Source: Nitrosopumilus sp.
GTDB lineage: Archaea > Thermoproteota > Nitrososphaeria > Nitrososphaerales > Nitrosopumilaceae
Assembly (NCBI GenBank): GCA_965218785.1
Contig: OZ244650.1
Location: 1,312,001-1,376,000, forward strand
Direction of reading: 5' to 3'
DNA: 64,000 nucleotides
Shown: piece after piece, positions 1 through 64,000 of the stretch
Layout of the letters: each line of letters begins with the position of its first letter
How positions within the stretch are numbered: position 1 is the first letter of the stretch
Position numbers and translations under genes: made by a program
The notes under the pieces: model-generated
The model's database searches: none
What the model was told of the DNA's origin: nothing
What the model saw: only the letters and a program-made list of their open reading frames with translations

Positions 1-48
1 ATTGTTGTACGGCTAAAATTTAAAATCCGATGAATTTCATGATATGGC

Positions 49-516
49 ATGATAAAAGCTGGAAAAAAGTCATTTCATACGGGTTTGGTCAAAAAAACAA
101 TCAAAATCAAGGCATCAAGGGACATGGTTTGGAGGAGGATCAGCGATATTGCAGGGTTGCCGGCATGGGTGACTGGTGTAAAAAAGACGGTTTATCTTTC
201 TAAAAAGAAGAGGAATGTGGGAGCAGTCAGACTAATCACGTTTGATGACGGGAATAAAATTGAGGAGCACGTCGTTGCATGGAAGGACAGGGAATACTTT
301 ACGTATATTGCAACTGAAGGCCTGCCGCTAAGGGCGTATGTGGCGACGATCTCAATCAAGGTAAAATCGAGAAATACCGTAGAGTTGACATGGCAGTCCT
401 ATCTTAACAGCAAAAAGATGTCTGAAAAACAGTTCCTGTTGTTTCTTGCATTCATGGGTTCGTTTTATGAGGCATCGCTTGAAAATCTCAGGGCGCTGCT
501 AGAAAAACATGGCTAG
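49..516 (+). CDS. SRPBCC/START-fold (polyketide cyclase/MxaD-like) protein
   Basis: 155 aa ORF; IKASRDMVW...GAVRLITFDDG..IEEHVVAW pattern and C-terminal 'ASLENLRALLE' helix typical of SRPBCC. Confidence 0.8.
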   Translation: MIKAGKKSFHTGLVKKTIKIKASRDMVWRRISDIAGLPAWVTGVKKTVYLSKKKRNVGAVRLITFDDGNKIEEHVVAWKDREYFTYIATEGLPLRAYVATISIKVKSRNTVELTWQSYLNSKKMSEKQFLLFLAFMGSFYEASLENLRALLEKHG

Positions 517-719
517 TTCCAAGTTCCGATTGTGATCTATTCTGAATAAAATTATGCCGTAAAATTGAGTTTCCCGGTATTATGATCTAAAGCAGTGGGC
601 CCCAGTCACCCAATGTACCACCAAAAACACAGTAGAACACCAACCCCGAATACTATGAAATGCCGGATTTAATTCATTGTGTGGGAGGATTTAAGATGTC
701 AAGTTCTCGGACTGTTAAT

Positions 720-1400
720 GCCACATACGAAGCAAATGTGGCAAACTTTTCTTATACATATGTAAAAACAGCATTTGTACAGAACAGGCAGTATCAGCAG
801 ATGCGGCAACAGTAGACCCGGTGTGGACTGATTCATCGAAGATCAGGGAAGTGGAATATGACATATGCTCAGAGTCAGATCGTATGAGCCGCAACATCGT
901 CCATGAGGCAGAGCGCAGTGGCATGATTTCAAAAAATCCGACCGTTGTAATTGGCAAGGCAGTATTTCCAAGGTACGGCAAAAAAATCAAGGAGATGATG
1001 GTCTGATAAAATACAAGTGCCAGGTACCGCTACAGGAGAGGCATACCTCACGGCAAAGATTGTAGATGATGATGTCACATTAAACATCGCTACATCCCAT
1101 AGACAGGGGGGTTTAACCCAATTCATGCGTGAAATTCTCAAAGAATTCAAGAGGCAGGATCAAACTCAGGCAGGTCTGCTTGACTGAGTTTCAGTCACGT
1201 CATGCAGATCCTGAAGCGGTAGATGGCGTTTCTGATGTATGTAGTAAAGAGCTCGAATAAAAATGGCGATATCTGAACACTGCAGGGTTTGGCAATTTCA
1301 TATCCAAATGTCATGAAAAATGTTGCAGGAGAATATTGATTCGAGCTGATCATCGTCGTGTCAAAACACGGTATAAGGGAGAGGATGTCACAAAAGAATA
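720..1400 (+). mobile_element. Degraded transposase, probably ISH3/IS4-like (frameshifts and stops)
   Basis: Fragments across frames: TVVIGKAVFPRYGKK / GTATGEAYLTAKIVDDDVTLNIA / FMREILKEF..GLLD / FLMYVVK, resembling archaeal ISH3-type transposases; boundaries approximate. Confidence 0.5.
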
Positions 1401-1612
1401 CGACAATAGGTCTGTATTTGCGACAAATCATCCATGTTGATTTTCGTGTTGGTGTATCAACATAGTCTACTATAATCTGATGACTTGGATGGATGGTCAG
1501 GAATTGTAAAGAATGCATGTTGTTAGGTAATAACTGCAAGTTATTTTTCTAAATCATCATCATGCTCCTGTCTTAATTAACTAAAATGAGGATCAGACCC
1601 CGCACTCTAATT

Positions 1613-2374
1613 TCACATTGATTCGGTAATTACTTTCAATACACGCTGTGAAATTTCATCAAATGGTGGCGGTTCAATGGATAAAAAGGGTTGTAAATCA
1701 TTTTTCCAATCTTGTTCTTTTTCAGACAGTCTATCTTTTAGTAAACTAATATCAAAATCAACATTATACACAGATTTGATTTTTTCATGAACCATACCTT
1801 GATTTATTTTTACACCTTGCTCATTTAGATACCAAATATCATATACATGTCGTGGATGTTTTGTATAGGTTAACGCCCTGATTTTTTCAGCCATAATTTC
1901 TTCCAACATCATTGTTGGGATTTCAAATTTATTTTGAAAATGATCATAAAAATGTAAAACAGGTTTAACAGGATGTTCCATCATAACATCATCACGCAAA
2001 CTCAAATCTACTTTGATACTAGCATGTTGTCCATTAAACATGTCATATTTGACCTTGAATTTGATACTTTTTGGTCTTTTCTCTAAATCATATATTTCAG
2101 TAAAAGTCATATCTAAATTTTTTATTTCATTTTTTATAAAATTTATAAATTCATCAGAAACATCATTAGAACATGTAAAATCAAGATCTTCAGAAAATCT
2201 AAATTCTTTATAATAGATTTTCTTTAATGCAGTCCCACCTTTGAAAACCATGGAATCAAGGCTAGGAAAACGTGAAATGACTGAAAGTAGACTAGTTAAC
2301 GCATAATCTTTTTCTAGTATTCCCAAAGCTACACGGTATTTGCCTGCAAGTTTTTTTAATGTACTTTCATTCAT
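1613..2374 (-). CDS. abiEii: AbiEii-family nucleotidyltransferase toxin (type IV TA)
   Basis: Motifs LEKDY, VFKGGTALKK, RFSEDLDF, EIMAEKIRAL, RHVYDIWYL. Confidence 0.92.
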   Translation of the reverse strand: MNESTLKKLAGKYRVALGILEKDYALTSLLSVISRFPSLDSMVFKGGTALKKIYYKEFRFSEDLDFTCSNDVSDEFINFIKNEIKNLDMTFTEIYDLEKRPKSIKFKVKYDMFNGQHASIKVDLSLRDDVMMEHPVKPVLHFYDHFQNKFEIPTMMLEEIMAEKIRALTYTKHPRHVYDIWYLNEQGVKINQGMVHEKIKSVYNVDFDISLLKDRLSEKEQDWKNDLQPFLSIEPPPFDEISQRVLKVITESM

Positions 2375-3204
2375 TAGTAATCTCTCCAGTTCAATAATTC
2401 AGATTTAGTTCTATTGATTATCAAACCATATTCTTTAGAATATTCAATCTTGTTTTTGGTGGCATCTGGATCTAAATAATGATATGGATACCGCTGTAAA
2501 TTATCTGCAATTAATTTTGAAATATCACCTTCTATTTCAAGAATGCTTAGAAAATACCCTAGTCTTCGTAAAACTACGTTGACCTTTACCTTTTCTGCCA
2601 ATTCTAAAACATCTGTCCAATTGAGATTTTTTCTGACATTCCACATGGCCTTGATTACTTCAGTTATTCCGCCACAATACTTTGGATACATTAATCCATC
2701 AACGATTGTTTTTTCTTTTGTAGAAATGTTGAATTTTGTTTTATTTGTCTTTTCTTCAACAAATCCAAAAAACTTTTTTTCTGCAAGGGTGATAAATTGG
2801 AATTTCTGATCTCCAAACTCCAAGCTACTTTTCTTTTTTTGTTTTCTAGTTGCTACAAAAACAGTGTATGGGATTTGCTCGGTCATATCCCAATAATTCA
2901 TCGCGGTCCAAAAACCAACATAATATTCATCAACTAGATGAGGAACTACAGCCCAGGGTTCTTCAGCCCAATGTCTATTGACACCTGCCTTATCTGGGAT
3001 CAGCAGATATTTTCCTTTCTCGATTCTTTGGAGTCGTCTTTTTCGTACTAAATTCATGAGAATGTTCATTGCTGAAGAATTTGTTGTTTGAAGTATTTCT
3101 TTGGCATCTTTAGCAGTAAATACAGAAGTGCTCTTCTCAGCCAAAGTGAGTAAAAGTTTAGCCTCGTTTGGGCCTGAGCTTATATTTTGTATAACCATAA
3201 TCAC
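2374..3204 (-). CDS. abiEi: AbiEi-family antitoxin/transcriptional regulator (type IV TA)
   Basis: N-terminal wHTH (LQRIEKGKYLL), YYVGFWTAMNYWDMTEQIP, EKTIVDGL, RRLGY; stop overlaps the toxin start. Confidence 0.9.
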   Translation of the reverse strand: MIMVIQNISSGPNEAKLLLTLAEKSTSVFTAKDAKEILQTTNSSAMNILMNLVRKRRLQRIEKGKYLLIPDKAGVNRHWAEEPWAVVPHLVDEYYVGFWTAMNYWDMTEQIPYTVFVATRKQKKKSSLEFGDQKFQFITLAEKKFFGFVEEKTNKTKFNISTKEKTIVDGLMYPKYCGGITEVIKAMWNVRKNLNWTDVLELAEKVKVNVVLRRLGYFLSILEIEGDISKLIADNLQRYPYHYLDPDATKNKIEYSKEYGLIINRTKSELLNWRDY

Positions 3205-3299
3205 ACTCTAGCTGATTATGGGCGTATTAAATATATATATTTCATATGATTATAAGTATGATGTCGCCTGATCTAAATTCCGGCCATGCCCTCCCCCCC

Positions 3300-3580
3300 C
3301 CCCCTCTGCGATGTTTTTTCCATGTGCCCTCCATCTGTACCATATCATGATTTGGATATCCTCCCCATTGACTGATCCCAGCGAATTTGTCCGCTTATCT
3401 TCCTGAATACGGCAGCATAACGGTGCGCGCTCATGCATTGTTTGTCGGATCCACCAGATACTGTAAAAACACAAACATGTTGGGGGTGAACCTGTCGAGT
3501 CTTTTTACCAATTTTACAATGTGCTCATCAGATACATTCTGGTATTTGTCCTGCATGCATAAATGTGGCCAGAGCACACT
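3300..3580 (-). mobile_element. IS66-family transposase C-terminal remnant (frameshifted)
   Basis: Minus strand reads KLVKRLDRFTPNMFVFLQYLVDPTNNA, then ERA.. and WRAHGKNIAE in another frame: the IS66 'PTNNxSERALR' motif broken by an indel. Confidence 0.7.
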
Positions 3581-3701
3581 CTTGCTTAGATCATAATACT
3601 GGGAAACTCAAATTTACGGCATAATTTTATTTAGAATAGATCACAATCGGAGCATTTGAGTTTGGATCAAAGTGTAAATACCATAAATCATGGAATAAGA
3701 C

Positions 3702-4037
3702 ATGAGTGATACGAGATTCATCATAATCGGTGCCGCGTTAATCTTTGCAGGCATTATTACTCTTGGAGCGTTTGGACACGAGTACCATGCAGCAACCATA
3801 GAGTCAGATGAATTTGGAACGTGCTTAAAGTATTCAGATGGGAAAGAGCCTGTTGCAGTTGACTGTTCATTTAAGATATTTAATCAGGTTGCCTTCTTTG
3901 CACTAGTTATAGGACTGGTCGCCGCAGGGGCAATCGCACTAGTAAAGGGTTCCAGGGGGGACTGGGACAGCAAGGTGGGACCGGAGGATATGGCAGGGCC
4001 TGGCAGAAGGGAAGAAGAGAGCTCAGAGAAGGACTGA
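3702..4037 (+). CDS. Hypothetical membrane protein (2 TM)
   Basis: 111 aa, two hydrophobic segments. Confidence 0.75.
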   Translation: MSDTRFIIIGAALIFAGIITLGAFGHEYHAATIESDEFGTCLKYSDGKEPVAVDCSFKIFNQVAFFALVIGLVAAGAIALVKGSRGDWDSKVGPEDMAGPGRREEESSEKD

Positions 4038-4601
4038 CATGTGTGTGTATGATGATCATCCATTTGCTTGCCTGAATGTTGGATTTGGCAGATTATTCAG
4101 AATTAGTAGTCCTAATCCGTCAATGTTGATTTCATCATCATTATTGGTTCTTCATAAATGAATCCTTTATGTTCTTCTTGGGTCTCTAATTCCAATTTTC
4201 TAAAAATCCTTTCTGTTTTCATCTTATTGCATGGCTAATTTAATATAACAATCTTTTTGCATGTTTGGATTCACCCTGGCACGTCTTTTAGACTCGATTC
4301 AAGTTATCTAATGAGATTGCAAGACAATGTACATTTAGAACAACGCCCATCCAAATACAAGTGTCTTCAAAATCAGGTTCATGACACCAACAAAAGATCT
4401 TTTTCAGGATTCAATGTCGTTTTAATGTTTATCAGAATACACACTTAAAATCAGAGTCATATTAAAAGTCTGAAGATGGTGATTGTACATCATACAGACA
4501 GGAATCCCATCACAGATCCTAGTCTCCAGGATAGATCCCAGACTGGTACCTGACGGCATACTGGTACGTTGATTATCTGATCAGTTGAACCAGACAGCCT
4601 G

Positions 4602-4778
4602 TTATCTGTTGAGAAATTCCTTAACTTTCCTGAGATTGGAAACATTTGACTCATGAAACAGGACCATGGATTCTGCCAAGGAGTTTGGCAGGATTGTTTT
4701 CATATTGGCCACCAGTTCATCGCCGCTAGTTATCATATCATCAATGAGTTTTTCGATCTCGTTTTTCTCCCCGTCCAT
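4602..4778 (-). CDS. Small hypothetical protein (58 aa; not in ORF track)
   Basis: Hand-translated: MDGEKNEIEKLIDDMITSGDELVGNMKTILPNSLAESMVLFHESNVSNLRKVKEFLNR; co-oriented just downstream of the Lrp gene. Confidence 0.7.
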   Translation of the reverse strand: MDGEKNEIEKLIDDMITSGDELVANMKTILPNSLAESMVLFHESNVSNLRKVKEFLNR

Positions 4779-4800
4779 CATGATCTGATAAGAGACGATC

Positions 4801-5034
4801 TTAATTATCCTTTTTTATGAGCGTGGCAGTGGAGCGGACCTTGTCGAGTTTCTGGATATTCCAAGAGATAATCTCCCGTATTTTTTCAAAGTTATCTGCC
4901 TGCAGTTTTACCAGCATATCATGGGTTCCAATCGTCTCAAAAACATCAGTCACCTGTTCGAGTTCCCTGAGTTTTGCAATGATGCCTTCTTCTGCACCCA
5001 GCTCACAGTTTAGCATGACATAAGCATCAGTCAT
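4801..5034 (-). CDS. Lrp/AsnC ligand-binding (RAM) domain protein
   Basis: AYVMLNCELGAE...TIGTHDMLVKL...VRSTATLI; start taken at MTDAY. Confidence 0.88.
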   Translation of the reverse strand: MTDAYVMLNCELGAEEGIIAKLRELEQVTDVFETIGTHDMLVKLQADNFEKIREIISWNIQKLDKVRSTATLIKKDN

Positions 5035-5087
5035 GAATTTACACGTAATCATGATTATTTAAATCTGGAGAATTTTATGCGTGCCAG

Positions 5088-5735
5088 CTACCAGGTCACA
5101 TGAACCAGATCTTTCAGGTTTCTTCTGGGTTTTGGAAATTTTGTTTGTTCCGGATAACCTATGCAGAGTACGGAGGATGGAACCAGATCCGTTCCAATGA
5201 CATCCATTACCTTTTGTTCATCAAACATGCCGATCCAAATCGAGCTTAATCCCAGCGCCTGGGCTGCAAGCTGGGAATAGCCGGCAGCCAGGGTAGCATC
5301 CTGAATGGCAAATTTTGTGAGGACGTATTCTGGAAAATCAAACTTGACCCTAGACGGGTTTTTACAAAAGACCAGTACGACCGGGGAATCAACATAAGGC
5401 TGGTTGTTGCATGCCTTGACCAAAAGCTTTTTCTTTTCTGGATTTTTGATATAAAAAATTTCAAACCCCTGATAGTTTCCCGCAGTAGGGGCAGTGTCTG
5501 CCGCTGCAATAATCTTGTCAATCTTTGTAGTTTCAACAGGTCTGTCTGAAAATTTTCTTGTAGAGCGTCTTTTTGCCATTACGGCAAACAAGTCAGTGTC
5601 AACAATTTCCGTGGGTCCGGATTTTAAGATAAAATCAAGCAGCTGGTTTCGCAGGTTGGGATCCGTTGAGTCGGGGGTCTCCTGCGGCTCATAGCCGCGC
5701 GGGTATATCTTCTCTCCGGCATTATTTGAATCCAT
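5088..5735 (-). CDS. Nitroreductase family protein
   Basis: RRSTRKF, APTAGNYQ, AAQALGLSSIWIG, LCIGYP, KPRR motifs. Confidence 0.9.
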   Translation of the reverse strand: MDSNNAGEKIYPRGYEPQETPDSTDPNLRNQLLDFILKSGPTEIVDTDLFAVMAKRRSTRKFSDRPVETTKIDKIIAAADTAPTAGNYQGFEIFYIKNPEKKKLLVKACNNQPYVDSPVVLVFCKNPSRVKFDFPEYVLTKFAIQDATLAAGYSQLAAQALGLSSIWIGMFDEQKVMDVIGTDLVPSSVLCIGYPEQTKFPKPRRNLKDLVHVTW

Positions 5736-6074
5736 AAAGTAACTACAACAATATCCTATTAAAGAATTGTAAGCCGATGCCCGGGGTTAGTTGACGTTGT
5801 TTTCACTACTGTAACAAACGGTGTTTTGCGAAATTCTATCCCAAAAACATCTGATCGCAAAATCACGGCTGTAGAGCTCATTAGATATCTATGAATTATA
5901 AAATGCGTGATGAAAATATGCCCAGTCATAAAAGTTCGTCAGTAATACCCCATGCCTTTGATCTTTTATTTAGTGAGTTGCCATTCAATTGCTACTAGTT
6001 GTTGATGGCAGTTGGGGTTGTTTGTAAATGATCATCTGTCTTGGATAATAGTCATATCCTACAAAAATGCGTGT

Positions 6075-22199
<16,125 letters not shown>

Positions 22200-22517
22200 T
22201 TACAGATCATCCCACCCTAACATTCTCTAGTATCAATGGATCTGATATAAATCGACAAATGCACATGTTATAAAATATAGAATGTTGCCACATATATCAA
22301 AATTATGGTTGACTGCTTTCTAGAAACCACCAAAATTATCCATCTGTCGATCAGTGAACAGTTGGATCAATCAAAATTAGCATTATTATTTAGCATCCAT
22401 GATAATAGTAAACATAGACATGATTTGATTCGTGCATCCATGCTAAAAATGTGGGTTCCGCTGTTTTTACACCCAGACTCAAAACACATGTTTTCTGTAC
22501 GCCATCATACGAGTTGT

Positions 22518-23066
22518 TTATTTATTGTTCTCGATGAATTCCTTTAATTCTGCATATGGCATGTTTTTTGTATTGTCATAATTTACCGCGATATCCCCTT
22601 CTACCTTGTACATGCCATGTAAACTGTTAATCGGGTAATAGTTATCCCCCCAGATCAAATCAAGATCCCTAGTCAGGTACATTACAGCAGAGTCACCCAC
22701 ATCGTATTGGAGGGCGTCCCATTTCATGGTGATGCCCTTGTCCGTACCCCCCAACATGATAACAGATATCACTTTATCTGAGCTTCCCTTTAGAACATCG
22801 GTAACCAGTATTTTGTATGTGGTAAGTACGGGAGGTACGGATGATTCGGGCCACACGTCATGTCTGGCTTCGGATTTTTTCTCAGTTATGGTTCCCTGAA
22901 TAATCAACCCAGCACGTTGTATTCGGTCTTCATGGGTGGATGCAGCATACGATGCGTTTCCATGTGTGGTAACCTCGTTAGCTGCATAATATCCTGACAG
23001 GCTCGCCACAGCAAATAAAAGAAATGCCAATGCCGCAAATATGCCGTACGTCCTTTTCCGCATCAA
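22518..23066 (-). CDS. Hypothetical secreted/membrane-anchored protein
   Basis: 182 aa, basic N-terminus plus hydrophobic helix; co-oriented upstream of the giant gene. Confidence 0.75.
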   Translation of the reverse strand: MMRKRTYGIFAALAFLLFAVASLSGYYAANEVTTHGNASYAASTHEDRIQRAGLIIQGTITEKKSEARHDVWPESSVPPVLTTYKILVTDVLKGSSDKVISVIMLGGTDKGITMKWDALQYDVGDSAVMYLTRDLDLIWGDNYYPINSLHGMYKVEGDIAVNYDNTKNMPYAELKEFIENNK

Positions 23067-23274
23067 TAAAACCCCGTGTATCTGGTATATGTCATGTTCG
23101 GATGAAATTTTGTTTTCCCCTTTTGATGGATCAAAAGATGACCTTACAGAAAAATATTAGTTGCCGCAGTAGAGCCATTTGATATATAGATGTCTTGGAT
23201 AATAATTCACAGATACAAATTCTAACAGATGGTTTTTTAAAATATCAAAAAGAGAAAAATTTTCAGGCATAAAT

Positions 23275-23475
23275 TTAACCAAAGTCCAGAAATGTATAAA
23301 AAACAATGCTAATTGCGCAAGAGGTTACTAAACAAAGATGTTTCACTGTGTGACTTGCACCAGTATCTATTTTCCATTTTTCTGGGAAAGAGCCTCCAAA
23401 TCCATTCCACACCGTCAGATCCAGGATCAAAGAACTGGGATTATCTACCGTGCTATGTTGAAATGTTAATGTCAA
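23275..23475 (-). pseudogene. Truncated retropepsin-like (clan AA) aspartic protease
   Basis: WKIDTGASHTV motif, ORF ends at 66 aa; ATGA overlap with the upstream gene. Confidence 0.6.
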
Positions 23476-24140
23476 TTAAATTCAGGAGTATCTATTACAA
23501 TAACTTTTTTTTGGTCTGTGACCTTATCTACATACATATCCACATTACCAAATTTATCATACATTTTTTCAATTAATGCATTTCTTTTATCTCCAATATC
23601 CTGAAATTCTCCATTAACAAATGCCACAAATTTATTTTTAAATTTGGGATTCTCCAAGTTGGTTTTTATAAAATCATCAAAGGCACTTTTATTTTTTACG
23701 TTTTCATTAAATGTTAGATCATCCTTTTCATTGGAAATTGGTCTAAATTCTGTAGCTGCTGTAAAACCATGAGTATGTGGATATCCAAATCTCGTAAGAA
23801 AGTTAGTCGTTAGAACGGCAGATACACTATCCAAATCCGTTTTATCATGAATTTTCTGAACAGTTTCTTTTAACACTTTCTTTTTATCTTCATCTAATTT
23901 TGAAGTGTTAATAAGTCCAAAAATTTTATCTGGATTACGTTTACCTACAATAAAATTGTAAAATATTGATACTAGTTCTGCAACCTCATCTATTTCAAAA
24001 TCGTCGTCTAAAATTCTCTCTAATTTATTTAAACTAGGATCTTTGTATAAAATACCATCATCAAAAAAATTACCAAATTCAATAATTTTTTCTTTTGGTA
24101 TTTTGGTAAAAATATCTAATTTAGACTGTGGATCAGACAT
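23472..24140 (-). CDS. Hypothetical protein with C-terminal DUF5678-like domain (possible deletion fusion)
   Basis: C-terminal FKNKFVAFVNGEFQDIGDKRNALIEKMYDKFGNVDMYVDKV; AT-rich. Confidence 0.6.
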   Translation of the reverse strand: MSDPQSKLDIFTKIPKEKIIEFGNFFDDGILYKDPSLNKLERILDDDFEIDEVAELVSIFYNFIVGKRNPDKIFGLINTSKLDEDKKKVLKETVQKIHDKTDLDSVSAVLTTNFLTRFGYPHTHGFTAATEFRPISNEKDDLTFNENVKNKSAFDDFIKTNLENPKFKNKFVAFVNGEFQDIGDKRNALIEKMYDKFGNVDMYVDKVTDQKKVIVIDTPEFN

Positions 24141-24272
24141 ATGTTTAGAGAATCAATAATTACTTTAATAGATTACTCTTTTTTTCATGGTTTCTATGGT
24201 ATGAAAAGTGGGTCCGCCCCGGATCCGAAGGACCGTAGAGGATTATTTTAGACTGCACAGATCACAAAAAAG

Positions 24273-24425
24273 CATGAAAAAAAGACAGACAGAAAAGTCC
24301 ATAGTATCTATCAGAAGACGTAAAAACGGAATAACATCCGCACAGATAGCAAAGAATCTTAGCATCACTGCCATACACATGCAAGGGCTGTGGGCACGGT
24401 TCAAGACGACAGGGACGGTCCATGT
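24273..24425 (+). mobile_element. Transposase N-terminal HTH remnant (IS481-like)
   Basis: IRRRKNGITSAQIAKNLSITAIHMQGLWARFKTTG; truncated at the direct repeat. Confidence 0.55.
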
Positions 24426-24511
24426 CAGAATACACTTTCAGTATTCCCAAACATCTTCATCTCCTGCAGTTCAGACCGTTGCACGCCTTTCTTGCAGTAC
24501 CACCTGTCATA
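24425..24511. repeat. Imperfect ~85-bp direct repeat, copy 1
   Basis: tcagaatacacttt..cccaaacatcttcatctcctgcagttcaga(c/g)cgttgcacgcctt..cttgcagtacc..gtcata recurs at about 25538-25625. Confidence 0.9.
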
Positions 24512-24734
24512 GTGGTGAGGGCTCTTCTAAATGAGAACACTTTGCATGTTTTTACACCGTCGTCCTCACTGATAAAATGTCTGGGGATACTGGTTGTATT
24601 TGCGGCAGTTCTGCCGTGTTGATTCTGGTGTTTATTGATTTCAGTGCTATTCTTGCCTTTTCCTGTGGGGATGAATTTGCTCTTTACCGTGTGTTTTACC
24701 CCCAACTTGCTCAAAAAGTGTTGTATCAGTGTTC

Positions 24735-25315
24735 TCATTCTAAAGGGGTTCCCGCCACTCTATCATCAAAAATTATTTTTATTATAGAATGTTCTAATAG
24801 CAGAATCTCTTTACCAATTATCTTTGGTTCTTTATCTTTTATTAATAATTGTGGATCACCTAAAGCCAAAGAACGGTTCTCATCATCCTTAACAGACATG
24901 CGTTTAATCCACCCATAGTATTTCTTTGTGTCAGAAGTATGTATGATAACAAAATGCCTAAATATTCATTAGCAAAAGTATCCCAAGGACTACTACGTAC
25001 ATAATTTTTACGTTTGGTATATTTAATAATGATTCCAATTATGGCAGAAAAAAGCATTGCACCGACATAAAGTAAAAATATAGAAACAAACGTAGAAGAT
25101 TGATCAGATTTAAAATCAAAAAGTAAAGATTCATAATCAAATAATTTATCACCAAATAATGGAATTACAAATACAAGACTGATGATTAAGCTTGATGCAA
25201 GTATAGTATAATTATCAAGCTTAAATTGCTGTATCGTTATATAAGCAAATAAACGGATTGCGAGAAATCCCGGTAGTACAAGTATAATTAATAACCAAAT
25301 TTCCTCAAAAGTCAA
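24735..25315 (-). pseudogene. DUF6338-like membrane protein, frameshifted near 24955
   Basis: TM N-terminus LVLPGFL...SPWDTF; continues in another frame as VIIHTSDTKKYYGWIKRMS...IIGKEILLLEHSIIKIIF..PLE*. Confidence 0.65.
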
Positions 25316-25435
25316 TCAATCATCATCGTCAATACTGGGAGGATTTGGTTTTCCTTTAGGAGCGTTTATTTGTACACTTTTTTCATGAAAGAGAGTTTTA
25401 AGTTGCTTTACTTCCTTATCTTTTTTATCTTCCAT
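25316..25435 (-). CDS. 39-aa peptide abutting the DUF6338-like gene (not in ORF track)
   Basis: MEDKKDKEVKQLKTLFHEKSVQINAPKGKPNPPSIDDDD; TGA immediately followed by the next TTG start; TATA-like sequence about 25 nt upstream. Confidence 0.6.
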   Translation of the reverse strand: MEDKKDKEVKQLKTLFHEKSVQINAPKGKPNPPSIDDDD

Positions 25436-25537
25436 AATGAGATGTTATAATATAGTTATTTATAGAATTTATGGCAACCAGTCAAGTCGACCCCTGTTCT
25501 CAAGCAGTTTTTCTGCCGTATTTAGCCCCCTGTCCAT

Positions 25538-25625
25538 TCAGAATACACTTTATCAGTAATCCCAAACATCTTCATCTCCTGCAGTTCAGAGCGTTGCACG
25601 CCTTCTTGCAGTACCGCCCGTCATA
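25538..25625. repeat. Imperfect ~85-bp direct repeat, copy 2
   Basis: Matches 24425-24511. Confidence 0.9.
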
Positions 25626-25704
25626 TAGATAAATAATTGAGCAGCAGGCAGTATTCTTTCATACAAAAGCATAAAATCAACACATTTCATTTTTTTTATA
25701 ACAG

Positions 25705-27219
25705 ATGATCCAGTACCTTGAGAGAAAGTATGTCCGAAAAAATTCCATAGAAAAACGCGATTATCAGGTAAGCCTTGCAAATCAGGCCATGGATGAAAAC
25801 TGCATTGTAGTTCTGCCTACCGGTCTTGGAAAGACCGCAGTCGGACTGCAGGTGATTGCAGAATATCTCTCAAAGGGGACGGGGGGCATATTGTTTCTGG
25901 CTCCGACCAGGGTTCTGGTGCATCAGCACTATGAATTCTTGAAATCAAATCTTACTTTGGATGATATTTCACTGATAACAGGGGAGGATACCGTCCAAAA
26001 ACGCTCCAAGCTGTGGAACAACAGCGTAATCTGTGCGACTCCTGAAATCACTAAAAATGATTTGGACAGACAGCTGGTATCTGCTGACCAGTTCAGTCTT
26101 GTAATATTTGATGAGGTACATCGAACAGTCGGTGATTACGCATATTCGGGAATCGCCCAGAGATTGGAAGACTCGACTGCCAGGATTCTTGGAATGACTG
26201 CCACGCTTCCAAGTGAAAAAGAAAAGGCGACTGAGATTCTAACGAGGCTTCGAATCTCAAACGTTGCCGAAAAGACAGAGGACAGCCCCGATGTAAAACC
26301 ATACATCCAAGAAACTGTCACTCAGTGGATTAGCGTGGAACTTCCTCCGGAACTAAAGGCAATTCAAACATTGTTGAAATTGGCGTTGGATGAAAGATAC
26401 GATATGTTGAAAAAAAACGGCATCCGCCTGCTAGAACAGCAGCAATCCCTTTCTGCACTGCTTAGAATCCGGCAATTTGTATTAAACCAGAACAGGCGTT
26501 CGGCAAAACCGCTGTTCACTGCAATCCGAATCCATTATGCGCTGAACATACTTGAGGCGCACGGTATCACCCCGTTTCTGAAATTCTGTGAGCGTGCCCG
26601 GGAAAAAAAGGGCGCAGGAGTAAGGGAACTTTTTGAGGTTGATCCCAATTTTACAAGGGCGATACACCTTGCAAAGGAGGCACAGTCACGAGGAATTGAG
26701 CATTCAAAAATTCCAAAACTAAAGGAGGTAATTGAATCCGTACCCGGCAAGGCCCTCATCTTTACCAGTTACAGGGATTCTGTTGATTTGATTTACAATA
26801 AACTAACCGAGCTTGGAATTTCTGCTGGAATTCTAATCGGCAAGGCAGGTCAGACCGGTCTGAAACAGAAAAAGCAGATTGAAACGGTTCAAAAATTTCG
26901 GGACGGTCTTTTTCAGGTACTAGTTGCAACGCGGGTAGGCGAGGAGGGGCTGGATATCGCAGAGGTCAACCAGGTTATTTTTTATGATAACGTTCCAAGC
27001 TCCATCAGGTTTATTCAGAGACGGGGGAGGACCGGACGAAAGGATGCTGGAAAGTTGGTGGTGTTGATTGCCAAAAACACGATTGATGAGACATACTACT
27101 GGATTGGAAGAAGAAAAATGACTAGTGCCAAATCCATGGGCGAGAAGATGACTAGGATGCTTGAAAACAACCGGGAGACAGGATCTAAGGATGCCGCGGG
27201 ATTGGATGCCTTTGTCTAA
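25705..27219 (+). CDS. Hef/FANCM (Mph1)-like SF2 helicase, no C-terminal nuclease domain
   Basis: RDYQ, VLPTGLGKT, FDEVHR, MTAT, VGEEGLDI, IQRRGRTGR. Confidence 0.92.
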   Translation: MIQYLERKYVRKNSIEKRDYQVSLANQAMDENCIVVLPTGLGKTAVGLQVIAEYLSKGTGGILFLAPTRVLVHQHYEFLKSNLTLDDISLITGEDTVQKRSKLWNNSVICATPEITKNDLDRQLVSADQFSLVIFDEVHRTVGDYAYSGIAQRLEDSTARILGMTATLPSEKEKATEILTRLRISNVAEKTEDSPDVKPYIQETVTQWISVELPPELKAIQTLLKLALDERYDMLKKNGIRLLEQQQSLSALLRIRQFVLNQNRRSAKPLFTAIRIHYALNILEAHGITPFLKFCERAREKKGAGVRELFEVDPNFTRAIHLAKEAQSRGIEHSKIPKLKEVIESVPGKALIFTSYRDSVDLIYNKLTELGISAGILIGKAGQTGLKQKKQIETVQKFRDGLFQVLVATRVGEEGLDIAEVNQVIFYDNVPSSIRFIQRRGRTGRKDAGKLVVLIAKNTIDETYYWIGRRKMTSAKSMGEKMTRMLENNRETGSKDAAGLDAFV

Positions 27220-27641
27220 TTTTAAGACAGGTTATTTTTTCAACTGATAACTTGAACCGATATAGGATTAATCCAACCAAAGCGCAAATTTTTTTATTTA
27301 AAAGAAATTCAGACATTATACTCTCAATCATTACATAGCGTTGTTTTCGTGTAGAACAGTTAGAAATCATATCAGTTTGACACCAAACATTCTTCTGCCG
27401 CTGATGAATATGGGTAATTTCACGGTGTGTAGAATCAAAATCAGCTGTGATTTTAACACCATCTAACAAAGGATCAGCCAGATACCGTGAATCAATAGTT
27501 AATGTAATTCCATGGTTTTCATCTGTAGAATATCATTAGCTAATAACTCGTGCCATCAAATACATGATAAATCCAAGACTGCAAGTCCCAAAGCAATGTC
27601 TCAAATCCAGGAGAAAGGGAAGCCAGCGCCGAATCTGCAAA

Positions 27642-27920
27642 CTATGCGAATCTCTTGATGATGTGGTATCCGAATTCCGTTTTAACCGGCTCTGAAATCT
27701 GGCCTACCTGTAATTTGAATGCGGTTTCCTCAAAAGGCTTTACCATCATGCCCCTTGTAAAATATCCCAGATTTCCGTCCTTTTTGCCGCTTCCTGTATC
27801 TGTTGATAATTCCTTTGCAAGCCTTCCAAATTTTTCACCGTTTTTGATCCTCTCTAGTATGGATAACGCCTCACTGTGTTTTGCAACTAGTATGTGTGAG
27901 CATTTTATCTTGTTTGACAT
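27642..27920 (-). CDS. Parvulin-type peptidyl-prolyl isomerase
   Basis: IKCSHILV, GNLGYFTRGMMVKPFEE, TEFGYHIIKR. Confidence 0.95.
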   Translation of the reverse strand: MSNKIKCSHILVAKHSEALSILERIKNGEKFGRLAKELSTDTGSGKKDGNLGYFTRGMMVKPFEETAFKLQVGQISEPVKTEFGYHIIKRFA

Positions 27921-28216
27921 ACGGTTTTAGAGATGTTACATGTCTTTATTTTTTTCCATGGTCCGGCTTTTGTACGAAAAGCTGGCAGTCCAGGCTCCAA
28001 AGAACGCGCAGTTATTGACTGCCCATCACGTAATAGCATGAGAAACGACGGGTCATAATGTGCGGTGATGGATCACCAAAAATATGAAAATATCCATTGC
28101 AGTTCCCAAGATCTTCTTTTAAATAAAAGAAAGGTTTACCATCCATCTGACTCGATTCACGCTGGTAAAACCAGCAGTGGATCTGAGGATTTCATACGGA
28201 CAAACCAGTGCGAGTA

Positions 28217-28453
28217 TTACACATCATGCTTTAATGGTCTTGTCAGCTTGTATGTGCCGTTACTCATTCTCACAAAATAGGCAGGCTTTTTCTGCGGATT
28301 GCCCCTCCTGTATCTGGATGGGTAGCTTGATGCGGCCCTTGGTGATATCCTGCATGCCTTGACTAGGTCATTTGGATAAAACGGTTCCTTTAGCCTCCTT
28401 GACTTTACTGCCCTGACTATCTTGGAATATGTTGGGTATGGGTTTTTTCTCAT
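28217..28453 (-). CDS. Small basic hypothetical protein (possible wHTH)
   Basis: 78 aa, K/R-rich, ends FVRMSNGTYKL (wing-like). Confidence 0.6.
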   Translation of the reverse strand: MRKNPYPTYSKIVRAVKSRRLKEPFYPNDLVKACRISPRAASSYPSRYRRGNPQKKPAYFVRMSNGTYKLTRPLKHDV

Positions 28454-28800
28454 GGATTGATGTGATTTTTGCTTACTTTTTAGTTTTTAGGTTTGAGCAA
28501 TACTTTTATCATTCGTGGATTTTATTATTTTTTTAAAAAAAAGTACCCCGCCGGCACAATGGCAAAAAACGTCTTGCAACAATATCAACGCATTTAAAAA
28601 ACCGTTTTGAGATATCAACCCAATCCGCGGGCTGCAGATTGACCAACAACGCTGATCAAAGGCTGTTTGAGACAGTGGCGATGCCGTAACCCGATGCTCA
28701 GTGCGTGCACGGCATATCGAACCGGTTTTGCATCCATCATAATTAAAGCATGAAAATCCCTTTACTGATATTTTTTCGTGAGAATTCCGATCTGCTTGTG

Positions 28801-29085
28801 CTAAAGGGGATCCCCTTTACAAAGAACCTGACCTGTAACCCTGCTTTGGAAGTTCGGGCACACAAAACACTGGACAAAACCAGCTTCTGTCTTCAAAACA
28901 GGACAATCTACGTACTCTGCCTTCATTCTTTTGAGCATTTTTGGACTGACTCCTTTTAACTTGATCTTGCCTTTCTCATCCATCATTCCTGATGCCTTTA
29001 GTTCCGCCTTTACGCCATCGGAGAGTTTCTGTTTTTCTTCTCTTTTTTTGATGTCTACTTCATATTTGTGTTCTAATTCAGCCAT
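28801..29085 (-). CDS. Hypothetical protein with Cys cluster
   Basis: 94 aa; DCPV..QCFVCPNF..LC. Confidence 0.8.
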   Translation of the reverse strand: MAELEHKYEVDIKKREEKQKLSDGVKAELKASGMMDEKGKIKLKGVSPKMLKRMKAEYVDCPVLKTEAGFVQCFVCPNFQSRVTGQVLCKGDPL

Positions 29086-29186
29086 GACAAAAGTCTGATG
29101 TCCTGTGATTTATTGCTAACGTTTTGGATCTAGAAAAAAGTTTAAACTTTAATATAATTAGTAATTTTTTGCAGATCAGAAAACAA

Positions 29187-29837
29187 TTGTTGGTGATTTT
29201 TGACGTTGAGGGTGTCTTGTATGACGAGGAATATCTTCCGATTCTTGCCGAAAAACTCAACAAAGACGATGAAATCTGGGAAATTACAAGACAGGGAATT
29301 GAAGGCAAAATCAACTGGGAGGACGGATTAAAGACCCGTATCGCTGCCCTGAGGGGGCTGGATGAAAAAACCTGCCAGGATGTTGCAGACAAGCTGCCAA
29401 TTATGACCGGTGCAAAAGAGGCCTGCAAGGCACTCAAGGCAGCCGGATGGAAGCTCCTGGCAGTATCTGGCGGATTTACACTGATGATGGAGAGATTGCA
29501 AAAAGAGCTGGATTTGGATTACGTGTATTCCAACGAGCTGATATTCAAGGATGGAAAGCTTGAAGATGTCCTGATTAACGTCGATTCTGATAAATCAAAA
29601 TCCGCAAAGATAAAGATTGCAGAATGGGGGGAGAAAAAGGAGGATATCGTCTGTGTTGTCGATGGTGCAAATGACGTGAAATTATTTGACATCTGTGGTC
29701 TGGGCATCGCATACAGGGCGCAGGATATAGTCAAGGATATGGCCACCTCGACCCTGGAGGAAAAGGATCTCTCAAAGATTCTGGACATTATCAACAAGCA
29801 CTACAAGCTCGAACTGGAAACCACCCCCGCCGCATAA
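29187..29837 (+). CDS. serB: Phosphoserine phosphatase SerB (HAD)
   Basis: IFDVEGVL, ITRQGIEG, VSGGF, DGAND; TTG start inferred. Confidence 0.85.
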   Translation: MLVIFDVEGVLYDEEYLPILAEKLNKDDEIWEITRQGIEGKINWEDGLKTRIAALRGLDEKTCQDVADKLPIMTGAKEACKALKAAGWKLLAVSGGFTLMMERLQKELDLDYVYSNELIFKDGKLEDVLINVDSDKSKSAKIKIAEWGEKKEDIVCVVDGANDVKLFDICGLGIAYRAQDIVKDMATSTLEEKDLSKILDIINKHYKLELETTPAA

Positions 29838-29871
29838 ACAATTTTTTACTACATCAGTTTAGATAACATGC

Positions 29872-30600
29872 TTGCAAATAATTCCAATCCGTATTGAAAA
29901 GGAGGTTGAACCCGCAGATGACCTCGCCGAACTGATATTATCATCCACTCAGATCAATGATGGTGATATTCTTGTTATCGCACAAAAAATTATTTCAAAG
30001 CAGGAGGGACGAACAGTAGATCTGTCAACTATCAGACCGTCATTACTATCTGAAGGAATCGCATCACAGTATCAGAAAGATCCCAGAATCGTAGAGCTGA
30101 TAATGTCTGAAACAAAAAGGATTGTACGGATGAAAAACGGAATAATCATAGTCGAGACCAACAGCGGGTTTGTCTGTGCAAATGCCGGAGTCGATGAGAG
30201 CAATGTCCAAGACGGACATGCCACCCTGCTTCCTGTTGACTCTGATGCGGCTGCCCGGGCAATACGCGGCAAAATAAAGGATAAAACCGGCAGGGATGTG
30301 GGGATAATCATATCTGATACATTTGGCCGTCCCTTTAGAATGGGGCAGGCCAACTGTGCCATAGGAATCTCAGGACTTGATCCAATTCTGGATTATGCCG
30401 GAACGCTTGATATTTTTAAAAAACCTCTGCGCATAACTGAAATTGCCGTTGCAGATGAGCTCTCCGGTGCGGCTGAGCTTGTAATGGGAAAGGCCCTGAT
30501 GTGTCCTGTGGCGCTAATCCGCGGCTATTCATTTGAGGGGGGATGCCACACCACCGTATCTGAGTTGATCCGCCCCGAAGGCGAGGATCTATTCAAGTGA
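29872..30600 (+). CDS. cofE: Coenzyme F420-0:L-glutamate ligase
   Basis: KIISKQEGR, CANAGVDESN, SDTFGRPFR, ADEL. Confidence 0.93.
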   Translation: MQIIPIRIEKEVEPADDLAELILSSTQINDGDILVIAQKIISKQEGRTVDLSTIRPSLLSEGIASQYQKDPRIVELIMSETKRIVRMKNGIIIVETNSGFVCANAGVDESNVQDGHATLLPVDSDAAARAIRGKIKDKTGRDVGIIISDTFGRPFRMGQANCAIGISGLDPILDYAGTLDIFKKPLRITEIAVADELSGAAELVMGKALMCPVALIRGYSFEGGCHTTVSELIRPEGEDLFK

Positions 30601-30724
30601 TAACGAATCCCCAGAAAAACCAATCCTCAAGCGGAGATTCGTCTCGAGTCGTTCTTTGCCTTGAGGTATGATATCTAATTGAAATAGACTTTAATATGAC
30701 AAGACGCTCCCGATGAGATAGATC

Positions 30725-30955
30725 ATGTCTGAAGAAAAAAAATTAGATGCGACCGGACTGTATTGCCCAGAGCCCGTATTTAGAACAAAGGTTGAAATTG
30801 AACGCATGCAAGTCGGTGAAATTATTTCCGTATCTGCCGATGATCCTGCAGCCGAGGATGACATCTCCAGATGGGTTGTAAAAAGCGGCCATGAACTGTT
30901 AAAGGTCTCCAAGGATGCAGGCATAATTACATTACAGATTAAAAAGGTGAAATAG
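30725..30955 (+). CDS. tusA: TusA/SirA sulfur-carrier protein
   Basis: LDATGLYCPEP, DDPAAEDDI. Confidence 0.9.
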   Translation: MSEEKKLDATGLYCPEPVFRTKVEIERMQVGEIISVSADDPAAEDDISRWVVKSGHELLKVSKDAGIITLQIKKVK

Positions 30956-31120
30956 CCAAAAATGACCAGTTACGATATGATGCTCAATTATGTAGGGCAT
31001 GTGACTGTTGCCGGTTCCTTTCACTTTGCATTAAAACATAACAATTCGACCTACAGAGATTTGCTTGAATCAAATTTTATTGGAGACGGTTCATTTCAAT
31101 TGTATAAATAAATAGCAAAA

Positions 31121-31225
31121 CCTCCTGCCTTCGGATAAATCCTACGCCCTAGTGGCACGACAAGATGGACTTACTTGCTATGTGTATTAGTGTACAATAG
31201 CATAAAACCCTATCGTAATAGGTTC
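31121..31225. repeat. Dispersed ~100-bp repeat, copy 1
   Basis: Core caagatgga(c/a)ttacttgctatgtgtattagt..acaata(g/c)cataaaa also at about 48011-48058. Confidence 0.8.
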
Positions 31226-31276
31226 TGTAAAGTTATAGACCCAAATCACGATCTTCTCCAGATTCAAAAATGATGC

Positions 31277-31445
31277 CTATTGAGAATTGTTACTTGGTGA
31301 GGCATTTTGAATAATAGTTTTCCACTTGTTCTTACCATCTGCCTCGATCATTGAAGCCTGTGCTGGAGTTTGACCTTTCAATGCACCATGTTTTTTAGTG
31401 AAATTGTAATAAACTCTCATACCATCAAGTATGCTGGAATTGTGA
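31277..31445 (-). mobile_element. DDE transposase C-terminal remnant (IS6-like archaeal type)
   Basis: ILDGMRVYYNFTKKHGALKGQTPAQASMIEADGKNKWKTIIQNAS. Confidence 0.75.
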
Positions 31446-31652
31446 ACAATATCCAGGGGTCGCCATGATTTGTCTGGCTTTTTGCATACGGGCGTTCATG
31501 CGTAGAACCTCCTGAAGATTAAAATAGAATTAAGAGAATAAAATGATGGCTCAGAGGAAAGCGCATTTCATCATGCTTTCAGTTTGGTTCACACTCTGAC
31601 AGCCTTTTATTTTCATCATCGCCTTTTGATTCATACCTCACTATACCTATCA

Positions 31653-31688
31653 CCCATATATATACTATGGTTAATGGGTATATATGGG
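31653..31688. promoter_or_regulatory. 10-bp perfect inverted repeat containing TATA-like boxes (putative operator)
   Basis: cccatatata-N16-tatatatggg, 35 bp upstream of the zinc-finger ORF. Confidence 0.5.
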
Positions 31689-31723
31689 AATCACTTATAT
31701 CATAAAAAATTTATGGGTATTGT

Positions 31724-31867
31724 ATGAGTTTGAAGGTGGAAACGGATTATTGGAGACATGAATGTAATAGGTGTAATTATGTCTGGTATAGTAGAAATGC
31801 GTCTCCAAAGAACTGCAACAACAAGAAATGCAAATCACCATACTGGAACAAGGAACGTGTAAGATGA
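31724..31867 (+). CDS. 47-aa zinc-ribbon microprotein (not in ORF track)
   Basis: MSLKVETDYWRHECNRCNYVWYSRNASPKNCNNKKCKSPYWNKERVR; CxRCxxxW..P..C..CKSPYWN pattern. Confidence 0.75.
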   Translation: MSLKVETDYWRHECNRCNYVWYSRNASPKNCNNKKCKSPYWNKERVR

Positions 31868-32006
31868 GTAAAAAATCGGCACAGCAGAAAGCCACCCCCA
31901 GCACAGCCGGAACTTGTACTCAAAATAATGCCTAAATGTCATTTTTGGAAATCAGGCTATTCTTTAATAGAAGTTTTGCATATAACACACATGGTGAGAG
32001 TCAATT

Positions 32007-32216
32007 ATGTCTAGTAAGGAAGACGAGTTTCTAATATCAATGGAAGACTTGGAACAATACAAAGGAAAGTGGATTGCTATTCTAGATGACAAGGTAATTG
32101 CCGCAGATAAAATTCTTTCCAAGGCATATTCTGAGGCAATACGAAATTCAAAAGGCAGGTCACCCTTGTTTGAATACATACCAGAAAAACTAGATAACCA
32201 GACATTAATCCTTTAG
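32007..32216 (+). CDS. DUF5678-like small protein
   Basis: LEQYKGKWIAILDDKVIAA...YIP...TLIL. Confidence 0.8.
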   Translation: MSSKEDEFLISMEDLEQYKGKWIAILDDKVIAADKILSKAYSEAIRNSKGRSPLFEYIPEKLDNQTLIL

Positions 32217-32344
32217 ACATACACCAGAGTCAACAAGAAACGCATTTGTATAACCGGCATCGTTAATCGAACACGGCAGAATTGGATATGAACGTGTTAT
32301 GTTTTCCCCCATCTATAATAGAATGATACTTGAGTTTTTTTCAA
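32205..32344 (-). pseudogene. Retropepsin-like aspartic protease remnant
   Basis: Hand-translated (M)GENITRSYPILPCSINDAGYTNAFLVDSGV; a probable TTG start overlaps the upstream stop, with a frameshift in a G/A run; broken just after DSG. Confidence 0.6.
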
Positions 32345-32523
32345 AGTATGAGCGTTTCACATAAAGGAGAAGCAAGAATGGTGGGCATCTTTGTAGGATA
32401 TTTTTTCCCCAATTTCATTACAAGCGTATCATAATCCTTGTTTTTTAAGACAACCTTATTGTCAACAATCCCCAGCCACAACGCAGAATCCTTTTTCATA
32501 ACTTTGATTTTAATTTCTGTCAT
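32341..32523 (-). CDS. DUF5678-like small protein
   Basis: WLGIVDNKVVLKNKDYDTLVMKLGKKYP...TLIL. Confidence 0.65.
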   Translation of the reverse strand: MTEIKIKVMKKDSALWLGIVDNKVVLKNKDYDTLVMKLGKKYPTKMPTILASPLCETLIL

Positions 32524-32773
32524 ATATACACCAGCATTATTACTTTGTATTTTTTTAATAAACCTTGGGGGCTCGTAATGGCAGCATCAAGAGTTGAAAC
32601 CTTAGACATGGGTTTGATTCCCAGTCCATTATTTCCAACTGGCTCCTCTTACGCCTCTAAAACCCGTATTTGTTGTAGAGTCTGACGAAGGGTGATCAAA
32701 TCAGTCCACCAGACCCATCAGAATGTCACGACTGAGTTGGACACCCCCAAGACACGGCACATCCGAACTGCCG

Positions 32774-33256
32774 CTAGTCCCCCCCATCTAAAACCTTCTT
32801 CAGATGTCTTTCATAAAACTCCCTAAATGACGTGTTCATGTCCTTTTCATGGTCAAGACACCTGTTGCTGTGTTTGGTAATCTGCTCCTTTATCTCCCTG
32901 CTCCACTGGCTTTGCTGCATGTCCTTTGGATTAATGATTGACGGGTTTTCCTTTATCTTCTCCATTATCTCAATTAATGTCAATCCAAGCTGGTGGAATT
33001 TGCTTGCATGCAGCAGAAACATCTGCGATTCCTCATTGTTAACTAATCTCATCAGCAGATACGCCTGATGATAATACTCTGCGCCCTTTTCATTATACCT
33101 CTTAAAATCCTTGATTCTTTTCTCCCAGTATTTTTTGGACGGCTTTTTTTCCACTTTGTAACTAAACCGGATCTGACCGAGCTGCATTCCCAGCGCCGCC
33201 AGCTTGTCGCTGTGTTCCATGACTGCCTTTTTTAGGTCTTTTTTGTCCTGATCCAC
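32774..33256 (-). CDS. Hypothetical helical protein
   Basis: 160 aa ORF co-oriented with the trxB cluster. Confidence 0.75.
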   Translation of the reverse strand: MDQDKKDLKKAVMEHSDKLAALGMQLGQIRFSYKVEKKPSKKYWEKRIKDFKRYNEKGAEYYHQAYLLMRLVNNEESQMFLLHASKFHQLGLTLIEIMEKIKENPSIINPKDMQQSQWSREIKEQITKHSNRCLDHEKDMNTSFREFYERHLKKVLDGGD

Positions 33257-33285
33257 GGATTTTGATGCCTGACTTGCAATAAAGG

Positions 33286-33504
33286 TTAGAGTGTCTTCTT
33301 CTTCTTCCAGGCCTTATCTGACTCTGCCAGATAAAACATCATACAGTCCGCACAAAACGAATCCCACACGCCGATTCCCAGTCTTTTAAAGAATTCCAGC
33401 GACCAGTGATACGTCGGTATTTTTCGGTATTCGAACTGCTGGATGGTATAGATATCCTTCCTCTCAAACCGCTTCAGACATCTTTTGCACTGCGCGTCCT
33501 TCAT
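33286..33504 (-). CDS. Small CxxC...CxxC protein
   Basis: CKRC...FCADC; ATGA overlap with trxB. Confidence 0.7.
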   Translation of the reverse strand: MKDAQCKRCLKRFERKDIYTIQQFEYRKIPTYHWSLEFFKRLGIGVWDSFCADCMMFYLAESDKAWKKKKTL

Positions 33505-34505
33505 CGCTTGATGTCTGCGAGTTCCGTGAGATATTTGTCCACGTCAATTGCCGCCATGCAGCCATACCCCGCGGCAGTCACTGCCTGCCTGTAACTTTTG
33601 TCATGCACGTCTCCGGCGGCAAAGACACCTTTGACACTGGTATGTGTCTTTTCCTTTAGAACTACATATCCTTGGTCGTCTAGCTCAACTTGTCCTCCAA
33701 ATAACTTTGTGTTGGGCTCGTGTCCGATGGCAACAAAAAGCCCTCCCACGTCAAGTGTTGATTCCCCGTCTGTCTTTAAATTTTTTAGAACCGCCTGCCG
33801 CATCTTTTGGTCCCCCTTGATATCCACTATGGCAGAATTCCAGTGAAACTTTATCTTTTCATTGTTAAATGCCCTCTCCTGCATCACCTTGCTTGCACGT
33901 AGCTGGTCTCTTCTATGAACCACATGGACTGTAGTTGCAAATTTTGTCAGAAACGTAGCCTCTTCTATGGCCGAATCCCCGCCTCCTGCGACTGCCAATT
34001 CCTGGTTTCTAAAGAACGGACCGTCACATGTGGCACAGTATGAAACGCCCTTTCCTGCAAACGTTTGTTCTCCTTCCAGCCCCAGTTTTCTGGGATTTGC
34101 CCCCGTTGCAATGATCACCGCGCGCCCTTCATATTCCTCAGATGCAGTCAGAACCTTGAGCGGCTCGTGTCTGAAATCAACATCGACTGCCTCGTCATCG
34201 ACAATCGTGGTTCCCATCTTCTGACACTGCTTTCTCATATCAATCATCAGATCAGGACCCATTATCCCATTTTCAAATCCGGGATAATTCTCAACCTCGG
34301 TGGTGTTGACTAGCTGCCCTCCGGGCAGTATGCCTGAGAGAATCAACGTGTCATATCCCGCCCTTGAACAGTAGATTCCCGCCGTATATCCGGAGGGTCC
34401 CGCCCCGATAATTATTATATCAAACTTTGTCCTTGCCTTCTCTGGTGTCTTTGGTTCGTCATCCCTGGTCTCAAGGACCGTTGCACCATCGTCTGCGGCC
34501 ATCAT
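33501..34505 (-). CDS. trxB: Thioredoxin-disulfide reductase
   Basis: GAGPSG, VENYPGF, CATCDG, GGGDSA, HRRD, FAAGD. Confidence 0.96.
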   Translation of the reverse strand: MMAADDGATVLETRDDEPKTPEKARTKFDIIIIGAGPSGYTAGIYCSRAGYDTLILSGILPGGQLVNTTEVENYPGFENGIMGPDLMIDMRKQCQKMGTTIVDDEAVDVDFRHEPLKVLTASEEYEGRAVIIATGANPRKLGLEGEQTFAGKGVSYCATCDGPFFRNQELAVAGGGDSAIEEATFLTKFATTVHVVHRRDQLRASKVMQERAFNNEKIKFHWNSAIVDIKGDQKMRQAVLKNLKTDGESTLDVGGLFVAIGHEPNTKLFGGQVELDDQGYVVLKEKTHTSVKGVFAAGDVHDKSYRQAVTAAGYGCMAAIDVDKYLTELADIKR

Positions 34506-34551
34506 GTTCATCTGGGCATACTTCAATAATTTAAGTGAATATCCCCTTTAA

Positions 34552-35346
34552 TCATTTAGGGTTTACAGACGGACCATCTTTTAATTCATGTAACATCCCC
34601 TGGTGCCTTTTGCAGAGTCCCCGGTTTACCGTCTGTGAGCAAAAAAGTTCCTTCTGCCAGTGGGCATTAAACAGCCCGCAGTCTTTATCAGCACAGAATG
34701 CCTCTCCTGTCTCAAAGTACATGACTGCCTGCAGCAGGTATCGCTCTGCCATGTGTGATGTTCGTGAATCGTGGTACTCTAGAAACTCCCCCCGGTATCT
34801 TTTTTTAATTTCAGCTGCATCCTCCCCTGAAAAACACGTCATCAGATCCAGATAGTACTGCCTGGATTTTGCAGGCGCCTCGATCATTCCTGTTGTTGAG
34901 ATTATTGCGGGGTTGGATCCGATCAGCGCCCTTGCGTGATACCTAGAGTCGTTCTCATCAAAGGTACACATGAGCCTGTCTGTAAAAATTACGTGCAGGG
35001 TGTCTGTCCTGTTTTGATCTGCCGGGATGGATTCTGCTGCCGTCTTGTAGAGTTCAAATCCGTCGTATGGTACTGCCTTGCCTTGCTCGTCGATGTCTAT
35101 ATCTTGCATCTCCGCTGAAACATCCGCAGATGCTGGCTCGTATCCCTCAAGCGGTTTTTTCAAATCAAAAATACGGGCACCAGCAATCCTTTCAGAGATC
35201 TTCTCATCTGAGATCCGAAAGAGACTGTCTCTGATCTCCGTCTGTACCGGAAACGTTTTTGCAAGAAATCCGGCCAGTTTCTTTATTTGTATCTCCGCAA
35301 CCCTGGGCTCGTTATACAGGATGATTTTACGGATTTTCAATGACAT
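34552..35346 (-). CDS. Putative archaeal metallopeptidase-like protein (DUF6775-like)
   Basis: YHAR, GMIEAPAK, FC...C.LFNAHWQ, LC..H. Confidence 0.7.
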   Translation of the reverse strand: MSLKIRKIILYNEPRVAEIQIKKLAGFLAKTFPVQTEIRDSLFRISDEKISERIAGARIFDLKKPLEGYEPASADVSAEMQDIDIDEQGKAVPYDGFELYKTAAESIPADQNRTDTLHVIFTDRLMCTFDENDSRYHARALIGSNPAIISTTGMIEAPAKSRQYYLDLMTCFSGEDAAEIKKRYRGEFLEYHDSRTSHMAERYLLQAVMYFETGEAFCADKDCGLFNAHWQKELFCSQTVNRGLCKRHQGMLHELKDGPSVNPK

Positions 35347-35807
35347 GCTGTTTTTGTGACGGCATATCTTTCTAACTGATTTGAGACAACAAGGTTGCTT
35401 TTGTAGGCTGTTTAGCAGGCATCTGTATAATCAAAAAACGCACTTGGTTGTTCTCAGACAGGATTCCCAGTTGTCATTTCCGTTTTTTCTGGCATAACAA
35501 TACTGTATTGTATGCCTGTACCACGAGGAAAAGCTCCAGATATTCATGCTGTTTTGATTTATCGATATATGACTGACAGGCATTAAAACGACGTGAAATT
35601 CAAAACCGTCTGTTGCACGATACCGCGGCAGTATCGTTGTTTTAAATCCCCACGTATTGCATGGATAAACGCAGGAGATGTATAATTTGAGATTATATTC
35701 CGCAGCGCATCTGATGAATCAACAGTCACCTGCACGACATCCACCAGTCTTACCTGCAGTGATGTGAAAACAATGTGCAAGATGGTAAAACCGGCTAAAA
35801 CAATGGA

Positions 35808-36626
35808 TTATCTTTCCAGCTCTTTGATCTTTGCCGCCGTAATTTCGGCTGCCTTTTTCCCGGAATACAGCATTGAACCAAACGTCGGGCCCATCCGTGC
35901 AAGCCCGTGTGTCTCTGTAACTGACATGCCTGCTGCAATCAGCCCCGGATACACCTCGCCTGTCTTTTCAACGACGTGCTCCTCCCCGTCATTTACAAAC
36001 ATTGGCTCCATTCCCTTCCACTGCACCAGTCCGCGGTCCACGAGTCTTTTTACTGCCACAGAATCATGGCCTGACGCATCAATGATCACCTTTGCCTCAA
36101 AGGCGATCGGATCAACACAGGTGATGTTGCGTGGCAGTGCTGAAACCGGCATCCAGTTGACGACGATTCCCGTAACCCTGTTGTTTTTTAGTACCAGATC
36201 ATCGAACTTTGTGAGCTGCAGGAACTTTACCCCCGCATCACAGGCGCCTGCAATCAGCTTTGATACCGCATGCGGTCCTGGCGTCAGGTATAGCCCGTCT
36301 GAAACCTTTTTGTACGGGATTCCAAGTTCGTCCCAGATTTTCTGTGCAGGCTCCCTGACGGTGACGGGATTCATCATGTATCCCCCCAGCCAGTAGCCGC
36401 CACCCAGATAGTTGTTCTGCTCGATAACTAGAACCTTGTAACCCATGTTTGAGAGCTCCCTGCTGGCAGTCAGTCCTGCAGGGCCAGCACCAATTATGAT
36501 GACGTCTGATTCTGCCCTGTCAATTAGAACGCTGTGAAACTCGTTTGCAATAGCGCGTGTTATCTCCACCTCGCGCACGTTTGTAAATATTTTAGTAGAC
36601 TGCTGTGCAACTGTTGCCTCTTGCAT
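35808..36626 (-). CDS. thi4: Thiazole synthase Thi4 (Cys-type)
   Basis: IIGAGPAGL, LGGG.WLGG, TCVDP, RMGPTFGSMLYSG. Confidence 0.93.
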   Translation of the reverse strand: MQEATVAQQSTKIFTNVREVEITRAIANEFHSVLIDRAESDVIIIGAGPAGLTASRELSNMGYKVLVIEQNNYLGGGYWLGGYMMNPVTVREPAQKIWDELGIPYKKVSDGLYLTPGPHAVSKLIAGACDAGVKFLQLTKFDDLVLKNNRVTGIVVNWMPVSALPRNITCVDPIAFEAKVIIDASGHDSVAVKRLVDRGLVQWKGMEPMFVNDGEEHVVEKTGEVYPGLIAAGMSVTETHGLARMGPTFGSMLYSGKKAAEITAAKIKELER

Positions 36627-36806
36627 GCCTTGATTCTCCCTCTGAATAATTAATACGTTCCCACAAATTTTTTTGAAAATTAGGTGATACTAACTAATCA
36701 GGTTGAAATGGGCAGAAAAGCAGGAAGATTATGCAGATAGTTGAAAACATGCCTCCTAAAACTGCACATATCAAAAATTTATATCCAAACTAGGAGAACC
36801 TGTGGT

Positions 36807-38642
36807 ATGACAGTATATGATCCGGATTCATCAAACAGTAATGCCTCCAAGATAAACTGGGCCAGAACCGAAGAGGCAGACAATTTTGCCAAAACAGTAA
36901 AGTTGTTCCGCCAGGGCAGGTATGATGCGGACAGTTTTAGAAGATTCAGACTGCAGCACGGGGCATATGGCACGCGAATGACTAGCGACTATGCGATGGT
37001 CCGGATAAAGGTTCCCGCCGGTGAGATCCGGCCAGAACAGCTTGAAAGGATATCCCAGCTAAGCGAGCAGTTCTCGATTGGCAGTGCCCATTTTTCCACA
37101 AGAGAAAACATCCAGCTTCACTGGGTGGTACTAGAAGACGTCTCAGAGATACTACATGGTCTTGCCGATGTCGGACTGACATCAAGGGAGGCGTGTGGAA
37201 ACACGGTACGAAACGTAATGTGCAGTCCCATGTCAGGTGTGTGCCCCGATGAGGAATTTGATGCCACCCCGTATGCCCTGGCAACTGCCAGGTTCTTTTT
37301 GCGGAACCCGATGGCCCAGAATCTTCCACGCAAATTCAAGTTCAATTTTACGTGCTGTGAAAAACACGGCATGGCAAGAATGGTCGATGTCGGACTGATT
37401 CCTGCAACCAAGAGATCCGGAGGTGGGGATGCATCTGCAGACGATGTTCAAAAAGGTTTTAAGATATTCCTGGGCGGGGGACTTGGAAACAAGTCGTATG
37501 TGGGCCATCAGCTAGAAGAGTTCACCGCAGAAGAGGACCTGCTGTATACCTCGATTGCAGTAATGAGGATATTTGACAGGATGGGGGACAGGAAAAACCT
37601 TGCAAGAAACAGAATGCGTTATCTTGTAAACGACATGGGATGGGAGAACTTTCAGAACCTCGTGCTAAAGGAGAGGGCCACAGTGCGCGCCACCCAGTCC
37701 GTAGTTACGCAGCTTGACGTTGATGTGACGCCAAACAAGATCAGACGTCCGGTCAGGATTACGGGGGAGGATGGTAATAATAATAATAATAATTCCACAC
37801 AGGATGGTTTTGCAAGATGGCTCAAAACCAACACCGTCAAACAAAAACAGTCCGGCTACCATTCCGTATTTGTCACCCTTGAGGCAGGCGACATCACGGC
37901 AAGCCAGCTTGTATCACTGGCAGACCTTGTCCGTAACTTCTCATCAGAGAACTGCGCCCGGGCAGGTTTCATGCAGAATATCGCGCTGCGGTATGTTCAT
38001 GAGGAGGACCTGCCACCGCTGTATTCCAGTCTGTTAAAGGCAGGACTGGCAAAATCCGGTGCGCTGACCATGGCAGCCCCCATCGGGTGTTCTGGAACGA
38101 CATCGTGCAATCTTGCACTGACTAACTCACACAGGCTCGCAAAGGAGATTCAAAGGAGGTTCCTCGAGCTCAAATTCGACGAGGATGACGATCTTGCAGA
38201 ATCTTCCATAAAGATAAGCGGCTGTCCGAACTCCTGCGGACAGCACGGTATTGCGACCATCGGATTCTTTGGCGGCGGGGGGCGTGTCGGAAAGGACATG
38301 TATGCAAATTATCAAATGTCACTGGGAGGACGCTCTGATGGGGATACCATGCTGGGGCAGACGTGTCTCAGGGTTCCTGCCAAAAGGGTAATCCCGGTAA
38401 TCCTGAAGATAATCGAGGTCTTCAGAGAAAATAAAAAACCAGAAGACACCCTCAAATCCTGGATTCACAGGATCATAGTTGGCAGCGAGGGCTCTAAGAT
38501 AAGCACGGTTAGTGACGTGAAGAAGATTTTAGAGCCGCTGACTGTTCCGCCCTCCAAGGAAGACGATCCGGACTTTTACCTGGATTATGGAAATGATACC
38601 AGCTACCACACAAAGACTGGAAAGGGCGAGTGTGCTGCTTGA
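36807..38642 (+). CDS. Ferredoxin-dependent sulfite/nitrite reductase (siroheme)
   Basis: TRENIQ, CGNTVRN, LPRKFK, CSGTTSC and SGCPNSC cluster ligands. Confidence 0.92.
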   Translation: MTVYDPDSSNSNASKINWARTEEADNFAKTVKLFRQGRYDADSFRRFRLQHGAYGTRMTSDYAMVRIKVPAGEIRPEQLERISQLSEQFSIGSAHFSTRENIQLHWVVLEDVSEILHGLADVGLTSREACGNTVRNVMCSPMSGVCPDEEFDATPYALATARFFLRNPMAQNLPRKFKFNFTCCEKHGMARMVDVGLIPATKRSGGGDASADDVQKGFKIFLGGGLGNKSYVGHQLEEFTAEEDLLYTSIAVMRIFDRMGDRKNLARNRMRYLVNDMGWENFQNLVLKERATVRATQSVVTQLDVDVTPNKIRRPVRITGEDGNNNNNNSTQDGFARWLKTNTVKQKQSGYHSVFVTLEAGDITASQLVSLADLVRNFSSENCARAGFMQNIALRYVHEEDLPPLYSSLLKAGLAKSGALTMAAPIGCSGTTSCNLALTNSHRLAKEIQRRFLELKFDEDDDLAESSIKISGCPNSCGQHGIATIGFFGGGGRVGKDMYANYQMSLGGRSDGDTMLGQTCLRVPAKRVIPVILKIIEVFRENKKPEDTLKSWIHRIIVGSEGSKISTVSDVKKILEPLTVPPSKEDDPDFYLDYGNDTSYHTKTGKGECAA

Positions 38643-38659
38643 GTGGATCTGATGCGGTG

Positions 38660-39439
38660 ATGACCGGCGTTGATGCGCTGCGCTCGAAACTGGGGGATAA
38701 AAGCGTCCGAGTAATAGACGTTCGACGTCTGGAGGACTACAAAAAGGATCACATTCCAACTGCGGTAAACCTGCCACTGGCAACTCTTTTGTCTGATGAC
38801 AGCCCCAAGCGCGTTGCCAGTCTTGCAGCCGGTATGGGTATCGATGAGCAGACCCCGGTCGTGATATATGATGATACCTTTGGCGCCCTGGCATCAAGGG
38901 TGGCATGGACGCTTGAATACCTGGGTCACCGGGATGTGACGCTACTTGAGACGACATTTGGCGGCTGGAAGTCACAGGGACTAGAGTGCGACTCGGATAT
39001 TCCGGATGTGCAGACCAAAAAAGAGCACGCAGTTGACTTGCAGCCGGACATCATGGCCACGTCTGATTACCTGGAGGATGCAAGAGGAAGGGACGGTGTA
39101 ATCCTAATTGACAACAGGGAGCGATTAAACTATCTAGAACAGCACATTCCAGGCGCAGTCAGCCTCCCGTACAGGACGCTTGCCAGCAATGAAAAGATTC
39201 TGCGTCCAAAAGAGGAGATGAGGCGGCTGCTAGAAAACCGCGGCATTACCGGGGGCTCTGAGATTATAACGTATTGTGGCAGCGTGGGCACACTATCTGG
39301 TCTGGCATACTATGCCCTAAAATCCGCAGGTCTGCCCAATGCAAAACTATACGTCCGCTCCTTTAAGGAATGGAAGAACCTTCAAAAGCCCACTGAACGG
39401 CAGGAGGATGCCAGCTACTGGGATCTCTCTGCCGAATGA
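38660..39439 (+). CDS. Two-domain rhodanese/thiosulfate sulfurtransferase
   Basis: IDVR, HIPTAV, ASRVAWTLEYLGH, HIPGAV, YCGS. Confidence 0.9.
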   Translation: MTGVDALRSKLGDKSVRVIDVRRLEDYKKDHIPTAVNLPLATLLSDDSPKRVASLAAGMGIDEQTPVVIYDDTFGALASRVAWTLEYLGHRDVTLLETTFGGWKSQGLECDSDIPDVQTKKEHAVDLQPDIMATSDYLEDARGRDGVILIDNRERLNYLEQHIPGAVSLPYRTLASNEKILRPKEEMRRLLENRGITGGSEIITYCGSVGTLSGLAYYALKSAGLPNAKLYVRSFKEWKNLQKPTERQEDASYWDLSAE

Positions 39440-40563
39440 CTGGTTGTTATCTCGCTTCTCAGCTTTTTGGTAATCGTGGCCTCGATGTTGTCAAATAACA
39501 CCATCATCTTGTCCTGGTTGTCAATCAGATAGTCCTCCCCCCTGTCCTTTAATCTGATCTTCCACAGTCTTATCTCCCGGTGCTCGTCAAAAAAGATCTC
39601 AATCATCTGCTGTCCTGACTTTTTAGGATCAATGAACTGATCAAAGATCTCGATGGTCTTCTCGACGTCCTTCTCCTCGATTGCCTCCCTTGCCGTCTGG
39701 ATTGACTGGCTTAGCTCCCTTAAATTCTTGACCGGTCTTGGCAGCGTCTTTCTTGTAATTCCAAACAGGCCTTTCTTTTCCTTGCCGAGCTTCTCTGCAA
39801 CGTTTGCCGCAAGATCATATATTGGAATCTTGCTGAGACCCTCGCGCTTTTCATTTTGTACGATGAGTCCCTTTTCCAGTAGTTTTCTTAGCGCGTTCTC
39901 CGCATCTACCTTGTCCAGAAATGTAGTCCAGACAATCGCGCCGATTGTGTGGTATCCCTGTCGGACGGATTCTAACACCACGACCTCCTGAATTCTTTTA
40001 AAGCCCTCTTCGATTCTGACATTTCTGAAATCCTCGTCGCGGATTGATTTTCTGGCGTTTTTGACATCGATCTCAATGGAGCGTTTTAGCGCCTCTAGTG
40101 ATTCTGGCACCTGGTTTAGCAGTGAGAGAAAGCATGCCTTGTTGTACCATGCCATGTCGTATGTTGGGTCGGACTCTATTGCCTTTTCTGCGGCATCTAG
40201 TGCCTTTGCATACTTTTTCTGCTGATAATGTACCAGTCCTTTCAGATTCCAGGCCTCCGGATTTGTAACATCGATATCGAGGATCCTGTCATATATCCTC
40301 AGGGCCATGTTGTGATCATCTAGATGAAATCTTGCATAACCCATCTTTAGCAGGGTCTCTACGTTGCCGGGATCAATTCTTAGCGCCTGCTCAAAGACTT
40401 CCACTGCCTCTTCTAGCTTTTCATCTGCCATGAGGTTGATCCCTTTTTTGAATAATTTCTTGCGATTATAATCCGAATCCACCAGACCGGTGGTATCCTC
40501 ACTTTTTACAGTCTTTTCATCATCTGACTCTTCCACTGATTTTCTCCCAAACGGTTTTTTCAC
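39415..40563 (-). CDS. TPR-repeat protein
   Basis: Several TPR units (AWNLKG, AWYNKACF); start inferred at GTG. Confidence 0.88.
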   Translation of the reverse strand: MKKPFGRKSVEESDDEKTVKSEDTTGLVDSDYNRKKLFKKGINLMADEKLEEAVEVFEQALRIDPGNVETLLKMGYARFHLDDHNMALRIYDRILDIDVTNPEAWNLKGLVHYQQKKYAKALDAAEKAIESDPTYDMAWYNKACFLSLLNQVPESLEALKRSIEIDVKNARKSIRDEDFRNVRIEEGFKRIQEVVVLESVRQGYHTIGAIVWTTFLDKVDAENALRKLLEKGLIVQNEKREGLSKIPIYDLAANVAEKLGKEKKGLFGITRKTLPRPVKNLRELSQSIQTAREAIEEKDVEKTIEIFDQFIDPKKSGQQMIEIFFDEHREIRLWKIRLKDRGEDYLIDNQDKMMVLFDNIEATITKKLRSEITTSHSAERSQ

Positions 40564-40663
40564 TAGCTCAAAATGTAGTTTATCTAGATAAATACCATCC
40601 TTTGCTTGGCATATCTGCGGTATATTGAACCTGCTGTGCGATCTAAATACAGAAATACTTGAA

Positions 40664-42169
<1,506 letters not shown>

Positions 42170-42190
42170 CTAGGTCAGAAAAGTGATACA

Positions 42191-42475
42191 ATGAGCGAAA
42201 AACCAAACAAGATTGAATTTGAGATGTTAGACTATAAACGGCTCGAAAACGACTTTGTATCCTTTGAACTAGATGACGGGGCCACAGTAAAAGTCAAAGT
42301 TGATCTGGACAAGGTTGGAAAGGCAGTAAATTATAAAAATCCTGACGGGACCCCGCACTATGCAATCAGCACGACAGTCAAACTAGCAGTCATTCCACGC
42401 AACAGAAAATTTTCAGTGGAAAGAAAATCCGTTACGGGAACAGACACAAAACCCCCGGGACAGATGTTTAGTTGA
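42191..42475 (+). CDS. Hypothetical protein
   Basis: 94 aa, co-oriented downstream of the collagen gene. Confidence 0.75.
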   Translation: MSEKPNKIEFEMLDYKRLENDFVSFELDDGATVKVKVDLDKVGKAVNYKNPDGTPHYAISTTVKLAVIPRNRKFSVERKSVTGTDTKPPGQMFS

Positions 42476-42543
42476 CACTCTAGGATTTAGAAAAAGGAAA
42501 ACAATTCGCCGTCTATATGACGATTGTTAGTTTGTAGACGAGC

Positions 42544-42906
42544 TTATCGTCTTTTTCTTTTAGCTGCGGTTCTACGTTTTGGAGCTGCCTTGCGTTTTGG
42601 AGCTGCTTTACGTTTAGCTGCTGTTCTACGTTTTGGAGCTGCCTTGCGTTTTGGAGCTGCTTTACGTTTAGCTGCTGTTCTACGTTTTGGAGCTGCCTTG
42701 CGTTTTGGAGCTGCTTTACGTTTAGCTGCTGTTCTACGTTTTGGAGCTGCCTTGCGTTTAGCTGCTGTTCTACGTTTTGGAGCTGCCTTGCGTTTAGCTG
42801 CTGTTCTACGTTTTGGAGCTGCCTTGCGTTTAGCTGCTGTTCTACGTTTTGGAGCTGCTTTTCTGGTTGAACCACGTTTAGCTGCAGCTTTTCTTTTTGT
42901 AGCCAT
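42544..42906 (-). CDS. Histone H1-like Lys/Arg/Ala-rich repeat protein
   Basis: MATKRK.. then tandem AAKRKAAPKRRT (36 bp) and 54-bp variants. Confidence 0.8.
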   Translation of the reverse strand: MATKRKAAAKRGSTRKAAPKRRTAAKRKAAPKRRTAAKRKAAPKRRTAAKRKAAPKRRTAAKRKAAPKRKAAPKRRTAAKRKAAPKRKAAPKRRTAAKRKAAPKRKAAPKRRTAAKRKRR

Positions 42907-43022
42907 TGTTGAATCGACCTTTTCATAGTTTTTCAGTGGTTAGACTAAAGAAAGTTATACAAACTGATAACAATTAATCAAGTAACTTTCTGTTCTAAAA
43001 CATTTTTTTGATCGTAAAATTT

Positions 43023-43199
43023 TCAATAAACACTTTCTGCTGACGGTCTTCTGCCTTGTAACCAACTAGTTTTGCCACAAATACTGCATTTGTACTTCCT
43101 TCTACGCTTGTATGTGGCCATTTCCGGAAGAAAAACCAGCTCTTGTTTTGTTTTTGCCATACAAAACCTGCACCATCTCTGCTCATTTTCCTGATCCAT
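43023..43199 (-). CDS. 58-aa zinc-ribbon protein (not in ORF track)
   Basis: MDQENEQRWCRFCMAKTKQELVFLPEMATYKRRRKYKCSICGKTSWLQGRRPSAESVY; starts 6 bp after the GTPase stop. Confidence 0.75.
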   Translation of the reverse strand: MDQENEQRWCRFCMAKTKQELVFLPEMATYKRRRKYKCSICGKTSWLQGRRPSAESVY

Positions 43200-43205
43200 T
43201 TTACG

Positions 43206-44315
43206 CTACACTCCCCTTTTTTTGATGATCGTCAGCACGTCTTCATCTTGCAGGATATGCGCCAGTCCCACTCGTTGTCCCCCAAATTTTACGCTTTTAC
43301 CCCACACCAAACCATATCTGAACTCCCGCTTCATCCTCCGGTGTAACTTGTTGCAGATATCCTCAACTGTATCGCCCTCCCTTGCAATCAGTGGTTCCTT
43401 GAAATCCGTCTCGCCGCCTTTGGGTCTCATGTAGATTCTGATGAATTTCAACATCGCATAGATCTTCTCTTTTAGCAGTTCGACGTTGATATCCGAATTT
43501 GCAGATACCTCGATCACGTCTGTTTTTATCTTTGTCTTCAAATCCTTTAGAAACTCCTTGTCAACTAGATCAATTTTATTTAGGATTGTAAGTGATTTTG
43601 AATGGCTGATGTTTCCTGCAATGTGATCTGAGAGCTGTTCTGATGTGATATTCTCCCTTATGACGACACGCGCACTGACAATTCCATAAAGATGCAGGAT
43701 ATCCTTGAGATGTTTTTCTGTAATCTTTGTCATCTTAACCTGCTGCGCAATTGCGATTCCCCCCATTCCGGCTTTTTCAATTGTAATGTTTGGCGGCAGC
43801 TGGTTTAGCCGGATTCCGATGTTTCCCAGTTCGTTTACCAGTACGTCCTCGTGGTACGGCTGGAACACATCTAGCATCAGCAATACAAGATCCGCGGTTC
43901 TTGCAACGGAGAGTATCCTTTTTCCCAGCCCTTTTCCGGTGGATGCCCCCTTTATGATTCCAGGAAGATCCAGCATCTGGATTTTTGCACCCCGGTACTC
44001 CATCATCCCGGGAACAACAGTTAACGTTGTAAATTGAAACGCCCCGACGGTGGATTTTGCCTCTGTCATTTTGTTTAGCAGCGTGGATTTTCCGACACTT
44101 GGAAGCCCGATAAACACGACGGTGGCATCCCCTGTCCTTCGGACATCAAACCCGTCTGATTTCATGCCGGATTTTTTGGTAATGTTGTCTTCCTGCTCCC
44201 TTTTTAGCTTTGCAATCTTTGCCTTTAGCAGTCCGATGTGGTGCTCTGTTGCCTTGTTGATCTGAGTCTTTGCCATCTCATCCTGGATGGCTTTGATTTT
44301 TTCAGGAATTCCCAC
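43206..44315 (-). CDS. DRG/OBG-family GTPase with TGS domain
   Basis: INKATEHHIGLLKAK, GLPSVGKS, FTTL, DLPG, NKID, VWGKSVKF. Confidence 0.95.
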   Translation of the reverse strand: MGIPEKIKAIQDEMAKTQINKATEHHIGLLKAKIAKLKREQEDNITKKSGMKSDGFDVRRTGDATVVFIGLPSVGKSTLLNKMTEAKSTVGAFQFTTLTVVPGMMEYRGAKIQMLDLPGIIKGASTGKGLGKRILSVARTADLVLLMLDVFQPYHEDVLVNELGNIGIRLNQLPPNITIEKAGMGGIAIAQQVKMTKITEKHLKDILHLYGIVSARVVIRENITSEQLSDHIAGNISHSKSLTILNKIDLVDKEFLKDLKTKIKTDVIEVSANSDINVELLKEKIYAMLKFIRIYMRPKGGETDFKEPLIAREGDTVEDICNKLHRRMKREFRYGLVWGKSVKFGGQRVGLAHILQDEDVLTIIKKRGV

Positions 44316-44405
44316 TTTGATTCATCTACAAGAAAATTCTTTTCAAATAAAACCGTATTACTTTGCCTGCGGAGCAAATATTATTCGGTCTGTAAATCAG
44401 TCTGT

Positions 44406-45101
44406 ATGAAAAAGCGAACATTTGCCGTGGATATTGACGGTACGATTACGGAAAATGGCGGCGGTCAGATACACTTGGACGCACTTGATGCGTTAAGGCG
44501 GCTAGTCAACATGGGACACAACGTCATCTTCGTTACAGGCCGTTCGTCAGTCGAGGGATATCTGCTGGCAGTATTTGCCGGAACCACAAAGATCTCAGTG
44601 GGTGAAAACGGCGGGTGTATAACCATGGATTCCAACAAGCACATCCTGATTGGCGATATCCAGGTGTGCAAAGACGCATTTGAGATAATCCGTGGCAGTA
44701 TCGATGACGTACGAGAAAAGCCAGTTTTTCCCAGGATGACTGAGGTAGTCCTGGATCGAACATTTGATTTAAGCGCTGCCAGGGAACTGATTGCCAGAAA
44801 CAACATGGGGGTGACCCTGTCTGACAGCCAGTACGCATACCATCTCAATTCCCGCGGAGTCGACAAGGGATCCGGGTTTGGTGAAATCATGAAAAAGTAT
44901 TCCATCTCCAAAGACGACGTGATTGCCATAGGTGATAGCGCGACTGATATCCCGTTGTTCCGGGTGGCAAAGACAAGCGTTGCATTAGGAAACGCATCTG
45001 ATCAGGTGAGATCCGCTGCAACCATGACAGTCTCTGCTAGTGCCGGTGATGGCGTTTTAGAGGCATTAGATAAATTAGCGCCCAAGTTATCGGAGATGTA
45101 A
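44406..45101 (+). CDS. Archaeal phosphoglycolate phosphatase (HAD IIB)
   Basis: DIDGTIT, TGR, ENGG, VDKG, IGDSATD. Confidence 0.88.
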   Translation: MKKRTFAVDIDGTITENGGGQIHLDALDALRRLVNMGHNVIFVTGRSSVEGYLLAVFAGTTKISVGENGGCITMDSNKHILIGDIQVCKDAFEIIRGSIDDVREKPVFPRMTEVVLDRTFDLSAARELIARNNMGVTLSDSQYAYHLNSRGVDKGSGFGEIMKKYSISKDDVIAIGDSATDIPLFRVAKTSVALGNASDQVRSAATMTVSASAGDGVLEALDKLAPKLSEM

Positions 45102-47011
45102 TGGCATTCAAGTCGATCATCGAGGAAATTGAGAATAACCTCGCGTTGATTCTCGAGGAGTTATCCATATCGGGTATCAGGTTCCTAGTCGAACCAGCAA
45201 AACCTGGATTCGGCGATGTCAGCTCAAACATTGCGTTTCTGCTTGCAAGGGAACTCGGGAAGAGCCCCCCGGAGATTGCGCAGATGCTCTCTGAGAGGTA
45301 TCAGAGTTATTCCGGTACGCTTGTTATGACATCAGAGGCTCATCCCTCTGGAAACCTTAATTTTTTTGCCAACTGGGAAAAACTAAGCCAGTTGATCCTC
45401 TCTGAATCACACCTTCCTGAATTCGGGGATGTGGATGTTGGAAACAACACTGAAATCGTAGTAGAGCATACCAGTGTTAATCCGAACAAGGCCCTGCACA
45501 TAGGCCACATTAGAAACATCGTCGTAGGGGATACCGTTTCGAGAATTCTCAAAAAGGCAAACTATAACGTCAGTGTTTTAAACTATGTCGATGATTCCGG
45601 TCTTCAGGTGGCAGATATCATAGTCGGCTTTAAACATCTGGGATTTGATCTGACGCCACCTGACGGGAAAAAGTTTGATCATTACTGCGGTGATGACGTG
45701 TATGTAAAGACCACCCAGAAATACGAGTCAGATCCCAGTCTGGAAAAAATAAGGAAAAACGTTCTCAAGGAACTTGAAGACGGTAATTCTGAAACTGCAA
45801 AATTTGCAGATATTGTGACTAAAAAAGTGCTGATGAACCAGTTAGAGACGTGCTGGAACCTGTCCGTATATTATGACTGTCTAAATTTTGAATCACACAT
45901 AATCCGTTCTGGGTTGTGGAGTAAGATATTTGAAAAGATCAAGGAGATGAACCTGATCGAGTTTGAGGATGAGGGGAAGAATGCAGGATGCTGGGTGATT
46001 CGCGGCGATGGTAAGGGTGAGGAAGACAAGGTAATAGTTCGAAGTAACGGGACTGCCACGTATATTGCAAAGGATATTCCGTATGCCGCATGGAAACTTG
46101 GGCTGATTGAGGAGGATCCGTTCCATTATAAGAAATATGAAAAAAAGCAGCCAGGCTCAAGGGTTTTGTGGCAGACCACTCTGGAAGATTCCCCAGATAA
46201 ACCCGCACAGAGTTTTTTCGGTGATAAGGTAATCACCGTAATTGATTCCAGGCAGGCCCGCCTGCAGAAAATCATCACGTCCTTGATGGCAAAATTCAAG
46301 TCTGATCCTGACGCATACGTCCATCTCAGTTATGAATCAGTCACCCTCAGTCCGGAAACTGCCAAAATACTGGGATTTGAGACGGGTGCAAAACAGGCCC
46401 AGATGTCTGGAAGAAAGGGATTCTATGTCAGTGCTGATTCCGTTTATGATTTGTTGTACAAGCGGACCACAGATGAGACCAAAAAGAGGCATCCCCAAAT
46501 GGATTCATCAGAGATCGCAGGAATCGCCCATGACGTATCAGTTGGAACCCTGCGATATGAGATGATAAAACAGGATCTAGACAAGATCATCGCATTTGAC
46601 CTGGCAAGGTCGCTGAGTCTGGATGGAGATACTGCCCCCTACATACAGTATGCTTATGCGCGAGCCGCACGAATCTTGGAAAAATCCGGACGTTCTACTG
46701 CTAGCACGTCCTCTTTTATCGACGTTGATTTTTCCCTGCTTGTAGAAAAATCAGAGCTGGATTTGATCAGGACGATAGGCCTGTTTGAGATTCATGTATG
46801 GGATGCTGCCAGGAACATCTCCCCCAAAGTGATTGCCAGATACTGTCACGAGCTGGCAGTTGCCTTTAACTCGTTTTATGAAAATGTTCACGTTTTGGAT
46901 CTTGGGGATACGGCATTGGAGGGCGCTCGTTTGTGCGTTGTAAATTCATTTAAAATCACACTTGAAAAGTCGCTGGACCTGCTGGGGATTGTCGCACCAG
47001 ATAAAATGTAG
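45101..47011 (+). CDS. argS: Arginine--tRNA ligase
   Basis: FGD, VEHTSVNPNKALHIGHIRN, MSGRKG, YIQYAYARA. Confidence 0.96.
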   Translation: MAFKSIIEEIENNLALILEELSISGIRFLVEPAKPGFGDVSSNIAFLLARELGKSPPEIAQMLSERYQSYSGTLVMTSEAHPSGNLNFFANWEKLSQLILSESHLPEFGDVDVGNNTEIVVEHTSVNPNKALHIGHIRNIVVGDTVSRILKKANYNVSVLNYVDDSGLQVADIIVGFKHLGFDLTPPDGKKFDHYCGDDVYVKTTQKYESDPSLEKIRKNVLKELEDGNSETAKFADIVTKKVLMNQLETCWNLSVYYDCLNFESHIIRSGLWSKIFEKIKEMNLIEFEDEGKNAGCWVIRGDGKGEEDKVIVRSNGTATYIAKDIPYAAWKLGLIEEDPFHYKKYEKKQPGSRVLWQTTLEDSPDKPAQSFFGDKVITVIDSRQARLQKIITSLMAKFKSDPDAYVHLSYESVTLSPETAKILGFETGAKQAQMSGRKGFYVSADSVYDLLYKRTTDETKKRHPQMDSSEIAGIAHDVSVGTLRYEMIKQDLDKIIAFDLARSLSLDGDTAPYIQYAYARAARILEKSGRSTASTSSFIDVDFSLLVEKSELDLIRTIGLFEIHVWDAARNISPKVIARYCHELAVAFNSFYENVHVLDLGDTALEGARLCVVNSFKITLEKSLDLLGIVAPDKM

Positions 47012-47196
47012 ATATTGGTTTTGTAAAATCTGTTTGATGAACATTTGGTTTTTACTGAAATTGGAGTGTAAGTCAGGCACCTAAGTTGATGCGTCCTGGG
47101 GAAAATGTGCGTTATATCAGTTGCATGCGTGCATGCCAAGGTTTTTTCCTTAGTGAATTTGGGTATTTTTTTTCCATATCTGAAATTATTTTCATA

Positions 47197-47892
47197 TTAT
47201 TTTCTTCGTAATACCAGTTCCCACTGCGACCACGTACCAGTCTTTGGTGGAATTCTTTTCATGGTATTCTCATACGGAGGGGTGACGCACTCAAAGTTTT
47301 CACATATCTCATCTAGTTCTTGACGTGAGTAAAAATGGATGTAAAGATCCTTTTTTGGACCCTCCAGATATTGGATGGTCAGTCCACCGTTAGAATTTCT
47401 TTGATGTACATTGTGCTTGAAATGGATCTCAGTAGATACGGAATTTACACGTAAAAACAGCAATCCTTCAGGCTTTAGCATCTTCAATACCTTCTCAAAG
47501 TATTTTTTTACGCGTTCTTGTGTACCGTGCTGAAAAACCTGTATTGATATGATGTAGTCAAATGACTTGCGCGAATTAAAGTCTATAAAATCCACACATC
47601 GCAGTTTGTCTGCAAGTCCCGGTCTTTTCTCTGATAACTGCGTTATTGCGACTTTTGATATGTCTATTCCAAAAACATTCAGTCCCGAATCTGCCATAGG
47701 GATGTAGTTTCTGCCGTTGCCGCATCCAATGTACAGACCAGCCCCTTTTGATATGTCGGGGGTTTTTTCAAGTGTTTCTTTGATTCTGCGGACAAATTCT
47801 ATCTGAGAATCATCACGATATCTGCCATCTTTGTATTCTTTGTTCCATCTTTGAGATGTCACACTGTTTTTTTTCATAGTGTTTGGTTCCAT
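47197..47892 (-). CDS. Class I SAM-dependent methyltransferase
   Basis: LYIGCGNGRN, GIDIS, FDYIIS, LKPEGLLF. Confidence 0.88.
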   Translation of the reverse strand: MEPNTMKKNSVTSQRWNKEYKDGRYRDDSQIEFVRRIKETLEKTPDISKGAGLYIGCGNGRNYIPMADSGLNVFGIDISKVAITQLSEKRPGLADKLRCVDFIDFNSRKSFDYIISIQVFQHGTQERVKKYFEKVLKMLKPEGLLFLRVNSVSTEIHFKHNVHQRNSNGGLTIQYLEGPKKDLYIHFYSRQELDEICENFECVTPPYENTMKRIPPKTGTWSQWELVLRRK

Positions 47893-47969
47893 CAGATTTC
47901 ACCTATCTATATTCATAGAATTCTGTACCTAGGAATATTACGGAAAATATCTTGTGAATAAACAGCAAA

Positions 47970-48075
47970 ACCATCTCGTCCTCTGATAAATCGTCTGCCT
48001 TGCGGCGCAACAAGATGGAATTACTTGCTATGTGTATTAGTACACAATACCATAAAAACTCTACTGTAGTATGAT
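47970..48075. repeat. Dispersed ~100-bp repeat, copy 2
   Basis: Matches 31121-31225. Confidence 0.8.
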
Positions 48076-48104
48076 TGTATGAGATTACCTACTTCAAAAA
48101 AAAT

Positions 48105-48606
48105 TAGGCGTAAAAATGGTTCTGGTGGATTCTAGTAATCTGATCACCAAAATGCACCAGAACCGCGGGGAATGAAAGATTCGTTACTAAGATGAAGGCC
48201 GAGAACAATTTATCCCTAGCGCCATCGTATGAAACGCTAACCTAGAGGGTAAGTATCTCGGTGACCATAGTACCACCTGCTAATATAAAAAATCTTATTT
48301 GGAATCCGTCTGATCTGGGGGAAGATCTGCTCCGATCCCTGATCTTCCTGCCTGCCAGTCTCTCCGGCATTGAGTCCAGAGGATATCAGATTGCGGGGTA
48401 CTACAATTTGGGTAACCCACTTGCGGATACCCACTTGCGGGGTACTACAATTGGGTGGTCTGGATAAAAAATCTTGGATTGTAAAGAGGGCGTTCTGCTG
48501 TTATAGTGCAGTTGAAAGCTATTTTTCTAAATCATTATGATCAAATCTATGTATTTGACAGGTTATTTTGCTCTAAAATACCATTTTTTACTAAAATTTA
48601 CGCCTA
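48105..48606. mobile_element. Putative MITE-like element with short terminal inverted repeats and TA flanks
   Basis: TA|GGCGTAAA (48105-48114) ... TTTACGCC|TA (48597-48606); internal hairpin 48118-48164 and direct repeats 48391-48457; no credible ORF. Confidence 0.45.
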
Positions 48607-48657
48607 AATTAGAACTTGCGTACACTTATTTATAACATGAGTTCAATATCATTATTA

Positions 48658-49737
48658 ATGAAAACAAAAGGACAGCAGTCCATGGATGAAGTCATGACTT
48701 TTGACGTAATCCGTGGCATTCAGGCAAAAAGGGAATATTATATCACCATGTGTTCATTTTCCACCATTAGTAAACACTTTGGGTATAACAATGATCCACG
48801 AATAACACCAGAACAAAAAGCACAGCGTAAGTTAAGAGAAGCAAGAATTCCCAAGATTGCCGGTTACATTTTGTCTAATCCAGATAATTATGTCATTTCC
48901 CCCATTACAGTTTCAATTGGAACCCGGTTACAATTTGATCCTTATCCAGGATTGGGTTCAGACAGCAAGGCGGGAAAACTGTTGGTTCCACTTGATGCAG
49001 TAATTTTAGTTAATGATGGACAGCATCGTTGTGCTGCGATAAAATCAGCGTACGAAGATAATCCAAACATTGGAAGTGAGAGAGTGCCAGTGGTAATGTT
49101 TGAAGACCGAGGACTCAAACGCAGTCAGCAGTTATTTGCGGATCTTAACCAGCATGCAGTAAAGCCTACAAAATCACTTAGTCTGTTGTATGATCATAGG
49201 GATACGTTTGCACGGTTTATAGTAACTTTAGTCAATGATTTAGACATATTTTATGGCAGGACTGAATTGGAACGTACCAACATAGGAAGACGCTCCAGTA
49301 AATTTTTCACATTGAATGGTGTAGCAGAAGCCACACGACATCTTTTAAAACTTAAAACAAAATCACTGGATGATGCAAAACAGAAACTTTCCGCAGAATA
49401 TTGGGATCATGTTTCAAAAAATATTCCTGAATGGAATCTTTTAATGCAAAATAAGATAAAACCAGAAAATTTAAGAAGTGAATATATTCATGCACATACA
49501 AACGTGCTAAGTGCGTTGGGAATGGTAGGTTATGTACTTACAAAAAATTCTGATTGGAAGGAGATACTGAAAGGGTTGCAGAAAATTAACTGGAGAAAAG
49601 ACAATCCAATTTGGGAAGATAAAGTTGTAATGGACGGTAAGATGTTAAAAAACAGACTGGGGATAAAGAGGGCTGCAAATGAGATATTATCATTACTGGG
49701 AGTAGATGCTACCGTAGATGGAGATGCCAGAACATGA
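48658..49737 (+). CDS. dndB: DNA sulfur modification protein DndB (DGQHR domain)
   Basis: GIQAKREYY, AQRKL...RIPKIA.YI, NDGQHR, QQLFADLN; start inferred about 25 nt after a TTTATAA box. Confidence 0.93.
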   Translation: MKTKGQQSMDEVMTFDVIRGIQAKREYYITMCSFSTISKHFGYNNDPRITPEQKAQRKLREARIPKIAGYILSNPDNYVISPITVSIGTRLQFDPYPGLGSDSKAGKLLVPLDAVILVNDGQHRCAAIKSAYEDNPNIGSERVPVVMFEDRGLKRSQQLFADLNQHAVKPTKSLSLLYDHRDTFARFIVTLVNDLDIFYGRTELERTNIGRRSSKFFTLNGVAEATRHLLKLKTKSLDDAKQKLSAEYWDHVSKNIPEWNLLMQNKIKPENLRSEYIHAHTNVLSALGMVGYVLTKNSDWKEILKGLQKINWRKDNPIWEDKVVMDGKMLKNRLGIKRAANEILSLLGVDATVDGDART

Positions 49738-51242
49738 CAGTGGAATCAATCTTCCAATCCCGAACCCTTGATAGCGTTTATGATGAGATAAGGCAGGTAT
49801 ATCTTGGAGACAACAGACCGTGGATTCTAGGATTCAGCGGGGGTAAGGATTCTACATGCATGGTTCAGCTTATCTGGAATGCACTATCCAAACTACCTGC
49901 TGAAAAACTGCACAAAAACATATTCGTAATATCCTCAGACACGCTTGTGGAATCCCCAAAGGTCGTAGAGCAGATAACCAACACGCTGGATATGATGGAA
50001 AAAGCCGCACAAGAATCACATCTTCCAATATCCACCAATCTGATAAGGCCTGTAACAGAGGATACATTCTGGGTCTGTCTTTTAGGCAAGGGCTTTCCTG
50101 CCCCCAGCAACCTGTTTAGATGGTGTACTGAACGCCTGAAGATAAGAAATGCAGATCGGTTCATCCAGGACAAAGTCTCTGAATATGGCGAGGCAATAGT
50201 GGTACTTGGAACAAGAAAAGACGAGAGCGGCTCCAGACACCAACTGATGAACCTGTATGCGATAAAAAACAGCCTGCTTTCACGACACTCAAAATTTGCA
50301 CAGACATACGTCTATACTCCACTACGTGACTTTACGGCAGAAGATGTATGGAATTATCTATTACAGCAGAAAAATCCGTGGGGTGCAAACAATCGGGATC
50401 TTTTGGCATTATACCAGAACGCAAACGCATCAGAATGTCCATTGGTGGTAGACAGCAGTACACCATCATGTGGAAATAGCAGGTTTGGATGTTGGACATG
50501 TACCGTAGTCAGCGAGGATACATCTTTGCGAAACACCATTGAAAACGGGGAGGAATGGATGGAACCGTTGCTTGAACTGCGCGAGGAGCTAAAAGAGACC
50601 CAGGATCCTGCAAAAAGAAAAGTTGTCAGATCCCTCAAGCGCAGAACGGGGCAGATGAAACTTATCGATGATGCACGCAAGAAGAAATTTGATGAAAGAA
50701 TCAGCGAATCCAAAATGGAGCTGAGGAAAAAGGGTGATGACGGCAGTGATGATCCATACTCCAAACTGGTTCCTGGGCCGTACACGTTGGAGTTCTGTCA
50801 GGAATTTCTTGAAAAACTGCTCAAGGCACAGAAAAAAGTCAGGCAAACCGGGCCGGATCCCAACATGATGCTAATTTTGGATGAGGAAATTCACGAGATC
50901 CAGAGAATATGGCGCATGGAGCGGGGTGACTGGAGAAATACAGCATACCAGATATATGAAAAGATACTCGGTGAGAAACTGGTTCTGCCTCAGGAGGATT
51001 TGGGAGGATTTGGCGTTATTGAGCAGGATGTGTTGGAGCAAATTTGTCATGAAAACAACGTTCCCACACTACTGGTTTCAAAACTGCTAAACGCAGAACA
51101 TGAATTGCAGGGAATGACGCAGCATTCCAAAATCTATCCCAAAATAAACAAGATATTGTCCGAGGAATGGAGAGAAGACCTAGATGATATAGTGCGCGAC
51201 CTTGAAGGTCAGAAACACGTGAAGAAGGAGTTTGGTGGCTGA
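49734..51242 (+). CDS. dndC: DNA phosphorothioation sulfurtransferase DndC
   Basis: RPWILGFSGGKDS, SDTLVE, RWCT.RLKI, CGNSRFGCWTC. Confidence 0.96.
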   Translation: MTVESIFQSRTLDSVYDEIRQVYLGDNRPWILGFSGGKDSTCMVQLIWNALSKLPAEKLHKNIFVISSDTLVESPKVVEQITNTLDMMEKAAQESHLPISTNLIRPVTEDTFWVCLLGKGFPAPSNLFRWCTERLKIRNADRFIQDKVSEYGEAIVVLGTRKDESGSRHQLMNLYAIKNSLLSRHSKFAQTYVYTPLRDFTAEDVWNYLLQQKNPWGANNRDLLALYQNANASECPLVVDSSTPSCGNSRFGCWTCTVVSEDTSLRNTIENGEEWMEPLLELREELKETQDPAKRKVVRSLKRRTGQMKLIDDARKKKFDERISESKMELRKKGDDGSDDPYSKLVPGPYTLEFCQEFLEKLLKAQKKVRQTGPDPNMMLILDEEIHEIQRIWRMERGDWRNTAYQIYEKILGEKLVLPQEDLGGFGVIEQDVLEQICHENNVPTLLVSKLLNAEHELQGMTQHSKIYPKINKILSEEWREDLDDIVRDLEGQKHVKKEFGG

Positions 51243-53284
51243 TGATCATAACAAAGGTGATACTGCAGGATTACGGTGTGTACAGGGGCATAAACGAGTT
51301 TGATTTTACCTGTTCTGAAAAAAGACCCATAGTACTAGTTGGAGGCACAAACGGTGCTGGCAAGACAACGCTTTTTGAATCTATAATGCTGGGTCTTTAT
51401 GGAATTGCCACCATGGGAAAGCGCAGCACGAAAAAATCGTATGAGCAGTTTATCGGGCAAAAGATTCATCGATATCTCAAAAGCTCGACATCTGCAGACC
51501 ATGCATCAGTTATAGTACAGTTTAAATTTTTTCACAGTGGACGTGTTACCGAATACCGTGTAGAGCGGTCATGGATGAGGCAGGATGGCGGCATAGACGA
51601 ACAACTAAACATAAAAAAACGCAGTTCGGATCAGGAAAAATTTGATCCGTTAGGTGCCATAGAAAAATCCCACTGGCAGTCCTTTATCGAAGATTTAATT
51701 CCAAGAGGAATAGTAAAACTGTTCTTTTTTGACGGAGAAAAGGTGGTAAAGATTGCAAAAGAAGGTACCGAAGATATCACAATCCGGGAATCATTCAAGT
51801 CGCTTCTTGGAATCGAGGTGGTATCACAACTTTATACGGATCTACAGGTAAATCTGACAAGGAATCTTACCGGTAATGCAAAAACATTACAACAGGATTT
51901 TGAAAGATATAATGCAGAAAAAAACGAGATCATGGAAAGTGTAAAAAGACTCAAGTGGAGACTGGCACAAAAACAGACAGAGATGGATTCGTTGCATATG
52001 GAGATAGACAACATGGAAATCAAGATCTCAAAAATTGGGGGCATGTTTGCCAGCAAACGAGACGAGTCCAAGGGCAAACTTGCCACACAAAAACTAGCAT
52101 ATGAAAACATACAACAGAGACTCATCGAGTCATGCTCAGGCGTACTCCCATTTGCAATCATACCTGCAGAGCTTGAAATACTGCACAAACAAATTCAGAC
52201 AGACGAGTCAATTCAGCAGCAGACTGCAGGCAAAGAATTTTTTAATTCCAGACTCAAAAAGATGAAATCCAAGGTAGAGACACAGGAATTCTGGATTGAT
52301 TCAGGGCTTGATGCAGATGAAATAGACAAGGCAATCTCAGTAGCATCTGCAGTGATAAAAAAAGAGATGGTAAATAATGACTCATCTGACAAACCTGTAT
52401 TTGACCTTTCATCTGAGCAGGCAGGCAGAATCACCGAAATAATACGACAGGCAAATACTGTTGCCTTGCAGAAAATCAGCGCGGATACAAAGAAGATAAT
52501 AGAGGTCGGCGAAGAGGTTACTCTTCTTGAAACATCAATTGCAAACGCCCCTGATGATGATGAGATAGGATCACTGATGTCCAGCATGGGGAATCTGCAC
52601 ACGCAGGAAGGAGCACTACAAGCAGAGATGGATCACATAGAGGAAAAGATAGCAAGCAATATGTCCCTTAGGGGTCATCTTGACTCCAAATTACGTGGCA
52701 TAGTGTCACAGATTTACAAAACTGAAAAATCAGCGCAGCATGTGGAAATGACGCAAAAAATCCAGAAGGTTTTAGAGATATTCATAGACAAACTAAAGAT
52801 AAAAAAGATTCACTTGCTAGAGACGTATCTGCTAGATGCCATCAAGACACTAATGCACAAAAAAGAATTCATCGAGGCGGTTCAAGTCGACCCGGACACG
52901 TTTGAGGTTACACTATTTAGAAAAAACGGCGACCAATTCCCAAAGAATCTTTTATCTGAAGGAGAAAAACAGATGTTTTCAATGGCAGTTCTGTGGGCAC
53001 TGGCAAAGACATCCGGAAGACCACTGCCATTTATGATAGACACGCCGCTTGCAAGACTTGATGAGGCACACCGAACAAATATTGTTGAAAAATTCTTTCC
53101 TACAGCATCACATCAAACTTTGATATTCTCGACTGATACTGAGATAAAAAATTCTGACTATAAGAAACTGGAATCATGTCTTATGCGATCATATGCTATG
53201 GAGTACCTTGACGAGGAGGGTGCCACGCACAAGCATGATGGATATTTTTGGAACAAGGAGGGTAAGCGAATTGTTGCGATTTAA
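51242..53284 (+). CDS. dndD: DNA sulfur modification SMC-like ATPase DndD
   Basis: GGTNGAGKTT, LFFFDGE, LSEGEKQ, IDTPLARLD..HR, STDTEI. Confidence 0.95.
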   Translation: MIITKVILQDYGVYRGINEFDFTCSEKRPIVLVGGTNGAGKTTLFESIMLGLYGIATMGKRSTKKSYEQFIGQKIHRYLKSSTSADHASVIVQFKFFHSGRVTEYRVERSWMRQDGGIDEQLNIKKRSSDQEKFDPLGAIEKSHWQSFIEDLIPRGIVKLFFFDGEKVVKIAKEGTEDITIRESFKSLLGIEVVSQLYTDLQVNLTRNLTGNAKTLQQDFERYNAEKNEIMESVKRLKWRLAQKQTEMDSLHMEIDNMEIKISKIGGMFASKRDESKGKLATQKLAYENIQQRLIESCSGVLPFAIIPAELEILHKQIQTDESIQQQTAGKEFFNSRLKKMKSKVETQEFWIDSGLDADEIDKAISVASAVIKKEMVNNDSSDKPVFDLSSEQAGRITEIIRQANTVALQKISADTKKIIEVGEEVTLLETSIANAPDDDEIGSLMSSMGNLHTQEGALQAEMDHIEEKIASNMSLRGHLDSKLRGIVSQIYKTEKSAQHVEMTQKIQKVLEIFIDKLKIKKIHLLETYLLDAIKTLMHKKEFIEAVQVDPDTFEVTLFRKNGDQFPKNLLSEGEKQMFSMAVLWALAKTSGRPLPFMIDTPLARLDEAHRTNIVEKFFPTASHQTLIFSTDTEIKNSDYKKLESCLMRSYAMEYLDEEGATHKHDGYFWNKEGKRIVAI

Positions 53285-53648
53285 CAGGCTCAGGATGAGC
53301 TACCGCTCACAGAATCTGCTGGCACACCTAAAATCCAGAACGGGTATTACGCCAAACGTCATGGGTAGATTTGCAATATGTTTATCCCTCAACGACCCAT
53401 CACCTCCAAATCCTGATGAATTTGATGAAAAGGGTTCTGAGATACATGCGTCCGTATTGTTTGGCGAGTATGAGGATATCTTTATGACACTAATGGTTCA
53501 GAGGTTACGACGGGAGGGGTATGATCCGGAGAAATATCTCAACAAGATGGTACGTGCCCACTTTAACCGTGGAACCATAGCGCTGTTTGCAAGAGTCCAT
53601 GATATCTCTGACTTTGAGAGGGTCATACAACAGGAGAGACAGAATTGA
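53271..53648 (+). CDS. dndE: DNA sulfur modification protein DndE
   Basis: LKSRTGITPNVMGRFAICLSL, LFGEY, AHFNRG; GGAGG upstream of the TTG start. Confidence 0.93.
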   Translation: MLRFNRLRMSYRSQNLLAHLKSRTGITPNVMGRFAICLSLNDPSPPNPDEFDEKGSEIHASVLFGEYEDIFMTLMVQRLRREGYDPEKYLNKMVRAHFNRGTIALFARVHDISDFERVIQQERQN

Positions 53649-54838
53649 TGAACAAGATGGTCCAAGACAAGGATCTGTCCAATTCCAGATTACCGATATA
53701 CCTTGATCACAACGCAACCACACCACTTGATTCCAATGTGCTAGCTGAGATGATGCCGTACTTTACAGAAAAATTTGGAAATGCATCAAGTACGGACCAC
53801 AGACACGGACATGATGCTTCTGAGGCAGTTGAATCTGCAAGAGAGGATATAGCAAATACAATAAACGCAAAGCCCGGAGAGATAGTATTTACTGCGGGTG
53901 CCACAGAGTCTGACAATATGGCACTTGTCGGCGTCATGAACAGGTATGCAGACAAGGGAGATCATCTGATTACCTGTGTTACAGAACACAAGGCGGTACT
54001 AGATGTCGCAAGATATCTTGAGAGTGTGGGGAAAAAAGTCACGTATCTTCCAGTAGATGAGCTTGGACACGTCAATCTAGATGAGCTTCATGATGCAGTT
54101 ACAGACAAGACCGTAATGATATCAATCATGACTGCAAACAATGAGATTGGAACCATTGCAGACGTTGAATCCATTGGAAAGATAGCACATGAAAACGACA
54201 TATTGTTTCACACCGATGCGGCGCAGGCAGTAGGGCATATTCCAATGGATGTACAAAAGATGAATATTGATCTGATGTCGTTTTCAGCACACAAGATGTA
54301 CGGTCCCAAAGGAATCGGTGCGTTGTATGTAAGTGGGATAAAGCCGCGGGTACAGCTGGATCCGATCGTAAGAGGGGGTGGACAGGAGCACAATATGCGC
54401 TCTGGGACACTCAACGTTCCCGGAATAGTGGGATTTGGAAAGGCAGCCTCCATTGCAGCGACTATGATGTATCAAAATAATCAAGATCAAAAACAATTGG
54501 CAGTAACCATGCTTAAATTACTAGAAGAGAACGGCTGGCTACTCAATGGAGACCGGAACAACAGACTTTCAGGAAACCTCAATGTATGCCATCCTGGAAT
54601 AGATGGCAAGGCCATAATTAATTCAGTCTCAAAACAGATTGCAATATCTGCAGGATCTGCTTGTACGACCCAGAATGTGGAGCCATCCCACGTGATAACT
54701 GCCCTTGGATACGGTGAGGAGAGAGCATATTCCTCAATCAGGATAGGGATAGGCAGGTACAACGTAAATGATGAGACAGAATTTGCTGCAGGGGGGATAA
54801 TTGAGGCAGTCAGGACTATTAAGAGATTCAATGGGTGA
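53645..54838 (+). CDS. dndA: Cysteine desulfurase DndA (IscS-like)
   Basis: YLDHNATTP, HTDAAQ, SAHKMYGPKG, SAGSACT; operonic with dndE. Confidence 0.93.
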   Translation: MMNKMVQDKDLSNSRLPIYLDHNATTPLDSNVLAEMMPYFTEKFGNASSTDHRHGHDASEAVESAREDIANTINAKPGEIVFTAGATESDNMALVGVMNRYADKGDHLITCVTEHKAVLDVARYLESVGKKVTYLPVDELGHVNLDELHDAVTDKTVMISIMTANNEIGTIADVESIGKIAHENDILFHTDAAQAVGHIPMDVQKMNIDLMSFSAHKMYGPKGIGALYVSGIKPRVQLDPIVRGGGQEHNMRSGTLNVPGIVGFGKAASIAATMMYQNNQDQKQLAVTMLKLLEENGWLLNGDRNNRLSGNLNVCHPGIDGKAIINSVSKQIAISAGSACTTQNVEPSHVITALGYGEERAYSSIRIGIGRYNVNDETEFAAGGIIEAVRTIKRFNG

Positions 54839-54959
54839 CGGATATGACAAATGACTATGTTCAAACTCAAGGTTGGGTAGAAATAATGCTGATGAAGTTG
54901 TCTTTCTTGTAAATACTCTAAAATCCCGAATCAAGATGATTTCAGGCATAGACGTAACG

Positions 54960-54975
54960 TAGAACTTTTAAAGGT
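54960..54975 (+). promoter_or_regulatory. Putative BRE/TATA promoter of the ParB-led operon
   Basis: agaacTTTTAAAg about 22-30 nt before the ATG at 54995. Confidence 0.5.
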
Positions 54976-54994
54976 ATTAACACCAATTGTAAAC

Positions 54995-55813
54995 ATGTCT
55001 AAAATTCAAGACAGCATAAATATTCCATTAGAACAGATAACTCTTAGCAAAAATCAAGCTAGACAGAGGGATACAAAAGTAGATGAAGACGATGATCTGG
55101 TTCATAGTATTAGAAAAAACGGATTACTTTACCCTATCCTTGTTAAGAAAATATCTGACAATGAATATGAGGTTATAAGCGGACAGAGGCGATTTCGAGC
55201 ACATGAAATCCTGAAGAAACCCACGATTAAAGCATCTATCCATGCAGATGAACTTGACGATTTTGAATCAAAAAAACTCTCCCTAGCCGAAAATATTGCA
55301 CGTAAAGATATGAAACATGCAGATTATGTAGATGTCATAACAGTTTTTCTGAATAGATATGGCAAGACTAAAATCGTTGCAGAAGAGCTTGGATTGTCTG
55401 TTTCAACGGTGAGAAAATATCTGAATATATCTAGATTACCAGAAAAAATTCAAGAAGCAGTAAATAAAAAAGAAATCGGACTTAATAATGCAATGAAAGC
55501 ACTAGATATATTGGGAGGTGACGAAACAACTGTGGATGAAAACAAGCTTTATGATGTAGCTGTAGCAATGAAAGGATTGACTCCACCTGTAAAAAATAAA
55601 CTTAAAGGAATTATAGAGAATGAGCCAGATACCACACCAAAAGATGCTGTAGAAAAAGCTAAAAAACGAGTTACAAAAAATCTCATTGAAACAGAAGTAA
55701 CAGATGATATGATAACCCGAATAGACAAATTCAAAGATATTGAAGGCATAGAAAAAACTGATGATGCAGCTGCAGAACTAATAGATTTGGGACTTATATC
55801 TAAAGATCTATAA
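54995..55813 (+). CDS. ParB/Spo0J-like protein (CTPase domain + HTH), no parA partner
   Basis: LVHSIRKNGLLYPILV, YEVISGQRRFRA, SLAENIAR, VAEELGLSVSTVRKYL, LPEKIQEAV. Confidence 0.9.
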   Translation: MSKIQDSINIPLEQITLSKNQARQRDTKVDEDDDLVHSIRKNGLLYPILVKKISDNEYEVISGQRRFRAHEILKKPTIKASIHADELDDFESKKLSLAENIARKDMKHADYVDVITVFLNRYGKTKIVAEELGLSVSTVRKYLNISRLPEKIQEAVNKKEIGLNNAMKALDILGGDETTVDENKLYDVAVAMKGLTPPVKNKLKGIIENEPDTTPKDAVEKAKKRVTKNLIETEVTDDMITRIDKFKDIEGIEKTDDAAAELIDLGLISKDL

Positions 55814-56550
55814 TGCAATTACTTGACGATCCGTATAGATTGGCCAAACTGCTTGCTAGTATTAATGTGCCTGGAGCTGACCGACCTCTCAGTCCCTTAG
55901 AAGTTTCAAATGAAATTTACACACTACGTTCTGAGTTAGATGATGATGCAGAGCTTGTAAAAAGATTACCGATATCCAGGGACATAATACAGCAGTTTTT
56001 GGCTCTGCAAAACTTGCCTGAAGAGATACAAGACATCATAGTCTGGGGAGAGTCAAAAAACGATACGGGATCCATTGGTTTTAGCGTAGCTAGCCGGCTT
56101 GCACAATTTGAGAACAAAGAAGACATTAACAAATTAGCCAGTGCGATTATTGATATTCCAAGACCCGTTATAAAGGAAGAAATCAAGGCAATACTGAGCC
56201 TAAAAAAACAGAACAAAAACAAACCCATCGAAGAATGCATCTCTGAAGTTCTCAAAGTTATGCGTCCTTTGATAATACGACATTTCTTGTTCATAAGTGG
56301 GTTGCAATCAGGCATAATAAACAAGTTAAAATTATCTGTAAAATCAAATCAAAATATACATGGACTTGCAATAGAAATATTACAAACGGTGTTCCCAACA
56401 GACTCTGTAAAAAGTGCAAAAGTTTTTGATGATTGTATCAGATTATCTATTAGTAAAAATGGAAGAGATTTCATTGATAAATACTCCGAATCTCACAACT
56501 TGTTAAGAAAAGATATAATAAATCATATGTTTGAATCAAAAGGATTCTAA
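55813..56550 (+). CDS. Hypothetical protein resembling the ParB central HTH region, lacking the CTPase domain
   Basis: LSPLEVS...ELVKRLPISRDIIQQFLAL.NLPEEIQDII; TAATG coupling to parB. Confidence 0.6.
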   Translation: MQLLDDPYRLAKLLASINVPGADRPLSPLEVSNEIYTLRSELDDDAELVKRLPISRDIIQQFLALQNLPEEIQDIIVWGESKNDTGSIGFSVASRLAQFENKEDINKLASAIIDIPRPVIKEEIKAILSLKKQNKNKPIEECISEVLKVMRPLIIRHFLFISGLQSGIINKLKLSVKSNQNIHGLAIEILQTVFPTDSVKSAKVFDDCIRLSISKNGRDFIDKYSESHNLLRKDIINHMFESKGF

Positions 56551-56552
56551 AA

Positions 56553-57593
56553 TTGAACACAGTGGATCTTTTTTCAGAAGTAGATATTACAACGAAAGGT
56601 GCTATCTGTTTGGGAAATTCACTTGTATGTGATGGATTTGCGTCTGGATATAAGGCAGCCGCATTTACACACATACACCATGATCACATAGCAAACAGTT
56701 TTGAAACATGCATGCATAATTATCCCACATATACATCAAAGATTACGCGTGAACTGTTAGAAAAAGTGACAGACGACATATACGACAAAAAAACTCAATT
56801 TCATACTTTGGATTATGGTGTCAGAACACTCATCCCAGATACGAGTGACTATCTTCAATTACTGGAATCAAGTCACATGCTTGGGTCTAGTCAAATTCTT
56901 CTTCATACACATAACAAATTAAAAATTCTGTATTCTGGTGACATATCCCCCACAGATACAGCACCAGAATGTGACATTCTTGTGGTCGATTCCACGCATG
57001 GCGTACCGCAATTGGACAAGAAGATAGACAGTGCTAGCCTTAATCGCCGACTGATAGACAAGGTGGTGGAAAGTATTTCTGAACAAAAGCCAGTCTGCAT
57101 CCATGCCCACAGGGGAAAGCTTCAGTCTCTCATGCACCTTCTATCGGAGTGTTCTGACATTCCAGATGACGTGAAATTTCTCTCCCAACTCATCGACAAG
57201 CGTGTGTCTGAGACATACAACAGGCATGGTTACACGACAAAGGAAATAATCGACATCGATACATACGAAGGGGAGGAAATAACAGACAATGGCTACCCCT
57301 GGATAGAATTTCGGACATCACTTGTACCAACTAAAAATGAAAAAGAACACAAACTCTCAAGCATATATGTAGTAGGTAATTTTGGCAAAACCACGATAAG
57401 ACATGACAAAAACGATGGAGGGTTTCATATGGCATCCGACGAGCATGCCGAATTTACCGATTTGTTAAAATATGTAAAGAATGCTAAACCAAAGGTAGTG
57501 GTGACTGATAATTATCGTTCTAGTTTTGGAAAACAACTTGCCAATGAAATTCAATCCAAATTGGGCATTCCTGCAAAATCTTTACCTGAATAG
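56553..57593 (+). CDS. Metallo-beta-lactamase/beta-CASP nuclease
   Basis: THIHHDH, SHMLGS, YSGD, VDSTHG, SDEHA motifs. Confidence 0.85.
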   Translation: MNTVDLFSEVDITTKGAICLGNSLVCDGFASGYKAAAFTHIHHDHIANSFETCMHNYPTYTSKITRELLEKVTDDIYDKKTQFHTLDYGVRTLIPDTSDYLQLLESSHMLGSSQILLHTHNKLKILYSGDISPTDTAPECDILVVDSTHGVPQLDKKIDSASLNRRLIDKVVESISEQKPVCIHAHRGKLQSLMHLLSECSDIPDDVKFLSQLIDKRVSETYNRHGYTTKEIIDIDTYEGEEITDNGYPWIEFRTSLVPTKNEKEHKLSSIYVVGNFGKTTIRHDKNDGGFHMASDEHAEFTDLLKYVKNAKPKVVVTDNYRSSFGKQLANEIQSKLGIPAKSLPE

Positions 57594-57595
57594 AC

Positions 57596-58945
57596 ATGTT
57601 TCATAAATCTAATGTTTTTGAGAAGATATTGGAAAAATTAGCAGGTATTTCCATAGTAATAAACAATGATCTATTGGAAAATAAGAACGGGAAATATGTG
57701 AAAACCGTCCGCACTCCTATTTTCAGGAGAGGTAATCTTGCACAAATTGGGAAAGAAGATCGTATCGACCATATGAGGTTGCAATACGATATGAAAGAAA
57801 TACTTCAAAAACATGCAAGTGGAAAGCCACAACTAAAAGCCGCCAAATCTCTCTTCATCCACACGCTAGAGAAGGAAATGAAATCATTCAATTTACAACG
57901 TCAAGATGAATTAGATGAATTGGCAACCAATCATTTGTTGGGTTTTATTATGCATGTTTTTAAAAAATATAATAACAAACCGGTATTGAATTTTAAAAAA
58001 CTATTGCGTGATTTTGAAGATCATGCTCATGACAAGATATTTCCATATTTTCACGTTACTCCAGTGTTCAACGTAAAGGGTGATTTTAAGACAACTTTTA
58101 TTTCAGACGAGATGCACATTAGAAAAATAACAAATGATGAATATTCAAAAATAGTTAATCTTCAAAACATTCCGATCAAAGATATTCCATACCATCACAA
58201 ACGCCTGGAATACGTACTAGTGCATAAAGTCATTCCAAAAAAACCACGAAGTGTTCTGCCTGATGTGATAAAAGACTATGAGAGTGTTCTGAATCAATTG
58301 AAATTATTCACAGAAGGCAATCCCCAGTTTGGCAACATCTACAAGCTAGAGTTTGACAAGCAATATACCGGCAAATTGAATTTTTTTGAATCCGGCTATG
58401 AAAAACCATCATCTCCAAAAACCATTATGTTAACTCCTAGGAAAATCAAAGATTTTGTAAAGTTTTATGCCGATTTGTCTGAAAAATGCAATGAAATGAC
58501 ATTTTTGTACACATCCATAAAGCGTTTTGGAATGGCATATCACCATCGGAGTGAGTCTGATAAAATTGTGGATTATGTGATTTCTTTGGAGGCACTGTTG
58601 GTTTTAGGACCTGGGGAATCCACACAAAAACTGTCTCATAGAGTGTCTGCGTTATATGGAAAGACTGATCATGAAAAATTATGGATCTGGGAGTTTATGA
58701 AAGAAGCATACAAATTCCGAAGTGGTATTTTACATGTTGGGCAGGAACGATCCTTCAAAGTGGATTCACAAAAAATAGAACTGGAGGCAGTCTCAGAAAA
58801 ACTTCATACCATAACTAAAACGTCAATTCATCGGTTTAGCAAACTTCTCGATGTGTATAAAAAACAAGACAGAATTATCAATGAATTGGACAAATCTATG
58901 TATGATCGTGGAATCTTGTCACACATGAAAAAATTATGGAATTGA
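57596..58945 (+). CDS. ApeA-like HEPN domain protein (putative RNase effector)
   Basis: IVDYVISLEALL...KLSHRVSAL...AYKFRSGILH (RxxxxH). Confidence 0.8.
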   Translation: MFHKSNVFEKILEKLAGISIVINNDLLENKNGKYVKTVRTPIFRRGNLAQIGKEDRIDHMRLQYDMKEILQKHASGKPQLKAAKSLFIHTLEKEMKSFNLQRQDELDELATNHLLGFIMHVFKKYNNKPVLNFKKLLRDFEDHAHDKIFPYFHVTPVFNVKGDFKTTFISDEMHIRKITNDEYSKIVNLQNIPIKDIPYHHKRLEYVLVHKVIPKKPRSVLPDVIKDYESVLNQLKLFTEGNPQFGNIYKLEFDKQYTGKLNFFESGYEKPSSPKTIMLTPRKIKDFVKFYADLSEKCNEMTFLYTSIKRFGMAYHHRSESDKIVDYVISLEALLVLGPGESTQKLSHRVSALYGKTDHEKLWIWEFMKEAYKFRSGILHVGQERSFKVDSQKIELEAVSEKLHTITKTSIHRFSKLLDVYKKQDRIINELDKSMYDRGILSHMKKLWN

Positions 58946-59117
58946 CTATATGTTCAATTTATTGTGAACAGTATTGCCAAGATGGATTAAAATCCCATGT
59001 TTTGTGGCCATTCTGCTGTACAAAAAATAGGTCGTACTAATTTCAGGCATACTACAAAGGAATACTGTCTGAATCGATCAAGAAAACGAATGATAAAAAG
59101 ATTCTAGACATCACAGA

Positions 59118-59440
59118 TATAGCGACGATCAAAAGTTTCTGAACATTTTTGCAGGGTTTCTAAAAATATAATTGGCAATATCAAGCTTGAACCTTGTTAT
59201 CCTAGAGTATTGAGATATGGTCTTGTTCATTATTGTAAACATTGTATAATATTCCAAGACCAACAATGAATGTTACTTATTTTCCAGTATTGTTCCATCA
59301 TGTTAAGCCACGGAGATCCTTTTGGCAGCTGGATCAACCAGACATTGTGATTTTCCAGTAAATTCCTTGACTTTTTTTTTGATTTGTGGACTGATACCCT
59401 GTCAAGAATTAATCTAATCTTACCATCCAGCATAGTCCAG
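59118..59440 (-). mobile_element. IS630-family transposase 3' remnant with probable terminal repeat
   Basis: LILDRVSVHKS...LPKGSPWLNMMEQYW (DDE motif); frameshifted tail TISQYSRITRFKLDI; end-like TATAGCGACGATCAAAAGTTT at 59118. Confidence 0.8.
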
Positions 59441-59466
59441 AATCCAAAATCATGAGATGGATATTT

Positions 59467-59898
59467 TTACTTTTTCAAATATTTCCGAAATTCATTTTCC
59501 AATGATTCTAACGGTTCATCACTTTCATCATATAACATTTGGAGATATTTGATTCCACCATTTGAATATTCTTCAGCGTTTGTGAGAATCTGATCAGGTT
59601 CCCATAATATAGATACGCCTGCATCGGGATGTGTTTTAAAATAAAGTGAAATCATTAACCATCTTTCTTCTTTTGTAAATACTGCTGTAGGAATTGTATT
59701 ACTTGGTTTTGTAATTTTAGTGGGAGGAATATCCTTCTTATATCCCAGAGCCATTGCAGTTATGAATATATTTGTCATGTTTTTGTTATAAAAAAACGAT
59801 TTTGTTACTTTGATCATCTTTTTATAAAAATCAGAATATTCCTCATCATAACTAGTGTATTTTTTGAATTTAAATTCATACCGTTCATCTTGTTCCAT
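59467..59898 (-). CDS. pbeD: PbeD-like protein (phosphorothioation-associated)
   Basis: IFITAMALGY...AEEYSNGGIKYL; last gene of the helicase-small-ATPase-small operon. Confidence 0.65.
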   Translation of the reverse strand: MEQDERYEFKFKKYTSYDEEYSDFYKKMIKVTKSFFYNKNMTNIFITAMALGYKKDIPPTKITKPSNTIPTAVFTKEERWLMISLYFKTHPDAGVSILWEPDQILTNAEEYSNGGIKYLQMLYDESDEPLESLENEFRKYLKK

Positions 59899-59902
59899 TC
59901 TA

Positions 59903-61990
59903 TTATGCCTCCTTTACTATTGTTCTTGATGATGTATCAGAAATTTTTTCCATTTCCAATCTCATGGCTTTTCCTATTCTTCCATTCTTCTGTAATATTT
60001 TTTGAATTGACTCTATAGGTTTACCTGTTTTGGTATCTTTTATTATTTCGGCATTGTACTCGGTGTTTGTTACAAGTAATGTGATCTGCGTGTCTGGAAG
60101 ATATATGGGGAGATCCTTTGCAGCAGATACTCTTTCTTGTCCAGATACTTTGCCAAATGGAGAATCAATTATCATTGGATAATTCGTATCAGTTACTTCT
60201 CTTACGGCTGCAATATAGCTTAAAGCAAGATATAGAGTCTGACCTGCTGATAATGTCTTTAAATTATTAACCTGTTCGGTATCAATAACTCTAATTTTAT
60301 AATTCTCATCAATTTCAATTCTGTCAATTTGCCAGTTTCTTGTAATTAGTTTTTTAAATATCTCTTCTGTTCTGTTTTGAACTTTTTCTCGAATATCTGT
60401 TAGTAATTCTTCTCTAATCTGATTCAAAATACAATGTGCTTTATCCGCCAAGTCCTTTTTTTGAATCCATTTTTTTGCAGCATCAGTTGTACCAGTGACA
60501 CGGGATATCTTTGCATCCAAATCTTGTATTTCTGATTGTAATGCTTGTTTTTGAGCTTCTTTTAGAGTCAATTCTTGATTAAGTGTTTCTTTTGCATGTC
60601 TCATACTGTCTAGATTAGTTGCAGTTTTTCTAATATCTTTCTCATCATATTCTTTTAGTTTTTCAATTGTGCCATTAACTTTTTCTTTAGCCTCTCGGTA
60701 CGCCAGCCCATATTCTTCCTCTTTTTGACGTAATTCATCTAATTTTTCAAGTATCTCTTTTGAATTCATCGTTTCGATCATGTTGGTTAAGGTCTCTTTT
60801 CCTTCATAGGAGATATTTATCAATGGTGAATTCTTTACTTTATCTCTTAATTCTTCTAAATAATTCATTTCATTACTGGTTTCATTGAATTTTGTTCCAC
60901 AGATACATTCTTTGTGTTTTATCAATTCATCTACAAAGAATTTTTTAATTGGGGGTGGAGTTTCTCCCTTAATCTCTGATTCTTTTAATAGGTTGAATGT
61001 ATGTTCTGTCGCATCCTTCAAGAGTGTTTGTGCAAAATTATCTGTAATGTATGTCATTCGATGATCTTTTTGTCCTACTACGAACTTGTCAAATTGTTCA
61101 CGATTAATTTTTTCAGAATGTAGCTGTCCTTGTAAAATTTCATATGCTTTCAATGGATGTGCTGCCATGGTCATTTCAAGCTGTTTTATATTCTGTTCAT
61201 ATTCTGTCATATTACTATGTCCTATACCTAGACCTTTCTCAATTTTTTCCAGTGTGGTTGTTTTTGATTCTAATTTATCTTGATCAATTCTAGTAGTTGT
61301 ACCAGATGATTTTGCAGCTCTGCTAGAATATAGTTTCAATATTGTTTTCCAGTGATCAATTGATCTTTCTGTAACTGGCAATCCAGAAACTTTTTCAATC
61401 CCATCCTTGATTTTTCCTGAATTTTCATCTTTAAAGAATGAATCTAACATTTCTCCATTAAAAATTACAAAACTCGCTAATTTTTCTGGTAAAAATGTAG
61501 TGACTTTGTCTAGAAATCTAGATGAATCATCTGTAGAATCCCAACTTCCATCACTACTTCTTTGTTTAAACGACTGTGTGATGAATGTGGAAAAACCTGA
61601 ATCGATTTGTCCGGCGGCATCTGAATCAAAGTCTTTCTCTCGTTCATCAGTTGTTCTCTTACAATCCAAATTTCTTGTTATTTGATATTTTGGTCCTTGA
61701 TCATCGTTAATTGTTATTGTAACTGAGCTCTCACAAGCATCACCTACCTTAGTAGCATTTAGAATATTCTGGTTTGGAATGGGTTTACCTTCTCCTTCAT
61801 TTAGAAATTCTTCTTTCTCATAAAGACACCAATACATGGCGTTAATCAAGGATGTCTTTCCTGTGGAATTATTTCCTTCAATAATCGTAAACGATTTTTT
61901 TTGATCCTGGGAAAAATCTATTAAAACATCTTCATATTGTCTAAAGTTTTTTAATTCAACATTCTTTATTGTTAGATTTTTTCCAGCCAT
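59903..61990 (-). CDS. pbeC: PbeC-like SMC/Rad50 ATPase with CxC hook
   Basis: GNNSTGKTS, IFNGE, CICG, LSAGQ, IIDSPFG. Confidence 0.75.
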   Translation of the reverse strand: MAGKNLTIKNVELKNFRQYEDVLIDFSQDQKKSFTIIEGNNSTGKTSLINAMYWCLYEKEEFLNEGEGKPIPNQNILNATKVGDACESSVTITINDDQGPKYQITRNLDCKRTTDEREKDFDSDAAGQIDSGFSTFITQSFKQRSSDGSWDSTDDSSRFLDKVTTFLPEKLASFVIFNGEMLDSFFKDENSGKIKDGIEKVSGLPVTERSIDHWKTILKLYSSRAAKSSGTTTRIDQDKLESKTTTLEKIEKGLGIGHSNMTEYEQNIKQLEMTMAAHPLKAYEILQGQLHSEKINREQFDKFVVGQKDHRMTYITDNFAQTLLKDATEHTFNLLKESEIKGETPPPIKKFFVDELIKHKECICGTKFNETSNEMNYLEELRDKVKNSPLINISYEGKETLTNMIETMNSKEILEKLDELRQKEEEYGLAYREAKEKVNGTIEKLKEYDEKDIRKTATNLDSMRHAKETLNQELTLKEAQKQALQSEIQDLDAKISRVTGTTDAAKKWIQKKDLADKAHCILNQIREELLTDIREKVQNRTEEIFKKLITRNWQIDRIEIDENYKIRVIDTEQVNNLKTLSAGQTLYLALSYIAAVREVTDTNYPMIIDSPFGKVSGQERVSAAKDLPIYLPDTQITLLVTNTEYNAEIIKDTKTGKPIESIQKILQKNGRIGKAMRLEMEKISDTSSRTIVKEA

Positions 61991-62179
61991 TTACTCACCG
62001 TATTTATCAACAAAATCCGAGACTCTTCGGTCATATTCTTTTGTATATTCTTTTTCACCTAAAGAACTCTGCATTTTTTCATAATCAAGTAAATTAAGTA
62101 ATAAATTCTTAAACTCTTCTGATTCATCCAATTCTTCAATTTTTGAAATAATTAATGGATTAATGGTAAAAATACCCAA
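61991..62179 (-). CDS. pbeB: PbeB-like small protein
   Basis: 62 aa acidic helical ORF between helicase and ATPase, abutting the ATPase start. Confidence 0.6.
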   Translation of the reverse strand: MGIFTINPLIISKIEELDESEEFKNLLLNLLDYEKMQSSLGEKEYTKEYDRRVSDFVDKYGE

Positions 62180-62336
62180 TTTCTTTTCTTGGTTCTATCC
62201 ATATTTTAGGATTTACCAGTGACTGGCAGTAATTCCATACACGATGTGGTATGGTCTGATGATTATTTGATGGTATGATCATCAAAAATAATTATTCCTA
62301 GATGTGTTCATAAAGATTTCAAAATTCTCATTTTTA

Positions 62337-64000
62337 TCAATCCATCCCACACAATTTTTTAATCTCATCAATTTTTGCAGAACCGTAATCTGGGTTTAAT
62401 GATATTTTGGACATCTCCTCATGCCTCTGAAGTTCTTTTTTTATAATATTTTTTTCAGATTCTGCATAAATAGGATCGGGTTTTACATTCAAGTGAGGAA
62501 TTACAAAAATATCATGTATGGTCGCATATTTTTTTCTTGTTCCATCAGGATATGTTCCAGCCCAGGTTCTAAGTATTCTTCCCCGTCTTTGTATGAATTG
62601 TTTCGGATTGCCGGTACTTGCCAACATTATGGCAGTATGTAATGGGGGAATATCTACACCCTCATCAAGTATGTTTATTGCTATGGCACAATTCAAACTG
62701 CCTGTTTGTATCTGTTCTAGTATCTTTTCTATTTCTTTCAAGTCCGTTAGTTCTGATTTTATTATACTATTTGGGATTGGAATTTGATTTAAAATTTCTT
62801 GAGCTTGATTTGCCTGTGATTTTATATTTCCTGTTTTAGATGGAGCACAATATATTATTCCATATTTTAATTTTTTATTTTTAGAAATTATTTCTTTAAA
62901 CGCATCGAGTTTTTTCTCTGCATTTTTTATTATATTTGCTCTTTTGTTTAAAAGAATTGCAAGTAATTCCTTATTTTGCTCATGAGGTTTTTTATGCAAT
63001 TCTGGCTGTAATTTTTTTGTAATTATGTGGTATTCCTCTAGTTCATCTGCGGTTAGATCAACATAATAGGGATAATAATAGTATGGAACAAGTATTTTGT
63101 TTTCTATTGCATCTTTTATGTCCATTTTAAATACAGTGGATTCTTTATGACAATTATTGCAATTAACTATGGGTTTAAAATAATCCGCTAGGAATTGGGA
63201 GCCCTCTTCATCAAAATATCTCTGAGGGGTTGCACTTAATCCCAATCTAAATTGATATTCTTCTAATAATGAATTTTGAGTATTGGCAGCACCGGCAGTA
63301 TGTACCTCGTCTGCAATCAATACGGATTGTCTTGAATTTTTTTTAACTATATCAGTAAATTCTTTTTTTGAAAATGTGGCATATGTTGTAATGATTATAG
63401 TCACATCATTGTTTGTTTTTATTTTAAAATTATGATTGTTGATAATTTTAGTTAAATTTGCCCTCCAATCTTTTTTTCCTTTTAGCGTAGTAATGACCTC
63501 AAAATCCCATTTTTTAAATTCTTTATACCATTGTGAAACCAGATTTTTGGTGGGGCAGGCAACAACTACAAACATCTCTGGATAATTTTTTTGAATCTCT
63601 TTGAGGCTTCCTATTGCAGTAAATGTTTTGCCTGTACCTGTGGCCATCTCCAATATGCCTCTGCATCCATGATCAATCCAACTATCTTTTGCGTCTTTTT
63701 GATATTTTCGCAATCTTGGCATGTGTTTTAGATTTAATTCATCAATTGATTTTGGGGCAAATTCTAGTATGTGATCTTTGAGGGCTTGGGGCAAATCTAT
63801 TATTTCAAATTCATTCTCTTTCTCATCTGATTCTAAATAATCTGGGTCATCCCAATAATTTGTAAATTTTTTAAAATCTCTATCTACATATTCCTCATGT
63901 ATCCAACGCTTGTGTATGGTAATGTCCGTATATTCATCTTCATTATCATGACTAGGTTTGATCACCCCATTAAATGAAATTGAATTTCCTTCTTCGTCAT
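62337..64000 (-). CDS. pbeA: PbeA-like (PLD domain +) SF2 DExH helicase; 5' end outside the window
   Basis: LRKYQ, MATGTGKT, ADEVH, LGLSATP, LDEGVDIP, QFIQRRGRILR; frame open to the edge, reading DEEGNSISFNG (PLD-domain tail). Confidence 0.78.
   Translation of the reverse strand, partial: DEEGNSISFNGVIKPSHDNEDEYTDITIHKRWIHEEYVDRDFKKFTNYWDDPDYLESDEKENEFEIIDLPQALKDHILEFAPKSIDELNLKHMPRLRKYQKDAKDSWIDHGCRGILEMATGTGKTFTAIGSLKEIQKNYPEMFVVVACPTKNLVSQWYKEFKKWDFEVITTLKGKKDWRANLTKIINNHNFKIKTNNDVTIIITTYATFSKKEFTDIVKKNSRQSVLIADEVHTAGAANTQNSLLEEYQFRLGLSATPQRYFDEEGSQFLADYFKPIVNCNNCHKESTVFKMDIKDAIENKILVPYYYYPYYVDLTADELEEYHIITKKLQPELHKKPHEQNKELLAILLNKRANIIKNAEKKLDAFKEIISKNKKLKYGIIYCAPSKTGNIKSQANQAQEILNQIPIPNSIIKSELTDLKEIEKILEQIQTGSLNCAIAINILDEGVDIPPLHTAIMLASTGNPKQFIQRRGRILRTWAGTYPDGTRKKYATIHDIFVIPHLNVKPDPIYAESEKNIIKKELQRHEEMSKISLNPDYGSAKIDEIKKLCGMD

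Follow-up and report, generated by a model that had tools for sequence, protein, structure and literature searches.

A Four-Gene Cassette Beside dndBCDEA

In the 64,000-nt stretch of Nitrosopumilus sp. DNA that was analyzed (the window), four genes, g1 to g4, lie between the phosphorothioate (PT) modification cluster dndBCDEA and a convergent, complete pbeABCD set. This locus raises the question of whether the four genes form a unit and, if so, what such a unit does next to dnd. The initial annotation had proposed a defense module made of a ParB CTPase, a CTPase-less ParB-like protein, a beta-CASP nuclease and an ApeA-like HEPN protein. The open reading frames were found exactly as it described them, with four co-oriented genes on the + strand (54995-58945) between dndA and pbeD; g1 and g2 overlap by 1 nt, and the two following junctions have gaps of 2 nt each (Table 1). 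The TATA-like box reported before g1 is also present as an A/T box located 21-30 nt 5' of the ATG; it is a candidate promoter read from the sequence, and similar boxes are visible by eye at several orthologous loci. The PADLOC E-values of the modification genes were 1.7e-120 (DndB), 4.4e-184 (DndC), 2e-174 (DndD), 1.1e-42 (DndE) and 6.7e-155 (DndA). The pbe genes are a neighboring, separately described PT-linked system and lie outside the cassette.

Table 1. Features of the cassette and its neighbors (window coordinates).
Feature	Position	Strand	Remarks
dndB-dndC-dndD-dndE-dndA	48616..54838	+	PADLOC and Pfam; directly upstream of the cassette
A/T-rich TATA-like box CTTTTAAAGG	54965..54974	+	Read from sequence; candidate internal promoter
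g1, ParB/Noc-type	54995..55813	+	272 aa, ATG start
g2, ParB-like without NTPase domain	55813..56550	+	245 aa, ATG; overlaps g1 by 1 nt
g3, predicted beta-CASP metallo-beta-lactamase nuclease	56553..57593	+	346 aa, TTG; 2-nt gap after g2
g4, unannotated family with R-x4-H	57596..58945	+	449 aa, ATG; 2-nt gap after g3
pbeD	59467-59898	-	143-aa ORF; size consistent with PbeD of 152 aa in the excerpt of PMC6459918
pbeC	59903-61990	-	PADLOC PbeC 6.6e-86
pbeB-sized ORF	61991-62179	-	62 aa, in the pbeB position; size consistent with PbeB of 66 aa in the excerpt of PMC6459918
pbeA	62337 to past the window end (span noted 59467..64000)	-	PADLOC PbeA 3.4e-136

The region is a low-GC island with two further systems besides the cassette, and the left flank of the window carries housekeeping genes (argS, a GTPase and sulfite reductase). 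As noted earlier, the window contains no parA: the sole AAA_31 (ParA-type) match in the 2.0-Mb genome was located about 186 kb outside it. No parS-like palindrome was found within or around the cassette.

Sequence Families of the Four Proteins

The g1 protein matched ParB_N (PF02195) at 5.6e-16 and TIGR00180 at 1.1e-27 (97 bits, where the cut-off is 58), both above cut-off, and its family profile matched Noc (7ol9) at 1.6e-22 as well as ParB/Spo0J and KorB (2.4e-10). An N-terminal NTP-binding domain containing the motif GQRR is followed by an HTH domain for DNA binding, and the protein ends in a short helical tail. Residues G63, Q64, R65 and R66, together with E99 and R147-L148-P149, were invariant in 16 aligned orthologues, in agreement with the intact GxRR motif and HTH initially described. 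The comparison with GmrSD_N (DUF262) gave an E-value of only 0.16. As judged from these matches, g1 is a canonical ParB/Noc-type protein, a classical ParB rather than a DUF262 protein.

The second protein had been described as resembling the HTH half of g1 without the N-domain. It aligned to positions 102-183 of TIGR00180 at 8.6e-5, and a BLASTP comparison of g1 and g2 gave 25% identity over 87 residues (E 0.003). The match to HTH_ParB (3e-4) fell slightly below the Pfam cut-off, PF17762 was found in 13 of 27 homologues, and the g2 profile matched the DNA-binding domain of Spo0J (6sdk, residues 95-197) at 3.2e-4. Conserved residues are confined to the N-terminal half, the C-terminal half being poorly conserved. 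These alignments identify g2 as a ParB-like protein that retains the ParB-type DNA-binding domain (about residues 23-145) and is devoid of the NTPase domain.

For g3, profile searches retrieved beta-CASP structures at E-values from 4.5e-25 to 1e-9, the best being aCPSF1 (3af5, 4.5e-25), with FttA, Cas14, CPSF73, SNM1A, Apollo and Artemis among the others. The HxHxDH and beta-CASP motifs initially reported were found to be conserved: H40, H42, D44, H45, H108, D130, D146 and H298 were retained at 90% or more in 36 sequences. The protein is minimal (346 aa), with no KH, RMMBL or other appended domains, and its TTG start agrees with the N-termini of its homologues. Weak NCBIfam matches to the ligase-associated DNA damage response exonuclease (1.1e-10) and Cas14 (9.3e-7) were both far below cut-off. 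Thus g3, which retains every metal ligand, is predicted to be a catalytically active beta-CASP metallo-beta-lactamase nuclease and, because it falls far below all curated family cut-offs, it is assigned to a family of its own.

The g4 protein was not matched by Pfam, PADLOC or PDB sequence searches, and fold searches gave no significant match. Its AF2 model (pLDDT 90.9) has N-terminal alpha/beta domains followed by an all-helical C-terminal domain bearing R375-x4-H380, and Y372, R375 and H380 were invariant in 54 family sequences. The family comprises 844 representative relatives at E<=1e-3, and its members are widely distributed as stand-alone genes, mainly in bacteria. The initial description of g4 as an ApeA-like HEPN protein with RxxxxH stands only in part. 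The R-x4-H motif is invariant, but membership in the ApeA HEPN family was not supported by the fold searches, by the Pfam HEPN_Apea model, which matched neither g4 (even at E<=10) nor any of the 54 family members, and by hhalign against two bona fide Apea proteins, which was not significant. The nearest named language-model clusters were HEPN_Apea/ApeA_NTD1 (0.85-0.89), a lead only. With the motif, the helical domain and these weak leads, g4 is probably an HEPN-like RNase, and it is accessory to the g1-g3 core.

Conservation of the Cassette

Gene order was analyzed in 46 related loci carrying a g3 orthologue (E<1e-20), the window itself excluded. The g2 gene was directly upstream of g3 in all 36 loci that extend 800 nt or more upstream, g1 was present in all 27 that extend 1750 nt or more, and g4 was directly downstream of g3 in 27 of the 31 loci with at least 1450 nt. 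Protein identity between clades goes down to 22-35%. Only the dnd genes and g1-g4 were common to the compared loci, the flanking genes being variable, and no shared integrase, conjugation or replication genes were found among them. Two pattern scans of viral contigs found no relatives of the cassette. Some copies (L041, L005) are broken up by IS elements. In an extended form, the cassette also includes an SNF2 helicase matching the defense helicases BrxHI (6.3e-76) and DrmD (4.4e-73). Nearly all of the loci come from one archaeal family, the Nitrosopumilaceae, and some are near-duplicate metagenome loci (L053/L054, L048/L050, L061/L062), so that the locus counts overstate independence.

The gene order around g2 and g3, which the initial annotation had proposed to examine, is thus conserved, and g1-g4 constitute a genuine unit, more than a chance arrangement. 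No named PADLOC system model matched any of g1-g4 and no description of the cassette was found in the literature searched, in line with the earlier view that the combination corresponds to no named system. The homologues do co-occur elsewhere, and linkage of the cassette to parA or replication genes was not found; the three observations that the initial annotation had named as evidence against its proposal (lack of co-occurrence, identity with a named system, parA/replication linkage) do not apply. The g1-g4 genes are therefore a conserved, so far unnamed cassette of marine ammonia-oxidising archaea (Nitrosopumilaceae).

Linkage to dnd and Other Partners

Of the 15 loci whose flanks reach 8 kb or more, 13 contained dnd genes. 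In the core type, the distance from the end of dndA to the start of g1 was 36-157 nt (157 in the window, 88 in L002, 77 in L005, 51 in L044 and 36 in L040). Among 301 Nitrosopumilaceae genomes sampled, g3 orthologues were present in 10 and dndC in 46. Eight of the 10 g3-bearing genomes had dndC; in the other two, g3 belonged to a locus with dndA at the contig end beside g1 (L044) and to a 76%-complete assembly with a 2.3-kb contig. The cassette was missing from 36 of the 46 dndC-positive genomes.

The dndC and cassette phylogenies are in conflict. The DndC proteins of L042 and L046 are 91% identical and accompany cassettes from different clades (g3 35%), a window-type cassette (g3 53%) lies next to a distant dnd cluster in L006 (DndC 54%, DndD 35%), and the dnd cluster of L001 lies in inverted orientation on the other side of the cassette. 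These comparisons indicate that the pairing is a re-association and not a single inherited juxtaposition. Other neighbors were also observed. In G423, a 99%-complete genome with no dndC, g1-g2-g3 adjoin a ParB_N-N6_N4 methyltransferase fusion, and in G014 the neighbors of g1-g2 are an SspC fragment (2.7e-107) and a class-V aminotransferase. In L048/L050 the sequence upstream of the helicase extends for 1.7 and 3.1 kb, and no dnd was present in it. At some loci a DUF262 gene (GmrSD_N; PADLOC HEC-06/Orf5/SspE-like) adjoins dnd and provides an alternative restriction partner there.

Full-length PbeA was present in five of 10 cassette genomes and absent from the other five, and in G052 and G145 it was beside a different dnd cluster. 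The initial placement of the cassette inside a Dnd-Pbe island is correct as to location, but the informative partner is dnd. Since the cassette follows dndA in most loci and half of the cassette genomes searched lack Pbe, a partner of phosphorothioation fits better than a separate module in the island.

Comparison With Known Systems

In DndI/SspE, a ParB-superfamily NTPase is joined to a nuclease, and PT marks tune the NTPase and hence the nuclease or DNA binding (excerpts of PMC11662687 and PMC13251355). The cassette likewise encodes a ParB-superfamily NTPase and a nuclease beside PT modification genes. In DndI and SspE, one polypeptide combines a DUF262 domain (DGQQR motif) with an HNH/DUF1524 nickase, whereas the cassette has a classical ParB/Noc protein with an HTH (GQRR), a separate beta-CASP nuclease and two extra proteins, and no sequence relationship beyond the ParB fold. 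As g1 is not a DUF262 protein, the analogy is one of logic only. PbeABCD, an archaeal PT-based antiviral system encoded next to dnd (excerpt of PMC6459918), is similar as an archaeal gene set beside dnd. Its components are an SF2 helicase, an SMC-like ATPase and two small proteins; the Pbe models match none of g1-g4, and five of the 10 genomes searched carry the cassette without PbeA. DndFGH, too, is a restriction arm made of several proteins and genetically tied to dndABCDE, but there is no homology, and PADLOC gave no DndF, DndG or DndH match for g1-g4. A search run without a positive control did not find NCBIfam dnd_assoc_2 in five cassette genomes.

The N-domain, HTH and invariant arginine motif of g1 are those of the CTP-dependent clamps ParB, Noc and KorB. 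In contrast to these, the cassette has neither a ParA partner nor a recognisable nearby parS-like palindrome, the partners of g1 are a nuclease and a paralogue that lacks the NTPase domain, and the context is defense and modification rather than segregation. Scattered archaeal ParB-HTH proteins without ParA are reported in a 2025 survey of the ParB-CTPase fold, but the excerpt of it (PMC12704722) does not describe the cassette. The g3 protein shares the MBL and beta-CASP metal-binding motifs of aCPSF1/FttA, CPSF73, SNM1A/Apollo/Artemis and Cas14 of type VII CRISPR, the last being a precedent for a beta-CASP effector in immunity; it differs from known beta-CASP nucleases in lacking KH/RMMBL domains and in scoring below every curated family cut-off. 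ApeA is a stand-alone HEPN defense protein, and g4 resembles it in size and layout (N-terminal domains and a C-terminal helical domain with R-x4-H), with the differences in family matches given above.

Possible Role of the Cassette

We consider it somewhat probable that the cassette, nearly always found with dndBCDEA, is a modification-linked restriction/effector module, a counterpart of DndFGH, PbeABCD and DndI/SspE. This reading builds on the domain identities of g1-g3, their intact catalytic and NTP motifs, the gene order and the physical dnd linkage. In the mechanism that we infer, g1 would be a ParB/Noc-type NTP-gated DNA clamp that, in a complex with its NTPase-less paralogue g2, engages and scans DNA. 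PT marks would be sensed through a change in the nucleotide cycle or residence time of g1, by analogy with DndI/SspE, and the nuclease g3 would consequently be licensed and sent to unmarked foreign DNA. The probable HEPN-like RNase g4, from its widespread stand-alone family, may be an add-on second-line effector. The motifs of g1-g3 are intact throughout, and half of the cassette genomes have no other obvious restriction partner (PbeA), which favors this reading; the G423 triad without any dnd and the many dndC-positive genomes without a cassette count against it. As the window has a complete pbeABCD, the described dndCDEA partner, this locus can be explained without the cassette.

A rather unlikely alternative is an autonomous defense system of ParB sensor, nuclease and RNase, independent of PT and brought next to dnd merely through island clustering or travel. 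It would suit the G423 triad, the low-GC island with its two further systems, the g4 family living on its own, and the frequent decoupling of Dnd modification and restriction modules argued in the excerpt of PMC10853773. A generic island effect, however, predicts varied neighbors, yet dnd adjoins 13 of the 15 well-flanked loci, usually co-oriented and 36-157 nt away or with only cassette-specific genes between, while all other flanks differ; both exceptions adjoin other DNA-modification genes (methyltransferase; Ssp), and no g3 orthologue was found in a demonstrably dnd-free genome among the 301 sampled.

It is improbable that the cassette serves to regulate or maintain the dnd island, with g1/g2 as KorB/DndB-like regulators or partition proteins and g3/g4 serving addiction or stabilisation. 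ParB-family proteins do serve as regulators, KorB being among the g1 profile matches and DndB itself a ParB-superfamily regulator (excerpt of PMC10853773), and the island is evidently mobile, given its differing flanks and the IS-interrupted copies. Thaumarchaeal integrative-conjugative elements also encode ParB-like proteins, but their ParB is described as following TFIIB, unlike g1 (excerpt of PMC6563490). Neither the distance to parA, the housekeeping left flank, the lack of shared mobility or replication genes nor the negative viral scans fit such a module; dndB is already there as a regulator, and a strictly conserved active-site nuclease would be unexpected in one. Least probable is a repair accessory in which a ParB-recruited beta-CASP enzyme processes lesions or breaks at PT sites or during modification rather than foreign DNA. 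The dnd linkage would be explained equally well, and g3 has the damage-response exonuclease as its best, though far sub-threshold, NCBIfam match and the repair nucleases SNM1A, Apollo and Artemis among its profile matches. It is opposed by the 36 dnd-positive genomes without a cassette, the defense-type SNF2 helicase of the extended form, an HEPN-like protein of a stand-alone family, unexpected in repair, and the dnd-free triad of G423.

If the modification-linked reading is true, the cassette would be a new effector arm of phosphorothioate defense.

Organization of the Cassette Locus

The four genes of the cassette, g1 (ParB/Noc-type), g2 (ParB-like, NTPase-less), g3 (putative beta-CASP nuclease) and g4 (R-x4-H protein), are joined by one 1-nt overlap followed by two 2-nt gaps, and the ORFs bear out the initial annotation of four co-oriented, tightly packed genes between dndA and a convergent pbeD. 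They lie downstream of the dnd genes for DNA phosphorothioate (PT) modification and are faced by the genes of Pbe, a separately described PT-linked system. The sizes of the 143-aa and 62-aa convergent ORFs fit those of Haloterrigena PbeD (152 aa) and PbeB (66 aa) in the available text of the Pbe paper (PMC6459918). A promoter/terminator scan gave signals no higher than in shuffled sequences, with bacterial models that are inapplicable to archaea.

Coordinates of the cassette and of the adjoining dnd and pbe features
Feature	Position	Strand	Description
dndB, dndC, dndD, dndE, dndA	48616-54838	+	upstream of g1; strong matches in PADLOC and Pfam
A/T box CTTTTAAAGG	54965-54974	+	within the 157-nt dndA-g1 spacer, 21-30 nt 5' of the g1 ATG
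g1	54995-55813	+	ORF of 272 aa
g2	55813-56550	+	ORF of 245 aa
g3	56553-57593	+	ORF of 346 aa, TTG start
g4	57596-58945	+	ORF of 449 aa
143-aa ORF	59467-59898	- (convergent)	PbeD-like by size
PbeC	59903-61990	- (convergent)	downstream of the cassette
62-aa ORF	61991-62179	- (convergent)	PbeB-like by size
PbeA	62337 to beyond the window	- (convergent)	downstream of the cassette

The left flank of the island is of housekeeping type (arginyl-tRNA synthetase, GTPase, sulfite reductase, rhodanese), and the GC content drops from 0.45-0.53 to 0.31-0.43 in the dnd-cassette-pbe stretch. Elsewhere in the window, a single ORF of 5374 aa with raised GC (0.46-0.52; 6075-22199, minus strand) probably encodes a giant surface protein, and a 514-aa protein (40625-42169, plus strand) contains repeats of the collagen triple helix (PF01391, 6e-54), which are uncommon in archaea. 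The same genome harbors a second full dndBCDEA cluster, about 76 kb past the window end (contig 1, 1452458-1458631; 6458-12631 of the fetched locus L089, minus strand). This cluster has no cassette and is followed by two convergent genes, encoding a 584-aa protein with a weak MzaB match and a 564-aa helicase (PADLOC PbeA-like, 1.4e-22, type IV restriction-like).

Conservation of the Cassette

Related loci were drawn from a one-genome-per-species scan, 301 Nitrosopumilaceae genomes, 401 genomes of the phylum and marine metagenomes, and were scored with profiles built on the first loci. A g3 orthologue was detected in 46 loci, the window excluded. In counts that do not represent independent events, because the metagenome loci include near-duplicates and almost all loci belong to one family, g2 was directly 5' of g3 in 36/36 loci with at least 800 nt upstream, g1 was upstream in 27/27 with at least 1750 nt, g4 was directly 3' in 27 of the 31 with at least 1450 nt downstream (it was missing in L003, L041, L043 and L086), and dnd genes were present in the fetched DNA of 13 of the 15 with at least 8 kb of flank, the exceptions being L003 (a dndB fragment only) and L086. 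Among the checks proposed in the initial annotation, that of gene-order conservation was borne out, and linkage to dnd was recurrent.

At least four cassette clades were distinguished, between which g1 and g3 share only 22-39% identity. The minimal form comprises three to four genes; an extended form of eight genes was found in two clades. The latter carries an SNF2 helicase of ~585 aa in the dndA-g1 interval (PADLOC BrxHI 6.3e-76, DrmD 4.4e-73), an uncharacterised ~260-aa protein, a downstream, convergent protein that combines a cysteine-rich region with an RLP motif of ParB-HTH-like type, and a second metallo-beta-lactamase (MBL)/RMMBL enzyme. A 504-aa DEAD/ResIII helicase of the window (25705-27219, plus strand) matched the profile of this SNF2 helicase at 2.1e-109. 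As all related genomes searched have comparable genes of ~505 aa, the helicase of the cassette appears to be paralogous to a housekeeping gene.

Some copies of the cassette are decaying, since insertions interrupt or abut their genes: a DDE transposase splits g1 in L041, and g4 is interrupted in L005. The inserted elements, DDE_3 and IS66 transposases and an unclassified 312-aa ORF, were located in L041 of G052 (12082-13146, minus strand), L005 (11853-12791, plus strand) and L087 of G014 (11582-13030, minus strand).

Two short contigs labelled as bacterial, L004 (Rubritalea, 3.9 kb) and L008 (Alphaproteobacteria, 2.9 kb; GC 0.33), encode proteins 48-58% identical to the Nitrosopumilaceae versions. 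Both are probably MAG binning errors, and no bacterial case is therefore established. L007 was discarded as an unrelated MBL (24%), and no cassette relatives were found in viral contigs with two pattern sets. The cassette so far appears to be limited to ammonia-oxidising archaea.

Association With DNA-Modification Genes

Among the loci first compared, the dnd genes and g1-g4 were the only ORFs in common. In the 301-genome sample, 46 genomes had dndC and 10 had a g3 orthologue, eight of the latter together with dndC. These tallies include the five unpublished genomes G092, G228, G077, G206 and G258, on which no individual statement depends. One of the two remaining genomes has dndA at a contig end, adjoining g1 (L044); the second is represented by an assembly that is 76% complete, with a contig of 2.3 kb.

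The phylogenies of dnd and cassette are discordant. L042 and L046 have DndC proteins 91% identical and cassettes of different clades, L006 combines a window-type cassette with a distant dnd cluster, and in L001 the dnd cluster is inverted and on the opposite side of the cassette. Moreover, one genome (G299, contig 1, 1651000-1684999; L039/L040) contains two tandem dnd-cassette sets within 30 kb, whose cassettes belong to different clades, one extended and one minimal. Because the flanks are unshared, the phylogenies discordant and the genes co-occurring in genomes, the dnd-cassette link exceeds an effect of inheritance or of a shared island. The cassette thus adjoins PT modification genes across lineages, as effector genes of PT-based defence do.

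Two exceptions broaden this link. dndC is absent from G423, a 99%-complete genome of another family, and g1-g2-g3 there adjoin a ParB_N-N6_N4 methyltransferase fusion and the second MBL. In G014, g1-g2 adjoin an SspC fragment (2.7e-107), a class-V aminotransferase and an IS66 transposase. What all these loci have in common is a DNA-modification module. The G423 locus (L086) has three ParB-fold genes within 8 kb, among them the fusion (11706-13493, minus strand) and a further ParB_N+HTH protein (5615-6790, minus strand), which flank g1-g2-g3.

Pbe was a less regular neighbor. Full-length PbeA was detected in five of the 10 cassette genomes searched (G000, the source of the window, G145, G089, G052 and G033) and not found in G299, G041, G019, G176 and G112; in G052 and G145, it adjoins a dnd cluster other than the cassette-linked one. 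DUF262 (GmrSD_N) genes with PADLOC HEC-06/Orf5/SspE-like matches were detected in L005, L044, L048/L050 and L053/L054, so the cassette is not always the sole candidate effector, and their products are possible DndI/SspE-type partners. Those next to dnd encode ~560-700 aa (L054 3540-5597, L050 729-2831 and L044 1849-3552, minus strand; L005 2-1684, plus strand). The dnd_assoc_2 model gave no match in five genomes, nor any positive-control match.

Domain Composition of the Four Proteins

By profiles, g1 is a classical ParB (PF02195, ParB_N, 5.6e-16; TIGR00180, 97 bits against a cut-off of 58.45, aligned over residues 8-169), with HTH_ParB slightly below its cut-off (21.7 against 22.6 bits). It has both the N-terminal NTP-binding domain with the GxxR motif and the central HTH. 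G63-Q64-R65-R66, E99 and R147-L148-P149 are invariant across 16 orthologues, whose profile aligned with Noc (1.6e-22), ParB/Spo0J and KorB structures, with Noc and ParB across the N-domain plus the HTH. The motifs for the predicted nucleotide binding are intact; the ParB fold can accommodate CTP, ATP or GTP, according to the available text of a ParB-fold survey (PMC12704722). The single ParA-type (AAA_31) match of the genome lies about 186 kb beyond the window, and no parS-type palindrome was present in 54700-59500, merely two weak AT-rich palindromes inside g4; for these reasons, g1 is a ParB-fold protein and not a partition ParB. Two more ParB_N genes of the genome are distant from g1.

g2 retains the ParB DNA-binding domain and lacks the N-terminal NTPase domain. 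HTH_ParB matched at 3e-4, TIGR00180 aligned at positions 102-183 only, no ParB_N match was obtained in the domain search, and identity to the HTH region of g1 was 25%. PF17762 was present in 13/27 homologues, and the g2 profile matched Spo0J residues 95-197 at 3.2e-4. A FokI-cleavage-domain hint in the C-terminus (E 0.019) was discarded because this half has no conserved residues among 19-35 orthologues. The prediction of a g1+g2 complex scored 0.28 against a mark of 0.32 and gave no verdict either way.

The sequence of g3 is that of a minimal beta-CASP MBL. In 36 sequences, conservation reaches at least 90% at H40, H42, D44, H45, H108, D130, D146 and H298; these residues correspond to the MBL motifs (HxHxDH, H, D) and to the beta-CASP acidic and histidine motifs. 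The g3 profile matched beta-CASP enzymes in the PDB at 4.5e-25, including aCPSF1, FttA, Cas14, CPSF73, SNM1A, Apollo and Artemis. For every curated subfamily, the score fell well short of the cut-off, as with TIGR04122 (ligase-associated exonuclease, 40.9 against 325 bits) and the Cas14 model NF045584 (27.6 against 800 bits). Accordingly, the features first read in these three proteins (GxRR motif and HTH in g1 with no parA in the window, g2 as the HTH half of g1, HxHxDH plus beta-CASP motifs in g3) all withstood the profile searches.

The ApeA-like HEPN assignment of g4 fared less well: its R-x4-H motif stood, and its ApeA membership was not confirmed by the family models. g4 itself matched no family in Pfam (E<=1), NCBIfam or PADLOC, searches of its relatives against Pfam, PADLOC and PDB sequences yielded nothing usable, and its 844 representative relatives (E<=1e-3) all lack annotation. 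In 54 of these relatives, Y372, R375 and H380 do not vary, and the motif fits the R-x4-6-H pattern in an all-helical domain. The AlphaFold model (pLDDT 90.9 for the whole protein; 87-97 for the C-terminal domain, 87 when modelled alone) has alpha/beta domains at the N-terminus and a helical bundle at the C-terminus. At E<=0.001, fold searches retrieved no match for either the complete model or its C-terminal domain, and HEPN entries (Csm6, 1wty, sacsin) turned up solely among the non-significant matches. HEPN_Apea (PF18739) had no match across the source genome, g4 included, at E<=10, nor in any of the 54 relatives, one of which matched HEPN_RiboL-PSP at 0.001; hhalign of the family profile with two genuine Apea proteins of related archaea was non-significant (probabilities 0.4 and 0.05). 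The language-model neighbors of g4 were unnamed bacterial clusters of ~450 aa (30/30 at 0.97), and Apea/YopA clusters appeared only at 0.85-0.89. It is the R-x4-H motif alone that makes g4 probably HEPN-like.

Comparison With Described Systems

The initial annotation had not recognised the combination as a named system, and in PADLOC-DB 2.0 no cassette protein matched a system model. g1 gave domain-level matches only (PDC-M38A 1.3e-6, mad1 1.5e-4), a DinG match of g3 (0.003) was spurious, g2 and g4 gave none, with consistent matches in 0/54 g4 relatives, and the proteins designated u260 and X, the second MBL and a clade-C g3 gave none either. In the full-text literature searched, no description of a ParB + beta-CASP cassette with dnd was found, and supplementary tables may list it unnamed. 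The papers compared were the Dnd reappraisal (PMC10853773), the Pbe paper (PMC6459918), the ParB-fold survey (PMC12704722), a survey of thaumarchaeal mobile elements (PMC6563490) and thaumarchaeal genome papers (PMC12780485, PMC7848895), none of which describes the cassette in its available text. The nucleases near dnd in the main text of the reappraisal are HKD, HNH, REase, URI, HEPN and PIN, and "lactamase", "MBL" and "CASP" are absent from it; its supplementary neighborhood tables could list the cassette unnamed (PMC10853773). The cassette is real and conserved, and apparently undescribed.

Discussion

From the observed domain identities, intact motifs, gene order and linkage, we infer that the cassette serves a modification-based defence as its effector arm. 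DndI and SspE are the closest precedents known to work: according to the available text of their reports, each joins a phosphorothioate-sensing NTPase of the ParB superfamily to a nuclease that it controls (PMC11662687, PMC13251355). Unlike these fusions, the cassette would divide the same logic among three proteins, the classical ParB g1, the NTPase-less paralogue g2 and the beta-CASP nuclease g3. g1 and g2 might slide along DNA and read backbone phosphorothioates, or base methylation in other lineages, and this reading would license the dedicated nuclease g3, with g4 as an optional second effector. That a ParB-type nucleotide-gated clamp has been recruited in this way as an immune self/non-self reader, defining a new modification-dependent restriction class, is a tentative proposal.

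Other functions were weighed against the same observations. A cassette acting as a defence system autonomously is clearly less probable than the effector-arm reading, a regulator or maintenance module is improbable, and a repair accessory is the least probable of all. The best reading remains a candidate new effector variant of modification-based, chiefly PT-based, defence in ammonia-oxidising archaea.

Four kinds of effector arm are known in PT-based defence: DndFGH, PbeABCD, DndI/SspE and SspFGH. If this reading is true, the cassette would add a fifth, in which a classical ParB switch is combined with a beta-CASP nuclease; it would extend the principle that backbone sulfur is read by ParB-fold NTPases, open up an immune function to research on CTP switches, and provide the g4 family with its first functional context. 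GQRR in g1, HxHxDH in g3 and R375/H380 in g4 are open to clean mutation. The Nitrosopumilaceae are nitrifiers abundant worldwide, whose defence against viruses is, to our knowledge, scarcely known, and the cassette would represent a candidate antiviral system for this family.
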